A DNA stretch of 64,000 nt, taken from contig OY761611.1 in assembly GCA_963664875.1 (NCBI GenBank), positions 3,488,001-3,552,000 of the forward strand. Reading direction: 5' to 3'. Both the position numbers and the translations under genes were made by a program. The DNA comes from Candidatus Kapaibacterium sp. GTDB lineage: Bacteria; Bacteroidota; Ignavibacteria; Kapaibacteriales; UBA2268. The notes below the pieces were generated by a model. That model did not search any database, was not told where the DNA came from, and worked only from the letters and a program-made list of their open reading frames with translations. This document shows positions 1-64,000 of this stretch, in pieces; position 1 is the stretch's first letter, and every line of letters begins with the position of its first letter.

Positions 1-509
1 TTTCTATCGGCAAAGTACATACTTTCTTTGGTAACTTTGGTGTGATGGTAAGAGCATATACTTATATCCGTATGCTTGGAGCTAAAGGCTTGAACGAAGC
101 AAGCAAAAACGCTATCATCAATGCTAATTACCTATTCAAGCTAATCAAAGATAACTTTGAAGTGCCTTACGATGAATTCTGTATGCACGAATTTGTGATT
201 AGTGGAGATAAGCAAAAAGAATTAGGCGTATCTACAAAAGATATAGCTAAAAGATTATTGGACTATGGATTCCATGCCCCTACAATCTATTTCCCATTGA
301 TTGTACACGAATCTATGCTTATCGAACCAACTGAAACAGAAACTAAAGAAAGCTTGGAATCATTTGCGGATGCAATGAATGCAATAGCAAAAGAAGTAGA
401 AACAAATCCTGATTTGGTGCTAAACTCACCTGTAACTACTCCGGTAAGAAGATTGGACGACGCATTAGCAGCAAGACAGCTAAACGTACGCTGGACAAAA
501 CAGGCTTAA
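1..509 (+). CDS. gcvPB: Glycine dehydrogenase (decarboxylating) subunit 2, 3' part (5' end outside window)
   Basis: Motifs [35 protein letters not shown] and PVRRLDD are typical of the GcvP C-terminus. Confidence 0.93.
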
Positions 510-532
510 TTTTGCTTTTAATATGAATTATG

Positions 533-564
533 AAAAAAGCGCTACGTTTTTCGTAGCGCTTTTT
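533..564. terminator. Intrinsic terminator after gcvPB
   Basis: AAAAAGCGCTACG-ttttt-CGTAGCGCTTTTT forms a perfect hairpin with A/T tails. Confidence 0.85.
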
Positions 565-805
565 ACATATATACTAAATTAGATGGTGGAATGTATTAGT
601 GATTCACTTTAATAGATTCACTAATGTAGAAATCACTACACAAATGCTGTAGACTGCTAATCCAAAATATTTATTTTTTATGTTAGTCTTTGCTAATGTA
701 AGATTCTAGTGCGATAGTTTTTGTATAGTTTTGGATATCCGATTCAAACGATATTTTAGAAGAGAATCTTAGAATATAATTCGATCATTCGAGCGATAGA
801 AATTT

Positions 806-1132
806 ATGAAAGATACTTTGAATATTGAATTTATCGACAGAAAAGATCAGGCTTCTGATTATGACTGGGCTAATATCTCTTTGGGTGATGAACGGGTTGG
901 CAAAGCTCGCTGTCTCATAGAAGGTAAGACTCTTGTTATATACTCGATCAATATCTATCCTGAGTTTCAGGGAAGGCACTACGGTGCGGAATTTGTAGAG
1001 CGTGCCAAACAGCACTACGAAACTTTAATTGCAGACAGAGTAAGATTTAATGCTATCGGGTTTTGGGAAAAAATGGGTTTTATCAAGTACGACAGAGATA
1101 ATTATATATACAAAAAGGGCAATTCTAAATAG
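806..1132 (+). CDS. GNAT-family N-acetyltransferase
   Basis: Acetyl-CoA motif IYPEFQGRHYG and AIGFWEKMGF. Confidence 0.8.
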   Translation: MKDTLNIEFIDRKDQASDYDWANISLGDERVGKARCLIEGKTLVIYSINIYPEFQGRHYGAEFVERAKQHYETLIADRVRFNAIGFWEKMGFIKYDRDNYIYKKGNSK

Positions 1133-1147
1133 ACTTTTCATTTGCTC

Positions 1148-3370
1148 TTAGTATTCGGTTCGCGATTTCCGTTCTTTTTGTAAGGCTTTTAGGTAGAGAC
1201 GGAGCCTGTAAAGCTCATCCATAGAGAGCTGACTATCCATCCTTGTGAAGACCTGAGTGATTTTGTCAAAACCTATATTGTAAAATGCTTCGGTAGCCGC
1301 TTCCAATAGATATTTAGGAATAAAAATCTGCTTTTTGAAGTAGTCGCTCGGAAGTTTGTGCCCTTCGTCAATCATATATTCGATTATTCTATAAAGAGCC
1401 ACAGGCTTTAGTGCCAAAGTATCAATCATAGTGTCAATACTTTCCTTTTCTTTAATCATATTAGAGATATTTGAGCGCGTATCTCCCGTAGTTGATGTAG
1501 TAGTTTTGCTAGTTTTGGGACTGCTTTTCTGTGGCACGGGCAATGAAATGTTAGATGTAGAAAAATCAATATTGGTATTGACATTTTTAATGCCTTTTTT
1601 GATACAATAGTCTTTGATTTCCTTGCTAAATGCCGCTCCGTATTTTTGATATTTCTTTTTACCTACACCGGTTGCTGCCATCATAGAATCTTTGCTGATA
1701 GTATAGAACTTAGCAAATTCGAGTAGAGTTTTATCGCCAAAAATAGCATAAGGAGGCAGATTATTATCATTAGCAAGAGATTTTCTGACTCCTCGAAGAA
1801 CTTCAAACAGCTCTTGCGAATGTGAAGTAGCGGCAGGAACCGAGCGTTTGGCTTTACCGGAAAGATATCCGAAAACAAGCATTTTGCTTTTAAAAACTTC
1901 TTTTGACTTATCATTTAGAGAGAGCACTCCCTCTTTATCATCAAATAAATCTTGTTGCCAAAACTGTGCAACGACTTTTTCCCATTGCTCTTTGGAATAT
2001 TCTTTGCCGATACCGTAAGTGGAAACTTTGTTTAGCTCATTTTTATAAATTGCGGTTGTAATCTGACCTGTAAGAGTGTCTATTACTGTTTCCAAATCAT
2101 GTTTCTGTCCAACTCGGTATATGCAGGAAAGAAACTTTTTGGCAGGTATGGTCAAATCGATTACAGATTCATCTTCTTCCGTGCAGCAATCGCACATTCC
2201 GCAGTTTGAATCAGCATTTTTTTCGCCAAAATAATTGAGAACAAATGCTTTCCTGCAGGTATTCGCCTCACAGAAGCTTACCATTTTTTTAAGCTGTTCG
2301 CGAGCAACTTTCTGCTCTTTTGCTTCTTTTTGATCTATAAAAAATTCGATTTTAAATTTATCGGCATAGCTATACATCAGCAGGCAGTTTGCTCTTAGTC
2401 CGTCTCTGCCGGCTCTTCCGATTTCCTGATAATACGACTCGAGACTTTTAGGCAAATCGTGGTGGATCACAAATCTGACGTTTGGTTTATTTATGCCCAT
2501 ACCAAAAGCAATAGTTGCAACGATAATATTAACATCATCGCGAATAAATCTATCCTGATTATTATGCCTTGTGGTCTCGTTAAGTCCTGCATGGTATGGC
2601 AGCACAGAGTAGCCGTCTTTTTGCAGTTTTTCAGAAATTTCTTCGGTTTGCTTTCTGGAAAAGCAATAAATAATACCTGATTGGCCCGGGAATCGGTTAA
2701 TAAATGATTTGAGTTGCCGATACGGATTGTTTTTTTCGATAACCTGAAGATATAAATTTTCTCTATTGAAAGAAGAAATAAAAGATTTCTCGTTTTCAAA
2801 ATTGAGATTTTTTATAATATCCTGTCTTACTTTGGGAGTCGCAGTAGCAGTAAGTGCTACGCAGGCAGCTTCAGGAAGCAATTTCCTTACTTCAGCAATT
2901 TGCCTATACTCCGGTCTGAAATCGTGACCCCACTCAGAGATACAATGCGCTTCGTCCACTGTGATACATTCAATAGGCACAGAGCGAAGAAGCTCTAAAA
3001 TCTGAGGTCTGAAAAGAGATTCCGGAGCTAAGTAGAGCAACTTGACTTTGCCCTGTTTTACAAGCTCGTAGTTGTATTTATATTCTTCTAATGGTATAGA
3101 ACTATTAAGCATCACAGCAGAAATACCATATTCGAGGAGCTGCTGCACCTGATCTTTCATAAGCGAAATAAGAGGCGAAATAACAATGGTAATCCCTTCG
3201 AAAATCAAAGCCGGAATCTGATAGCACAAGGACTTTCCTCCACCTGTAGGCATGATAACAAGTGTATCTTTCTTTTCGAGTACATTGGCGATAGCTTCGC
3301 CCTGCAGCTCTCTGAAAGCTTTATACCCAAAAACAGATTGAAGCAACTCCAAGTGTTTAGATTTTGACAA
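1148..3370 (-). CDS. recQ: ATP-dependent DNA helicase RecQ
   Basis: MPTGGGKSLCYQ, VDEAHCISEWGHDFRPEY, ATIAFGMGINKPNVR, QEIGRAGRDG, Zn-binding cysteines and an HRDC-like segment; TTG start. Confidence 0.96.
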   Translation of the reverse strand: MSKSKHLELLQSVFGYKAFRELQGEAIANVLEKKDTLVIMPTGGGKSLCYQIPALIFEGITIVISPLISLMKDQVQQLLEYGISAVMLNSSIPLEEYKYNYELVKQGKVKLLYLAPESLFRPQILELLRSVPIECITVDEAHCISEWGHDFRPEYRQIAEVRKLLPEAACVALTATATPKVRQDIIKNLNFENEKSFISSFNRENLYLQVIEKNNPYRQLKSFINRFPGQSGIIYCFSRKQTEEISEKLQKDGYSVLPYHAGLNETTRHNNQDRFIRDDVNIIVATIAFGMGINKPNVRFVIHHDLPKSLESYYQEIGRAGRDGLRANCLLMYSYADKFKIEFFIDQKEAKEQKVAREQLKKMVSFCEANTCRKAFVLNYFGEKNADSNCGMCDCCTEEDESVIDLTIPAKKFLSCIYRVGQKHDLETVIDTLTGQITTAIYKNELNKVSTYGIGKEYSKEQWEKVVAQFWQQDLFDDKEGVLSLNDKSKEVFKSKMLVFGYLSGKAKRSVPAATSHSQELFEVLRGVRKSLANDNNLPPYAIFGDKTLLEFAKFYTISKDSMMAATGVGKKKYQKYGAAFSKEIKDYCIKKGIKNVNTNIDFSTSNISLPVPQKSSPKTSKTTTSTTGDTRSNISNMIKEKESIDTMIDTLALKPVALYRIIEYMIDEGHKLPSDYFKKQIFIPKYLLEAATEAFYNIGFDKITQVFTRMDSQLSMDELYRLRLYLKALQKERKSRTEY

Positions 3371-3527
3371 AGTATTTCCTAAAATGCTGAAACTACCAAC
3401 AACAATAGTAGTTAATTAGTATGCAAAGAGCAAAAATAATCTACTAATGTGGAAAAAGAAGGGAATTACATTGCATCTCGGGTAATATTTGGTTTAATAC
3501 TTTGCTTTAGGAAATCAGAGCAGGTAT

Positions 3528-4277
3528 CTACTGATCCAGCCATTTTTTGAAATCCGGAGCTCTTTCTACACTGACAATTACCTCGCTGTCCTCCGACGAA
3601 GGGGTCAGATTTAATTTCACTCTACTCCTCGACCAAGCTGTCATGCCGGCAATGGAATCGATATTTATGAGATATTGGCGATTTATGCGAAAAAATCTTT
3701 CGGGATCCAATACTTTTTCCAGAGCCTCTAAAGTCAAATCCACCGGATATAAAGAATTATCAAAGCATTTGAAAAAAACATTTTTATTGGAGGAGAAGAA
3801 ATATGCTATATCGGAGCATTTTATATTTTTCAATTTAGAGCCCACTTGCACAAGAAATCTTTTTTTATAAACTTTTTCTTCGCGAATGCCCTTGGCTATT
3901 TCTGAATAATCGCTCAGTAAAGTATCTTTCAAATTATTGATTTTTTCAAGTGCAGCTTCAAGGTCAGTTTTTCTTATTGGTTTGAGGAGATAGTCTATGC
4001 TGTTAAGCTGGAAGGCACGGATAGCGTATTTTTCATAAGCGCTTGTAAATATGATAGGAGTTGAAATTTTTACTATATCAAATATACTAAAGCTAATCCC
4101 ATCAGAAAGATGTATATCCAAAAATATTAAATCTGCCTTATTATCTTTTAGCCACTCCACCGATTCTTTGATTGAAGAAAGCAAAGCAAGTATCTCAATG
4201 TTTGGGTCGATATCAGTTAGCATTTCTGCCAATCTTTCAGCAGCAATTCTCTCATCTTCAATAATTATTATCTTCAT
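3528..4277 (-). CDS. LytTR-family response regulator
   Basis: Receiver domain (IIEDE, IFLDIHL, DYLLKP) plus LytTR domain (FFRINRQYLIN). Start placed at MKIIIIEDE, overlapping the kinase 3' end. Confidence 0.92.
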   Translation of the reverse strand: MKIIIIEDERIAAERLAEMLTDIDPNIEILALLSSIKESVEWLKDNKADLIFLDIHLSDGISFSIFDIVKISTPIIFTSAYEKYAIRAFQLNSIDYLLKPIRKTDLEAALEKINNLKDTLLSDYSEIAKGIREEKVYKKRFLVQVGSKLKNIKCSDIAYFFSSNKNVFFKCFDNSLYPVDLTLEALEKVLDPERFFRINRQYLINIDSIAGMTAWSRSRVKLNLTPSSEDSEVIVSVERAPDFKKWLDQ

Positions 4278-5349
4278 TGTCGTCAGCCACAATAATTGGG
4301 AATTTGCAATAATAAAAATTATCTTCATTATAATACAAAGGCATTTGGGAGCCTAATATTTTATACCTGTGCGAAATATTTTCCTGACCTTTGCCGGTTG
4401 AATTGTTGCCACCTGCCCTGTCTTGCAAATTATTTGCAACAACAATATATTGATTATCTTTATAGATATATATCTGCAAAGGTTTCTCTGCTGAAGCTGC
4501 ATTGTGCTTAATCGCATTTTCCACAGCAGATTGCAAAGTCAGTGGGGGCAGTTTTGAAATGCAATTATTCAAATCTATTTCGATTTTAAGAACATCTCCG
4601 TATCTTATTTTCAAAAGTGAAATATATGCTTTTACAAAATCGATTTCTTCTTCAATATCGATTAGTTCGTAATCCATAGTTTCCACTACATAGCGATAAA
4701 CATAAGCCAAATCTTCGGTAAATCGTTTGGCTTTTTGGGTGTCGATATCTATCAGGCTGATAAGAATGTTCAGAGAGTTAAACAAAAAATGTGGATCAGA
4801 TTGGTTTTTCAAAACAAGCATTTTTAAATCATTTACTTCCAAAGCGAGTTTTTCTTTGTCGTCTTTCTCTTTGTTTTTTTCAAACAGAGCTATCCAAAGT
4901 TCGAGCACTGCAGTAATAAGCACATTTGCTACAGATATTATCAATATATTATTTATGATAACTTCAACTAAAGGCTCTTTGTAGGAGTTTATAAACTCTG
5001 AGAGTAGGGTAAGCAATATTGCCATAATTACGGCAATGACAACGATCAGAAGAGCTTCTAAAAGTGTTCTGAAAAATGGGGAATGACTCCAAGTGTATCT
5101 TTGATTGAGAAAAGCAATAACATACAAATCCATATATGCCACTACAACCGAAGAGAGATAGCTAAAAGTAAAACTATAGCTCAATCTTGCCCAAAATGCT
5201 CCAAAACTATTGATTTCTACGTACCCGGTGAACCCGATATAAGCTATAACTATTGTTTCTATTATCAAAACAAAAGCAGCGCATAATATCAGCATTCTTT
5301 TCAAAGGTATAATAGAATTTAGATATGCAATGCTCATACGAACAATCAT
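4258..5349 (-). CDS. LytS/YehU-type membrane sensor histidine kinase
   Basis: Four N-terminal TM helices, then KNQSDPHFLFNSLN and LQSAVENAIKHN. Confidence 0.9.
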   Translation of the reverse strand: MIVRMSIAYLNSIIPLKRMLILCAAFVLIIETIVIAYIGFTGYVEINSFGAFWARLSYSFTFSYLSSVVVAYMDLYVIAFLNQRYTWSHSPFFRTLLEALLIVVIAVIMAILLTLLSEFINSYKEPLVEVIINNILIISVANVLITAVLELWIALFEKNKEKDDKEKLALEVNDLKMLVLKNQSDPHFLFNSLNILISLIDIDTQKAKRFTEDLAYVYRYVVETMDYELIDIEEEIDFVKAYISLLKIRYGDVLKIEIDLNNCISKLPPLTLQSAVENAIKHNAASAEKPLQIYIYKDNQYIVVANNLQDRAGGNNSTGKGQENISHRYKILGSQMPLYYNEDNFYYCKFPIIVADDNEDNNY

Positions 5350-5488
5350 TTCATTTTCAGTAATAAGTTAAACAATATAGCTCAAAAAGTGCGGATTGCA
5401 AAAAGAGAAATGACTACCGCTTGTATATAACCTCACACATTTAAACTTAACAAGCAGCAGTCATTTCATTTTAGGGCGAATCATGTAG

Positions 5489-6568
5489 TCAAAACTTAGG
5501 TTTCTCCGGTAATAAAGGGAATTTTGAATAATACTTGCCACCTTCGGAAAAATATATCGGCAATATTTCTGTGATAATTGCATATCTTTTATTTATATTT
5601 CTTTGCCCGATACCCGATGAGTATTCTCGCGAATACTTGTATTGAACGTTATTTACTACGTATATGGAATCATGTTGGCAATAAATATTTATCATAAGTG
5701 GCGAAATATCAGATAAAGAATTATGCTTTAATGCATTTTCTACTGCAAACTGCAGGCACAAAGGAGGTAGCCACCAATCTAAATATTCTTCTGTTTTTTG
5801 AATATGGAAAATAATTTTGTTTGAGAACCTAATTTCTAATAAAAACCGATAGGATTCTAAGAATTCCAACTCTTGCGACAGTCTGACACATTTAGAATCT
5901 ATGGTTTCTAAAACATATCTGTAAATCAGAGAAAGCTCGTCGAAAAACTTTTGTGCTCTTTCCGGTTCTGTGCCTATAAGTCCGCTCATAGTATTTAGAC
6001 TGTTGAAAATAAAATGAGGCTCAATCTGACTTTTCAGCACTTCATACTTCAGATTGCTTATTTCTGATTCCATGATTTGCTCTTTGAGCTCAGATTTGTT
6101 CTTTTCAAAAAGTGAAACCCAAAACTCCAGTATTATCATCAACATAAAATTGCTTACTATGCTAATCATAATGTTATTGATGAAAGCACAATAAAAGCTT
6201 TCGGGGTATTTATGTATCAAACTTGCAATGCCTGTAAGCAAAAAAGCAGTAAACACTCCTAAAATAGAAACAAAAAGTATCTCAAAGATTACTCTTTTTA
6301 CTATTCTGCCATTCCACGAAGCGTAGTAGTCTAAAAAAGCGATTACCCTCAAATCGAGGTATGCTACTATATAGCCACCCAGAAAAGCAATGGCTACACT
6401 CATCAAGTATCTGTAAAGCAAGATAGAAATGCTTGATATTGGTGCATAATTGATATAATCAAGATATATAGTAATAAACAACTGAATAAACGCCACATAT
6501 ACCAGCACAACACCTGCAAGCTGGCGTGGCGATAATATCTTGTTTATTTCTGATACTTTCATGATCAT
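5489..6568 (-). CDS. Second LytS-type sensor histidine kinase (paralog)
   Basis: TM helices, then KSQIEPHFIFNSLN and LQFAVENALKHN. Confidence 0.9.
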   Translation of the reverse strand: MIMKVSEINKILSPRQLAGVVLVYVAFIQLFITIYLDYINYAPISSISILLYRYLMSVAIAFLGGYIVAYLDLRVIAFLDYYASWNGRIVKRVIFEILFVSILGVFTAFLLTGIASLIHKYPESFYCAFINNIMISIVSNFMLMIILEFWVSLFEKNKSELKEQIMESEISNLKYEVLKSQIEPHFIFNSLNTMSGLIGTEPERAQKFFDELSLIYRYVLETIDSKCVRLSQELEFLESYRFLLEIRFSNKIIFHIQKTEEYLDWWLPPLCLQFAVENALKHNSLSDISPLMINIYCQHDSIYVVNNVQYKYSREYSSGIGQRNINKRYAIITEILPIYFSEGGKYYSKFPLLPEKPKF

Positions 6569-6738
6569 ATCTCATATTAATTTATTTTCAAAAAGCTAAG
6601 CAAATTTGCCTTTACTTCCTAAATAAAATCTTTTGTCCGGGGAGAGAGGGAAGCTGCCGCCATGAGTTTGAACTTATAATTTACACCGAGTAGAATTTCG
6701 GCGACAGCTTCACTTTGTGAGTACATCTTGGGTCTTGT

Positions 6739-7365
6739 TTATTTTATTTGATATCGGAGTGTCAATCCACCGGTTATCGTATTGAGCAAAAACTCGTCTG
6801 TTTGATGTAACTCAATCGGAGAGGTTAATTTGAAGGATAACGTAAATCCAATCCACCACTGAGAGAAGAGCTTATATGAGATTTCGCCCGCCAACATATT
6901 TACGACGAACTCATCTCTGTCAACAGTTTTTTCATACCAGAGCTTACCTGCTCTGTATTTTTTATCTAATTCATATTTTACTATTCCGCTTGCTGTTGTG
7001 TAGCGAAATGTAAGCAAAATATCGTCACTGCATTTTGTATTATATTCCAAAAACAAACCTGCATAGCCGCCTTCCATTTGGAACGTGCCTTCGAGGTCAG
7101 AACTACTAAGTGTGTGATTGTAATATAGCCCGGAACCTACTATACCTAAGTTCCAATGAGTCCCAACAGGAAAGCTGTAATCTAAGGAAAATATACCTGC
7201 GGGTTTTGCCATTACTTCAGTATATTCCATACTGAAACCAACACTGCTGCTTTTGATTTCTGTGTGAGAAGCAGCCTCATTCTGATTTAGATTTTCATTT
7301 CCCAAAGCGTTGTAAAATGCTATCAACAACAAGATGATGATATACATTAGCTGTCTGAGTGACAT
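6739..7365 (-). CDS. Exported outer-membrane beta-barrel-like protein
   Basis: Signal peptide, alternating beta-strand pattern and C-terminal GLTLRY. Confidence 0.55.
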   Translation of the reverse strand: MSLRQLMYIIILLLIAFYNALGNENLNQNEAASHTEIKSSSVGFSMEYTEVMAKPAGIFSLDYSFPVGTHWNLGIVGSGLYYNHTLSSSDLEGTFQMEGGYAGLFLEYNTKCSDDILLTFRYTTASGIVKYELDKKYRAGKLWYEKTVDRDEFVVNMLAGEISYKLFSQWWIGFTLSFKLTSPIELHQTDEFLLNTITGGLTLRYQIK

Positions 7366-7618
7366 AAAATCTATAGCCCTAAATGTGTTTAATAATTACA
7401 ATACAAACTTAGCACTCTTATCTGCCTTGATAAACTAAATCAAGACGAACCTGCAAAATCAGATACTAAGGATGTTAAAATGAATGATGAAACTGTATTT
7501 TCTGTTTATTTTGAAGTTTATTTTTTATTGGACTCAATATATATAGATTGCTCCAAAGCTCTGTGATTGCAAATTATAAGATTTTTATTTTTTAAATACA
7601 TCCGCCTTTTTATCGTTT

Positions 7619-8401
7619 ATGCTACATACACTAACAGACAGGTCTGATATGCCTTTTTTTGATTTCAATGATAATAAAATATATTACAATGTAACCGGCA
7701 GCGGTTATCCTTTACTCCTCTTACACGGGAACAGTGTCTCCTCCAATATGTTTAGATTTGATATTCCTTTTTTTGAAGAAAATTTCAAAGTTATAGTTTT
7801 TGACTGGCATGGACACGGACAGTCCGGTAGAGTTGCCAGATTTAGAGATGACTTTTGGAAATATAATGCCGAAACTGCAAATGCTCTGCTTGATCATCTG
7901 GGAATTGAAGAGCTTTACGCCATAGGTACGAGTGGAGGTGCTCTCACCGGATTTAATATGCTTACTCAACGCAAAGGTAGAATTAAGAAATTTATAGCTG
8001 ACAGTTTCCTTGGGATGTCTCTTACTGAAGAAGAAGCCTATGGCATCGCCAAAAAAAGGACACAAGCACTTGCTCACAATTTCATGACGCAACAGTTCTG
8101 GAGATTCCAGCATGGTGAGGATTGGCACAAAGTTGTGCTAAACGACATAAATCTTATGGAAAGACTTGGGAAATACAATCTTAAAACAGTTTGGGGCGAT
8201 TTAAGCAAAATCGATGCTGAGGTGCTTGCCACAGGTAGTTACGACGATGAGCTGCTTCCTGATTTGGAGCTCAAAATGCGAACTATCACCGATTTGATTC
8301 CGAATGCGGAGTTGAAAATGTTTGAAAAAGGAAAACATCCTTTTATGATTACTCAAAAGGCGGAATTTAGAGAACTCGCAATGGATTTTTTTAATGCCTG
8401 A
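7619..8401 (+). CDS. Alpha/beta hydrolase
   Basis: LLLLHG, FDWHGHGQS, nucleophile elbow GTSGG and GKH (catalytic His). The true start may be ATG 7649. Confidence 0.88.
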   Translation: MLHTLTDRSDMPFFDFNDNKIYYNVTGSGYPLLLLHGNSVSSNMFRFDIPFFEENFKVIVFDWHGHGQSGRVARFRDDFWKYNAETANALLDHLGIEELYAIGTSGGALTGFNMLTQRKGRIKKFIADSFLGMSLTEEEAYGIAKKRTQALAHNFMTQQFWRFQHGEDWHKVVLNDINLMERLGKYNLKTVWGDLSKIDAEVLATGSYDDELLPDLELKMRTITDLIPNAELKMFEKGKHPFMITQKAEFRELAMDFFNA

Positions 8402-8786
8402 CAAAGGTTCTTATCAGCTCTTGATAGAAGTCAAAACCGAATTGAGCCTTAAAATCGGAGCACTGGGAGTATTTACTTTTCCTAAGGGATTTTATACTTA
8501 TTCAGGGAGTGCTATGAACAATCTAACTAAAAGGATAGAAAGACATTGCACAAAAGATAAGAAACTCAGATGGCACATAGATTATCTGACTTCTGCTGAT
8601 CATGTAGCGATTATAGAAACTTTGTCTGTCAAATCAGAATCAAATATTGAATGTAGGCTCAATCAGGAATTAGAGTTACAAGGCGGATTGCCGATAATTC
8701 CTAAGTTTGGGTCTTCCGATTGCAAAAAGTGCAAATCTCACCTGCAATATTTTAGCGGGCTTAGACCAAATCTTTCGGGAGTATGA
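8394..8786 (+). CDS. GIY-YIG nuclease superfamily protein (DUF123-like)
   Basis: GFYTYSGSA, KLRWHIDYL and FGSSDCKKCKSHL. Confidence 0.8.
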   Translation: MPDKGSYQLLIEVKTELSLKIGALGVFTFPKGFYTYSGSAMNNLTKRIERHCTKDKKLRWHIDYLTSADHVAIIETLSVKSESNIECRLNQELELQGGLPIIPKFGSSDCKKCKSHLQYFSGLRPNLSGV

Positions 8787-9006
8787 TTCGGAAGATAGAT
8801 GATGTATCCATAGTTTTTCATTAGCATCCAAAAATACCTGCAAATTCCTTTATTTGCATATAATAATTCAAATCGTAAATGTAAGGGAAACTTACATATT
8901 GAATCATTGAAGAGGTTGACTCATAATCAAGTTAAGATGTTTAAAATTCAACAACTACACTAATGCTACCTTGTATTATAACTGCTTTTATTTGAAGTAT
9001 TTACAA

Positions 9007-9076
9007 ATTCCCCTCCTGAGCGATGTGCTGAGCGAGCAACGCGAGTCGAAGTAGGGTGGCATGCGTAGCATGACGG
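9007..9076. repeat. GC-rich REP-like extragenic palindromic element, interrupted at the island's left junction
   Basis: GC-rich patch TTCCCCTCC..GTGCTGAGCG-AGCAACGC-GAGTCGAAGT-AGGGTGGCATGCGTAGCATGACGG within AT-rich DNA. It resembles Bacteroidota intergenic repeats, which normally continue GACGGGGTGG. Confidence 0.45.
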
Positions 9077-9085
9077 TAGTATGGC
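9069..9085. other. Candidate left attachment site
   Basis: CATGACGG is shared with 56917-56924; TAGTATGG is shared with 33756-33763. Confidence 0.6.
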
Positions 9086-9624
9086 ACATACTATGTAAGT
9101 GCTATATATACAAAGATAATACGCATATTTTGTAGCTTCATGGCTAACATAGTACTAACACTTATTGCTTGTAACCACTGTACAAACATAAATCCTCTTT
9201 TTTATATCTTTACCTTAATTTACAAAAATATTTGCAAAATAGGTGCTAAAGTTGTTGGGCAAAGTTTTAGTCTTTTGTTTTAGAAATAATCGATAGATAA
9301 ATACGGATTCTATTATTTTAATCCCTACTGCAAAAAACGCTCTCAATTAGCCTAAAATAAGTCTGTTTAAGGCACATAGAGAGCGTTTTTAGATTGAATT
9401 GATTCAAGTGTCCTCCAATTTTTTATCATCTCTATCTATTTATAAGATAAATTCAATTCTGCTACAAGCTAAACCTAGCATACTATGACTCCTGTGCATA
9501 TTTCAGTAGCTCCCAAAATTTTAGATCTATCTGCTTTTTCTTTATTCTTTTTCTTAAATATTTGCTAACTTATTGTATATCCAAAGTGTAGATTTTATTT
9601 GAATTCTTTCTCCCTATATACTTT

Positions 9625-9900
9625 ATGAAACTACTTGTAACTGCTCCTGTTAAGGCTCTGAATAAAGCTTATCGTAAGGTGAGTATTGCTAAAAATGAGT
9701 TTGATAATTTCAAATCTCTGCTTAGTACTTACCTTGATAATATTAACCTCAATGAATCTGAAGAACATCTCAAACTGGTGCTTCGGGATTTTCTGAAAAA
9801 TTCTTTCTACCAAGATTTTGAAATCAATACTTCCGGTAGAGCGGATCTTGCTATATTTTTGGACAAAGACAGCAAATCTAATGTGGGCGCGGATTTATGA
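9625..9900 (+). pseudogene. Truncated N-terminal copy of the type IIG RM gene
   Basis: About 77 aa are nearly identical to the start of the 43722-39958 protein, the upstream ~90 bp are also conserved, and it stops after 91 aa. Confidence 0.9.
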
Positions 9901-11441
9901 ATCAATTAAAGATATTAGAAATAGACTTTTTGAAGGAACAAAAACCTGAAAAACAAAATCCAAATAATACAATAGAGTCACATTATATTGCAAATATTCA
10001 CTATACTGATGAATATGGAATAGAGCGTGAGATTCAAAAAAATGTTATAGAAGCAAATCAATTATTTGAAGCAATAAGACAATCTTCAAGCTATATCAAT
10101 ATCAGTAACTGTTTAGTAGTCAACTTTCTATCATATAAGTACAACGAGTCTATTGGGCATTCTTATGACGCAAATATTGTAATTAATAATTTTGAAGCTG
10201 ATAATGTGATATTCCAGAATGACGTTGATTTTTCGAATGTTGAATTTACTGGAATTTCAAGCTTTAAAAATACCATTTTTATGAGTAGCTGTCTTTGCTT
10301 TAATACCATATTTACTCAGGAAGCAAATTTTAGAGACTCCCTATTTTGTGAAGGCTTTAAGGGCAGCTTAGATTGTAGGAAGAATCTTAATTTGGAATCT
10401 ACAGAATTTCGTAGCTATATTAATCTGACAAAATCTGTAATTGATGATAACTTGTATGCAATAGACTCAAATTTTCAAGGAGAATGCTATTTTGAAAATA
10501 TGCAAATCAGCACAGCGAAATTCCTTGACTGTAGGTTTAAAAAGCAAGTAAGTTTTAGAATGACAAGCTTTAAAAATGCAACGTTTACTTTTAGTAAATT
10601 TTTTGATTGGGTGTCTTTTGTTGCTGCATCTTTTCAAAATAGTGCTGTTTTTCAAAGTTGTGAATTCAATAAATTAGCTGAGTTTAGTGGTGTGAAATTC
10701 AATTCTACAGTTAGCTTTGTTTTTTCAAAATTCTTGTTCACAGCTTCTTTTTATAAGGCGAAAATCAACGAAAAGATAATCTTTAATTTCGTTTTATTCG
10801 ATAGCATTACTTATCTACAGTTTTCCAATGTTAGTATTTGTAGCTTATATAAAGCAAAATTCTCTGACTGTGCAGATTTTACTGATTTAAAATTTGAATA
10901 TCTTGACTTGAGGGGATGTATTTTTGACAAAAGTGCTTTGTTTTCTAATACTATCATCAATAGAGCAAATAGAGAGACTTATAGAACTATCAAACATGAG
11001 ATGTTGAAAGTAAACAACAGAGTTGACGCTGTGAAATACTTTAAATTAGAAATTGCTGAAACAGGGGAAGAACAAGAAACATCAAATCTTGAAAAGGTTT
11101 TACTTTATTTATATGCTTATGTTAACGACTATGGTACTGATATTGGCAGAGCCATAAGAGTTTTTTGTTGTTTTACCTTAATTTTATTTCTCTTATTTAC
11201 TTTTTTTGGATATGAGAAATGTTATTTTCCAGAAGCACTTACAAATCTCGAAACAATTTACCAAGCTGTAAAAAAATCATTACATAATTATACTTTGCTT
11301 TTATTGCCTACTCATAAGCTTTCTGATTTATATGGACAAATCAGTGTTGTTGGTATAGTTTTAGATTACTTTTTTAGAATATATATCCCAATTATGTTTT
11401 TCTTCATCCTCCAACCACTCAAAAAATATAAGAGCTGGTAG
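9897..11441 (+). CDS. Pentapeptide-repeat protein with C-terminal transmembrane region
   Basis: Long run of (A/V)xFxx repeats (VDFSNVEFTG, ANFRDSLF, ATFTFSKF, AEFSGVKF), then NDYGTDIGRA and two hydrophobic helices. Confidence 0.8.
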   Translation: MNQLKILEIDFLKEQKPEKQNPNNTIESHYIANIHYTDEYGIEREIQKNVIEANQLFEAIRQSSSYINISNCLVVNFLSYKYNESIGHSYDANIVINNFEADNVIFQNDVDFSNVEFTGISSFKNTIFMSSCLCFNTIFTQEANFRDSLFCEGFKGSLDCRKNLNLESTEFRSYINLTKSVIDDNLYAIDSNFQGECYFENMQISTAKFLDCRFKKQVSFRMTSFKNATFTFSKFFDWVSFVAASFQNSAVFQSCEFNKLAEFSGVKFNSTVSFVFSKFLFTASFYKAKINEKIIFNFVLFDSITYLQFSNVSICSLYKAKFSDCADFTDLKFEYLDLRGCIFDKSALFSNTIINRANRETYRTIKHEMLKVNNRVDAVKYFKLEIAETGEEQETSNLEKVLLYLYAYVNDYGTDIGRAIRVFCCFTLILFLLFTFFGYEKCYFPEALTNLETIYQAVKKSLHNYTLLLLPTHKLSDLYGQISVVGIVLDYFFRIYIPIMFFFILQPLKKYKSW

Positions 11442-11468
11442 TATTTTATATAGACAAAAAAGTTTACA

Positions 11469-11568
11469 AATAGAGATAGCCAATGAAAAGGAAAGATTCA
11501 GAAGACGTAAATCAGCAGCTAAGACAGTATATACAGCACTTCGCATTCTGAAAGAAAACGGAAGTGAG
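11469..11568 (+). pseudogene. Gene remnant resembling an Mrr-type N-terminal winged helix
   Basis: Reads KSAAKTVYTALRILKENGSE; homologous inverted copy at 36971-37073. Confidence 0.4.
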
Positions 11569-11597
11569 GAGTCTTTATACAAATACTTTCAGAACAG

Positions 11598-11785
11598 AGT
11601 GGAAAAGTGGAAAAATAGAGGTCTTTTATAAAACTTTTTTATTTTTTACTTTCTTTTACAATCTCTGCTATATCTTATTTATTTATATATTAATATAATA
11701 TAGTATAATAAGTAGATAAGAAGAGAAGAAGTAAAGAAAATAGAAAAAGTTTTATAAAACAGGTCAATAATTCCACTTTTCCACT
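11598..11785. repeat. Long imperfect inverted repeat around an AT-rich core (candidate replication origin)
   Basis: AGTGGAAAAGTGGAA (11598-11612) pairs with TTCCACTTTTCCACT (11771-11785); TTTTATAAAACTTTTT pairs with AAAAAGTTTTATAAAA. Confidence 0.7.
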
Positions 11786-11860
11786 AAATCGAACGAAACC
11801 CAAACTCAAAATCCTCGTTTCTTCCATTAGATACAGATTTCATTTATAAGGAGAATTACC

Positions 11861-12076
11861 ATGTTAGATTTTGACAATATTAAGCCGGCTTGGAAAAAAG
11901 CAGTAGCAGACCCGGAAAACCATCCAAATTTTCACATGCGAATGATTGGTGCAGAAAGACCACTAGATACTGAAGTCATGGAAGAGCTTATCAAAGAAAA
12001 ACCGGCTTTAAAAGACGACAAAGTACTCTCAGAAGAAGAAAAAATGAAGCTAATGCAGGGTTATCTTAAACTATAG
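11861..12076 (+). CDS. Small conserved hypothetical protein (71 aa)
   Basis: AGGAG RBS; paralogs at 35943-36158 and 36638-36853 with mostly conservative changes. Confidence 0.8.
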   Translation: MLDFDNIKPAWKKAVADPENHPNFHMRMIGAERPLDTEVMEELIKEKPALKDDKVLSEEEKMKLMQGYLKL

Positions 12077-12354
12077 TCCAAATTTCCATTAAGTATCTTA
12101 GTTATTCTAATTGGAATCAATCGGTAAATATTGGATTTTTTTGGTACTTTTCAAACATTTTCGGGAGTATTAGGAATTTTTTGGTACTAATGTGTGTTTT
12201 TAGGGTACAAATTGGAATTTTTCGGCATTTTAATTATCGCATTAAAAAATGATCTAACAGACTGGATTTAGAGGGGGGATATGAAATTGATACGGTTTTG
12301 ATATGTTTCAAAATTGTATCAATTTAAAAAAAGTTAAGCTGAAATCTCATTATA

Positions 12355-12395
12355 AAAGTGCCGACTTTAACTATTTTTTTCTAAGTCGGCACTTT
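12355..12395. terminator. Hairpin terminator after the primase
   Basis: AAAGTGCCGACTT...AAGTCGGCACTTT. Confidence 0.7.
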
Positions 12396-12404
12396 CTATT
12401 CTCT

Positions 12405-14720
12405 TTAGGCAGATTCGGCTTTCACGTCTTCAGCTTTCAAAATATCAATTCCTATTAGAAAATTGCGTCCACCACTCCTCTTTTCTTTGAGAATATCAAA
12501 TTCTTCTTCAAGTCTCTGATAAAACTTTTGATTTGACAAAGCAGTATTTCCATTCGTACTCGCATATTCTCGATATTCCTGATACAGCTCCTTTGCAATA
12601 CATTTTTTATTTTTATCTATTTCACAACACTCGTTTAGAAAATCACGAAATAGATCGCTATTATAGCGATATGTATTAAGAGCATTTTCTACACAAAGTG
12701 GAGGATTTAATCCCTCTTCTTGGTACATTTTATATCCTTTCAGAGCAAGATTAAGAATGCCGGAATACTCAGATTTGAATAGTGTAAGTAATTCTGAGAA
12801 AGTGACTTCTTTATCTGAAGGTACACTATAATCAAATGGAATGACAATAATTCTTCGCCAAATCCCTTCATCTGTTCCTTCAATTATCGGAAGATAGTTT
12901 CCCGGAATCCAGTACAGAGCCTGTGGTCTAAAATTTATATCCCTACTATACAGACCTCTACCATTTACACTTTCTCCGCTTGTCATATCTTTCAAGGTAG
13001 ATTCATCAAGTTTCCTATTATACGGAATTTCTCCAAATGTAATCAATCTTTTGCCCTGGAGTCTCTCAATTTGAATATCCGAATGATTTGAAGCTTTATT
13101 CCCTTTAAAAATTGCTTCTGTGCTTAGTTTTTCTGAATAATTCCCAAATAAATCAAAGATTGTCTGAAAAAATACACTTTTTCCGTTTCTACCGTTCCCA
13201 ATACAAAATATAACTTTGTGAATATCCATATTGCCATCAAGACTAATTCCCAAGAGTTTGATTACATAGTTTATCAGTTCCTTTCTTTCAAGAAAGATTT
13301 CACTGAGAAACTTCTCAAATTCCGGAGCTTTAGCATCCGGATTATACTCCACATCCATCATTTTTGTGATTAGAAGTTCCGGTTGGAAGTTCTCTAATTT
13401 GTGGGTTTTAAGATTATAATATCCATTATTTAAAGAAATAATATTTGTTAGACCGTCATAGTCTTTATTGTATCTTACAACCGATGGTTTAGACTGTGTA
13501 GCTTTTATAGCACTTCTTAATTTGCTGTGATCTCCACTTCGTTGTTTATGCAGTAACAGCTTGTTTATAAGTTTTGCATTTGAAGCTACATCAATTTCTG
13601 AATCGATATTTTTTATAGTGTCTTTCATCATTTCTTCAATATAATTTGCCTGATCGAACTCCCATATCTTTCCATTCCAAATAAACCAGCATTCGGACTC
13701 GCAGTTATATGTGATAGAATCTGAATAACGTGCTAAAAGCCTGTTTGCATTCCCCGAGTCGTTTAACTCATATTTGAGTTCTTGAGTCTCAGTTTCTTTT
13801 ATTGCTTGATTATTGGACTTAAGTGCTATCTGTTTCGGGAATACGTAACCATAACTTTGAGCATAATAAACTAAAGTACCAATTGAGATATTTGAAAGTC
13901 TGTTTTGAAGCTTCTTTCTTGTTCCTACAATAGTATCAGGTGACCAAGCCTCAATCAAACTAAAAGCAGTTTCCAAATCAAAATGATTTCCAATTGCAGA
14001 AATAACTTTGAGCCAATCCATATAATTCATCTGTGCAGGAATATATCTGAGCATTGACTCCGCCATTTTAGAGGTTATGACCTGATTGTTGTTAATTCCA
14101 TTTTGATTTAAGCCGGATTCTTCAATTCTTATACTTTCTTCTATCTGAGCTTTTGATATTCTATTTGACATATTGTAAATGTGATATTTACAGTTCGTAC
14201 TTCCAAACCAGATTCTATCAATATTGCAACAACTAGAATCGCTATCAAAGCGTTTAATAAAGGATTGTACAATTTTCTTATACAATATTGAATCATATAT
14301 AGGTTCTTCAAACAAAAATACAATTCGAAATTTGTGGTGCTGTTCTGTATATGACGCTGTTTGATAAATAAATGCAGCATTTTGAGATAACCATTTGTCA
14401 TTAACACAAAGATCGTAACTTAAATAACCTTCCTGTTCAGTTTTAGTCCGTTTTTTTACATCTTGAGTAATTGTATTATCAATATCTAATGCAAAGCCGT
14501 TAGCCAACGCTATTGAGTTACTAAAAGGCTTTGTGTCAGGGTACATTTCATGGGTTACACCAAACGAAAAAGCATGACCATTGCTGATATGCTCAATCAA
14601 CTCTTTAATTGTTATTGATTCAACTCCCCATCCTCTTGCAGATGGGGATTGCTTATTTATAATATTTGAATTTAGGAGCAATTTATGTTTTTCTGAACCG
14701 GATTTGATTAGCTGTTCCAT
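12405..14720 (-). CDS. P4/D5-family primase-helicase (prim-pol-like N-terminus, PriCT-2-like domain, SF3 helicase)
   Basis: LDIDN..TASY..KFRIVF, YMDWLKVISAI, NDSGNANRL, Walker A GNGRNGKS and DEGIWRRIIVIPF. Confidence 0.9.
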   Translation of the reverse strand: MEQLIKSGSEKHKLLLNSNIINKQSPSARGWGVESITIKELIEHISNGHAFSFGVTHEMYPDTKPFSNSIALANGFALDIDNTITQDVKKRTKTEQEGYLSYDLCVNDKWLSQNAAFIYQTASYTEQHHKFRIVFLFEEPIYDSILYKKIVQSFIKRFDSDSSCCNIDRIWFGSTNCKYHIYNMSNRISKAQIEESIRIEESGLNQNGINNNQVITSKMAESMLRYIPAQMNYMDWLKVISAIGNHFDLETAFSLIEAWSPDTIVGTRKKLQNRLSNISIGTLVYYAQSYGYVFPKQIALKSNNQAIKETETQELKYELNDSGNANRLLARYSDSITYNCESECWFIWNGKIWEFDQANYIEEMMKDTIKNIDSEIDVASNAKLINKLLLHKQRSGDHSKLRSAIKATQSKPSVVRYNKDYDGLTNIISLNNGYYNLKTHKLENFQPELLITKMMDVEYNPDAKAPEFEKFLSEIFLERKELINYVIKLLGISLDGNMDIHKVIFCIGNGRNGKSVFFQTIFDLFGNYSEKLSTEAIFKGNKASNHSDIQIERLQGKRLITFGEIPYNRKLDESTLKDMTSGESVNGRGLYSRDINFRPQALYWIPGNYLPIIEGTDEGIWRRIIVIPFDYSVPSDKEVTFSELLTLFKSEYSGILNLALKGYKMYQEEGLNPPLCVENALNTYRYNSDLFRDFLNECCEIDKNKKCIAKELYQEYREYASTNGNTALSNQKFYQRLEEEFDILKEKRSGGRNFLIGIDILKAEDVKAESA

Positions 14721-15052
14721 TGTGTCTCTCCTGTCATTGATACACCTCTTTTAATCATCTTATGTTCTAACTTTTCCAAATCTTCTGTTTTAAAGAGTAC
14801 TTTTCTTCCGAATTTTCTATAGGGTAAAATTCCTTCGTCACGCCAGTTTTTAATTGTCTGCCTGCTAACTTTGAGCAATGCCATCACTTCTTCGGTGTTA
14901 TAATACGATTCTTGCTCTAGAATAGCATTACTTCTTTCTGTTTCATTTTGGATTACTTTATTTGCCCTCAATAGCAAATCTTCGTAATGACTTCTTGAGA
15001 CCATTATAAAGTCTCCGGGATTGGGCAACATCCCATTTGTGTTTTTAAACAT
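14708..15052 (-). CDS. HTH_17 excisionase/AlpA-like DNA-binding protein
   Basis: YNTEEVMALLKVSRQTIKNWRDEGILPYRKFGRKVLF; overlaps the primase start. Confidence 0.88.
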   Translation of the reverse strand: MFKNTNGMLPNPGDFIMVSRSHYEDLLLRANKVIQNETERSNAILEQESYYNTEEVMALLKVSRQTIKNWRDEGILPYRKFGRKVLFKTEDLEKLEHKMIKRGVSMTGETQWNS

Positions 15053-15464
15053 TTGTGTCTCATCTTTAGTTATACATCAGGTCGATGTAGTATTACTTTC
15101 AAAACAGTGCACTTTGTCTTTTCCAAGTTTAAAACTATAATCTTATTACGTGCTTAGATTTATCATTTGCCAAAACTTGTTCTTTTACTACATCATTGAG
15201 TACAAAACCATAAGCTTTATTTGTACGTACTGTTATTGCTTAAGCGTGCTTTATGATAATTGTATCTCTTTATTTGAGGGCAATATAAGGTGTGAAAAGA
15301 GTGATGTCAATATGAATGGTTACTGGAAACTAAATACAATGGGCAGGTGCATGTAGAGCGGTTTTGATGATGAATTTATTTAGTTTTCGGAAGTTTCCCT
15401 AATTTTATGGAAACTTCTTTTTGAGGGTTATAGGTCGAAATAGAATCAATATTATAGAAAAAAA

Positions 15465-15500
15465 AAGTGGTTTATCTAAAAAAATATAGATAAACCATTT
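15465..15500. terminator. Hairpin downstream of the 379-aa ORF
   Basis: TGGTTTATCTA-aaaaata-TAGATAAACCA with an A-run, which is a U-tail on the minus strand. Confidence 0.6.
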
Positions 15501-15527
15501 GAAAAAACTAATTGTTTAAGAATATCT

Positions 15528-16667
15528 CTATTTCTTATATTCCTTGGATATCTGTTTTTCAAAAGAATGCATAGCCTGTAGAAGACTGATATTTTTTGTC
15601 CGAAATCTGAATTCATTGGCAGATTTTGAATTTATATTCTCTTTTGGTTTTACAATAATTTCATAAGTTGTTTTCTCACTGTTGGCATACTTACTTTTGT
15701 AACTATGGTCAAATGTTGAACTATTTGCATTAAAATGTTCAAGAATTTGAGGCAGTTCTTGTCCAAAGCCTTTATAGTCTATTTTTAGGAAATCACCATC
15801 TTCTCCAATTTTTTTTAAACTACCTTCCTCTAATAGAACAGATAAGTTAAAAAGTGTATTACTTGCATTTTTTGTCATATCTATTGCATATTTTGCTTCT
15901 GGATTTAAAATATCAGGCATTTTTTCTGCACTATTGTCAATACAATATTTAGTTTCTTGAATTTTATCTTTGAGATAATCACTAAGTTTACTTGCAATTT
16001 TAAGTTTACCCTGAGTTATTTCCTTTATTGATTGACAGATAATAAGCAAATATTCTTCAGAGAAGTTGTAGTGTGTTTTTTTTGCAACTTTTGAGTCAAT
16101 AAACCTATGATACAAAGTTCTTAAATATGATAAAATACGTAGAGTGATTTTATCTAAAAAGTATTTATAATTAGATTCCAATTTTACTAAATATGAAATA
16201 TCAATATTGTGTCGTGTAAATTTCTCAAGTTGTTTTTCTATCTCAGATAAATAGAATTTATTGGGTATCTCAAAGATCTCAGGAATATCATCAGTAACGT
16301 TTTCTAATAAAAACATATCAAATCTCATTATCTCAGCTTGACACAACTTTTTTTCCCAACCCGGCAAGAAGCATTTTCTTTCAATAGTTTCAATAATATC
16401 ATTAAATATCATATCTTTTTCAAGTATTTGGTCACTCTGATATGAAAGCTGAAACATCTTTTTAACTTGCATTATATAATATCTTTGTAAGACTTTATAC
16501 TTGTACCTTCCGTCTGAAGGATTTAAATCTGAGTTAAATTCGTGGGATAAACAATGTGGGAACCTGCAGTTATGAAGGGATTTTTTTGGGGATACTACTG
16601 CTTTTTTTACTGATTGTAATTCCGTTAATTTATGTACCGTTTCAGGTACAATCCTATTGCTTGGCAT
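15528..16667 (-). CDS. Hypothetical protein
   Basis: 379-aa ORF with no recognisable motif. Confidence 0.65.
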   Translation of the reverse strand: MPSNRIVPETVHKLTELQSVKKAVVSPKKSLHNCRFPHCLSHEFNSDLNPSDGRYKYKVLQRYYIMQVKKMFQLSYQSDQILEKDMIFNDIIETIERKCFLPGWEKKLCQAEIMRFDMFLLENVTDDIPEIFEIPNKFYLSEIEKQLEKFTRHNIDISYLVKLESNYKYFLDKITLRILSYLRTLYHRFIDSKVAKKTHYNFSEEYLLIICQSIKEITQGKLKIASKLSDYLKDKIQETKYCIDNSAEKMPDILNPEAKYAIDMTKNASNTLFNLSVLLEEGSLKKIGEDGDFLKIDYKGFGQELPQILEHFNANSSTFDHSYKSKYANSEKTTYEIIVKPKENINSKSANEFRFRTKNISLLQAMHSFEKQISKEYKK

Positions 16668-16989
16668 CTTTTTTTCCTTACATTTTGTTTCAAATAAAAA
16701 CTAAATTATCTAATATCAACCTATTGCGTCTTTGTTCATTACAAATGTAATATTATTTAACTATTAAACCAAAACTTTACTATGTAAAAAGAAACTAGAA
16801 TGTTATATTTAACTTTAGCATGATTTATATGGAGATGCTATTAGCTGTTAATATGTGCAATATGATAATATACAAGGGGCATTTTACACAATACTTTCAA
16901 AATGTTTTTATTTTTATGCAATTTGATTTATATTGTTATCATTCGCAAAAGAAAGGTATTACATAATAATAATTTTAAAAATTGATGAA

Positions 16990-17571
16990 ATGACGAATTC
17001 AAATTTTAAAATACACGAAACTTGGAGATTACTTTCTCCGACCAAGTTACATGAGAAGTATTACAATGATTTTGATTATGATTTAGAGAGAATTGGTAAT
17101 ATATTATCTTTGAGACACATCCCTAAAGAAGTATTACTTCAGTGGAATTTTCTACACTTTGAAAATTACGAAATGCAAAGAAACTATGCCTGGATGGATT
17201 ATAGTAAAATGCAGTTTAGATTAGAAACTTGGAACTTGGAGCGCCTTTTAGATATTTATGTTATTTCTGATTTCCGGGATTATGTAGAAAGAAGGGCAGC
17301 CTCAAAAAGCTTTGACGAATTTTTTTGTATAGACGCTGATAAACATGAATGGGAATCTAAAGGAACATGGAGAACACCTCCAATAATTTTAGACTGCAAA
17401 TCAATTACAGCAAACATTCCTAAATATAGTGAAATTAGTAAAGGATTTCAACTTGTAGAAGGTCATTCACGTTTGGGTTATTTATATTCTCTTATGCGTT
17501 TTAGTAAACAAAATATAGTAACCCTAGCTAATAAACATAATGTTTTTGTAATGAGTTATCAAAATATATAG
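16990..17571 (+). CDS. Hypothetical protein with ParB/Srx-like motif
   Basis: PPIILD...FQLVEGHSRLGYL resembles the ParB-N (D/E)GHxR motif. Start uncertain (16933 or 16990). Confidence 0.5.
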   Translation: MTNSNFKIHETWRLLSPTKLHEKYYNDFDYDLERIGNILSLRHIPKEVLLQWNFLHFENYEMQRNYAWMDYSKMQFRLETWNLERLLDIYVISDFRDYVERRAASKSFDEFFCIDADKHEWESKGTWRTPPIILDCKSITANIPKYSEISKGFQLVEGHSRLGYLYSLMRFSKQNIVTLANKHNVFVMSYQNI

Positions 17572-17595
17572 TAAATAATACTATCGGAGATTATA

Positions 17596-20500
17596 ATGAG
17601 ATATATAGTAATTCTATTATTAATTGTATGGCATTCAATAGCCTTATCTCAATCTCTCCAGGTTTTCGATATTGACACAACCGACTTCCCAATTATGCGA
17701 GCGAAGTTTTTTGCGACAGATATTAATGGTCATCAGCTGACAGATTTGGATGAATCAGATTTTAGGATTACTGAAAATGGTGAAGAAAGAATAATTAATT
17801 CAATCAGTTGCCCTGAGTCTGTCAGAAATGATTCTCTTTCAATACTTTTTAGTTTCGATATATCAGGCTCAATGGGAGAGAATCCAATTGAAAAATCTAA
17901 AGAATTTTCTCAATTTTTGCTTGATAGAATTACAGTTCCTCCTGATGAAGTAGCATTGCAAACCTGTAATGACAAATCGAGCATATTACTTGATTTCTCG
18001 ACTGATAAAACTAAAATCTCAGAAGTTATTTCTTCTATTACTACAGGTGGTAGCAACGATTTTATTGAGCAATTAATGAATCAAAAAACCGGAGCTATTG
18101 TGATTGCTCAATCAGGTAAGTTTAAGAAACATATTATCTTACTGACTGATGGGTTTTGGAAGAAAATGTCCGAAGCTGAAGAGGCTGAATGCATCAAACT
18201 TATGCAAACAAGCGACATTATATTTCATTGTTTAGTTTTTGAAGAAGTTACAAAGAATAATGACAATGTTATCAATAATTTAGAGCATATTTCATATGCA
18301 ACCGGAGGTGTTTTTAGAAAAAATATCATTACAAGAAATTTAGGATTGCAATTAGCTGACTTTATGGCTCTGAATATACTAGATGATGAGCCATGTATCA
18401 TAGAATGGGTGTCTGAATACAGTTGTGGGGAACAAAAATCCACTCTTAATTTTCAAATACCTGGAAATAATGTTGAATTTAAGTCCAACTATAGCAAATA
18501 TAACGAACAGACACATTTGCTTTTATCACCTCCCATCTTAAATTTAGTAGATGAGCCATTAAATATCAAATGTGAAACTATAGTTAATATTACGGCTATT
18601 TATGACGATATAGTAATAGATACAATTCTCTGTAGCAATTCAAGTTTTGAAATCAGACCAACCTCGTTTTTTATTGAAAAAGGTAATTCTACAAATATAT
18701 TTTTATCATTTACACCAAAAGATAAAAACTATTTATATACTAGACTTCGTTTTGTAGGGTCGGACTTGTGTTGGCAAAATTATGAAGTAACAGCGTATTA
18801 TACAGGTGTAGAATCAGAGAATAAGACATTAGAGATTACCCATCCAAACGGAGAGGAGAAATTTCTGATTGGTTCTGATACACTGATAAATTGGCAAGGG
18901 ATATCATCAAATGACAGGGTAAAGATAGAGTTCTCATCTGACTCAGGCGATACATGGAAAAACTTAAGTCTAACTGCAAATAATTTGTCATATGAATGGA
19001 ATAATATTCCACATGAAACCTCAGACAATTGCTTGATTAAAGTATCTTCTATGTATGATTTACCTCAATGGCAAAAAAGATATGGTGGAAGTTATGTAGA
19101 TAATCTCCGTTCAGTTATACAGACCGATGATCATGGATATATAATGGCTGGAACTTCTCAATCTGTTGACGGCGATGTCTCAGGTAATTATGGTTCACAA
19201 GACTGGTGGATAGTTAAAACAGATTCTTTAGGAAATATAGAATGGGAGCAAAATTATGGTGGTACTGAGAGAGACTGGGTAAGTGAAATAGTTCAGACAA
19301 AAGATAGAGGCTACATTATTGCAGGAAGGACATATTCTTCCGATATAGATGTGAAACATAATTATGGAGCTTCCGATTGTTGGGTTGTAAAAATTGATTC
19401 TGTTGGCAAAATTGAATGGGAAAAATGCTTTGGTGGGAGTAAAGAAGACGAAGCAAGATCTGTTATAGAGACCAGTGATGGCGAATACATTGTTGTAGGT
19501 TATGCTACATCTGATGATGGGCTAGTACAAGGATCACATAATGCTGAACGAGGATTAGGAGATATTTGGATTTTAAAAATAGATAAGCTAGGAAATATTA
19601 AGTGGCAACAATGTTACGGAGGAACTGGTAGGGATTCGCCTGCATCAATTGAAGAAACTCATGACAAAGGGTTTGTTATCGCAGGCTACACCGGATCAAT
19701 GGACGGAGATATTGGTGCTCGCACAAGTTCGGAAGGAATCTTTGTATTCAAATTGGATATGGATGGGACTATTGTATGGAAAAAGATGCTGGGTATTCAT
19801 AATGCTTATACCAATTGCTATGATGTACATCAAACCAGCGATGGTGGTTATATTGTCCTTGGATATTTAGAGTCTTTTTGGCCGGATGCAGAAATAATTA
19901 CCAAAGAACGTGATTGTTGGATACATAAATTAGATAAAGATGGCAATATAGAATGGGTAAGACTATATGGAGGTGATAAAGATGACTTGGGAAGATCTAT
20001 TTGTGAAACAGAAGATAAAGGTTTTATAATTGTTGGATATAGTGAATCAAACCCCGAACACAAACCCTATTCAGTTAGTGATGATTTATGGGCATTCAAA
20101 TTAGATCAAAATGGATTCAAAGAATGGGAAAAATACTTTGAATTTGAAACTACTGAAGAAGGATGGGATGTACACCAAACTCATGACAAAGGGTATATTA
20201 TAGCCGGTAGTCCCATAAGAAAGCAGTCTAGCTATGACTATTGGCTTATCAAGCTATTTTCAGATGATACATATATACAATCAGACACCTCAGACGCTGT
20301 ATTTTCAATTGTTAAACCTGAAGTATCTAGTCAAGACATTTATATGGGAAAAGCAGTAATCAATAAAAGTAAAGATTCTGTAGTAGTAGATTTTATAGAA
20401 AATATAGGTCAATGGCAGTGCAGAATTGATACTATTTATTTTCAAGGAGCAGATTCAGAATTCTTCAGTTTAAATGGACCGCATCCAATCTATACCGTTG

Positions 20501-21639
20501 CTGTTGGAGCAAAACAGATGTCTGAATTTAAGTTTTCACCTACTGAAATTAGAGATTATGCAGCTGAAATTGTGATTATTACTCAGTCAGATACTTTATA
20601 TCAGACAATATCAGGAACTGGCGATGAAGAAACAATATTATCAAATCCTGATATCATAGACTTTGGTATAGTTGATTTATATAAAACAAAAGATTCCTTA
20701 GTTACATTGATAAGAAATGTTGCAACAAAACCAATCGAAATTACTAAAATTGAAATGCTTGGCCCGGATAAGGAGCAGTTTATTTTTAATGATCTAACTC
20801 AGATTCAAGCTTTTACTTTAGCAGGAAACACAGATTATAGTCTAAACCTTCGCTTCAATCCTAAGTATATGGGTAGAACAAGCGGTCAGGTAGCGTTCCA
20901 CTTTGATGGTGCAGGCTCTCCGGCAATAGCTCAGCTTTATGGCGCCGGTATCGGTGCGGAGTTATCAGCTTCTACTGACACCGCATATGTTGGCGATGTC
21001 ATTGGAATAGATATTAGTTTTGATAATAATGATATTGCGAAATTTGCAGAGGTGATTGGCTCATTTGAGGGTGTTGTTCGTGTTGAAAGTAGCATCCTGG
21101 GTGCTTTGCACAAAGAAGATTTGGTAGAAATAAAAGCTGATTCGGCTTATATCAAATTCAAAGGCGAAATCAATTCAGCAAGTAATATCATTGCAACAAT
21201 TCCTCTTAAAGTGGCTCTCGGACGAGTTGAAAGTACATGTATCGACTTTGAATATGTTAAATGGTTCGACACCGAAGGCAATGAGATAGTCTATGACACA
21301 GAATTTACAAGCGGCTTTTTCAAGCAGCTCGGTATCTGCGAAGAGGGTGGTAAACGCTTCTTTAATCCTGATGGAATAGTCGGCATCTCCAACCTCTCCC
21401 CTAACCCGGCCGAGAACCGCATACAGATAGACTTCTCAGTCATCGAAGCAGGTTATACAGAAATAACTTTAGTAAATATGCTTGGGAAAACCGTTGCCAC
21501 ATTTTTTGCTGAAGATATTTCGGATTTTCAAGATAGGCAAATCATAAAAGATGTAACAGACATAGGTTCAGGACAATATATCCTTCAGTTCAAAACACCT
21601 ACATATATAGAAATACGCAAACTAATCATACTAAAGTAG
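17596..21639 (+). CDS. Secreted multidomain protein: VWA, beta-propeller repeats, Ig-like domains and T9SS CTD
   Basis: Signal peptide; MIDAS DISGS..LTDG; repeats WxKxYGG/QTxDxGYIIAG; C-terminal SPNPA..GQYIL..KLIILK. Confidence 0.85.
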   Translation: MRYIVILLLIVWHSIALSQSLQVFDIDTTDFPIMRAKFFATDINGHQLTDLDESDFRITENGEERIINSISCPESVRNDSLSILFSFDISGSMGENPIEKSKEFSQFLLDRITVPPDEVALQTCNDKSSILLDFSTDKTKISEVISSITTGGSNDFIEQLMNQKTGAIVIAQSGKFKKHIILLTDGFWKKMSEAEEAECIKLMQTSDIIFHCLVFEEVTKNNDNVINNLEHISYATGGVFRKNIITRNLGLQLADFMALNILDDEPCIIEWVSEYSCGEQKSTLNFQIPGNNVEFKSNYSKYNEQTHLLLSPPILNLVDEPLNIKCETIVNITAIYDDIVIDTILCSNSSFEIRPTSFFIEKGNSTNIFLSFTPKDKNYLYTRLRFVGSDLCWQNYEVTAYYTGVESENKTLEITHPNGEEKFLIGSDTLINWQGISSNDRVKIEFSSDSGDTWKNLSLTANNLSYEWNNIPHETSDNCLIKVSSMYDLPQWQKRYGGSYVDNLRSVIQTDDHGYIMAGTSQSVDGDVSGNYGSQDWWIVKTDSLGNIEWEQNYGGTERDWVSEIVQTKDRGYIIAGRTYSSDIDVKHNYGASDCWVVKIDSVGKIEWEKCFGGSKEDEARSVIETSDGEYIVVGYATSDDGLVQGSHNAERGLGDIWILKIDKLGNIKWQQCYGGTGRDSPASIEETHDKGFVIAGYTGSMDGDIGARTSSEGIFVFKLDMDGTIVWKKMLGIHNAYTNCYDVHQTSDGGYIVLGYLESFWPDAEIITKERDCWIHKLDKDGNIEWVRLYGGDKDDLGRSICETEDKGFIIVGYSESNPEHKPYSVSDDLWAFKLDQNGFKEWEKYFEFETTEEGWDVHQTHDKGYIIAGSPIRKQSSYDYWLIKLFSDDTYIQSDTSDAVFSIVKPEVSSQDIYMGKAVINKSKDSVVVDFIENIGQWQCRIDTIYFQGADSEFFSLNGPHPIYTVAVGAKQMSEFKFSPTEIRDYAAEIVIITQSDTLYQTISGTGDEETILSNPDIIDFGIVDLYKTKDSLVTLIRNVATKPIEITKIEMLGPDKEQFIFNDLTQIQAFTLAGNTDYSLNLRFNPKYMGRTSGQVAFHFDGAGSPAIAQLYGAGIGAELSASTDTAYVGDVIGIDISFDNNDIAKFAEVIGSFEGVVRVESSILGALHKEDLVEIKADSAYIKFKGEINSASNIIATIPLKVALGRVESTCIDFEYVKWFDTEGNEIVYDTEFTSGFFKQLGICEEGGKRFFNPDGIVGISNLSPNPAENRIQIDFSVIEAGYTEITLVNMLGKTVATFFAEDISDFQDRQIIKDVTDIGSGQYILQFKTPTYIEIRKLIILK

Positions 21640-21842
21640 AAGAATTATAGTCAACAGAGTATTGATAATATATCACAAATACGTCCATTCGCGTATTGTT
21701 AATACCAAATATAATAAATAAATATATACCATATTGTGTGTATATAATATAAATATTTATTTTATGTAAAATATTTCTTGTGTAGATTGTATTAATTATA
21801 TAAATTTATAATATTATATACATTTTAAAATGGAACATCTAT

Positions 21843-22433
21843 ATGAAACTAATGATTATGTTATTTATGTTTATTGTTGGATTCTTTAATATCCAATCTA
21901 CTGCACAAGAACCTATTCAAACCATATGTGTTGAATTTCCTGAAATCGACTACATTCCACTTGATAGTTTACAACTATCTGTCCCAGTCGGAGATACTCT
22001 ATTGAGTGTTGAAGTTGATTTAGAATATCGTGTTACACCTGACTATTCAGAATACTCCATACATGAGTTAAGATTTGCAGAAGACTTAAAGGCTGACTTA
22101 GTAGAAGAAGTTCTGGAAAACACGTTAGCAATGATAGTTATTAATAATCCTGCTAATTTTGATTATGGAGATTGGCGATTAAAGCTACCTGCGTGCTGGG
22201 TAGCCATAATGGATATTTTGAGCTCTTTGCAGGAATGCGTAGACGTGCAGAGATGCATGACCTATACACTCACAGTAGCTGCAAGTGAAAAATGTGAAGA
22301 TGTTTTAGTATACACTAATTTTAGAGAAACAGAATATGATATGTGTAGATCCATTTTTCCAGATAATGCCTGTGAGGGCGTAAGTGTTAGTGTAAAAAGA
22401 GCATTAAGTAGAACAACTTCATCGGAGCAATAA
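21843..22433 (+). CDS. Secreted Cys-containing hypothetical protein
   Basis: Signal peptide; weak similarity to a domain of 51920-54016. Confidence 0.65.
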   Translation: MKLMIMLFMFIVGFFNIQSTAQEPIQTICVEFPEIDYIPLDSLQLSVPVGDTLLSVEVDLEYRVTPDYSEYSIHELRFAEDLKADLVEEVLENTLAMIVINNPANFDYGDWRLKLPACWVAIMDILSSLQECVDVQRCMTYTLTVAASEKCEDVLVYTNFRETEYDMCRSIFPDNACEGVSVSVKRALSRTTSSEQ

Positions 22434-22434
22434 A

Positions 22435-23265
22435 ATGAAAAGCTTAAAAATATTAGCATTAATTTTTCTGTTTATTATAAGCAGCATAAACAGTTATTCA
22501 GTTGAACGTCAAGTTCAGCCAATTATAGAGAAAGATAACGAGAATACAAAGTTTATAATTTGGGAAATAGATAGTATCGGCAACAGAATACCTCGTTATA
22601 TAAAGTGGAATTCTGCATTATTGAGAGATACAAACAAACGGATGAATTTAACGTATCTATCATACCCTCAATTGGATTCGATAGAAGTGAATTTAATTAT
22701 AACAGATTTTACATCAGACAAAGTCAATGACTTTATATTTGATATCCAAGGATACGATTCTCTTACATCTTCAAGAATTAGTCTGAGTCATGCTATTGCA
22801 GCAAAGGATAGTTTAATAGCTCTTGATACTATTAATATTGGAACGTTTAATTCAAACTTGCAATTTTTTACGAATCAGGAAAGATATGTTGTGGAAACAT
22901 CTGAAGTCTTAAAAAATAAAGAATACAAAATATCTAAATTGTCAATAGATAAGTCTATTGGCATAATAGACACCTCAACTTCAGTACTTTCTGAAAAAGG
23001 GCTAAGCAATGATATTAAAGTGTATCCTAATCCTACAAGTTCTACACTTAATATAGTAATAAACTTAGATGTACAGCAGTTATTTAACTCTCTAGAAATC
23101 GACCTTGTAAATTTAGATGGTCAAATCTTGAACCGGATAATTACAAACGATAATATAATAAACCCAAATAAAATGGATATGAAGAGCTATCCTGTGGGAA
23201 CATATTATTTGTTGATACGATTAGATAACAAGTTAATCCAAATAGAAAAAATAATAAAAATATAG
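22435..23265 (+). CDS. T9SS type A sorting-domain protein
   Basis: Signal peptide; IKVYPNPT..GTYYL..EKIIKI. Confidence 0.85.
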   Translation: MKSLKILALIFLFIISSINSYSVERQVQPIIEKDNENTKFIIWEIDSIGNRIPRYIKWNSALLRDTNKRMNLTYLSYPQLDSIEVNLIITDFTSDKVNDFIFDIQGYDSLTSSRISLSHAIAAKDSLIALDTINIGTFNSNLQFFTNQERYVVETSEVLKNKEYKISKLSIDKSIGIIDTSTSVLSEKGLSNDIKVYPNPTSSTLNIVINLDVQQLFNSLEIDLVNLDGQILNRIITNDNIINPNKMDMKSYPVGTYYLLIRLDNKLIQIEKIIKI

Positions 23266-23275
23266 AAGGTGAATT

Positions 23276-26200
23276 ATGAGACTCAATAAGCTTTTTATCG
23301 TATTATTTTCAATTATATTACTTTCCTCATTACCGATAATAGCTCAGCAATACGATGCATATCAATCAGCAATGAATGGATTTTCAAATAATTACACAAA
23401 TGGTTCGAAGACCAGTGATGGAACAGTGGCAATCTCAGAAACAAATCTAAACGCTGTTTATTCTTATGAAATTTCCAACTATAATATAAATGATGCAAAT
23501 ATTAATGTGACTCTTAATTATTCCGGTCAGGTTCAATTCTCTTCTTTTGTAGATTATGACACCGAGTGGATAAGAAAGGTTTCGAAGAAACCTGCATGGA
23601 TTGTAGGGGTAAATGGTTTTGCCGTAGATGTACTAAAAGAAAATGGATTGTTCTCAAACCCTGAATGGTTATATAGAACAGACGCACCCTTGAGAAATAA
23701 TTCATATTACTGGGATACTGATTGGTTTAATGAGATCAAAACAGCCTTAACAGAGGATTCTTATGCCACATATGATATAGAATTTTCAAATAAAGATATG
23801 GTATGGATGGTCGATGGATATGATTTCTGTAATGACTTAGAGGAATTAGACAATACCCATGCTTTTGAAACAATATCACTTCTAAGAGCAGACGGAACTT
23901 TACTTCAATTAAGAAACGAAGCTCCAAAAGTTAGATCGGGCAGATATTTTGAGGTCGGAGCAAACAGTACAGGATACGCTTACATAAAAGAAGATGGAGC
24001 ACATAATAGTCTTACTGATGCGGCTTTATATCCGGGTGATGCAATTGGAACAGATGGGTATGCAGATAGAGTAAGGGTTCTTTATTATTATCCTGGGGAT
24101 GGCTATGAATACGTTTTCCAGGAATATATTACTCCTTATGGAAAAAAATATTTCAATCAGGGACATTCCGACGAAGCTTATAGCCTAGGTGAAGAAGGAG
24201 CTTTGGAAGATCCAATTGGTTATGGTAGGCAATCATCAGGGGCTTCTGCTGGTACACCAAAGGTATTTTATTTAGTTCGTATTAATCATCAAAACAGGGA
24301 ACTTATAAGATTACGCTATGAATGGCATTATTCTAATCCTACTGAGCCTGAATTAGCCGATAACCCAAATACATCTGAACATGAAGTTCGTTTTAATGAT
24401 GGTGCCATTGGAAGAGCAGGCATTTCTTATTTTAATCATCATTACTTTAACTGGAAATACAACAAATATACAATAAGAGCTTTTAATAAAGAGTATATTA
24501 TTGATTGTGGAAAGGATAATTTTAATTCTCCAGAAGGTGATCCGTTTCACGTATATTTTCCTAATGTAACATTTTATGGATTATATTATCCAAGACAAAG
24601 TTCAAATCTTGAAAAATCAGCCGGTACTTTTTATAATAGTGGTTGGAAACAGGATGCTGACGTAAAGACTAGTTCAAATGCTGATAATAAGTGGTATGTT
24701 CCATTATATTCCTTGCATTCAATAAATGATTTTGGTAGTTATAATAGAGCTGATAATACGCAATCTCTTACTATGACTCCTGATACCGCCGCATTTGACG
24801 ATGCCTATGACCACCAAGAAATAATTATTGCACCTTATGAATACTTCTTTACTGCGTTGTATTATCCGTCTAAAATAACACAAAAGGTCTGGACATATGA
24901 ATATGAGGATAATGCAGCTGTAAATGATAATTCTGAGCCAGTTGAAGAACGCAATACCTATTTTACTTATGAAGATTATTCTGTGAGGACTCCTCTTGGT
25001 ACTATGAACCAACCCTCCGCTATTAATTTCCCGGGTAGAGCGTGTGGTACTGAAATTAATGCAGTGCTTGACAAGGCAAAAGATGATTATTTCGATGGAA
25101 ATATTTCAAAAGCTAGTCTGAATGTCTATTATACAAATACAGATAAACGAATAATAAAGATTGATGAACCAACTAAAATATATAATTTTGATTACCATAA
25201 AAAGAATGAACCTTATTCTATTCCTGATATAATAAATCCTGATCAAAGTGCCGGTTATACTTTAGAAACAGTTAGTAGCTATTTTACTAACAACTGGATG
25301 GTTGCTACAAATGCAGTCGCAAACTTTTCAATAGTAGATCGAACAACTTTGCAACCGGTGAGAATTACCGACTATAATATAGAAAATTATATGCAAACCA
25401 GTCATACAGTTTATAAAACTGATAAAATTCCATATTGGAATTTATCTGCAGGAGCAGTTAGTTACTCTACTATGGATGAAGTTAAAACTACTACTCAGTA
25501 TGATTACTTTGCTTATGATTTAACGTTGGCGAGCAGCACTACCCCTACATCGACATATAGAACTGTAGCTTTAAGACCAAATTACAAAAAAGTAGAATAT
25601 AATAAGTATTTAGATATTGATAGGGTCAATTTTGTACCTACTACTATAGAAACATCTTATACATACTCATTATTAGATCCTGCAAGTAGTTCTTCTTCTA
25701 TTACATATTGGAAAGATGACATTACATCAATAACAACAACTATCGATGGCAATGAAGTTGACCATAGAGAATATGTAAATACTTATAACGATAATATATT
25801 ATTTGAATATACAGATATGCAGAGTCGTTTTGCAGTTAAGGATCAAACTGTTGAAACTATATATGATAATGCTGGACAAATTCTCAAAAAGAATGTAACC
25901 AAATATCAGTCTCTGATTCCTGAATTCAGTGATGTATCCTTTGACGATACATATGATTATATCGGATATTCTCGACCATTATCGCAAGAGTCATGGGTTT
26001 TCGAGAATAAAATTTATGACGAGAGAACATACTTTCAATATTTTATGGATGCTACATTTTCATACATTCCTCCATTAGGTTGGACTCCCCCTGATATCGA
26101 TTGGGATGCGATATCAATTGGAGATGGATCTAATAATAATCCTTTTTCTAAAATAAAGGAAAATGATGAAACTCTAAATACAAAAAGACCTAAAAACTTT

Positions 26201-29200
26201 GATTATGAATCATGTTTTTGGAGTGAGCAAAAATGGCTACAATGGGATACCACAAAACGAGTAGCCCTTTATCCGATAATTAATATCCCTTATCGTTCTG
26301 AAACTCTTGATGCTAGTGGCCAATTGATTATAGGTCAGGAACAAACAATCAATACATCTGAACTTATTAATTTTGAAGGGAAAGATATTCTGTCATATTC
26401 AAGAGGGAAACCAGTTGCTACATATCGGTTAGTAAATAATAATGGAACAATTGTAAAGGAAAAGACTGATTCCATTCTGTATGCTTTTGGTTATCAAGGT
26501 GGCGGACTTCCGTTCAAACATATAAATGCAAACGGTGCAATATCTGCTAATTACTACTTATATAACCATAAAAATCAAACAACCTTAAGCAGTACCGGAG
26601 GAACAAATCCACAATTTGCAGTTGAAGATTTCTGGAATCCTGAGATTGCAGATTTTGACTCATCACCTTGTGGGTGTGAACCTGATTTATTCTTTACTCC
26701 TGCAGGTATATTGCCAACAAACAGTAATACATTTGTCTTCGATAAGATTGTTGAAACAAGAAACCTAACAACACGAGGAGCTCCTGTCGCGACAAGATAT
26801 TTTGTCAGAAAGTATGCTCCTTTAGATTTACCTGACGAAGATGATGAATATGATGGAATTATATCTATCGATACACCTGAAGAAGTAAAGCTTAACGGTA
26901 AAAATGATATTCAATCTTTTGAGCTTGATGATTCAGGTAATCTACTGTTATCTGAAAAAGATTTAGTAGGAGATGACAAAATTGCATTCTCTTTGAATAC
27001 AATCAATGAGTACAGTCCAACAGGTATTAAGTTATCTACGATAGAACCTAACTTTTTTTTATCAAACTTTACTTATGATAATAGTGATCGTTTAAGTCGA
27101 ATAAACTTGCCATATGATTTTGCTAATCCTTTCTCAGATGAGACAAGCACTTGTTATTCAGGTAATTATTTAAAAATGTCGGCAAACTCTACTGTTATAT
27201 CAACAACTAGGAATTTTAGTTACTTATATTACGTCGATGGAAATACTTGGTATTTAGATTTTTCTGATAATGGATTAACCGATAATTGTAGTTATTATGC
27301 TGGTTCAGGTTATATTGGGTTTGAAAAAAATAGTACAACAAATATACCATTAAAAGAAGTTGTAGATTCTGATGGTAATACTTATAACAAAGCTCCAGAT
27401 TTAATTACCGGTACAATAATTTCTGACTTGGAGAAAGAATTATCTGATGAAGCCAAAGCAGTTGTAACAGTAGATATTCTTTCTTTAGAAAGTAACAATG
27501 GTATAGAAAATACGGATCTCCAAGAGTCTGAATTATTTGTTGAATTTTCTCTGCCACCTGGGTATAATACAATAAATAGTATTAATGACATTTGGATACA
27601 ATTTAAAGATTTTCAAATTTACAAGAATATAGTAAGTACAAATGCAGACCAATTGCCGGGCACATTTTTTCTATCAATCAACTTATTTGACGTAGTTGGA
27701 AGTGTATATGTAGCAGTATCCGGAGTTGAACCTATAATAGCAAAAGTCGAAGCTAATGATATAGTAAGAGATTATACTGAGGATATTAATAGCCACTCTC
27801 AGGAATCGACATTAGATTTAAAAGGACTATTATTTAGCAGTGCTTTTTCTACTGAATTAATGAATCTTCTTAATACACAAGGGCGTGCATTCCTATCATT
27901 CAGAATTATATCATGTGATGAAAATGGTGTTGTCTTTTATGGAACATCTTCTAATATCTCCGTATCATTAGATGGTGATTTTGAAGTGAGCAATTCTTAT
28001 GATCTGGACTTTGTTCGGTCAAACTTTACAATGTGCGATTACACACTAAGAAATATATACTCTCCAATCTTTTTTGGATATAAAAATACTGCATATAATA
28101 CTCTAACAAAAATTGATGATCAGTATAAAAACTTTTTTGCAAGTTCATCTACCACTGGTTTAGATAGTAGATACAGTGAAACAGTAACCCAACTTTTATA
28201 TGATTATAAACCATTTAAAGTTAGACAATTAGATGCATCAGGTAATACAACTACAACAACTTATGCGTTACCTTCTTTACAAAAAACACCATTTGAAACC
28301 GTTGAGATTGCAAATGATTTTCATAGTGGTAAAGAAATAAATACTAAGAATGTATTTAATAGTGATGGTTCTCTGCTTGGCAACATTAGCTCTTTTGGCT
28401 CTACAACGACTGTAACAGAAGAGTATATTAATGCTAGTAACATAAGTTCAATAAGGACTACTTATTCGTTTTTATCTAATACTGCATATGATTTTATATT
28501 TGATAATTTTTATACTAGTACCGTACGTAAAGTAACTACAACAAATAATAATAGTATAAAATCAGAAAAATATTTCAATATATTAGGTCAGTTGATAGTA
28601 GAAATTCAAGATGCTGGCGATGCCTCTAGCCATCTAAATAAAACAAGCTTGTTTAATTATGATGATATGGGCAATATACTTGGGATACTAAATTTAAATA
28701 ATAATAGTGATTACTCTGATGATCAGGACATACTTTACAGCTATGATACAAGAGGTAGAGTTAGTGCGAAATATCAACCTGACTTAGGAATCCAGTCTTT
28801 TATATACGATTCTGTTGGAAATGTTAGGTTTTCTCAAACACAAGAGCAGCATGACAGTAGCAGAATTTCATTTTTTGAATATGATGACTTGAACAGGATA
28901 ACACTTATTGGTGAAGTTGAACTAGAAAAAGAATCTATAGAAAATGATCCTAACTTTGGAAAGACTATTACTGATCACTCAGTAGATAACCATCAACTTA
29001 TCTATTCCTACGCTCGTATGATAGATGCACTTGATCCTTATATAATTAATGATGGTGGTTTTACAGATGCAAATCTCGTAACAGCAAACAGAACTCTTTG
29101 GTATGAAAACAGAGATCATGGTATTGATTTCCCAATCGCACCAGATGAAATTGTTGAATTTGATCAAGGAATGCCATGGATATTAAATGGAATTAAGAAA

Positions 29201-31828
29201 TTTTATGATAAAGATGAGGAAGCAATATTGCCACTGATCATTCATAAAGCACCAAAACATGATTTACGTTATCAATGGGGAAATACAAATCCAAGTAATA
29301 TTAAACTTCATACTGTATTTGAAAATGTTATTTGGTATCCTGATTTGATTAGAACAGTTCTGAATTATGATGAACTTCCTGAATCTCATGGTATGATATG
29401 GAAAGAGTTTCCAGAGAAATCAGTATGGGATAATATTTCTAAGAAAACAAACGATTGGGTGATATTATCTGATAAAACTATGGGGACAACAATAAAATCC
29501 GAAGTTCGTAATCTAAAAGGTCGTCAGGCTGCAATTGCGTATAGAGAATCAGGTGCACTTCCATTTAACTATATGGTATTTTCTTATGATGCCAGAGGTC
29601 GCCTTGAAGCATTAATGCGTTATACTGATAATCTCGGTTATGATGCGGTTTATTACTATTACAATTCAGCTGATCAGATTACTTGCCAGATAACAGCAGA
29701 TCCAATCAGACACCAAGTTACTTGGAATGAATATGACAACTTAGGTAATTTAATATCTGTAGTAAGTACTCCTCCTCTAGATTATGGCTTGTGTAAAGAT
29801 ATCGATGGTAATTATGACTCAAGTAATCCAAGTTTTGATAATTTAATTGATGATTCAAAACTACCAACAGCTACAGATAAATACTATCAATATTTTAAAA
29901 ATTTGAAGGACAACTACACTAATCCTGATGCTGAATATACTTATTATGATAATGGACTTATTCAAAATATCTATTATTATGATGACAACAATGAGCAATA
30001 TACAACTATTAAGTCTTATGATGAACATAAGCGACTAGTCACTGCTGAAAATAAAAATCCAAATGAGGATATATTGTTTGCAGAGAATATTGTTTACGAT
30101 ACTAATGACGAAAATCTTGGTTTTATAAATGAATATACTGTTGACAATAGAACAATAGCTTATAGTTATGACAATCTTGGACAGTTAACAGCATCTACGG
30201 ATGATATGGGTGGACTTCTTCAACAGTATAACTACACCTATGATAATATGGGTAATAGACTTGTTTCTACACAAAATTCTTGGTTAGGAGGAACGGTATT
30301 AACTTCTACAACTAAGAGATCTACAATTGACTTTGGTAAAAATACTGTGTCTAATGTCGAAACAGTTCCAAATCCATTATTACCTGTGGAATATAAATCT
30401 GTCCAGGATTATAATTCCAGTGGTTTGTTAAAACATAAACGAAGCTTCAAATCTGGAATAATGCTTCCATTCAGCAAAGTAGTGGGTAAAGATAACACAA
30501 GTGTGTATGAGTATGACACAAAAGGTTTATTACATAGATATGCCTATAAAGAACAAGTTGTACATTCTTCTTCAGAGATAGATTTTGATTGTTTGATGGA
30601 TATAAACGACGAAGAAAGAATTGAGTGGCGCTATGCTTATAATCCAATGGGTGATAGAGAGCAGAAACGTGTCTTCCATACTCCTAATGGAGATGATAAT
30701 TGGAATTTCTATCCTTGGACTTATAATTTGCTCGGAGCTTCAGGAAATGCATTAGCTGTTTACCATGGTGCTCAGATTTCTGATAGTGTTGTATATTGTG
30801 AATTATGGGTGGGTGACGCACATTATGATGGCTATGCAGATATTAATATTACTAGACCATATAAACGAAATTACTATGACCTAGATACTAATATGAATAT
30901 AGTCATGCTATATCCTGCAGAATTTAATGCTACACCGGGAATCAGTTACAGACCTGATTTTGATTCTGAGAATGGTTTTAGAACTACTTGGAAAAAACAT
31001 CTAATGTTTGCAGACCGAATGGGATCAACTCGATATGTAGTTAGTGCTGATGATATTGAAAAGTTCCATTACGAGCCATTTGGAAAACAACTACCAATAT
31101 CAGGTGACCAGCGCACCGCCTACATCGGCATGGAACTTGACCGAGAAAGCGAACTGGGCGACCACGGAGTGCGTAAAGTGGATTACGGGCTAGGCAGGTT
31201 TACTACGATAGATCCACTGTGGGAGAAATATTATGCATGGTCTCCGTACCAGTATAGTATGAATAATCCGGTGAGTTTTTTGGATTGGAATGGTAAGGAT
31301 TTTGGTTTTGTTGTACATCCAGATCAAGCAGCAGGAATGGGACATACAACTTTGTATTATCAAAATGGCCAAGGTGATTGGTTTAGATTTGATATGGGAA
31401 ATTATAATGATCAACCTTCTTCTGGAGCTTGGACGACATTGTTTGGTTTTAACTATAATGCTACTGTGAAAATCAATCCTACAAATGTTCCAAGAGATAT
31501 GATTAGATTTCAAACCACTGTCAACCAGGATGAAGAAATTGAAAAAAGTGCTCTTGAATCCCAAAGACGCCATAATTCAGGTGAAGATTCTTATAATGTA
31601 TATTCAAATAATTGTACCGATGCTGCCGTAGATGTGATATTAGATGCTAAAAATAGTGCTACTGATATTGATATAATTAATCCATGGTACACAATCAAAC
31701 CCAACTCATGGAAAGAAGATTTGCTTGAAGCCATACAGGATGGAGTACAAACAACAGATTTTAGAATGTTCGATCCGAATACTGCCAAGGAGGATACGCA
31801 ATCCTCTTCAGACGAAAATGAAGATTAG
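23276..31828 (+). CDS. Rhs/YD-repeat polymorphic toxin 1 (2850 aa) with a permuted papain-like C-terminal domain
   Basis: Signal peptide; YD repeats (YDTRGR, YDSVGN, YDNLGQ); core GRFTTIDPLWEKYYAWSPYQYSMNNPVSFLDWNG; tip GHTTLY...YNVYSNNCT. Confidence 0.9.
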   Translation: MRLNKLFIVLFSIILLSSLPIIAQQYDAYQSAMNGFSNNYTNGSKTSDGTVAISETNLNAVYSYEISNYNINDANINVTLNYSGQVQFSSFVDYDTEWIRKVSKKPAWIVGVNGFAVDVLKENGLFSNPEWLYRTDAPLRNNSYYWDTDWFNEIKTALTEDSYATYDIEFSNKDMVWMVDGYDFCNDLEELDNTHAFETISLLRADGTLLQLRNEAPKVRSGRYFEVGANSTGYAYIKEDGAHNSLTDAALYPGDAIGTDGYADRVRVLYYYPGDGYEYVFQEYITPYGKKYFNQGHSDEAYSLGEEGALEDPIGYGRQSSGASAGTPKVFYLVRINHQNRELIRLRYEWHYSNPTEPELADNPNTSEHEVRFNDGAIGRAGISYFNHHYFNWKYNKYTIRAFNKEYIIDCGKDNFNSPEGDPFHVYFPNVTFYGLYYPRQSSNLEKSAGTFYNSGWKQDADVKTSSNADNKWYVPLYSLHSINDFGSYNRADNTQSLTMTPDTAAFDDAYDHQEIIIAPYEYFFTALYYPSKITQKVWTYEYEDNAAVNDNSEPVEERNTYFTYEDYSVRTPLGTMNQPSAINFPGRACGTEINAVLDKAKDDYFDGNISKASLNVYYTNTDKRIIKIDEPTKIYNFDYHKKNEPYSIPDIINPDQSAGYTLETVSSYFTNNWMVATNAVANFSIVDRTTLQPVRITDYNIENYMQTSHTVYKTDKIPYWNLSAGAVSYSTMDEVKTTTQYDYFAYDLTLASSTTPTSTYRTVALRPNYKKVEYNKYLDIDRVNFVPTTIETSYTYSLLDPASSSSSITYWKDDITSITTTIDGNEVDHREYVNTYNDNILFEYTDMQSRFAVKDQTVETIYDNAGQILKKNVTKYQSLIPEFSDVSFDDTYDYIGYSRPLSQESWVFENKIYDERTYFQYFMDATFSYIPPLGWTPPDIDWDAISIGDGSNNNPFSKIKENDETLNTKRPKNFDYESCFWSEQKWLQWDTTKRVALYPIINIPYRSETLDASGQLIIGQEQTINTSELINFEGKDILSYSRGKPVATYRLVNNNGTIVKEKTDSILYAFGYQGGGLPFKHINANGAISANYYLYNHKNQTTLSSTGGTNPQFAVEDFWNPEIADFDSSPCGCEPDLFFTPAGILPTNSNTFVFDKIVETRNLTTRGAPVATRYFVRKYAPLDLPDEDDEYDGIISIDTPEEVKLNGKNDIQSFELDDSGNLLLSEKDLVGDDKIAFSLNTINEYSPTGIKLSTIEPNFFLSNFTYDNSDRLSRINLPYDFANPFSDETSTCYSGNYLKMSANSTVISTTRNFSYLYYVDGNTWYLDFSDNGLTDNCSYYAGSGYIGFEKNSTTNIPLKEVVDSDGNTYNKAPDLITGTIISDLEKELSDEAKAVVTVDILSLESNNGIENTDLQESELFVEFSLPPGYNTINSINDIWIQFKDFQIYKNIVSTNADQLPGTFFLSINLFDVVGSVYVAVSGVEPIIAKVEANDIVRDYTEDINSHSQESTLDLKGLLFSSAFSTELMNLLNTQGRAFLSFRIISCDENGVVFYGTSSNISVSLDGDFEVSNSYDLDFVRSNFTMCDYTLRNIYSPIFFGYKNTAYNTLTKIDDQYKNFFASSSTTGLDSRYSETVTQLLYDYKPFKVRQLDASGNTTTTTYALPSLQKTPFETVEIANDFHSGKEINTKNVFNSDGSLLGNISSFGSTTTVTEEYINASNISSIRTTYSFLSNTAYDFIFDNFYTSTVRKVTTTNNNSIKSEKYFNILGQLIVEIQDAGDASSHLNKTSLFNYDDMGNILGILNLNNNSDYSDDQDILYSYDTRGRVSAKYQPDLGIQSFIYDSVGNVRFSQTQEQHDSSRISFFEYDDLNRITLIGEVELEKESIENDPNFGKTITDHSVDNHQLIYSYARMIDALDPYIINDGGFTDANLVTANRTLWYENRDHGIDFPIAPDEIVEFDQGMPWILNGIKKFYDKDEEAILPLIIHKAPKHDLRYQWGNTNPSNIKLHTVFENVIWYPDLIRTVLNYDELPESHGMIWKEFPEKSVWDNISKKTNDWVILSDKTMGTTIKSEVRNLKGRQAAIAYRESGALPFNYMVFSYDARGRLEALMRYTDNLGYDAVYYYYNSADQITCQITADPIRHQVTWNEYDNLGNLISVVSTPPLDYGLCKDIDGNYDSSNPSFDNLIDDSKLPTATDKYYQYFKNLKDNYTNPDAEYTYYDNGLIQNIYYYDDNNEQYTTIKSYDEHKRLVTAENKNPNEDILFAENIVYDTNDENLGFINEYTVDNRTIAYSYDNLGQLTASTDDMGGLLQQYNYTYDNMGNRLVSTQNSWLGGTVLTSTTKRSTIDFGKNTVSNVETVPNPLLPVEYKSVQDYNSSGLLKHKRSFKSGIMLPFSKVVGKDNTSVYEYDTKGLLHRYAYKEQVVHSSSEIDFDCLMDINDEERIEWRYAYNPMGDREQKRVFHTPNGDDNWNFYPWTYNLLGASGNALAVYHGAQISDSVVYCELWVGDAHYDGYADINITRPYKRNYYDLDTNMNIVMLYPAEFNATPGISYRPDFDSENGFRTTWKKHLMFADRMGSTRYVVSADDIEKFHYEPFGKQLPISGDQRTAYIGMELDRESELGDHGVRKVDYGLGRFTTIDPLWEKYYAWSPYQYSMNNPVSFLDWNGKDFGFVVHPDQAAGMGHTTLYYQNGQGDWFRFDMGNYNDQPSSGAWTTLFGFNYNATVKINPTNVPRDMIRFQTTVNQDEEIEKSALESQRRHNSGEDSYNVYSNNCTDAAVDVILDAKNSATDIDIINPWYTIKPNSWKEDLLEAIQDGVQTTDFRMFDPNTAKEDTQSSSDENED

Positions 31829-31854
31829 AGTTTAATTTATTTGGGATACTATAT

Positions 31855-32298
31855 ATGAAAACAAATAAAATCATAATAAGTTTTTTAGCAGCTTTGATAA
31901 TAAATGCATGCTACTGCAATAGACATAACGTTATATTTGATTATAAATCAAATATATACTTACAAAACAAAGAAATTAACTATATACTAGAGGTTTATAA
32001 AATTGAAAAAATTGATGCTAATCATAGTCTTCGAAAAGATTATAAATCTCGTTTAATTGGTAAATTAGAGTTGTATCTATTAAGGGATTCTATGACGATG
32101 AATAACATCGATATTGATTTAGCTCTTAGTTTGAATAATCAATATCTATCAAAACATATAGGATATAAGAATAGATTTAAATGGCCTCCTTCTTTAGATC
32201 TCTTCCAAGATAGCATCTTTTCTGAAGAACTATATTGGTATTTTGAGGAAGACATATCAGAAATAAAAATTACGAGTTTACATATTGATAGTTTATAA
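31855..32298 (+). CDS. Putative immunity lipoprotein for Rhs 1
   Basis: Immediately downstream of the toxin; lipobox-like IINAC. Confidence 0.6.
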   Translation: MKTNKIIISFLAALIINACYCNRHNVIFDYKSNIYLQNKEINYILEVYKIEKIDANHSLRKDYKSRLIGKLELYLLRDSMTMNNIDIDLALSLNNQYLSKHIGYKNRFKWPPSLDLFQDSIFSEELYWYFEEDISEIKITSLHIDSL

Positions 32299-32360
32299 GG
32301 CAGAAGCATTTAAATCTTTTGGGCTATAGCCCTAACCCAGCTTGAGTTTTTAGTAGATAG

Positions 32361-32531
32361 CAAACCGAAAAATTTGATTATCTTCCATTTGGAAAGCTAG
32401 CTCCTGCCATAAGTGGCGACGACGACCAGCGCACCGCCTACCTCGGCAAAGAACTTGACCGAGAAAGCGACCTGGGCGACCACGGCGTGCGTAAAGTAGA
32501 TTACGGGCTGGGCAGGTTTACTACTATAGAT
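32361..32531 (+). pseudogene. Orphan Rhs core fragment
   Basis: Translates TEKFDYLPFGK..DQRTAYLGKELDRESDLGDHGVRKVDYGLGRFTTID; 32424-32531 is nearly identical to 31106-31213. Confidence 0.88.
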
Positions 32532-32540
32532 AGTATAAAT

Positions 32541-32585
32541 ACAGCTAACAGGGAATTGAAATAGTCTCTTGTTAGCTGTTTTTTT
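32541..32585. terminator. Hairpin between Rhs locus and integrase
   Basis: ACAGCTAACA...TGTTAGCTGT followed by TTTTTT. Confidence 0.6.
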
Positions 32586-33755
32586 ACTCCCCAAAAACCT
32601 TGCTAAAACTCTCTATTGCTTTATCTCTGCTCGGATTAACATAAATATCAAAACTACGCCGATTCCTATGACCGGATATTTTCATCACCTCTTCGGGAAG
32701 CATTCCGGCTTTCAATGCAAGAGTTATCATAGTTCGACGGGCAGTATTAGAGGAGATGAGCTTGTATTTTGGAACAACATGTTCTTCTTTAACTATTCCA
32801 CGTATAATTGTATATGCAATCGGTTTAGTAATTTCTGCATCTTTGCAAATTTCTTTTATTTTGGAATTGTAGGTCTTTGTATCATTTTGTGGAAATTGTT
32901 TAGGATATTTAAGTAATATCCCTTTTATATATGAGTTAAAAGGAACAATAACATTTTCTCCGGTCTTCTCGGTAGTAAGATATATCCGCTGATTATCCAT
33001 ATCTAATTTAGTCGGATTTAATCGGAGCAAATCAGAAATTCTAATTCCGGTATGAAGCTGAATCAGAAACAAATCCTTAGTGATTTCTAAATGTGGCTTA
33101 GGAACTAAATCTTTAACCGCCTCTATTTCTTCAAAATCAAGGGTAACATACTTGTTCTCCTGCCCTTTATGTGTCGTAGCAGATTTAATATAAGAGCGAA
33201 ACTGAATAGTGGTAATCAAACCTTTAGAAGCGTAATAGTTAAGAGCAGTCTTAATATTCTTATTAGCAATATAAACTGTATTGTTGTTTAGACCCTTATT
33301 ATGCAGATAATTCTCAAATTTCTTCCAAATAATCTCATCAAGATTACGAATAGTTATTACAATTTTGGTTTCATTCTGAAAATCAGCAAGTTTCTTCTTA
33401 GAGTTATAAAAGCACTCGTTAGTGCGATCAGCTCGAGTATGTTTAGTCAATTCAATATAATTAGAAAAAAGAGTTAGAAGGTCTTCTGCATCATTGTTAC
33501 TAATATTAGGATTTTTCAGCTGTTTTATATACTCCTTAATATCATTTTTGTTAAGCACAAGATTTTCTAACTTTGCCTTTGAGCAGAAATTGTTTATTTT
33601 AGACTTAAAGTCATCCAACAGCACATTAGTTTCATCGCTATGAAGCACTGAAGGCTTAATACGATTATGCTTTTTATCCCAAGCTTTGGTTTTGATTTTA
33701 ATTCCGGTAGAAACCTGAACACGAAAACCATTGACAGAGACGTTCATCATAATAG
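32584..33755 (-). pseudogene. Tyrosine integrase copy A: 5'-truncated, catalytic His replaced by Asn
   Basis: Near-identical to 55538-56758 but lacks the first ~16 codons and the upstream region; reads SNTARR versus SHTARR. Confidence 0.8.
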
Positions 33756-33991
33756 TAGTATGGTGTAGTACATGTAAATATTATATATATAAGTTATATA
33801 TGCAATATTTCTATTTTAACAACTAACTTATAACTAACACTATTATCTTTACACAAATGCCGCTAATCCTTTGAGTTTTATCTTATTTGTATCTAAATTT
33901 ACAAATATTTTACAAATATAAACAATAGATTTTTGAATTCTGGTGGTTTATTTTATTTTTGAAGTATTGATAATCATAAGTATGGAATCAA

Positions 33992-34963
33992 ATGGAAGAC
34001 AAAAACAATATTAAAATAGACAACAATCTGATAAAAGCCACAGCCGGATTAAACATCGCTCTTGAAGTCTTAATAAAAATGAATAAAGATGACAAATCTC
34101 TGCTTAAAGATGTTCTTACTAAATATGATTTATCAGGCTTTGCTTTACAACAAAGTAATAACACGAGTGATCTTACTAAAGAATTAGATAGATTATTTAA
34201 AAATGGTGCTGTGGAGAAAGCAATTAACAGTTTATTGAAACAAGTGCCATCTAATTCACTCACAGAAAACTATGAGATGAAGGCAAAAAAATGCTCGACC
34301 TATGAAGAGGAATATCAAGTTTACTTAGAATATCGAAAAAGATATAATGCTATTGTTGCTAATGTTGCAAATAACCTTAAAATAGCTACTCTACAAGCAT
34401 TTACTACAATAGACTTGTTTTCTTTCGATAACATTGAGCTTGCAAATAATGCTAAGTTTGTTTTACAGGGATTTTTAAAACTGTTGTTGCTACAAATTGA
34501 TGATTTTCCTTCTATCTCTGATGAAATTGAATCTGAGATTGCAAGATTGAAAGAGGACATCAGAGATAAGCGAAAGAAGTATTCAGAGGATGCTACAATT
34601 TTAAAAAGTTTTGATTATATGCTGACGACTGAATCTCCAACTAAAACTACCAGGATTATTTTTGCTCTTATTGCTAATGGTATTATTCTTGATAAAAGTG
34701 GCAATAAAATCCCGATTGAGCAAGCAAAACGAGTTACAAAAGATTTCATTATTGCATTCAACGGCACAGATCATGCCTATACTAAAACCTTCATGCATAA
34801 ATTGGATGACTTGAAGAAGGAATATATTTTTGATTGGGTTCCGGAACAAAAAACAAAATTTGTTAAAAAATCTAATAAAGAATATACAACTAACATTTTG
34901 GACTTCATCGAATTAAATGAAGCTTTGTTTGAATCTTTTAACTCGCTAATGAAGAAGAAATAA
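33992..34963 (+). CDS. Hypothetical protein
   Basis: 323-aa helical ORF in the same position (upstream of the HTH gene) as 15528-16667. Confidence 0.65.
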   Translation: MEDKNNIKIDNNLIKATAGLNIALEVLIKMNKDDKSLLKDVLTKYDLSGFALQQSNNTSDLTKELDRLFKNGAVEKAINSLLKQVPSNSLTENYEMKAKKCSTYEEEYQVYLEYRKRYNAIVANVANNLKIATLQAFTTIDLFSFDNIELANNAKFVLQGFLKLLLLQIDDFPSISDEIESEIARLKEDIRDKRKKYSEDATILKSFDYMLTTESPTKTTRIIFALIANGIILDKSGNKIPIEQAKRVTKDFIIAFNGTDHAYTKTFMHKLDDLKKEYIFDWVPEQKTKFVKKSNKEYTTNILDFIELNEALFESFNSLMKKK

Positions 34964-35118
34964 ATGCCGAATTTACGGAACCTATCCGGTTCCGAGTTTT
35001 TAGCGATCTTTCAAAACATAGATTATAGCTGAGTTTCCCGATAAATATACGGAATTCCGAGTAATTCACTTCATTATAGGATATAAATATATTATTTTGG
35101 AGTAAAATATTTGGAAAT

Positions 35119-35451
35119 ATGTTTAAAGAAAGAATGGGTGGAAAAATGACACAAACCAATTTTGAAGAATTTATTCTTGTACCGAAGGCTTATTACAACG
35201 AATTGCTTCGTCTATCGGATTTGAAATCGAGTCCGGTAGAAACTACAGTTGCGGAAGTTCAACCAAATGCAAAATATCTTACAACTGATGATGTTATGGA
35301 AATGTTAGGTGTGTCAAGAACTACAATCAAAAATTGGCGTGATAACAAATTATTACCATATCGTAAATTTGGTAGAAGCGTTAGATTTACTATGGAAGAT
35401 GTCAAGAAATTAGAAAGAGAAAAACTTGGGAAAAGCCTACTAATCAGCTAA
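35119..35451 (+). CDS. HTH_17 excisionase/AlpA-like protein
   Basis: LTTDDVMEMLGVSRTTIKNWRDNKLLPYRKFGRSVRF; paralog of 14708-15052. Start may be 35146. Confidence 0.88.
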   Translation: MFKERMGGKMTQTNFEEFILVPKAYYNELLRLSDLKSSPVETTVAEVQPNAKYLTTDDVMEMLGVSRTTIKNWRDNKLLPYRKFGRSVRFTMEDVKKLEREKLGKSLLIS

Positions 35452-35475
35452 TGGTTCTATTTTATACTTTGATAT

Positions 35476-35516
35476 AAAAGCATACTTTTCGGCAATCGTA
35501 CAAAGTATGCTTTTTT
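35476..35516 (+). terminator. Intrinsic terminator
   Basis: AAAAGCATACTTT...AAAGTATGCTTTTTT. Confidence 0.65.
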
Positions 35517-35942
35517 GCTTGAATCTATACCATTTCACAGTCATCTTAATTATCCTCTACTTCAATCCGGTTAAATGCTGCAATTTTAAATTTACGCTAA
35601 AAAATGTCTGCACTGAATTAAACAACTCCAAGTCCATCATATTCATAATCAATCTCGTAATCAAAACCGATTTAAGTATTTCAAAAGAAATGCATTATAT
35701 TCTTTATGATCTCAGTTTCAAATTTCTCCGGGATAATTACGCAACTCATAATTGACTCTAAGAGCTAAACATTAAATTTGCACTTCTAAAATGCCGAAAA
35801 ATTCCAATTTGTACCCTAAAAATACACATTAGTACCAAAAATATCCGATTAATGCCGATAATGTTTGAAAAGTACCAAAAAAATCCAATATTTGCCGATT
35901 GATTCCAATTAGAATAACTAAGATACTTAATGGAAATTTGGA

Positions 35943-36158
35943 CTATAGTTTAAGATAATCCTGCATTAGCTTCATTTTTGCTTCTTCTGAGAGAACTTTG
36001 TCGTCTTTTGGAGAAGGTTTTTCTTTGATAAGTTCTTCCATGACTTCAGAATCCAATGGTATTTCTGCACCTATCATTCGCATGTGAAAGTTTGGATGAT
36101 TTTCAGGGTCTGCTACTGCTTTTTTCCAAGCCGGATTTATATTGTCAAAATCTAACAT
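35943..36158 (-). CDS. Small conserved hypothetical protein (71 aa)
   Basis: MLDFDNINPAWKKAVADPENHPNFHM, nearly identical to 11861-12076; AGGAG RBS. Confidence 0.8.
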   Translation of the reverse strand: MLDFDNINPAWKKAVADPENHPNFHMRMIGAEIPLDSEVMEELIKEKPSPKDDKVLSEEAKMKLMQDYLKL

Positions 36159-36637
36159 TGCAAGTCTCCTTATAAAATAAAATCTGTATTTAAATATTCG
36201 GAACGAAAACATTAAGTGATGTTTGCCCTGAGAAAATATAATGTGTTTCAAAGGCATCATATTTGGGCAAGACAAAACAAGATTCTAAGTCTTAACTTCC
36301 TCTCAAATCGGAGCAAACTTCAGATATTTGTATATTTTTTTTATTGTTAATCGAATTCAATTTTGGTGCGAGCTAAGTTTACTCACCTGTCAGCTTTAAA
36401 GTCGAAAAGAAATTAGCCACCAATTTTACCCTTTTTTACACTTTCTGACTGTCACAATTTGTAAAATATAGTGTCAGCAGATGTCAGATACTGTAAGTGA
36501 TTGTAAAAAAAATTCAGCAGTTGTAAAATTTGTGTCAAAAAGTGTAAATAAATTCCGGTAAACAAGCCATATCAGAAACATCCTATAATTTGCAGGAAAA
36601 TTTTGTATCTATGACAGGACTCAGCACAATTTCCGAC

Positions 36638-36853
36638 TTAAAGCTTTATATATTTCTGAACAAGTTCAACCTTTTCCTCCGGAGTCAGCACTTTGTCGCC
36701 TTTTGAAGTTGGTTCTTCTTTGGTTAGTTCTTCCATGACCTCCGAGGCAAAAGGGCTGTCTCCGCCAAAAATGTCCGCATGGAAATGTGGATGATTTGCA
36801 GGGTCTTTTAATGCTTTTTTCCAGCCGTAATATTGATTGTTATTATCAGACAT
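36638..36853 (-). CDS. Small hypothetical protein, diverged paralog (71 aa)
   Basis: WKKALKDPANHPHFH...SEVMEEL..DKVL..YIKL. Confidence 0.75.
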   Translation of the reverse strand: MSDNNNQYYGWKKALKDPANHPHFHADIFGGDSPFASEVMEELTKEEPTSKGDKVLTPEEKVELVQKYIKL

Positions 36854-36970
36854 TGTGGATTTCTCCCAAGTTTCAAAATTCAGTTCCTAATATAAGAAAC
36901 GATGATTTTGGGATTGGGTTACGCAGAATGGGACTATTTTATTTTATAAAATAGAATCAGGCAAATGGTA

Positions 36971-37073
36971 TTTCACTGCCGTTTTCTTTCAAGACGCTAA
37001 GTGCTGTATATACTGTCTTAGCTGCTTTTTTCGTGTTCTGGATATTTCTTTTTTTTTTTGGGTATCTCTATTG
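36971..37073 (-). pseudogene. Mrr-N-like remnant (second copy)
   Basis: Reverse strand reads KAAKTVYTALSVLKENGSE. Confidence 0.4.
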
Positions 37074-37086
37074 ATATTTTTTTGCT

Positions 37087-38394
37087 CTAAAAATTGTTAT
37101 AAATTTTTAAGTCAATGTTAAAATTTTTGTTTTCAATAATATGGATTATTTCTTCCTTTTCAGATTCATGATCTCTTCTACCATGAATTTGACCATTTGA
37201 GTTTATACATTCAATTAAACTGGTAAGGTTATTTTCAGAAAAGTTTTGCATGTTTCTTAATATGATACCTGCGTATATCAAATTTGCTTTATCATAGCTG
37301 CAAGCGTGACTGTAGATATCTATTAAAAATGAATGTGCATCTTCAATCAAATTGTTCTGTTCTGCTCTTTTACGTAAGATATTAAAAATTACCATACAAC
37401 TATAAATTTCACTATTGCCAAGATTAGAAACTTCTAAACTAAATCTAGAAGAGACATTTGAAAGATGATTTTTAATATCATCTGATTTATAATGTGCAAA
37501 AGCAAATGCTTGAATATCATTTTTGATAGCAACATCAATTTTGGAAAGAGTTGCTGGACTTAGAATATTGTTGATATATAGTTCAGGGAAACTACTAGTT
37601 ATTTCTACTAGAAACAAAGTACATTCATCTTCTATTTTGTTAAAATAATCAGGTTCATTTTTTATTCTATCAACAATTATAGAATTTCTATATCCCAATA
37701 AGTGTGCTAAAACAAAATTATTATAATTCCGATTATCTTTACATTCTGATGTGGTACACAACATTACTAATTTCCATAAATTCTTGAAAAGTTCGAGCAA
37801 TTGATCGTCTCTCAATTTGATAAAGTACTTTTCTTTGAGATGTAAAATCATAACTTCTTTGTCTCCATAATCCTTGGAAAACTTTTCAATGTCTAGTATC
37901 ATCTCTTTAAAAATACTGTTTTTTGAGAGATAGGGAGGTTTTGATAGTATGGATTCTATCATGGTTTTTATGAGACTACTGACTGTTTCTTTATTCATAG
38001 GAGATAATTTATAGGAATCATCAATAATTGGATGTGCACATATATTCCTCATGTTTCGCAAATTTTCAAGATATGCTTGATCAACTGTTGATAATAGGCT
38101 TGTATTCTTGCAAACTTCTTCAATCAGAATATTTTCCCATCGTGGAGATTTCGGATTATCATTTTGTTCTCTTTCAATCTTATTTAATATAGAAATTGCT
38201 TTAGAATCTTGGTATAGTTCTTTTAAATCTCTTAACTTAAGCATTAGATCCGTTAGCACTACTATATATAAAACAACTGTACATGCTCGATAACATCCGT
38301 TATTGTAAGTTGTTACTACTTCTTTGAAATATTCTTTAGTTTCTGGCGAATATATATAATTCACTGCATATTCAAGTGAAGAATTCTGTAGCAT
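37087..38394 (-). CDS. HEPN-motif protein with helical C-terminal region
   Basis: N-terminal YFKEVVTTYNNGCYRAC helix and Rx4H motif RNICAHP. Confidence 0.7.
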   Translation of the reverse strand: MLQNSSLEYAVNYIYSPETKEYFKEVVTTYNNGCYRACTVVLYIVVLTDLMLKLRDLKELYQDSKAISILNKIEREQNDNPKSPRWENILIEEVCKNTSLLSTVDQAYLENLRNMRNICAHPIIDDSYKLSPMNKETVSSLIKTMIESILSKPPYLSKNSIFKEMILDIEKFSKDYGDKEVMILHLKEKYFIKLRDDQLLELFKNLWKLVMLCTTSECKDNRNYNNFVLAHLLGYRNSIIVDRIKNEPDYFNKIEDECTLFLVEITSSFPELYINNILSPATLSKIDVAIKNDIQAFAFAHYKSDDIKNHLSNVSSRFSLEVSNLGNSEIYSCMVIFNILRKRAEQNNLIEDAHSFLIDIYSHACSYDKANLIYAGIILRNMQNFSENNLTSLIECINSNGQIHGRRDHESEKEEIIHIIENKNFNIDLKIYNNF

Positions 38395-38452
38395 AAGATA
38401 CCTTTAAATTTTTGCAAACATATTAAAACAAGCATTTTAGTAGCAAATCTTA

Positions 38453-39955
38453 TTAATAAGAGAACAACTGGACTTCTTCAGGTTCAATAACAACAGGCAT
38501 TGCTTCTAATATGTCTGAATTTATTATACTAGTGGTTTTAAAAATTTGGACAATATTATCTTGTAGCCACTCTAAATTCCATATATTTTCTGAATTTGAA
38601 TGAATGGCTTTGCAAAGAGGTTCTTTTGGTTCGAAATTATAATCATATTTATGTATCATTCTTTGAAGCCATATTTCTAGAATTCCATTATGTGGAATTA
38701 ACTTGAATTTTTTCATGATTCTATTGATAAATATTCTTTGAGAATCAGCTGGTTTTAATTCTATCAAATCAGATAATATTGCTGTAGCAATAGGAAATAT
38801 CCTAGGATTTTTTATTGTTAAATTGACAATAATTGAAGAAATGACTTCAATATTCATATATTCTATTAGAGTACTTTTTTCATTATGAAAATATCTGTTA
38901 AAATCTGAAATTGCTCTTTGTACTGTGCCGGAATTTGGATGTTTTAAACTAAAGTGATAAATATTGAGAAGTTGTTTTTGGGCTGACAATTTATCATTTG
39001 ATTGCATAAACCAATCAATTTTATCTTTCTTCACCGAACTTGTGACAATATCATCAGATAAATAAGTTTTGCTGGTATTTAGTTTAAGTCCTAAACCTAT
39101 CAAAACATCATTCAAAATTTTTGCAATATCTTGAGCCAAAACTGGATTTTTTGTAAAAATTCTATAGTCATCTCGATATCTTAGAATTTTATATTCTGAT
39201 TGGTGCATATTCTTTTTTTCAAGTTCTTGTGAAAGAGTCTCATCTGCATACCCCAAAACTATCTCTGCTATAAAGTCAGACAATACACTACCTTGTGGTA
39301 TTCCATTTGTTTGTCCATAAGACATGCTTTGTAAAGCAGTATCAATTTTATTTCCCAGCAAAGATTGATCGGTACGATTCTTCTTAGAATAATCTTTTCC
39401 ATGTATAGCCCAAGGGATGCTATGGGTATATATAGCCCCATAACAATCTGTTATATCTGTAGTAAATATGTATTCAAATTCGAGAGATAGTTCTAATGAT
39501 TTTTGTTCAATATCTAACCACCAAGTTCTAACTCTTTCTGCTTTATCTGACTCATCTGTATTCGATTTCCCAGGATAGCTAGAGCATTCCACTACAGAGT
39601 TCTTAAAGTCTTGAAATTTATTTAAAATAAGTTCCCAATTGTGAGATTCAGTTAAGGTATTGACTAAATCAACATAAATAAGGGGATGAATGAGTTGAAA
39701 AGGACGCCATGCGTACTGACCATCTTTGTTACTAATAAGTTCGTAATTCACATTTGAATAATCTTTTGGTTTGTCACCTTTTAAATAGCTGTTTATTGAG
39801 TTGCCGTTTATCCGTTTAGATAAATTATCTAATAAAGGCTTGAAATCATAGTATTCCGGTAAATCTATAGAGCAATAGTTTTTACTTTCCATGAAGAATG
39901 CATTTGCTTCTTCATGAGTCATGTCGAGTATTGAAGCGTAGTCTTTCATCCCCAT
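38453..39955 (-). CDS. AbiP2-like (UG/Abi class) reverse transcriptase
   Basis: TDITDCYGAIYTHSIPW, QTNGIPQGS, catalytic RYRDDYRIF, GLKLNTSKT and a helical C-terminus (FSLKHPNS, EIWLQR, PEEVQLF). Confidence 0.88.
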   Translation of the reverse strand: MGMKDYASILDMTHEEANAFFMESKNYCSIDLPEYYDFKPLLDNLSKRINGNSINSYLKGDKPKDYSNVNYELISNKDGQYAWRPFQLIHPLIYVDLVNTLTESHNWELILNKFQDFKNSVVECSSYPGKSNTDESDKAERVRTWWLDIEQKSLELSLEFEYIFTTDITDCYGAIYTHSIPWAIHGKDYSKKNRTDQSLLGNKIDTALQSMSYGQTNGIPQGSVLSDFIAEIVLGYADETLSQELEKKNMHQSEYKILRYRDDYRIFTKNPVLAQDIAKILNDVLIGLGLKLNTSKTYLSDDIVTSSVKKDKIDWFMQSNDKLSAQKQLLNIYHFSLKHPNSGTVQRAISDFNRYFHNEKSTLIEYMNIEVISSIIVNLTIKNPRIFPIATAILSDLIELKPADSQRIFINRIMKKFKLIPHNGILEIWLQRMIHKYDYNFEPKEPLCKAIHSNSENIWNLEWLQDNIVQIFKTTSIINSDILEAMPVVIEPEEVQLFSY

Positions 39956-39957
39956 CT

Positions 39958-42900
39958 CTAACCCTCACTCTCAATAATACTTATCTCATCATCAGTCAAA
40001 TCATATAACTTATATACCAGCCTGTCTATTTCTGCCTCCGCTTCGCTTGTGTCTGCTTTTGCGTCCGCTTTCTTGGCTGCCAGTATTTCGTTTACAAGGG
40101 ATATAAATGGTTTTTCTTCTTCTTCCGATGGAGGCTTAACTGGTATTTCTTGGAATATTACTTTCCTAAGTTCTTTGCTGTTCCCCTGCAATTCAGGGAA
40201 ATTATCAGTAAAACAAAATTTAAATAGTTTAGAATTCAAAAAGCCTGTAAGATATTCAATTTTTTGCCCAACCATCATAAAGACTTTATCGTTGAAAAAG
40301 AAATTATCTCTATCAAAAACAAATGGAAGAAATTTTGTGATTACAGGATATATAATTTTAGGTTTCAAAAATGATTCATAATAGGCTATTGTGTCTTGTA
40401 GCTCAAACCATTGATTCGTAGTTTTTTTGCGACTGCCTTTTTTACCTGACTGCTCCAATCTTTCTCGACCAAAGCTTTCTAAATGAGACTTAATTGCAGT
40501 GTACTTATCAATATCAAGTTTTAAAGCAGGAGCAGTAAAAATCAACCACAAATCTGGATCATCTATTCCATATCTTTTTATATCTCTTCCTCTAAGTAGA
40601 GGTTTTATAATTTCGGCACTTTTAGGATCTTTTGCAATAAGTTCATCCTTTTTCTTTCCATCGATTATAAATGCATCGTTATATCCTGTAAGTATCCCTC
40701 TATAAATTTCAATATCCCAATCTTTTAATTTGATACCTTGGGCTTCTACTTTTTGTTTGATTTGATATTTTACTTTATTGGCAATAACCCAAGATTCGTC
40801 TGTCAGATCTTTAAGAATGATATGATTACTGTCAAAGTATTTTTCTATTTCCTTTGCTTCTTCCTGTTGAGCTCTGATAATTCTGAGAGCTTCAACTTTA
40901 TTATCAAAACTCTTATTGGAAAAGAAAGTAACTGTAGTCAAAACAGTTGCACTATCAAAGATATGGCAATCAGAAAAATCAATTACTTTGTGTATGTTTA
41001 CATCTTCAATAAAAAACTTTCTGAGAGATTTTCCATAATTAGTTCTGAGCCATGCACTTCCCGTAATGAAGCCCTGGTTTCCCTGAGCTTTCAAGATATT
41101 TGCAGCAAGCTCATAAAATAGCACATACATATCACCTGTTTGAGCATAAGTTTTATATCTGTCTTTAAGAAATACAGTTCGGTTATTCAAAGTCTGCAAC
41201 TGAATATACGGCGGATTACCAATAACGGCATCAAAGCCAATGAAGTTACCATCTTCATCCAGCACCTCAGGGAACTCAAAACGCCACTCAAAGGCATTTG
41301 AGTATAGAGTTTTTTGCTTTTCGTCGTACTGCTTGCTTAGCTCAGTGAGTTCATGCATCATTTTGTCATGTTCTTTTTTCCAGTCATCGTAGTAAAAGCT
41401 TTTCTTTGTAGAATCTTGATGAGTATCAATATCTGATCGTAAATTCTTCTTCTTTATGTAGATGTCATCACTTGGATTCGCAAGCATAGAAAACTGATTT
41501 TTGAGGAAATCAATATCCTTTCGTGCCTTCTGCCTAACAGCTTTTTCCGAAGTAGTTTTATAAATCAGCACCTGCTGTTTATATTTATTAGTAATACTTC
41601 GGAAAGTATTCCTTTGTCCGGCACTAACCTGACTTTGCTTATCGTGCAAATCAAAACGGCTCACAAGCGAATTGCCGCACTTAATATTAATATCAATGTT
41701 AGGAAGAGTTTCAAGCTGAGTGTAGTTTGAATCTGCAGTGTAGTAAGTATTTTTAAGCAGTTCAATCCACAGACGCAGACGGCAGATATTCACAGAGTTA
41801 GGGTTAATATCCACACCAAAGAGGCAATTTTCGATTATTGTCTGCTTCTCATGGAAAAGAGTTTCCTGTAGTAGCTGCTGATTATCAGTATTTATGGGAT
41901 TACCTTTAGCATTTATCTTATATTCAAAGATGTCTTCGTTGCTATCGGTAACCACCAGCTCATCATTTTGAATTTCAATTTTATACTCCTTAACTTTCTT
42001 TTCTGTGCCATGATAGCAAAGCACACCAAGCTCAGATTTGAGAGCAATTATCTCATTTAGAGCAGAAACCAAAAAGTGTCCCGAACCCACAGCAGGATCA
42101 CAAACTTTTATACTATTTATTATAGCATTGGCTTCCGAAATATCATCTATCTTATTATATAGCTTGTCTATATTATCACATTCCCAGCCCTTAACATCTT
42201 TAAACTTCTGCAGCACAGCACGACGAATAGTTTCCCGGCAGATATACATAGTAATATATCCGGGAGTAAAGAAAGAACCCTCTTTATAGCCATTGATTTT
42301 TTCAAAGATTAGACCCAAAACAGAAGCATTGATAAGGCTCTTTTTATCTTCCTTAACATCTTCAGCACCTTCGGATGAAAAATCATAAGCATCAAGAAAC
42401 TTAAATAGATATTCCAAAATAGGCATTTCACCGGAAAGGCGTTTGCCTTGCTCATCTTTCAGCACAGTTTGGCTGTAAAGACTCAAGCGGTATCTGTCTC
42501 GCAGGCTATTGATGCGAATAGACTTACTCTCAATCTCACTTATTTCAAACAAGGAACTATTTAGATAAGGTAATTGTTTGAAAGGACTACGAATGTCATC
42601 GTCACGTTCAGTTATTGTTTTAGCCAGCACACCAAAGAAAAGCTCATTTAGATCATCAAATTCCTTGATAATATTGTGGTCTAAGAACCTAAACGATTTA
42701 TTATAGTCATGATACGACAAAAGCTGAGCTTCGAGCAACTTTAGAAACAGAATACGGTTAATCCAGGTAATATTCAGCTCGAGAGCGATATTAAAGAGCT
42801 GGTCTTCTTTAGTTTCTCCAAAATCTCCAACATTGGCTATATTATTGAGAATGTCTTCAGTTTTGAGATTCTTAATAGTATTTTCAATAAGCGAACCATT

Positions 42901-43722
42901 GCTACGCTTACTTTCCTGCACTCTGCTAATTAGCTTTTTGCCGCCATCGGAAACCTCTTCTAACCCTATAATATGTAACAGCTCAAAGTAAAACTGCTTA
43001 TTGAGGGAATTTGAGTCATTTGCAAAAGCCTCTTTGATAAGAGTAGGAGGCGAAAATAGCTTGAAAAGAGCAATAAGTTTTTTACTATTCTCTATAGTGA
43101 GCTCATTCTGATATTCTCTAATATTAAAGTAAGTGCAGTTAAGCTCTTTATCAGAAGCCTCAATAAACGGTTTGGCTATGTTATTATAAAATACCTCTGT
43201 ACTTAGACTTTTGTCGCTGTTCCATTTATTAAACTCAGTTTTCAGCTTAGTTTTATAAAATGCCACATCAAACTCGTGTGCATCAAAAACAAAAAACTCG
43301 TGCAGATTAGTAACAACAATATTTTTAACCTCATAGTTGTTCTTCTCGATTCTCTCTCTGAAATAGTAAAGAATAGCTTCGTGCAGAGCTTTTTTGTTAA
43401 AGTCCGTCTGAGACATCATTTCAGTCTTGTTATTCGGATGCTTTACTTCAAGAATCACCCCAACATTAGCTTGGTCATTTTTACCCAGATAAATAGCAAG
43501 ATCCGCTCTACCGGAAGTATTGATTTCAAAATCCTGATAGAAAGTATTTTTCAGAAAATCCCGAAGCACCAGTTTGAGATGTTCTTCAGTTTCATTGAGG
43601 TTAATATTATCAAGGTAAGTACTAAGCAGAGATTTGAAATTATCAAACTCATTTTTAGCAATACTCACCTTACGATAAGCTTTATTCAGAGCCTTAACAG
43701 GAGCAGTTACAAGTAGTTTCAT
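39958..43722 (-). CDS. Type IIG fused restriction endonuclease/N6-adenine methyltransferase (Eco57I/TaqI-C-like)
   Basis: Nuclease RADLAI..ILEVK, motif I DPAVGSGHFL, motif IV IGNPPY, TRD with PLLRGRDIKRY, and C-terminal EIDRLVYKLYDLT. Confidence 0.92.
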   Translation of the reverse strand: MKLLVTAPVKALNKAYRKVSIAKNEFDNFKSLLSTYLDNINLNETEEHLKLVLRDFLKNTFYQDFEINTSGRADLAIYLGKNDQANVGVILEVKHPNNKTEMMSQTDFNKKALHEAILYYFRERIEKNNYEVKNIVVTNLHEFFVFDAHEFDVAFYKTKLKTEFNKWNSDKSLSTEVFYNNIAKPFIEASDKELNCTYFNIREYQNELTIENSKKLIALFKLFSPPTLIKEAFANDSNSLNKQFYFELLHIIGLEEVSDGGKKLISRVQESKRSNGSLIENTIKNLKTEDILNNIANVGDFGETKEDQLFNIALELNITWINRILFLKLLEAQLLSYHDYNKSFRFLDHNIIKEFDDLNELFFGVLAKTITERDDDIRSPFKQLPYLNSSLFEISEIESKSIRINSLRDRYRLSLYSQTVLKDEQGKRLSGEMPILEYLFKFLDAYDFSSEGAEDVKEDKKSLINASVLGLIFEKINGYKEGSFFTPGYITMYICRETIRRAVLQKFKDVKGWECDNIDKLYNKIDDISEANAIINSIKVCDPAVGSGHFLVSALNEIIALKSELGVLCYHGTEKKVKEYKIEIQNDELVVTDSNEDIFEYKINAKGNPINTDNQQLLQETLFHEKQTIIENCLFGVDINPNSVNICRLRLWIELLKNTYYTADSNYTQLETLPNIDINIKCGNSLVSRFDLHDKQSQVSAGQRNTFRSITNKYKQQVLIYKTTSEKAVRQKARKDIDFLKNQFSMLANPSDDIYIKKKNLRSDIDTHQDSTKKSFYYDDWKKEHDKMMHELTELSKQYDEKQKTLYSNAFEWRFEFPEVLDEDGNFIGFDAVIGNPPYIQLQTLNNRTVFLKDRYKTYAQTGDMYVLFYELAANILKAQGNQGFITGSAWLRTNYGKSLRKFFIEDVNIHKVIDFSDCHIFDSATVLTTVTFFSNKSFDNKVEALRIIRAQQEEAKEIEKYFDSNHIILKDLTDESWVIANKVKYQIKQKVEAQGIKLKDWDIEIYRGILTGYNDAFIIDGKKKDELIAKDPKSAEIIKPLLRGRDIKRYGIDDPDLWLIFTAPALKLDIDKYTAIKSHLESFGRERLEQSGKKGSRKKTTNQWFELQDTIAYYESFLKPKIIYPVITKFLPFVFDRDNFFFNDKVFMMVGQKIEYLTGFLNSKLFKFCFTDNFPELQGNSKELRKVIFQEIPVKPPSEEEEKPFISLVNEILAAKKADAKADTSEAEAEIDRLVYKLYDLTDDEISIIESEG

Positions 43723-44520
43723 AAAGTATATAGGGAGAAAGAATTCAAATAAAATCCACACTTTGGATATACAATAAGTTAGCAAATATTTAAGAAAAAG
43801 AATAAAGAAATATTCTATCTGAAAAGAAAATTGTAGAAATGCAAAAACAGAATCAAAAGGACTGACTTGATATAAATAAATTGGGTAATAATTCTTTATT
43901 TCAGCAAAAATTCGGCAGTTTAAATTAGACTAAATCAATTTATAGACAACGTATCATAAAAATATTAGCATAAGTTCAAATGCTATAAAAAAAACTTTAT
44001 GCAAAAAAAGGCTTTGCAAATAACTTTAAATCATATAACTTTGTATAGTTCATAGAATAAATGTTGAAATATAATATAAATTACATTGCTGCATAGCAAT
44101 AAATATTTCCTTAATATAAAGCAGAAAAAGTCTCTGGAGGTGCATGGGATGGAAGGATAAGTCATTACATTAAGGAATGAATCAGTTATGCAATGCTTAA
44201 ACAAATTTGATTTAAAAGACCTTGTTCTTGTGAAAGCTATTAGAACTATTAAAATTTTCGGTATAATGCTTTTTTTATTTTCATAAGAGAAGTGCCTTGA
44301 TAGAAATTTGCTTCTTGATATTAATTATTTAATTCTGATTTGAAGATTCAATATAATTTTAGATACTTAAAGCCATTGTTTGAAGAGGTATAAACGAAAG
44401 TTAAAATTTATCAGAATTGCTAATCATAGCTGCACTTAAATGCCATTATTGCTCTGCAAAATATCCTCGATATTTATTGCATTCTTTCCTTTATTGAAGT
44501 TCAAAATATTAGAGATTTTA

Positions 44521-47500
44521 ATGAAAACGATAAAACCAATCATTTGGCTTTTTTTACTGGGAAATATGTATCTTTTTGCAGATTATCCCACAGCTGAAGT
44601 AAATTACGATGCCCCTATTCGGATTATCTCGGAAGATGTGCGTGAACTTGGGAATCCTGTCGGTTCTATTGAGGGGATTGCAGATGTTAATTTAGTAGGC
44701 AATTCAACGTATTCTATACCAATACTAACACCAAAAGGCAGAAAGTCTTTAGAACCATCACTATCAGTTGTTTATTCAAGTGGTGGGGCTAACAGTATTT
44801 TAGGGTTCGGTTGGTCTTTGAGTGGATTGTCCTCTATAAGTAGGGTTCCAAGTAATAAACTTATTGATGGAGTGAATGATAAAATAGATTTTAGTATTGA
44901 TGGTAATTTATCTCTAGATGGAATAAGGATGGTCAAAATTTCTGATTCCCCTTATACTTGGGCTCCAATCAATAATAATAACTCAAGGCTAACTTGTTCT
45001 ACTGATGCAAATGGTAATATTCAGACTTTATATTTGCAAACTAAAGATGGCAAAATCATTGAATATGGCGGAAACGAAAACTCCAGATTAAAAAAAGATG
45101 GCATTATATTGTCTTGGAATATCTCAAAAATCTCTGACATTTATGGAAATTTTATTGAATATTACTATGGTAGAACTGATGGCACCACTAATCAGAAAGG
45201 ATTAGAGGTGTGGATTGAAAAAATTGAATACACAGGAAACTCTCAAACAAATGATGCACCTTTTGCACAAATAGTATTTGACTATAGTATTAGAGAAGAT
45301 AAAACATGCGCATTTTCTGCTGGGATTATGTTGCAGTCTTCACTGCTTCTTGATAAGATTTACGTACAAATGAAAGACGAAGAATCAGGAGTATTCACTA
45401 ACATTAGAAGTTATAAGTTTAACTATATTAAGAATCATTCCTCGCAATTAGTGGAGGCAGTGGAATATGGGAAAAATGAAAATGAAGCTTATAACTCGAC
45501 GGTATTTGAGTACAATTATGATGTAACTCTTGCTGAAGGCAATTCGTTAGATATAATGGTTCATAATGTAAAAGATTTTAATAATACTATGACGAATAGT
45601 AATCTTGTTTATACAGCGACTGGTTCGTCAGTAATACTCAATGAAAATCAAACTTATTATTTTGGAGACTTCAATAATGATGGTATCCAAGACAGAATTA
45701 TTGTTCAATATAATTATGCTAGGATAGACAATATTAATAGATCTAGATGGTTTCTTCAATTTGGCAGATATGTTGATTTGGGAGATGAAACAATTGTTAA
45801 GTATAAGAGTGTTTTAAATAAGTGTGAATTATTCACCTCTGTAGATCAAGAAACATTTGTAACTCATTTATTGCGTAACAAAGTATCAATTATTGATATC
45901 AATAATGATGGTTATTTAGATATCCTCATTCCATATCTTAAAAACACACAAACTGACGACATAGAAAATTGGATGGCAGGTCCAGAGGAAGACTTAAATC
46001 CAATTAATATGTTGTATGATGAATTGCATCTTGAAGTTCACTTGAATTCATTTGGAACTTTCCCAGAAGAAAATTCGATGACATATGTAATAAATGATGA
46101 TCGACTCAAACAAGATGGTGATGACGCCGATTTTGCGTTCACTAATGAAGAATTTCATTTCGGAGATTTCGACGCGGACGGGATGATTGAAATACTTTTG
46201 AAAGCGGAAACTTGGGATTATTATGATGGATTCATCACTAGTTTTGCAAGGAATTCTAACAATGGAGCAAATGATTATGGATTTCTTTGGTATTTAGATT
46301 TAGTTAGTTCTGTAGGAACATTACCAACTGATGATCATGCATTTTCCATAACCTGCAACGGATCTAATTCGGGTAATGGTCTATCTCCTTTTGTAACACA
46401 TGATGATGAAAACTTTAATGTAATTGTTGCAGACTTCAACTCAGATAGCAGATCAGATTTTATGGTAGTAACCGATTTTATTAATTCACTTGGACATTCA
46501 GAAACAGTTTATACATTATTGAATGAACTTGAAGTTTTATTCGAGTTTAGTGACATTCTACGAAGTACGGATATTGAGTCGGGAGACAAAAAACATTGCT
46601 ACCAAGGGGATTTTAACGGAGATGGTTTATTTGACTTACTTTATCAAAAAAATACAAATTATGAAGGTGAAGAAAATATCTCTCCTTGGTGTATACGATT
46701 TTGGAAAGGAAACGAGTTTTCACCTGAAATAATAGTTTCAGAATTAGAAAATATAAATTGGGGAATACCATATCAGGGAAGGCATCTAATAGTAGGAGAT
46801 TTCAATTTTGATGGCAGGAGCGATGTCTTGACTTATCTAAATACGTATTGTAGAGATATAGTTGTGGATGAATATACTATAAGGACAAGAGGAGGAGATA
46901 TCTTTGAAGGATCCACCACATATACTGACACCTGTAATAATATCGATCCGTACTATTATGACAGTAACTTTGATGATCCAAGTAATCCATCTACAAAAAA
47001 AGTGATTGATGGAAATTCGTATGAAATAATATCACAATCAAATGTGAGTTCAAGCATTGAATATAAGCTACATATAGTAAATTCTTCATATTACGATATT
47101 GATGGAAATCCTGACATCAATTGGAATACATATTCTTACAGTACTGGATTGTTACCATATGACCAAGATAATCCATACGATTTAACTCTTAGTTTTCTTC
47201 AAATGAATGCTATTCCGGAAATTTCATCAGTCACTACTGAAGCTAAAAATTTTAGTTTTAGTAGTTTGAAATCTATGGATATAACAGGTCACGGTTTGAT
47301 ATCGTTGCACAATTGTAAAATCAAAAACTATCTATTATCCTTCAATATAAGCAATAGTTCATCTTTTTTATCTAAGGTTTACGATGGTTTCGGGAATTCG
47401 ACTGAATTTACTTATCAAACTTTGTCACAAACTAATGATCCTGATTTAGAGACCCCTGCTTATTCAGTAAATGAATTCAGATCAGGTAGTTACCATAATA

Positions 47501-48009
47501 TTTCAGGTGGGATAAAGATTGTATCAGAAATGCTTCAAAAAAACTCTTCTGGAAGTTGGTACAATAAAATGGTTTATAATTATCAGGACGGAATTATTAA
47601 TAGAGATAAGGGATTTATAGGCTTTTTAGAGCTTAAACGTAATCAGAAGGATTACAATTTAGGAGACAAGAGTGTAATTACTAAGAACGCAATACGTCAT
47701 AATATAGCAGAGTTATACCCTGAAATTACAGAAAAATACTCTGGTGATTCTTTTATTTCAGAAACATATAAAGACTGTAGAAGTACCGATTTAGGTAATG
47801 GTAGATATTTTTTATATGATTATCAAGTGATTACTACAAATCAGTTAGATGGATCAAGAAACCATAAAATTACAGAATTTGATAATGATCAGAATCTTAC
47901 GCGAGAAAAGGAATTCTTAGAATTTGAGGGGCAAACCATCTACCAAACAGAAAAACTATTGACTACTCAACTCAAGAAATTGTTTGGTGTAAAACTCTCC
48001 CTCAAGTGA
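44521..48009 (+). CDS. Rhs toxin 2, N-terminal part (SpvB/TcB-like domain and FG-GAP repeats); frameshifted
   Basis: Signal peptide; YSIPILTPKG..PSLSVVYSS..GFGWSLSGLSSISR; GDFNNDG, GDFDADG and GDFNGDG repeats; GFIGF. Confidence 0.85.
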   Translation: MKTIKPIIWLFLLGNMYLFADYPTAEVNYDAPIRIISEDVRELGNPVGSIEGIADVNLVGNSTYSIPILTPKGRKSLEPSLSVVYSSGGANSILGFGWSLSGLSSISRVPSNKLIDGVNDKIDFSIDGNLSLDGIRMVKISDSPYTWAPINNNNSRLTCSTDANGNIQTLYLQTKDGKIIEYGGNENSRLKKDGIILSWNISKISDIYGNFIEYYYGRTDGTTNQKGLEVWIEKIEYTGNSQTNDAPFAQIVFDYSIREDKTCAFSAGIMLQSSLLLDKIYVQMKDEESGVFTNIRSYKFNYIKNHSSQLVEAVEYGKNENEAYNSTVFEYNYDVTLAEGNSLDIMVHNVKDFNNTMTNSNLVYTATGSSVILNENQTYYFGDFNNDGIQDRIIVQYNYARIDNINRSRWFLQFGRYVDLGDETIVKYKSVLNKCELFTSVDQETFVTHLLRNKVSIIDINNDGYLDILIPYLKNTQTDDIENWMAGPEEDLNPINMLYDELHLEVHLNSFGTFPEENSMTYVINDDRLKQDGDDADFAFTNEEFHFGDFDADGMIEILLKAETWDYYDGFITSFARNSNNGANDYGFLWYLDLVSSVGTLPTDDHAFSITCNGSNSGNGLSPFVTHDDENFNVIVADFNSDSRSDFMVVTDFINSLGHSETVYTLLNELEVLFEFSDILRSTDIESGDKKHCYQGDFNGDGLFDLLYQKNTNYEGEENISPWCIRFWKGNEFSPEIIVSELENINWGIPYQGRHLIVGDFNFDGRSDVLTYLNTYCRDIVVDEYTIRTRGGDIFEGSTTYTDTCNNIDPYYYDSNFDDPSNPSTKKVIDGNSYEIISQSNVSSSIEYKLHIVNSSYYDIDGNPDINWNTYSYSTGLLPYDQDNPYDLTLSFLQMNAIPEISSVTTEAKNFSFSSLKSMDITGHGLISLHNCKIKNYLLSFNISNSSSFLSKVYDGFGNSTEFTYQTLSQTNDPDLETPAYSVNEFRSGSYHNISGGIKIVSEMLQKNSSGSWYNKMVYNYQDGIINRDKGFIGFLELKRNQKDYNLGDKSVITKNAIRHNIAELYPEITEKYSGDSFISETYKDCRSTDLGNGRYFLYDYQVITTNQLDGSRNHKITEFDNDQNLTREKEFLEFEGQTIYQTEKLLTTQLKKLFGVKLSLK

Positions 48010-51000
48010 TTAAGACTTCACAAAATCATGTAGATGATAATCTATATGGCAATAGTTTTTGGACTCATGTTGAATTTGATTATAAAGCCAATGGCGACGT
48101 AAAGAGTAGAACAAATATGATAAACAACTTAACTGCTGAGTTTAGTTATGATATTTACGGAAATCTTCAGCAATCACGTTCCTATTCTTTAACCAATCCA
48201 GACTTATATGAAAAAGTACAAAGAATGGGCTATGATAATTTTTCGCATAGATTTATTGCATTAGATACAAATTCTCTCGGTCAAATAAAGCAGTTTAAGT
48301 ACAATAATGAATTTGGCAAAGTAAAGGAAGAAATTGAATATAATGGATTCTCTACTTTGACGAATTATGATGATTTTGGTATTAAAACTGAAGAAATAGA
48401 TGAATATGGAAACAAAATTCTGTTTGTTTATGATTGGAATGATCAAAATGAAACTATAAATATCAAAGGAACTGACAAAGATTATGCCTTTACTCTAAAT
48501 AAGAAAAGTTTCTTGGCCAATGAAACCATAGCAGAAGCATTGATTACAAAAAGCTATTATACCTCCAACAATATGACTCTAAGAGAAGTACAAGAAATTT
48601 TTAAGTCAGACTATTCACTACCCAAATTAGTAACTATTGACAAAGTTTATTATATGAACTGGCAACTTCGATATGAGTCAGAACCATATTTGAGTACAGA
48701 GTCTCCTGATTTTTGGACTGAATATGATTATGAGCCTTTGAGTGGAAAAGTTAATAGTATTAGCAAAGCTAATGGAAATACTCAAAATACACTATACAAA
48801 TCTATCAACTATGACTTAGAAAATCTAATTTCTACAGAAAATAATCTTCAACAGGATGGAGTGCCTACAGGGTCGCTAGTTAAGGAATACAATGTCCACG
48901 GAGATTTAAAAAAATCTACAGATGAAGCTGGAAATGCGGTTACTTACAACTATTGGAATAGTGGATTACTAAAAAATGTTACTACTGTTGTACTCAATCA
49001 ATCTGGAGCACACTCTATCCAGTTAAATTACGATAATATTGGAAGACGTACACAAATGGTTGATCCTAATATTGGGACACTAAATTATGTGTATAATGAC
49101 CACGGTGACATCATCGAAGAATCAAATCCGAATGGTACTATTAAGACCTATTACGACGATTACGGTCGGAAAGATTCCGTAGAATATTATTTGCCTAATT
49201 CTGCTACTCCATATAACACCGTTTATCATTTGTATGTTCCAATTGACGAGAATGATGGAATTTATGGGGACGGTAAACTTGATTCTCTTTATGAAACTCA
49301 GTCGAACTTGCAGAAGAAATATGTTTATGACAATTATTGGCGTGTTTTGAGCGAAAAACAAAATATTGATACAGAAGCTTTTATACTCGAAAATGTTTTT
49401 GACAAATCCATTGGGAAATTGAAAAGAACAATCTTCAACCAAAAAGACACTATTACATATGCTTATGATAAAAAAGGTTTTATGGTTTCAAAAATTTTCA
49501 ATGGTACTAATAAAGACACTACTTTATGGACGTTGAAAGAAATCAATAGATTTGGACACGAAACTTTAGCTTCAATTGCTGATGTGATAGATTTAAGCTC
49601 TACTTACGACATTTATGGGCTTTTAACAGGAATTAAATATGCGAATTCAAGCAACCAGCTACAATACCAGAATCATGAGTATCTATTTGACCCTGCACGA
49701 CAAACACTTGCATATAGAAAAGATTTACTTGCTGACTTGCATGAGTCTTTTACATTTGGATCTCAAGGTGATAAATCTTTCTTACTCAAACGATTGACAG
49801 GATGGAATATATCTGACTTGTCCGGAAATTCTTGCGGCAATTTTGAAATGAATTATAACGATGATGGTACTATACGAAGTAAAGGACGGGTTGGATTTGA
49901 AAGTAACTACGTGTATTCTGAGACTACTAATGATGTTGAGCCTCTAGATGCAACTCCAACTACTCAATTTCCACAAGCGATTAAGAAATTATCAAGTAGT
50001 TACGAAAATTTGTTCCCATATACTATGACAAATACGATTTTTAATAGTGTAAAAACAATAGAAATGTGTGACAGGAATGCAGTATTTGATTATGGTTTTG
50101 ACTTACAACGATGTAAATATACATACTTTAAAAATGGAGTAAAACAATATACTAAGTATTACTTCCACAATATTGAAAAGACAGTTTTCGAAAATGGTGA
50201 TATAAAAAATACTGTTATAGGTAACAATTTTGCTATTATTACAGAAAATCAGGATAGAAATATTTACTATTTACTGAAAGATCACTTGGGTTCAGTAACT
50301 AAAATTTTAAATTCAGATTTTTCCATTGTTGGTGATTTTAATTATGACCCATGGGGTAGAATGAGAGAAAAAGATAATAACTTCGAGACTTTGAGTGTTT
50401 ATGACGTGCCTTCAGGTTTCGAACTAATAGGTCGTGGTTTCACCGGACACGAACATATACTCGAATTTGGTCTGATTAATATGAATGGTCGTGTTTATGA
50501 TCCTGCTCTTGGTCAATTCATTCAACCGGATAACTTTGTAACTATACCTGAGCGATCAAACTCCTATAACAGATTTATTTATGCTAATAATAATCCTCTT
50601 TCTTTTGTTGATAGCGACGGTGAATTTGTAACATTGACTACAATACTTATAACTGCAGCTATTTTTGGAGCTGGGAATGTTGCTGCCCAAGCTATTAGAC
50701 TGGATGGAAAAATTAATATTGGACAGATATTTTCCAGTTTTGTTCAAGGTGCAATAGTTGGAGGTGCAGTCGCATGTGGCTATTACGGCTTATATTATCT
50801 CAGTCCGACTCTTGCCTACATCACTGCTGGTGTTGCTTATGGACCTCAAGCTTTAACTTATGGTGTTGGTACTTTGTTTGGACTAACAAAAGGTCTATAT
50901 ACAGGAGATTATACAAATTTTTGGAATGCACAAAAAATATTGTTAGGTAACTTTTACATAGATGAAAATCAAAGTTATGGAATGGGGATTCTACAAGGAA

Positions 51001-51482
51001 TGAGTGCTCATAGTTTGGAATTACTTCAAAATTCTATTGGTTCTGCTCTCCAACAATACTTTAATTTCAATGCTGCTGTGGATAGAGTAGATTATTTTGA
51101 TGGAGCAACTTTTACAACTAATGAAAACTCAAACGGTGGTGGAATTTCTCTTGGGAAATTTATACATTGCTGGTACGATGGTGAAATTGAAGGCGGTTTT
51201 AAAGCTTTTGTGCTTTCTAGTCCTAAATATATGCATGAATATGGTCACTATCTTGATAGCAAAAGATATCTTACTGGTTACCTATTTGCAATAGCAATTC
51301 CGAGTTTATGGTCAGCAGCTACCCACAAGGGAGAAAAAAGTAGTGCTCCGTTTGGGTTTTTGTCATGGCATAGGACATTTTGGACAGAATTGAGAGCTAA
51401 CAGAAAAGCTAGCGATTATTTTGCTAGAGAACACGGAATTACTTTTGATGATACAGAATTCCCACTTTATACTACGGAGTAA
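48006..51482 (+). CDS. Rhs toxin 2, C-terminal part with HEXXH metallopeptidase-like tip
   Basis: YD repeats; RGFTGHEH..GLINMNGRVYDPALGQFIQPD..NRFIYANNNPLSFVDSDG; hydrophobic region; MHEYGH..WTELRAN. Confidence 0.88.
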   Translation: MIKTSQNHVDDNLYGNSFWTHVEFDYKANGDVKSRTNMINNLTAEFSYDIYGNLQQSRSYSLTNPDLYEKVQRMGYDNFSHRFIALDTNSLGQIKQFKYNNEFGKVKEEIEYNGFSTLTNYDDFGIKTEEIDEYGNKILFVYDWNDQNETINIKGTDKDYAFTLNKKSFLANETIAEALITKSYYTSNNMTLREVQEIFKSDYSLPKLVTIDKVYYMNWQLRYESEPYLSTESPDFWTEYDYEPLSGKVNSISKANGNTQNTLYKSINYDLENLISTENNLQQDGVPTGSLVKEYNVHGDLKKSTDEAGNAVTYNYWNSGLLKNVTTVVLNQSGAHSIQLNYDNIGRRTQMVDPNIGTLNYVYNDHGDIIEESNPNGTIKTYYDDYGRKDSVEYYLPNSATPYNTVYHLYVPIDENDGIYGDGKLDSLYETQSNLQKKYVYDNYWRVLSEKQNIDTEAFILENVFDKSIGKLKRTIFNQKDTITYAYDKKGFMVSKIFNGTNKDTTLWTLKEINRFGHETLASIADVIDLSSTYDIYGLLTGIKYANSSNQLQYQNHEYLFDPARQTLAYRKDLLADLHESFTFGSQGDKSFLLKRLTGWNISDLSGNSCGNFEMNYNDDGTIRSKGRVGFESNYVYSETTNDVEPLDATPTTQFPQAIKKLSSSYENLFPYTMTNTIFNSVKTIEMCDRNAVFDYGFDLQRCKYTYFKNGVKQYTKYYFHNIEKTVFENGDIKNTVIGNNFAIITENQDRNIYYLLKDHLGSVTKILNSDFSIVGDFNYDPWGRMREKDNNFETLSVYDVPSGFELIGRGFTGHEHILEFGLINMNGRVYDPALGQFIQPDNFVTIPERSNSYNRFIYANNNPLSFVDSDGEFVTLTTILITAAIFGAGNVAAQAIRLDGKINIGQIFSSFVQGAIVGGAVACGYYGLYYLSPTLAYITAGVAYGPQALTYGVGTLFGLTKGLYTGDYTNFWNAQKILLGNFYIDENQSYGMGILQGMSAHSLELLQNSIGSALQQYFNFNAAVDRVDYFDGATFTTNENSNGGGISLGKFIHCWYDGEIEGGFKAFVLSSPKYMHEYGHYLDSKRYLTGYLFAIAIPSLWSAATHKGEKSSAPFGFLSWHRTFWTELRANRKASDYFAREHGITFDDTEFPLYTTE

Positions 51483-51484
51483 CC

Positions 51485-51904
51485 ATGTATAGATATTTTA
51501 GTCTTCTTATTATTAGTCTAATTTTGGTAGGATGTCCATTAGAAGACACTTTAGATTATCATATTTTTCTATATAATAATTCTGATCGTGACATTTCTAT
51601 CATTTTTAGTAATGGGGTGCATAATACACTAATATATCCAGAATTGCTACCTCCAACAATCTCATCAGAATATTGCATTAGATATATTGAATCAAGAGAA
51701 AGCTTTACTTTTAATAGTTATATACCTTTTGATGAATATATTGATTCATTTCCACTTGACACGATAGCCGTATTTGTTTTTGATCCGGATACTTTAGATG
51801 CGTATCCATGGGAAGTAATAAGAGACGAATATAAAGTTCTTAAGACACATTTTATTACAATAGATGATGTTTTGAAGTCTGATACAATAGTAATTTACCC
51901 GTGA
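51485..51904 (+). CDS. Putative immunity lipoprotein for Rhs 2
   Basis: Starts 2 nt after the toxin stop; lipobox LVGC. Confidence 0.7.
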   Translation: MYRYFSLLIISLILVGCPLEDTLDYHIFLYNNSDRDISIIFSNGVHNTLIYPELLPPTISSEYCIRYIESRESFTFNSYIPFDEYIDSFPLDTIAVFVFDPDTLDAYPWEVIRDEYKVLKTHFITIDDVLKSDTIVIYP

Positions 51905-51919
51905 TAAAGAGAAAACATA

Positions 51920-54016
51920 ATGAAAAATAAACACAAAAAAATAGTCATAATGCTACTATTAGCATTGCTGCAAACCACGAGTTTGCTCGCACAAAATACC
52001 TATACTTATGGGTATGACGATGCAGGAAATAGGATTCAATTGAATTCTCCTTTAGACTGCACAGATTTATTATGCCGTTGTCCCGACAATACTGACGGCT
52101 GGTTAGTGTTAGAAGCTATACCACAAGATCCGCCAAGCACAAGCTGTGATATTAAAGGATATCTTAATATTCCGGCTGAATATGCAGACTGTTACCAATT
52201 CTACACTATTATGACTTGGGGACATGAGATATATTCAAATGAATACAAACAAAGTATTGGAACTTTGAGCAATAATGAACTTCCAGAGTTAGAGTTTGTT
52301 ATACCCTCTCCTAAAAAGCAGTATGCTCAGGTTTTATTGTACAGAGACCTATCGGATGATAACCCTTGTGCAATTGCAGCCGAAGTTGAATGCATACCTG
52401 ACTGTTGTGGTCTAATCTATCTTGATTTTATAAAAGCAGATCCTGAAGGTGATAAATGCTGTTGGGATTTCTATGTAAACGGATATGATGAAGACGCTTG
52501 TGAAACAGACTTCCAGTTAAAATTGGAAACAGTAGTAGCCGAGGGTGAAACACCTGAAGAGCTTGCTAATATTCCAGCAATAGAAGGAGTAGGGCATATC
52601 TGTATAGACAATACATTGAAAGAAGTCAGAATGATTATATTAGAGCAAGGTATTGAGTGCAGAAATGAAGTTGTTCAACTAGAATGTGAGAAATGCCCTT
52701 GTCCACCTCAACATGAGATGGAAGGTTGGTTACAACTTACTATAGAACAAGGTGGTAGTCAATGTTCTCCAACACAATGTGAAGTTAGTGCTACATTAAA
52801 CATACCAGCGCCATATCAAGATTGTTACAATTTCTATGAAATAGAATATGTAATTAGAGACATTAATGCTTCTCCTATTGATCATGAATATCCAATGTTA
52901 TCACCAGGTGCAATTCCGGCAGATGGTATTATTACAAATCTTCCAACTTGTTTAGATCCAGGAGAATCAATCTTGTTGAAAGTTAGGCTTTACAATGCAG
53001 TAGGTGACACTGAATATTGTGAATTTGTAGTGATGGAACAAGCTTGTCCTCTATTTGATGTTGGAGACAGAGAGCCTTGTACTCCTGATAATTTCAGTGA
53101 CGGGTGGTCAGAAACACAAACTATATTAGTGAATGTAAACGGATGCTGGTATAGAGTTAGCTTCCAATATCGACAAACTTCAGATGGTACTCAGGATATT
53201 CAATTCACATCTGCCTATCCAGCTGATATTAACTGTACCGCAGAAAAATCTGAAGTATTTAATGCAGCTTTAGAACCTGCAATTGACGATATACTTTCTG
53301 GAGTTGACAGCTGGGAACCAAATCCAAGTGGATGTTATGATTCTTGGAGAGTGATTGAAGCTACATGTTGGTCTAAATGGGATGCCATTTATTTCTTAGG
53401 CGAAGTTACTTACAATACGGTTATAGATGTGCCATGCGAATCAGATTGCTGTACACAGCAAATCAGAGTATGTAAATATGACGGTAACGTCAGCGTTCAA
53501 GTGATAGGTTATGCTGACAATAACAGTACGGATTGTAGTACTGCAACATTGCCAGATCCATCTTCTTTCTTAAGTCCATTCAATGCGATTTACACTCTGT
53601 TAGAAGAATGTACTCCAAACGACTGCAATATGTTCCAAGGACATGAACCCGACTCAGACTGGAGGACTGATTTATATGCTGATTATGATAGATTCAAAGA
53701 TGAAGCGATAAGATATGAAGAAGGATACCAGATGAAAGAAATGATAGGAAATATCGCCGAACTTCAAATGATATATCAAGTTTATCAACAGCAAAATTCT
53801 TTAACTATTAAAGTAGCAAAATCAAAAGAACAAATTGTTGACTTTAAAATATTTAATGCTATTGGTCAAGAGATAAAATCTACATCTATTAATTTGACAG
53901 GCAAATATCAAGAATTTGAAGTTGATATTAGCAATCTATTGTCCGGATCTTATTTCTATAGTATCGTATCCAGCAGTAATAAGATAGCTACAGGTAAATT
54001 TATTATTGTCAAATAA
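51920..54016 (+). CDS. Cys-rich T9SS-sorted protein beginning with a YD motif
   Basis: Signal peptide, then YTYGYDDAGNRI; internal repeat (GWL..LNIPAxYxDCY); CTD IFNAIGQEI..SGSYFY..GKFIIVK. Confidence 0.8.
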   Translation: MKNKHKKIVIMLLLALLQTTSLLAQNTYTYGYDDAGNRIQLNSPLDCTDLLCRCPDNTDGWLVLEAIPQDPPSTSCDIKGYLNIPAEYADCYQFYTIMTWGHEIYSNEYKQSIGTLSNNELPELEFVIPSPKKQYAQVLLYRDLSDDNPCAIAAEVECIPDCCGLIYLDFIKADPEGDKCCWDFYVNGYDEDACETDFQLKLETVVAEGETPEELANIPAIEGVGHICIDNTLKEVRMIILEQGIECRNEVVQLECEKCPCPPQHEMEGWLQLTIEQGGSQCSPTQCEVSATLNIPAPYQDCYNFYEIEYVIRDINASPIDHEYPMLSPGAIPADGIITNLPTCLDPGESILLKVRLYNAVGDTEYCEFVVMEQACPLFDVGDREPCTPDNFSDGWSETQTILVNVNGCWYRVSFQYRQTSDGTQDIQFTSAYPADINCTAEKSEVFNAALEPAIDDILSGVDSWEPNPSGCYDSWRVIEATCWSKWDAIYFLGEVTYNTVIDVPCESDCCTQQIRVCKYDGNVSVQVIGYADNNSTDCSTATLPDPSSFLSPFNAIYTLLEECTPNDCNMFQGHEPDSDWRTDLYADYDRFKDEAIRYEEGYQMKEMIGNIAELQMIYQVYQQQNSLTIKVAKSKEQIVDFKIFNAIGQEIKSTSINLTGKYQEFEVDISNLLSGSYFYSIVSSSNKIATGKFIIVK

Positions 54017-54093
54017 ATTATTTTTACTATTTTTAATGGTAGGAGAGATTTTGTTCTCTCCTGCCTTTGTTTTATACTATTGGAGACTAAGCT

Positions 54094-55419
54094 TTGAAAT
54101 ACTTTATAATTTGTTTTCTTTTCTTTGCTACTTTTCAGCTTTCAAATGCAGAAAAGCAATGGGTAAAGAAACACTTCAGAGCGGATGAACACGTAGAAGC
54201 TATTAAAAGCTTTGATTCATCAAAAATCGTTGCTATTGTTGAAAGTGTAGGAGAATCTATGATATATAAATCTTATGATGCAGGAAACTCATGGGAAAAC
54301 ACATATCGTTATTTTCATCCGGCACATGGAGACTCTTTGGCAATGCTTTCCAATGGATCTTTTATCTTAGACTCCCTTCATTATTATATTTGTATGTTCC
54401 CACAACCTGTCATAGACATTTCTTCAGATGGAGGAAATACTTTTAAAAGAATCGAATTTGGTGAAATATCTGCTGATAAAAATAATCGTATCTGTGATTT
54501 ACATATGCAAGACAGAATGGTAGGTGTTGTAGTGACCTTAAAAAATATAGTAATTACAAAAGATGGTTGGGAATCTTTTATAATTTATGATAAACCTTAC
54601 CAGTATATAGAAACGAACAAGCCATCCTTTTATATTGATTCTGTTAATATTGCATTTATTAAACAACGTGTAGGTAGTAATCTGTTTTATAAATTTAATA
54701 TCAATACACATGAATGGTCAGAATACAGTATTGAAGTACAACAAGATGAAAACGAACATCCATTGACCATATTAGGAATCGAACATTTATCAGACCATGT
54801 CATTTTGGGCGCTGGGATGCAAAAAGTAAAAGACACTACAAAAAATATCCATTATGATTTAATATGGAAAAGTACTGACAACGGTATAAACTGGGAAGTA
54901 ATTTACAAAAAATTGCAAGATCCTAGATTTGGACTATCAGAGATACATTTTGCAGATAGTTTGAGAGGAATTATTGGAGGCAACGGTGGAAAATATATGT
55001 TGACAGAAGATGGAGGTGATACATGGGAGTACGCTACGTTTTATGACTACTTATATGCTATAACAGGAGATTGTACTTACTGCGGTGATTATCCGATTGC
55101 TTGGTTTCCTTCTGGGGGAATTTTTAGATATGAAGAAGTTATTGGAATCACAGAAGGCATACTAGAGGAAATCAGTATAAAACCCTACCAAACCAAAACA
55201 GAATACCATTTAGAAATCAATGACCCGAAATCACGAGAATATGAAATCATATTTTCTGATGCAAACGGCAAACAAATACTAACACAAACATTAAACACAG
55301 CAATAGCAGCTAACACAAATCCAATAGATTTAATCAGCCTAAATTCCGGCACTTACTTTTACATGATTATATGCAACAATTCGCTAATTTCTACAGGTAA
55401 GTTTGTAAATGCAAGGTAG
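54094..55419 (+). CDS. BNR/Asp-box (YCF48-like) beta-propeller protein with T9SS CTD
   Basis: SYDAGNSW, SSDGGNTF, STDNGINW and TEDGGDTW repeats; SGTYFY..GKFV; TTG start. Confidence 0.8.
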   Translation: MKYFIICFLFFATFQLSNAEKQWVKKHFRADEHVEAIKSFDSSKIVAIVESVGESMIYKSYDAGNSWENTYRYFHPAHGDSLAMLSNGSFILDSLHYYICMFPQPVIDISSDGGNTFKRIEFGEISADKNNRICDLHMQDRMVGVVVTLKNIVITKDGWESFIIYDKPYQYIETNKPSFYIDSVNIAFIKQRVGSNLFYKFNINTHEWSEYSIEVQQDENEHPLTILGIEHLSDHVILGAGMQKVKDTTKNIHYDLIWKSTDNGINWEVIYKKLQDPRFGLSEIHFADSLRGIIGGNGGKYMLTEDGGDTWEYATFYDYLYAITGDCTYCGDYPIAWFPSGGIFRYEEVIGITEGILEEISIKPYQTKTEYHLEINDPKSREYEIIFSDANGKQILTQTLNTAIAANTNPIDLISLNSGTYFYMIICNNSLISTGKFVNAR

Positions 55420-55462
55420 CAGAAGATAATTATTACTCCCTGTTGCTCTTTTTGCATAAATA

Positions 55463-55511
55463 TAAGGATGTGATTTATTCAGTACATTGATATAAGAAAT
55501 CACATCCTTTA
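55463..55511. terminator. Hairpin between convergent cargo and integrase genes
   Basis: AAGGATGTGATTT...AAATCACATCCTT. Confidence 0.6.
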
Positions 55512-55537
55512 TTTTAGGCAAAAATCAATCTAACATT

Positions 55538-56758
55538 TTACTCCCCAAAAACCTTGCTAAAACTCTCTATTGCTTTATCTCTGCTCGGATTAACATAAAT
55601 ATCAAAACTACGCCGATTCCTATGACCGGATATTTTCATCACCTCTTCGGGAAGCATTCCGGCTTTTAATGCAAGAGTTATCATAGTTCGACGGGCAGTA
55701 TGAGAGGAGATGAGCTTGTATTTTGGAACAACATGTTCTTCTTTAACTGTTCCACGTATAATTGTATATGCAATCGGTTTAGTAATTTCTGCATCTTTGC
55801 AAATTTCTTTTATTTTGGAATTGTAGGTCTTTGTATCATTTTGTGGAAATTGTTTAGGATATTTAAGTAATATCCCTTTTATATATGAGTTAAAAGGAAC
55901 AATAACATTTTCTCCGGTCTTCTCGGTAGTTAGATATATCCGCTGATTATCCATATCTATTTTAGTCGGATTTAATCGGAGCAAATCAGAAATTCTAATT
56001 CCGGTATGAAGCTGAATAAGAAACAAATCCTTAGTGATTTCTAAATGTGGCTTAGGAATTAAATCTTTAATCGCCTCTATTTCTTCAAAATCAAGGGTAA
56101 CATACTTGTTCTCCTGCCCTTTATGAGTCGTAGCAGATTTAATATAAGAGCGAAACTGAATAGTGGTAATCAAACCTTTAGAAGCGTAATAATTAAGAGC
56201 AGTCTTAATATTTTTATTAGCAATATAAACTGTATTGTTGTTTAGACCCTTATTATGCAGATAATTCTCAAATTTCTTCCAAATAATCTCATCAAGATTA
56301 CGAATAGTTATTACAATTTTGGTGTCTTTCTGAAAATCAGCCAGTTTCTTCTTAGAGTTATAAAAGCACTCGTTAGTGCGATCAGCTCGAGTATGTTTAG
56401 TCAATTCAATATAATTAGAAAAAAGAGTTAGAAGGTCTTCTGCATCATTGTTACAAATATTAGGATTTTTCAGCTGTTTTATATACTCCTTAATATCATT
56501 TTTGTTAAGCACAAGATTTTCTAACTTTGCCTTTGAGCAGAAATTGTTTATTTTAGACTTAAAGTCATCCAACAGCACATTAGTTTCATCGCTATGGAGC
56601 ACTGAGGGCTTAATACGATTATGCTTTTTATCCCAAGCTTTTGTTTTAATTTGAATTCCGGTAGAAACCTGAACACGAAAACCATTAACAGAGACGTTCA
56701 TCATAATAGAAGTATCAGGTAAATCAGGCTTATTGAGATAGAAACTAATTTTTGCCAT
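55538..56758 (-). CDS. Tyrosine integrase (arm-binding, SAM-like and catalytic domains), intact
   Basis: TGIRISD (R), KT, SSHTARR (HxxR), SGH and FDIYV (Y). Confidence 0.93.
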   Translation of the reverse strand: MAKISFYLNKPDLPDTSIMMNVSVNGFRVQVSTGIQIKTKAWDKKHNRIKPSVLHSDETNVLLDDFKSKINNFCSKAKLENLVLNKNDIKEYIKQLKNPNICNNDAEDLLTLFSNYIELTKHTRADRTNECFYNSKKKLADFQKDTKIVITIRNLDEIIWKKFENYLHNKGLNNNTVYIANKNIKTALNYYASKGLITTIQFRSYIKSATTHKGQENKYVTLDFEEIEAIKDLIPKPHLEITKDLFLIQLHTGIRISDLLRLNPTKIDMDNQRIYLTTEKTGENVIVPFNSYIKGILLKYPKQFPQNDTKTYNSKIKEICKDAEITKPIAYTIIRGTVKEEHVVPKYKLISSHTARRTMITLALKAGMLPEEVMKISGHRNRRSFDIYVNPSRDKAIESFSKVFGE

Positions 56759-56779
56759 TTGTAAAACCTTGCAAAACTG

Positions 56780-56826
56780 ACTAACATATAACTAACAGAA
56801 ATAACGTAATATTGTTAGTTTTAGTT
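56780..56826. promoter_or_regulatory. Candidate integrase arm-type sites
   Basis: ACTAACATATAACTAACA; matching pairs at 9143-9161 and 33822-33840; inverted GTTAGT at ~56814. Confidence 0.5.
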
Positions 56827-56908
56827 GCATTTTATTTTACAAAATAATGCTGTAAAATGCATTTAAATAGTGTATTTATATATAGTTATGTAAAATTGAG
56901 TCTAAAAA

Positions 56909-56924
56909 GCCATAATCATGACGG
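56909..56924. other. Candidate right attachment site
   Basis: GCCATAAT-CATGACGG lies 150 bp upstream of the integrase; the core is duplicated at 9069-9076. Confidence 0.6.
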
Positions 56925-57109
56925 GGTGGATAATAGGCTCTACATTTTATAATGCACATTTTGACTTCTGAAACAGCCTCCCAAGAAACAAGATAGTGTT
57001 TTTTTCTAGGTTTTCTTATGACAAATCTCGGTTTATATTAAGCAGGCTCATTTTTTTTACAATGTTAGAGTAAATGAGACTGCTTTATTTGCCTATACCC
57101 CAAATCCTT

Positions 57110-57862
57110 CTACTTAAATCCGTCACAAAAGGAGAGTACATTTTCGCCCAAATCTGGGAGGTAGTAGCCTCCTTCTAAGCAGGCAAATCGTCTTTGGTGT
57201 CCCCATTTGACAGAAAGCCGCTTCATTTTGTAGCCGATTTGATAAAAATCAAATTTCTCTAATTTTCTGCCTACATCTAACTTATACGAATCAAATCCGG
57301 CGTTTATTGCGATAATGTCCGCCTGTGGTGCTTCTGCTATTTTTTCGTCTAAGACCTGCATATATTTGTCGCGGTCGTCGGCGAAAACATTGACTATCTG
57401 CACTTCACTTCTGCCTTTGAAGCAATCGAGAGTGCCGTCTCCTGTGTGTGCATCGAAGTCAAGCACAAAAGCGGAGCTTATCCTGCCTTCTGTGAATAAT
57501 TTTTGGAGTGCTATCCCAAGATTATTGAAATAGCAATAGCCCCACGAAGAGTCTTTATAAGCATGGTGCCCCGGCGGTCTGATAGCGGCAAAGGCACATT
57601 CGCCTGCCATAGCAATCTGCGAAGCCCTAATTGCTCCCCCCGTAGCAAGCATTGCAGCTCGGAAGAGAGTGTCGTTGCTCCTGATTTTTTCAATATGTTG
57701 CTGCGTATGTAGCAGCTCTATATCTTTAATATCTGCCTGCCCCGGCACTATGGTTTCAAACGAACCGAGACAGCTCATCACGGCTTCCATACGCCCGGGA
57801 AGCGCCGCCTGTTCGTCTGCATAGTCAGATTTGTTGTAGTCGGGGTGAAATACGATTTTCAT
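57110..57862 (-). CDS. Histone deacetylase/AcuC-family protein
   Basis: RPPGHHA, GYCYFNN, LDFDAHTGDGT, AGFD and LEGGY; GGAGG RBS. Confidence 0.92.
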   Translation of the reverse strand: MKIVFHPDYNKSDYADEQAALPGRMEAVMSCLGSFETIVPGQADIKDIELLHTQQHIEKIRSNDTLFRAAMLATGGAIRASQIAMAGECAFAAIRPPGHHAYKDSSWGYCYFNNLGIALQKLFTEGRISSAFVLDFDAHTGDGTLDCFKGRSEVQIVNVFADDRDKYMQVLDEKIAEAPQADIIAINAGFDSYKLDVGRKLEKFDFYQIGYKMKRLSVKWGHQRRFACLEGGYYLPDLGENVLSFCDGFK

Positions 57863-58523
57863 GCTTACCTCCGGTCATTCAACGGCAAACTAACAAGAAT
57901 CAATAGCATTTCCACAAAATTTCTCTATTGGTGCAAATTTTTTTCGCTTCCGGGCAAATTTTTTTTGCGTGAAAACGAAATCTGTCTCCAAAAATACATA
58001 ATTACACTTAGACCTGCATAAAATGTGTAGTCAAAAATAAGGACTTACGGCGATTAGATGAAAAGAAAAATTAATTGCAAAATTTTTCAAATTAATTGCA
58101 AGATTTTTTTAGTCATTTTCCAATTTCGAGCATAAAAATAGTGCAAACCCAAGATGCCGATTAGCTCTAACTAAATATGAACTATGACATAAAATGAACG
58201 AAAAAATTAGATGGAAAAATCTACGTAGTTTCCGCAGAATTAGGTGTTTCTTGCGATGCCGTGCCAACTCAGGATATCCACCTATTTACGATAATTCAGG
58301 ACTTTATGGTATTGTGCAGCGACTCTTTTCGTTGTAAATTGCTTTCGAAAGTTATGACAACGATTGAACAAACGCTAATCAAAAAAAAAGTAATCAGTTG
58401 CATAACTCACCCGAAAAGTTCGGGATGGATTTCAAAATAACACTTCAATATCCTAGGCAAGAAGTAAACACGAAATCCAAAGAAAATACAAAATTTCTAA
58501 AACAAATTCTAAGGAAAAAAGAA

Positions 58524-59033
58524 ATGAAAAAGTTTTTCGCTATCGCTCTCGCTTTCGTAATGTTTGCAGCTACTAATATGTTTGCTGATGGATCAAGTAT
58601 AGGAACAGATGCTAAAACAGCAGAAGCAACAATTAATGTTCAAGTTCTTAAACAAATTGAAATAGATCCTACTAATGGTGTCCTCAATTATGCAGTGGTT
58701 AATGGTACAGTACAAGAGAGAGCCATTGATGCATCAGGTGCATTTGTAGAAGCTGGAAGTTTAGATTTTGACATTACCGCTACTGAAGGTTATGAATTGT
58801 CATACAGTTTTGATTTGATATCAATCTTAAGTAATAACAGTACCGTAGATCAAGCTAATGCACCTATAATAACATTTGCAGGCACTCCTCTTCTTACAGG
58901 TACTTTGGAAAATGCTGATGGTGAAGAAAGCTTATCGTTTAGTGTTGAAAACATTGACGCTCAGACAAACACATGTGCTGATGGTGGCTATACTTATAAC
59001 TACACTCTTAGCGTATATTACACAGGCTTCTAA
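58524..59033 (+). CDS. Putative major pilin-like subunit (DUF4402-like)
   Basis: Signal peptide MKKFFAIALAF; ATINVQVL; C-terminal GGYTYNYTLSVYYTGF. Confidence 0.6.
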   Translation: MKKFFAIALAFVMFAATNMFADGSSIGTDAKTAEATINVQVLKQIEIDPTNGVLNYAVVNGTVQERAIDASGAFVEAGSLDFDITATEGYELSYSFDLISILSNNSTVDQANAPIITFAGTPLLTGTLENADGEESLSFSVENIDAQTNTCADGGYTYNYTLSVYYTGF

Positions 59034-59050
59034 GAATTACAGAAACATTT

Positions 59051-59086
59051 TACATAAGGGACTTATAGGTTTAAGTCCCTTATGTA
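59051..59086. terminator. Perfect 15-bp hairpin after the first pilin-like gene
   Basis: TACATAAGGGACTTA-taggtt-TAAGTCCCTTATGTA. Confidence 0.7.
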
Positions 59087-59115
59087 TAAAAAAAATTCAA
59101 AGAAGGAGAGTGTAA

Positions 59116-59709
59116 ATGTCTTTATTAAAGAAAATCACAAAATTACTTTTTGCGATGATGATAATCTCTCCGGTATATGTTTTTTGTGCTGATCCTGACG
59201 TCGGTCCGGGACCCGGATTGCCACCGGAACCAACTAATGAAGCTACTGTAAATGTAGAAGTTCTTAGACAATTGACTTGTGTTATTAAACCACCTGTAAA
59301 CTCAGCTTCCAATGCAACGGATTTGATAATAGTTTCAGGAACAAGTCGGAATGACACCGAATTTCCGAATGGAAGGATTCATCCTACATATCGTTTGGAA
59401 ATAACAGGAGCTTTTGAACAAGCCATAACTATAAACTTTCATGCAGATTCAGAACCTGAAGGACTCATGTCTTATAGTGATGGAACTGGTCAGGTAAAAG
59501 CAATTGTAAAGTGGCATGAAGGGTTTGAAGGTGATGATCATATATACGTTTCTCCTTGGTCAGCTAATTTATTTGACCCAATGTATGATAGCCCTGCAGG
59601 TGAGTATGCGGCATTTATGGTAATTAAAAAGGTTGAAGCTGTCGAAGGAACACCTCCGGGTGATTATACAATTCCAGTAACAGTAAGCGTATATTATACC
59701 GGTTTTTGA
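59116..59709 (+). CDS. Pilin-like subunit 2
   Basis: Signal peptide; ATVNVEVL; PGDYTIPVTVSVYYTGF. Confidence 0.6.
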   Translation: MSLLKKITKLLFAMMIISPVYVFCADPDVGPGPGLPPEPTNEATVNVEVLRQLTCVIKPPVNSASNATDLIIVSGTSRNDTEFPNGRIHPTYRLEITGAFEQAITINFHADSEPEGLMSYSDGTGQVKAIVKWHEGFEGDDHIYVSPWSANLFDPMYDSPAGEYAAFMVIKKVEAVEGTPPGDYTIPVTVSVYYTGF

Positions 59710-59789
59710 GAGAAAAGAATAATATATAATCCCTGGGCTTATTTTAGAAAGTAAGACAGGGATTATTCAAAAAAAGAGGGACGCAAAAA

Positions 59790-60248
59790 GTGAAATACTT
59801 GTTGAGCATTCTAATGATTGTACTAATCCAATTAGTAGCAGAAGCGCAAGTAAATGTGAATACCTTTTGCAATAACAATCAGCCGGTTCCTCTGCAAATT
59901 ACTGTCTCAAACGACATTGATTTGGGTGCAGTAGTAGCAGGCTCGACTCAGACTTATGAGTCGCCGTTCAATGAAAGTATATTTACGATTTCGGGTGACC
60001 AGTTTCGGTGGATATGTACCGACATAGAGCCTGAGACACAGAAATCCGGAATTGTATTAGATCTTGATTTCAGATTCAGCCATACAGGAAGCTGTCTATG
60101 GTTATGTTATTTCAACGGACTTCACATTTTACTTACAGGTAATATCTTTGTGAAAATGAATGTCCAATCAGTGCAGGTGTCACCGAGCACTCCGGCAGGA
60201 GAGTACACCTTTACTCAAGTCATTCAGGTAGAATACTGCACATTTTAG
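59790..60248 (+). CDS. Pilin-like subunit 3
   Basis: Signal peptide; DIDLGAV; AGEYTFTQVIQVEYCTF. Confidence 0.55.
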   Translation: MKYLLSILMIVLIQLVAEAQVNVNTFCNNNQPVPLQITVSNDIDLGAVVAGSTQTYESPFNESIFTISGDQFRWICTDIEPETQKSGIVLDLDFRFSHTGSCLWLCYFNGLHILLTGNIFVKMNVQSVQVSPSTPAGEYTFTQVIQVEYCTF

Positions 60249-60352
60249 CTGACCAAAAATCGAGCAAAAGCTGAAATAGTAATCTTCAAAATTTTCGCTT
60301 AAATATTTTAGAAATTTGATGTTTTGAAAGAAAAATAGAGGTAGCAAATAAA

Positions 60353-61201
60353 ATGAAAAAGCAAATAGTACTAATCCTATCCATTCTGATTCTGTCGATG
60401 TCACTCCATGCGCAGGTAGCTGTGATGCCTCCCGCAGTTTTTATCGATAAATATACTCGCTCTGCAGAAATGTTTGTAGCCAATACCGGAAAGGAGACCC
60501 AGGAAGTTATGGTAGAACTCGAATACGGCTACCCGGCTCCTGACTCCCTCGGCAATATCGCTATGCAATATGGCGACAGCCTTTCTGATAAAAAATACTC
60601 GCTCGCTGAAAAACTCGCTATTTTTCCGAAAAAGTTCGAATTAAAACCGGGAGAAAGACAGACAGTTCGCTTTTTGCTTCGAGGTTCCGGCAACATGGAA
60701 GATGGTTTTTACTGGTCGCGCGTAAGAACCACCGGCATGAAAGCCGCAGCCCAAATCGACTCCGCTAACGCAGAAGGCGATGTCAAAGTCGGTATCAATC
60801 TCGCATTTTCAATGGTTACATTCATTGGATATAAAAAGGGTGAAACCAACACAGAATTAGATCTGGTGTATCTCGCAGTAGGCACCGATAGTGCTAATAC
60901 GAACCTTATGCTCAGTTACCACAGAAAAGGTAACTCCCCGCTATTGAGCAAAACTAAGGTTGAAATCTACGACGCAAATGGCGATTTGGTTGCCGCAAAA
61001 GAAGAGCCAAGGCCTTACTATTTCGACGGCAAAATGAAATTTACTTTCCCAAAATCGGATTTGCCTGCAGGTAATTACAAAGCTAAATTTTCCTTCAATA
61101 ATGATTTGGAAGATATACCCAAAGAACATCGCGCCACATTCCAGCCGTTTGATAAGACCTTTGATATCAATGTCAAAGAGAAATCACTCGTAAGCCAATA
61201 A
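60353..61201 (+). CDS. PapD-like periplasmic pilus chaperone
   Basis: VAVMPPAVFI, IFPKKFELKPGERQTVRF, GFYWSR and GN motif. Confidence 0.75.
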   Translation: MKKQIVLILSILILSMSLHAQVAVMPPAVFIDKYTRSAEMFVANTGKETQEVMVELEYGYPAPDSLGNIAMQYGDSLSDKKYSLAEKLAIFPKKFELKPGERQTVRFLLRGSGNMEDGFYWSRVRTTGMKAAAQIDSANAEGDVKVGINLAFSMVTFIGYKKGETNTELDLVYLAVGTDSANTNLMLSYHRKGNSPLLSKTKVEIYDANGDLVAAKEEPRPYYFDGKMKFTFPKSDLPAGNYKAKFSFNNDLEDIPKEHRATFQPFDKTFDINVKEKSLVSQ

Positions 61202-61294
61202 AATCTAAGCGGTCTAAAATTGTATAATTTATAATTTTTGATTGTCGGATTTGAAAAAAAGCTAACTGCTGTTATGATTATAATGTAAGCAAAG

Positions 61295-63994
61295 ATGTCT
61301 CAGATAGGGATTGCTATATCATATATTCAAGGAAAAGTACTCTTGCCTGCTACTCGCTCTATAAAAATTGCACTAATGTGCTTTTTGCTATCTCTGATGC
61401 CTTCGGTGGTTTTTAGCTCGGAAGCTGTCGAAGGTGTCTTTTCTTTCAAATACGTCAACTTCGAACGAGATTTGATTGTATTTATCGATGAAGAATCTGT
61501 TTACTTTCCGATGTTCGAAGTTTTCGATTTCCTACGAATTTACAAAGAGTACAATCAGGACACAAAAACACTCACAGGATATGTCAGCACCAAAGATAAA
61601 AGCTATTCTATGGATTTCAATAGCCTCGAATTTGAAAATATCAAAAGTGAAGCATATACCATCTCAAAAGACAGCCTAATCCTTACAGAACTCGATATGT
61701 ATATCTCATCCGCAGAACTCGCTAAAATGCTCGGAGCAGAGATATATGTAAGCAAACTTGGTCTGGTCGGGCTATTGAAATCCGAATATGATATGCCGCT
61801 ATTGGAAGAATACAACCTACGATACAACAAACTCAAACTCAGAGAGATGCAGGGCGAAGAAACTTTCGCACCGCTAATGTTTGGCAGAGAGTGGAAAGTA
61901 CTCGACGGGGGAGTGCTAAATTATGGAATCAATACCAATACTAATAGGCAATCTACTGCAATAGGGCTAAACACAAACCTTGGGATGCAGCTGATGGGCG
62001 GCGAATTTACAGTCAATAGCTACTATAACTACAACACTTTCAGCAAAGCCGAATACCAAAATCTTCGCTACAACTGGCAGTTCCCTTTCAATAAAAACAA
62101 ATACCTAAATTCTCTACGTGTAGGTAATGTGTCCGGTAACTCTCTTAACTTCGGTTCGTCCGGTTCCAGTATTCGCAATAAATACTCCAATCTGCAGGGG
62201 GTTTCAATCTCAAACAGAGATATGGAAAATCGCAAAGTTTTTGATGATTTTTTGTTTGAAGACATCACCGAGCCATATAGCTTAATAGAAGTATATGTAA
62301 ATGACAGACTTATCAAACAGTTTCGCTGCGACGAAAACGGGCGATATAGTTTTGCATTGCCACTAAGCTACGGAGCCTCCGAAGTAGAAACTAAAATTTA
62401 CAGTCCATCAGGACAAAGAGACTACAAAAAAGAAACAATAAACATTCCGGGTATGATGCTCCAGCCGGGTGAAGTCAGATACACAGTTACCGGTGGCAGA
62501 GACATCAACTACGAGCAGTACGTGCTTGACGGCATAGTAGAAACAGGGGTTACAGATTGGCTGAGCAGCTCTATCAGTAATGTTTACAACATAGACCAAA
62601 AAGATAATGTACTTGTAAATAACAACACTATCCGCCTAATCGGAGGGGCTTATGCCAGCGTAGCATACTCGCATGACAATTTTTATCGTGGTATGTTGGC
62701 TTATGCAAACTCAGAAATTGGCCATTACGAACTTTCGTATATGAAATACAACACCGGCTCAGGTTTTGATAACTATTCGAGGCAGGCAGAGTACCAGCTC
62801 AACGTCAATCTCCCAAGGATACCCTACATACCTTTTAGTCTCCGCCTGAGAGCCGATGTGGATCAGTACAAAGACCGCCTAATGGGCAACTATTCCGTAA
62901 ATTCATACGGAAATATCGGTCCTTTTCGTCTCAATAGCTCTTACAGACTTTCGCAAACAATCAACGATAATTTGCCGAATCTATATAAGCAGGATTTGAA
63001 CACCGGTATATCCTACTATCTCCAACTACCATTTCTAAAGGACTCCAAGGCTCTCGGCAGGACAAGTATATCTGCCAACGTAAGCTATGACATTAGCAAC
63101 AATCAGTTTACCAACCTAAACGCTTCCATGTCACAAAGTTTATTCAAGATACTATCCCTAAGTGCAAATTACAGAAATAGCCTTGTCAGTAATTATTCCA
63201 GCTTTAATATCAATCTAAGTCTGAATATGGATTTTGCAAGATTCAGCAGCCGGGCAGAGCTAAATGAATCCTCTAAAAGCATAAATAACAGTTTGGATGG
63301 TGCATTAGGCTTTGACACAGACAGATTTAACGTTTTCCCGAGCAAACGCCTAAGCTATAGCGGCAATTCGGGAGTGGCAACCATCAAATGTTTCATAGAC
63401 AGCAATGGCAATCTTAGCTACGACGAAGACGAAGAAGTGCTGACGGGCGTGCCTATCAGAGTGCCCCGTGCATCAGTATTGGGAGACAAAGACGCAGAAT
63501 ACAAAACTATATCCAATTTGCGTCCCGGCTATCAATATAATGTGATAATCAGCAAAGAAGGCATGAAAAACCCGCTGCTCAGACCGCTTTGGGAGGATTT
63601 CTCATTTATCGCTGATCCAAATACTTTCAAATCTATAGACATACCTTTTACTGTTACAGGTCTGATCGAAGGGCAGGTATTTACTCAGGATTCTTCCGGC
63701 AACCGAAACGGAAAATCAGGCTTAAAAATACATCTGATTCGAAAAGAAACAGGAGAAGACATATCTATTAACGTCTTTTCGGACGGCAGTTTTTACCATC
63801 TTGGTCTTTTCCCCGGATATTATGATGTTTTTGTGGACAAGGCTCAGCTCGGACTTCTCAAATTAAAAACAGAGCCACCGGCACAGGAACTCTACATAGG
63901 ATTCTCCGAAGATGGCGACATGAAATCCGGAATAGATTTCAAACTCATCCCTATAAATCAATCCGACGGCGTGGAATCGCCCAGCGCAGAGTAG
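61295..63994 (+). CDS. Usher-like outer-membrane protein
   Basis: VLNYGIN, IEVYVNDRLI..GRYSF..PLSYG, MLQPGE, many beta strands and C-terminal Ig-like domains (FIDSNGN, DGSFYH..PGYY). Confidence 0.7.
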   Translation: MSQIGIAISYIQGKVLLPATRSIKIALMCFLLSLMPSVVFSSEAVEGVFSFKYVNFERDLIVFIDEESVYFPMFEVFDFLRIYKEYNQDTKTLTGYVSTKDKSYSMDFNSLEFENIKSEAYTISKDSLILTELDMYISSAELAKMLGAEIYVSKLGLVGLLKSEYDMPLLEEYNLRYNKLKLREMQGEETFAPLMFGREWKVLDGGVLNYGINTNTNRQSTAIGLNTNLGMQLMGGEFTVNSYYNYNTFSKAEYQNLRYNWQFPFNKNKYLNSLRVGNVSGNSLNFGSSGSSIRNKYSNLQGVSISNRDMENRKVFDDFLFEDITEPYSLIEVYVNDRLIKQFRCDENGRYSFALPLSYGASEVETKIYSPSGQRDYKKETINIPGMMLQPGEVRYTVTGGRDINYEQYVLDGIVETGVTDWLSSSISNVYNIDQKDNVLVNNNTIRLIGGAYASVAYSHDNFYRGMLAYANSEIGHYELSYMKYNTGSGFDNYSRQAEYQLNVNLPRIPYIPFSLRLRADVDQYKDRLMGNYSVNSYGNIGPFRLNSSYRLSQTINDNLPNLYKQDLNTGISYYLQLPFLKDSKALGRTSISANVSYDISNNQFTNLNASMSQSLFKILSLSANYRNSLVSNYSSFNINLSLNMDFARFSSRAELNESSKSINNSLDGALGFDTDRFNVFPSKRLSYSGNSGVATIKCFIDSNGNLSYDEDEEVLTGVPIRVPRASVLGDKDAEYKTISNLRPGYQYNVIISKEGMKNPLLRPLWEDFSFIADPNTFKSIDIPFTVTGLIEGQVFTQDSSGNRNGKSGLKIHLIRKETGEDISINVFSDGSFYHLGLFPGYYDVFVDKAQLGLLKLKTEPPAQELYIGFSEDGDMKSGIDFKLIPINQSDGVESPSAE

Positions 63995-64000
63995 ATTAAT

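Follow-up and report, generated by a model that had tools for sequence, protein, structure and literature searches.

Members of the type IIG restriction-modification, AbiP2 and PD-T7-3/DARNA families in a defence cluster of a Bacteroidota chromosome

Introduction

Abi-P2, encoded by P2-like coliphages (ORF570 of P2-EC30) and represented by PDB structure 7R08, is reported to synthesize DNA in a protein-primed, template-independent manner; the single-stranded DNA (ssDNA) obtained in vitro measures about 40 nt and >100 nt (PMC9508834). The survey by Mestre 2022 places AbiP2 among the stand-alone proteins and describes an E. coli homologue as protecting alone (PMC9226505). PD-T7-3, likewise, was described as an E. 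coli abortive-infection system that defends as a single gene (Vassallo 2022, PMC9519451). A 2026 preprint renames it DARNA and presents it as a stand-alone HEPN tRNA nuclease switched on by ssDNA (Puteikiene 2026, 10.64898/2026.02.22.705581); according to this account, E. coli DARNA is a homododecamer that cleaves the tRNA anticodon loop upon activation by ssDNA at least about 30 nt long, a response that requires several 'CT' motifs in the ssDNA and is enhanced by phage SSB.

Two further groups of described systems bring such activities together. AbiA-large and DRT4 are class 1 UG/Abi reverse transcriptases (RTs) in which ssDNA synthesis and an RNase are reported to reside in one protein (DRT4: 10.64898/2026.10.21.760695), and UG22 and UG19-small RTs are described as having separate HEPN partners (PMC9226505). 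The second group comprises PrrC/EcoprrI and other defence genes reported as embedded in operons of restriction-modification (RM) type (10.1101/2024.01.29.577857).

Here we analyse a locus with a type IIG RM gene, an RT gene and a gene for a HEPN protein, for which a single, coupled three-layer anti-phage operon had been predicted. It lies in a part of a Bacteroidota chromosome that is mobile and rich in integrases; the window referred to below is the entire 64,000-nt stretch analysed. We find the locus to be an ordinary defence cluster, composed of new members of known families rather than a new three-part machine, and it most probably consists of three independent anti-phage modules, each already known, stacked next to one another. 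Judging from family membership, the type IIG enzyme would methylate the DNA of its own cell and cut unmethylated incoming DNA. The AbiP2 protein, as shown for its relatives, would abort infection as a protein-primed, template-independent ssDNA polymerase, and the DARNA-family protein, like the E. coli protein described in the preprint, would be a HEPN nuclease that targets tRNA anticodons and stays inactive unless ssDNA presented by phage SSB activates it. The locus thus supplies divergent new members of both the AbiP2 and the DARNA family.

Layout of the locus

As predicted, three intact, co-oriented open reading frames (ORFs) on the minus strand are separated by gaps of 2 nt and 58 nt. Along the minus strand, the features are:

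39958..43722, minus strand: type IIG RM enzyme, a single polypeptide with nuclease, N6-adenine methylase and target-recognition domain (PADLOC, Pfam, motifs)
38453..39955, minus strand: AbiP2-type (class 1 UG/Abi) reverse-transcriptase-like polymerase, 500 aa (PADLOC, PDB 7R08, YRDD)
38395..38452, minus strand: RT-DARNA spacer, 58 nt, with a promoter-like motif (sequence, pattern search)
37087..38394, minus strand: PD-T7-3/DARNA-family protein, 435 aa, with an N-terminal HEPN and a C-terminal helical domain (PADLOC, PDB 9wxf)
37021..37071, no strand assigned: conserved flank directly past the DARNA stop codon, marking the distal boundary of the exchangeable slot downstream of the RM gene (matches in same-genus genomes G404 and G401)

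The three genes are not chance ORFs, since each has a full-length family match in PADLOC: the RM protein to REase_MTase_IIG (PDLC03612; E 1.6e-286, residues 33-1273, nearly full length), the RT to AbiP2 (PDLC03744; E 2.7e-192, model positions 3-484 of 489), and the third protein to PD-T7-3 (PDLC04108; E 1.5e-107, model positions 2-428 of 432). Together with the Pfam and PDB matches given below, these results uphold the predicted identities of a type IIG RM enzyme, an AbiP2-type RT and a HEPN protein. GC content is 0.28 for the DARNA gene, 0.30 for the RT gene, 0.35 for the RM gene and 0.34 for the window.

The RM stop codon TAG is followed by 'AG' and then by the ATG of the RT gene, and because of this 2-nt gap AbiP2 would probably ride on the RM transcript. 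The 58 nt between the RT stop codon and the DARNA ATG contain, on the coding strand, the motif TTTG-N21-TATGTTTG (38415-38447), which resembles a Bacteroidota-type promoter. A search for this TTTG-type pattern gave nine matches on both strands of the whole window, versus 5.05 expected, one of them in the spacer. DARNA would thus probably have its own promoter within the spacer. A scan for sigma-70 promoters, a type not applicable to Bacteroidota, gave counts no higher than chance. A scan for terminators found no such site between the three genes on the minus strand, and an Rfam search of 35500-44600 returned no family at E<=0.1.

The type IIG restriction-modification gene

The longest ORF of the RM gene spans 39958..43785 and begins with TTG. 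However, the ATG at 43722, which the original prediction adopted, is the likelier start, since in the protein read from TTG the alignment to the PADLOC type IIG model does not begin until residue 33. The Pfam domains DUF7149 and DUF7814 at the N terminus, followed by Eco57I, N6_Mtase, MmeI_Mtase and TaqI_C, place a nuclease, a gamma-class N6-adenine methylase and a target-recognition domain on one polypeptide, as is characteristic of type IIG enzymes, and the translation contains the motifs DPAVGSGHF (SAM-binding) and GNPPYIQ (NPPY). Enzymes of this type typically cut a fixed number of nucleotides away from an asymmetric site and also carry out self-methylation. With the RM protein of G404, a genome of the same genus, the protein shares 88% identity.

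The AbiP2-type reverse transcriptase

The three RT motifs that had been pointed out, VNYEL (residues 69-73), KDGQYAWR (77-84) and YRDD (260-263), fall in invariant alignment columns, and the YRDD form of the palm motif Y-x-DD is unchanged in 17 aligned homologues. In line with the predicted resemblance to Abi-P2, structure 7R08 aligns to RT residues 9-498 (E 1.1e-89); this alignment and the coverage of the AbiP2 model show full-length Abi-P2 likeness, including the helical (alpha-Rep) C-terminal domain that replaces the thumb. With the Abi-P2 proteins of P2-like coliphages, the RT has in common the full-length alignment, YRDD and the helical C-terminal domain, as well as being encoded by a stand-alone gene without ncRNA. 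Identity to the P2-EC30 protein, however, is about 37%, and the gene described here is chromosomal and island-borne, separated by 2 nt from the type IIG RM gene that precedes it, rather than in a P2 hotspot.

The AbiP2 model far outscores the PADLOC models for Drt4 (E 8.8e-46) and UG22 (E 1.2e-12), and AbiA is absent among the 25 PADLOC models listed for this RT. We therefore reject a UG22-plus-HEPN reading. A retron is rejected as well: as the original prediction recognized, the 2-nt gap leaves no room for a retron-type ncRNA upstream of the RT, which agrees with the lack of an Rfam match, and the RT is an AbiP2. The gap, the Rfam result and the varied neighbours at 108 other AbiP2 loci (see below) characterize a stand-alone gene with neither an ncRNA nor a fixed partner.

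The third gene belongs to the PD-T7-3/DARNA family

Although the original prediction did not recognize the trio as a named system, the third gene, as judged from its sequence, belongs to the named single-gene anti-phage system PD-T7-3, renamed DARNA. In addition to the family model, the 12-chain PDB entry 9wxf, 'Dandelion', aligns to residues 6-416 (E 1.2e-53). The predicted Rx4H motif, RNICAH, corresponds to R116..H121; R116, A120, H121 and P122 are invariant across 13 homologues. The N-terminal segment that carries this catalytic R-x4-H aligns to the HEPN-only chain 9wx2 (E 2e-33), while 9wwz aligns to residues 160-416, which accounts for the C-terminal helical domain and the full-length architecture of roughly 430-460 aa. 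A literature search for 'Dandelion' returned only unrelated papers and no publication describing 9wxf. The DRT4 preprint (10.64898/2026.10.21.760695) cites a 2026 Mol Cell paper on a HEPN system activated by oligomer disassembly, with no evident link to 9wxf.

The protein shares with PD-T7-3/DARNA the full-length match to the family model and to a solved chain, the helical C-terminal domain and a similar size, and its R-x4-H lies at nearly the same position as that of E. coli DARNA (R117/H122). It is nevertheless divergent: the nearest relative found is 39% identical to it, the P2-EC30 copy about 30%. Unlike E. coli DARNA, it is encoded in a Bacteroidota host, behind an RM-AbiP2 pair, and a DARNA-like activity is predicted for it by homology.

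No Pfam family was found in the 435-aa protein, and the DARNA architecture explains its whole length; we therefore reject a PrrC/RloC anticodon nuclease. The likeness to PrrC/EcoprrI and to embedded defence genes (10.1101/2024.01.29.577857) lies in a tRNA-cutting abortive-infection gene and an Abi polymerase appended to an RM system, and relatives of AbiP2 and DARNA do occur inside type I RM or Hma operons. In contrast to PrrC, however, the third protein has no ABC ATPase domain, and the host system here is type IIG rather than type I.

Neighbourhoods of AbiP2 and DARNA genes

The original prediction held that ssDNA made by the RT switches on the HEPN RNase, in a split AbiA-like architecture, and expected HEPN homologues to recur next to AbiP2 RTs. 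In its present form, this reading would be a coupled module: protein-primed ssDNA made by AbiP2 and coated with phage SSB would be the ligand that activates the adjoining DARNA dodecamer, as a split analogue of DRT4/AbiA. Several observations are compatible with it. The two genes adjoin on the same strand, 58 nt apart, and fill their slot as one block, with no intermediate in same-genus genomes (see below). The reported Abi-P2 products (about 40 nt and >100 nt; PMC9508834) can be set beside the ssDNA length, about 30 nt or more with enhancement by phage SSB, given for DARNA. DRT4, a class 1 relative, is reported to couple its own ssDNA and phage SSB to an RNase (10.64898/2026.10.21.760695), UG22 and UG19-small RTs offer the precedent of separate HEPN partners, and phage SSB is described as a trigger for both DRT4 and DARNA (10.64898/2026.10.21.760695; 10.64898/2026.02.22.705581).

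However, the two families do not co-occur in our census. Using a 7-sequence alignment as query, we fetched 80 DARNA loci from 80 species of many phyla, with at least 1600 nt of upstream sequence in 70 of them; no RT was detected near DARNA at any of the 80, either by tblastn or with the AbiP2 HMM at E<=10. Conversely, DARNA was absent near AbiP2 at all 108 AbiP2 loci, comprising 10 other loci in the phylum and 98 metagenome or viral loci (0/10 and 0/98, respectively; at least 1400 nt of downstream sequence in 57 of the 98). In a 401-genome sample of the phylum, a strong AbiP2 match was found in 11 genomes, and full-length DARNA only in the source genome. What follows AbiP2 is heterogeneous: 49 of 68 downstream genes are singletons. 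Of the nearest neighbours of DARNA, 137 of 145 were scanned with PADLOC (all but both neighbours of loci L083, L086, L087 and L089), and 41 of the 137 matched many unrelated systems, including JetD, ThsB, PD-Lambda-4, IetA, TIR effectors and type I or IIG RM.

There were also no fused forms: the longest protein among the best 150 DARNA family representatives is at most 496 aa, and a separate search for longer forms, which is weak evidence, found none. While the locus shares with AbiA-large, DRT4 and UG22 plus HEPN the presence of a same-class RT joined with, or beside, an RNase, here of the HEPN kind, it differs in that its RT scores as AbiP2 and its HEPN gene belongs to an autonomous family that elsewhere travels without an RT. 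A 'split AbiA' is rejected on these grounds, the best RT model being AbiP2 and the HEPN family lacking an RT in 80 of 80 loci.

Among 5426 complete E. coli genomes, 15 carry the DARNA allele and 11 the RT allele. A single genome carries the two together, more than the ~0.03 expected if they were independent, but they are 794 kb apart. Although the prophage name P2-EC30 appears on records of both families (AJ512676.1, AM157365.1), a P2-like E. coli prophage carries DARNA without any RT. Further points against coupling are that each E. coli homologue is reported to work alone, that E. coli DARNA is said to want several 'CT' motifs whereas the related DRT4 is described as making purine-rich DNA, and that DARNA here appears to have its own promoter.

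We therefore consider the coupled module quite improbable, and assign the same low likelihood to a variant in which this lineage acquired AbiP2 and DARNA together, as a two-gene circuit, and AbiP2 maintains a pool of protein-linked ssDNA, on which phage SSB would displace host SSB to form the complex that activates DARNA and leads to tRNA cutting. Since ssDNA is the reported activator of DARNA, cross-talk is chemically possible, and the predicted ssDNA activation of the HEPN protein thus found a counterpart in the literature; the RT as the source of that ssDNA is unsupported here. If coupling did occur, it would show that a polymerase making ssDNA can supply a neighbouring gene's ssDNA-sensing RNase, and hence that in nature the ligand of one defence system can come from another, with a bearing on the AbiP2/AbiK effector question and on how defence systems cooperate. 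The original prediction had itself equated simple defence-island clustering with a lack of co-occurrence elsewhere and independent protection by each gene, and this is the pattern that emerges from the census and from the E. coli homologues, as far as these have been described. 'Three layers of defence' remains a fair description in a loose sense, but not as a coupled single system.

Association with restriction-modification genes

Of 86 AbiP2 loci, 18 have an RM gene immediately upstream of AbiP2 (15 type I HsdS, one HsdM-like and two type IIG, L125 and L179), and HsdR follows AbiP2 in five of 80. DARNA, for its part, is flanked by type I S and R genes in L066, and in nine of 80 loci it comes after an Hma-type helicase. 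The recurrence of AbiP2 directly behind RM genes fits the published "embedded defence gene" pattern. These positions, and the presence of an abortive-infection-like gene in the slot behind the RM gene of same-genus genomes as well, would also be expected if one or both cargo genes were a PrrC-like back-up tied to the type IIG enzyme and triggered, for example, when a phage blocks restriction, a logic discussed in the preprint on embedded genes (10.1101/2024.01.29.577857).

The RM genes upstream of AbiP2 elsewhere, however, belong to different families and are at best 25-27% identical to the RM protein of the locus, in the methylase part; no relative of this RM was found at any of the 80 DARNA loci (E<=1e-5). 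Moreover, G401 retains its cargo after loss of the RM gene (see below), the E. coli homologues function in the absence of their native neighbours, and the same preprint considers embedding explicable by shared transfer and expression alone. A guard function is thus unlikely, and three independent modules remain our preferred explanation.

A probable exchange slot in same-genus genomes

Comparison with genomes of the same genus suggests how the three modules came to be stacked. In G404, the same RM gene (86% DNA identity) is followed, after 3 nt, by a DUF2971/PDC-S31 gene; G401 has an RM deletion scar and the same DUF2971 gene as G404, and G402 has an RM gene with a different specificity region. 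No remnant of the RT or of DARNA was detected in G404, G401 or G402. The flank at 37021..37071 matches G404 (84%) and G401 (78%) downstream of their DUF2971 gene, so that AbiP2 and DARNA exactly fill the slot between conserved flanks.

Because the same RM gene, or its scar, bears other cargo in these congeners, AbiP2 and DARNA appear to be exchangeable cargo behind a resident RM gene. In this scheme, the RM gene would be the resident of the locus in the genus, and the position directly behind it a swap site for abortive-infection-type cargo, occupied here by AbiP2 plus DARNA. The two may have arrived as one block, given that they are 58 nt apart on the same strand, fill the slot exactly, and that no intermediate with only AbiP2 or only DARNA was present in the four congeners searched. 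The locus therefore provides a clean example, in Bacteroidota, of a resident restriction gene serving as a docking slot for exchangeable abortive-infection genes.

The locus is unstable, as seen from the RM deletion scar in G401 and from a second, inverted copy of the flanks in the window, which holds another gene. Such instability might indicate that the genes are decaying or silent remnants without current function, but this is very improbable indeed, as all three ORFs are full length relative to their family models, with catalytic motifs preserved.

Three divergent members of known defence families

Three intact, co-oriented ORFs lie on the minus strand of the window, as had been claimed: a type IIG restriction-modification gene (RM), an AbiP2 reverse transcriptase gene (RT) and a HEPN gene (DARNA, also PD-T7-3). 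The gaps also agree, the RM stop TAG being followed by two bases and the RT ATG, and the RT stop by 58 nt and the DARNA ATG; all of the motifs originally listed are present in the translations.

39958..43785, minus strand: RM ORF, intact, TTG-started
38453..39955, minus strand: RT ORF, intact
37087..38394, minus strand: DARNA ORF, intact

The RM start is most likely the ATG at 43722, since the alignment to the family model begins at residue 33 of the protein as read from the TTG. As a type IIG restriction-modification enzyme the RM protein is full length (PADLOC E 1.6e-286), and its Pfam domains are Eco57I, N6_Mtase and TaqI_C. The RT belongs to the AbiP2-type class 1 UG/Abi polymerases (PADLOC AbiP2, E 2.7e-192), and its residues 9-498 match the solved Abi-P2 structure 7R08 (E 1.1e-89). 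For the third protein no Pfam family was found; it matches PADLOC PD-T7-3 along its whole length (E 1.5e-107) and the solved 12-chain protein 'Dandelion' (9wxf; E 1.2e-53). Its Rx4H motif stands, as R116-x4-H121, and is invariant across 13 homologues. The original prediction had not recognised the gene as an already named defence system, PD-T7-3. The family is sizeable and uniform, with 297 cluster representatives at E<=1e-30; the best 150 of these measure 260-496 aa, and thus none among them is fused to another domain. The closest relative of the window protein is 39% identical. Each of the three genes is a new and divergent member of a known family.

In its available text, a 2026 preprint (10.64898/2026.02.22.705581) renames PD-T7-3 as DARNA and describes an N-terminal HEPN domain (R117-x4-H122) with a helical C-terminal domain, assembled as a homododecamer that cuts tRNA anticodon loops. 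It is switched on by ssDNA of ~30 nt or more with several CT motifs, an activation that phage SSB enhances and host SSB blocks.

With a junction of 2 nt, the RT probably shares the RM transcript, and no terminator-like site was found between the three genes on the minus strand, nor any Rfam match in the region. The 58-nt spacer contains a Bacteroidota-type promoter-like motif, TTTG-N21-TATGTTTG, 20 nt ahead of the DARNA ATG. The window has nine copies of this pattern, both strands counted, where 5.05 would be expected, so a chance copy in a given 58-nt spacer is unlikely.

RT and DARNA in other genomes

A pattern scan with one genome per species gave 143 DARNA relatives, of which the best 80 loci were taken with flanks of up to 8 kb; the sequence extends 1600 nt or more upstream at 70 of these loci and as far downstream at 68. 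At none of the 80 was an RT found near DARNA, either by tblastn (E<=1) or with the AbiP2 HMM (E<=10, all ORFs of at least 60 aa), and a relative of the window RM was equally absent at E<=1e-5. Of 145 nearest neighbours picked, 137 were scanned with PADLOC (8 were left out for size), and 41 matched models of many unrelated systems. Because roughly 30% of DARNA neighbours are defence genes, of hundreds of kinds, a single AbiP2 neighbour among at least 143 loci would, by rough estimate, fit chance.

Strong AbiP2 matches were present in 11 genomes of a 401-genome phylum sample, and full-length DARNA in the window genome only. Neither DARNA nor a related RM was found at the 10 other AbiP2 loci of the phylum, and no DARNA at the 80 closest metagenome and 18 viral AbiP2 loci, 57 of these 98 having at least 1400 nt downstream. 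Among 5426 complete E. coli genomes, 15 carry the DARNA allele of prophage P2-EC30, 11 its RT allele and one both, 794 kb apart; in one fully read DARNA-bearing P2-like prophage, the RT was absent from the other hotspot.

The original prediction had joined the RT and the HEPN protein into one system guarding the RM. Because the pair is absent from the 80 DARNA loci and from all AbiP2 loci surveyed, and because AbiP2 is treated as a stand-alone protein in the available text of PMC9226505 and PD-T7-3 as a single-gene system in that of PMC9519451, the coupling is not supported. At the surveyed loci the trio had no counterpart, and AbiP2 and PD-T7-3 are each single-gene in the literature, as simple defence-island clustering would have it; the locus is an ordinary defence cluster.

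That AbiP2 provides the ssDNA sensed by DARNA is plausible chemically: according to the available text of PMC9508834, Abi-P2 yields products of ~40 nt and >100 nt; the related DRT4 is described, in the available part of 10.64898/2026.10.21.760695, as coupling its own ssDNA and phage SSB to an RNase, and the prophage name P2-EC30 covers both families. Neither the 80 DARNA loci nor the AbiP2 loci surveyed lend this reading any comparative support, and we regard it as very improbable. The best-supported reading, which we consider likely, is of three independent defence layers. Going by the activities of their relatives, the RM would restrict unmethylated DNA, AbiP2 would abort infection through protein-primed ssDNA synthesis, and DARNA would do so by cleaving tRNA once triggered by ssDNA to which phage SSB is bound.

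Records L220 (AJ512676.1) and L221 (AM157365.1) carry the name of P2-EC30, the prophage that yielded the prototype Abi-P2 RT; they also include a 471-aa 'Z-region ORF1', homologous to DARNA (30% identity, 92% covered). The P2-like prophage of E. coli ARS-C101 has the same Z-region gene between its tail-fibre assembly and tail-sheath genes.

Embedding in restriction-like operons

Both families act as hitch-hikers on restriction-like operons. One DARNA homologue (L066:5981-12220) lies between type I specificity (S) and restriction (R) genes, the position of PrrC in EcoprrI. In nine of the 80 loci, from Betaproteobacteria, Citrobacter, Akkermansiaceae and Caldilinea, the homologue directly follows a ~842-aa SNF2/HmaA-like helicase, starting 3-4 nt past its stop. 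This helicase is the last gene of an Hma-like methylase-helicase operon, which also encodes a large methylase and a 166-aa protein and in some cases includes a HEC-01 cassette.

On the AbiP2 side, 86 loci had room upstream (66 upstream ORFs scanned), and the co-oriented upstream gene was a type I HsdS in 15, HsdM-like in one and type IIG in two, the two type IIG enzymes being only 25-27% identical to the window RM. HsdR lies downstream in five of 80 loci, with gaps of -8 to 76 nt, and three loci have the order HsdS-AbiP2-HsdR. AbiP2 genes of the clade nearest the window RT are often housed in type I RM operons, frequently between hsdS and hsdR.

Loci with restriction-like neighbours of DARNA or AbiP2
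L038, L042, L044, L046, L054, L060, L063, L077 and L076 (helicase split): helicase-DARNA
L117, L120, L142, L148, L150, L157, L163, L170, L173, L176, L178, L183, L191, L192, L194: HsdS upstream of AbiP2
L129, L163, L172, L183, L194: HsdR downstream of AbiP2

A preprint (10.1101/2024.01.29.577857) has set out this kind of placement as an 'embedded defence gene' pattern, and its available text mentions neither AbiP2 nor PD-T7-3; the embedding of AbiP2 in type I RM operons was not found stated in the available parts of that preprint or of PMC9226505. The pairing of a helicase with a homologue of an ssDNA-activated RNase in Hma-like operons is possibly of note.

An exchangeable slot behind the RM gene

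Window positions 30001-48000 were compared by blastn with 30 relatives, and three genomes of the same genus (G401, G402, G404) were then inspected. The G404 RM is 86% (DNA) and 88% (protein) identical to that of the window, and 3 nt behind it comes a gene for a 299-aa DUF2971 / PDC-S31 protein. In G401 a deletion has left a scar of just 123 bases from the RM start and 31 from its end, separated by 5 bp, with the same DUF2971 gene behind it; G402 has an RM whose specificity region differs. The DUF2971 protein is likely an abortive-infection-type cargo gene product.

L217:8548-9447 and L219:6082-6981: 299-aa DUF2971 gene in two congeners, 3 nt behind the RM gene or its scar, weak PADLOC PDC-S31 match

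A 51-nt flank at 37021-37071, shortly beyond the DARNA stop, is kept in G404 and G401. No RT or DARNA remnant was found in the three congeners, bar four RT codons in a G402 relic, and no intermediate with one cargo gene alone was seen. The RM thus emerges as the resident gene, and the 2.9-kb AbiP2 and DARNA cargo as exchangeable occupants of the slot behind it. GC content is 0.30 for the RT and 0.28 for DARNA, versus 0.35 for the RM. A PrrC-like guard link between cargo and RM is hinted at by the recurrent RM embedding of the cargo families, but is weakened by G401, which retains cargo after RM loss; we consider it quite unlikely.

The G402 relic (L218:5248-5383) is a 136-nt piece of an RM 3' end, 89% identical to window 39944-40077, and continues 14 nt beyond the RM stop, over the 2-nt spacer and RT codons 1 to 4, after which no RT sequence follows. 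Within the window, an inverted second copy of the slot flanks (9537-12232, versus 35787-43810) encloses a pentapeptide-repeat ORF (9897-11441) where DARNA, the RT and most of the RM would otherwise be. In this copy 9537-9887 corresponds to 43460-43810 (RM 5' end and upstream sequence; 95% identity), 11451-11567 to 36973-37089 (81%) and 11827-12232 to 35787-36193 (92%).

Genomic setting

PADLOC identified no further defence genes in the 64-kb window. The region is mobile: two tyrosine integrase genes (32584-33750 and 55538-56758) share 98% DNA identity and orientation, and HTH_17 excisionase-like genes, a D5-type primase and T9SS-secreted giant proteins are also encoded, the last of these indicating Bacteroidota. 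Integrase copies related at 72-74% identity occur in G404. At 12405-15052, close to the inverted flank copy, a primase/helicase of D5 type and an HTH_17 gene point to another putative integrative element or satellite-like unit. Between the two integrases lie the defence genes together with T9SS proteins and an Rhs/Tc-like cluster; this cluster (44440-51482), which adjoins the defence genes and is polymorphic-toxin-like, comprises two large co-oriented genes with FG-GAP, SpvB and TcdB-mid-N domains and RHS repeats, and T9SS-tailed proteins come next.
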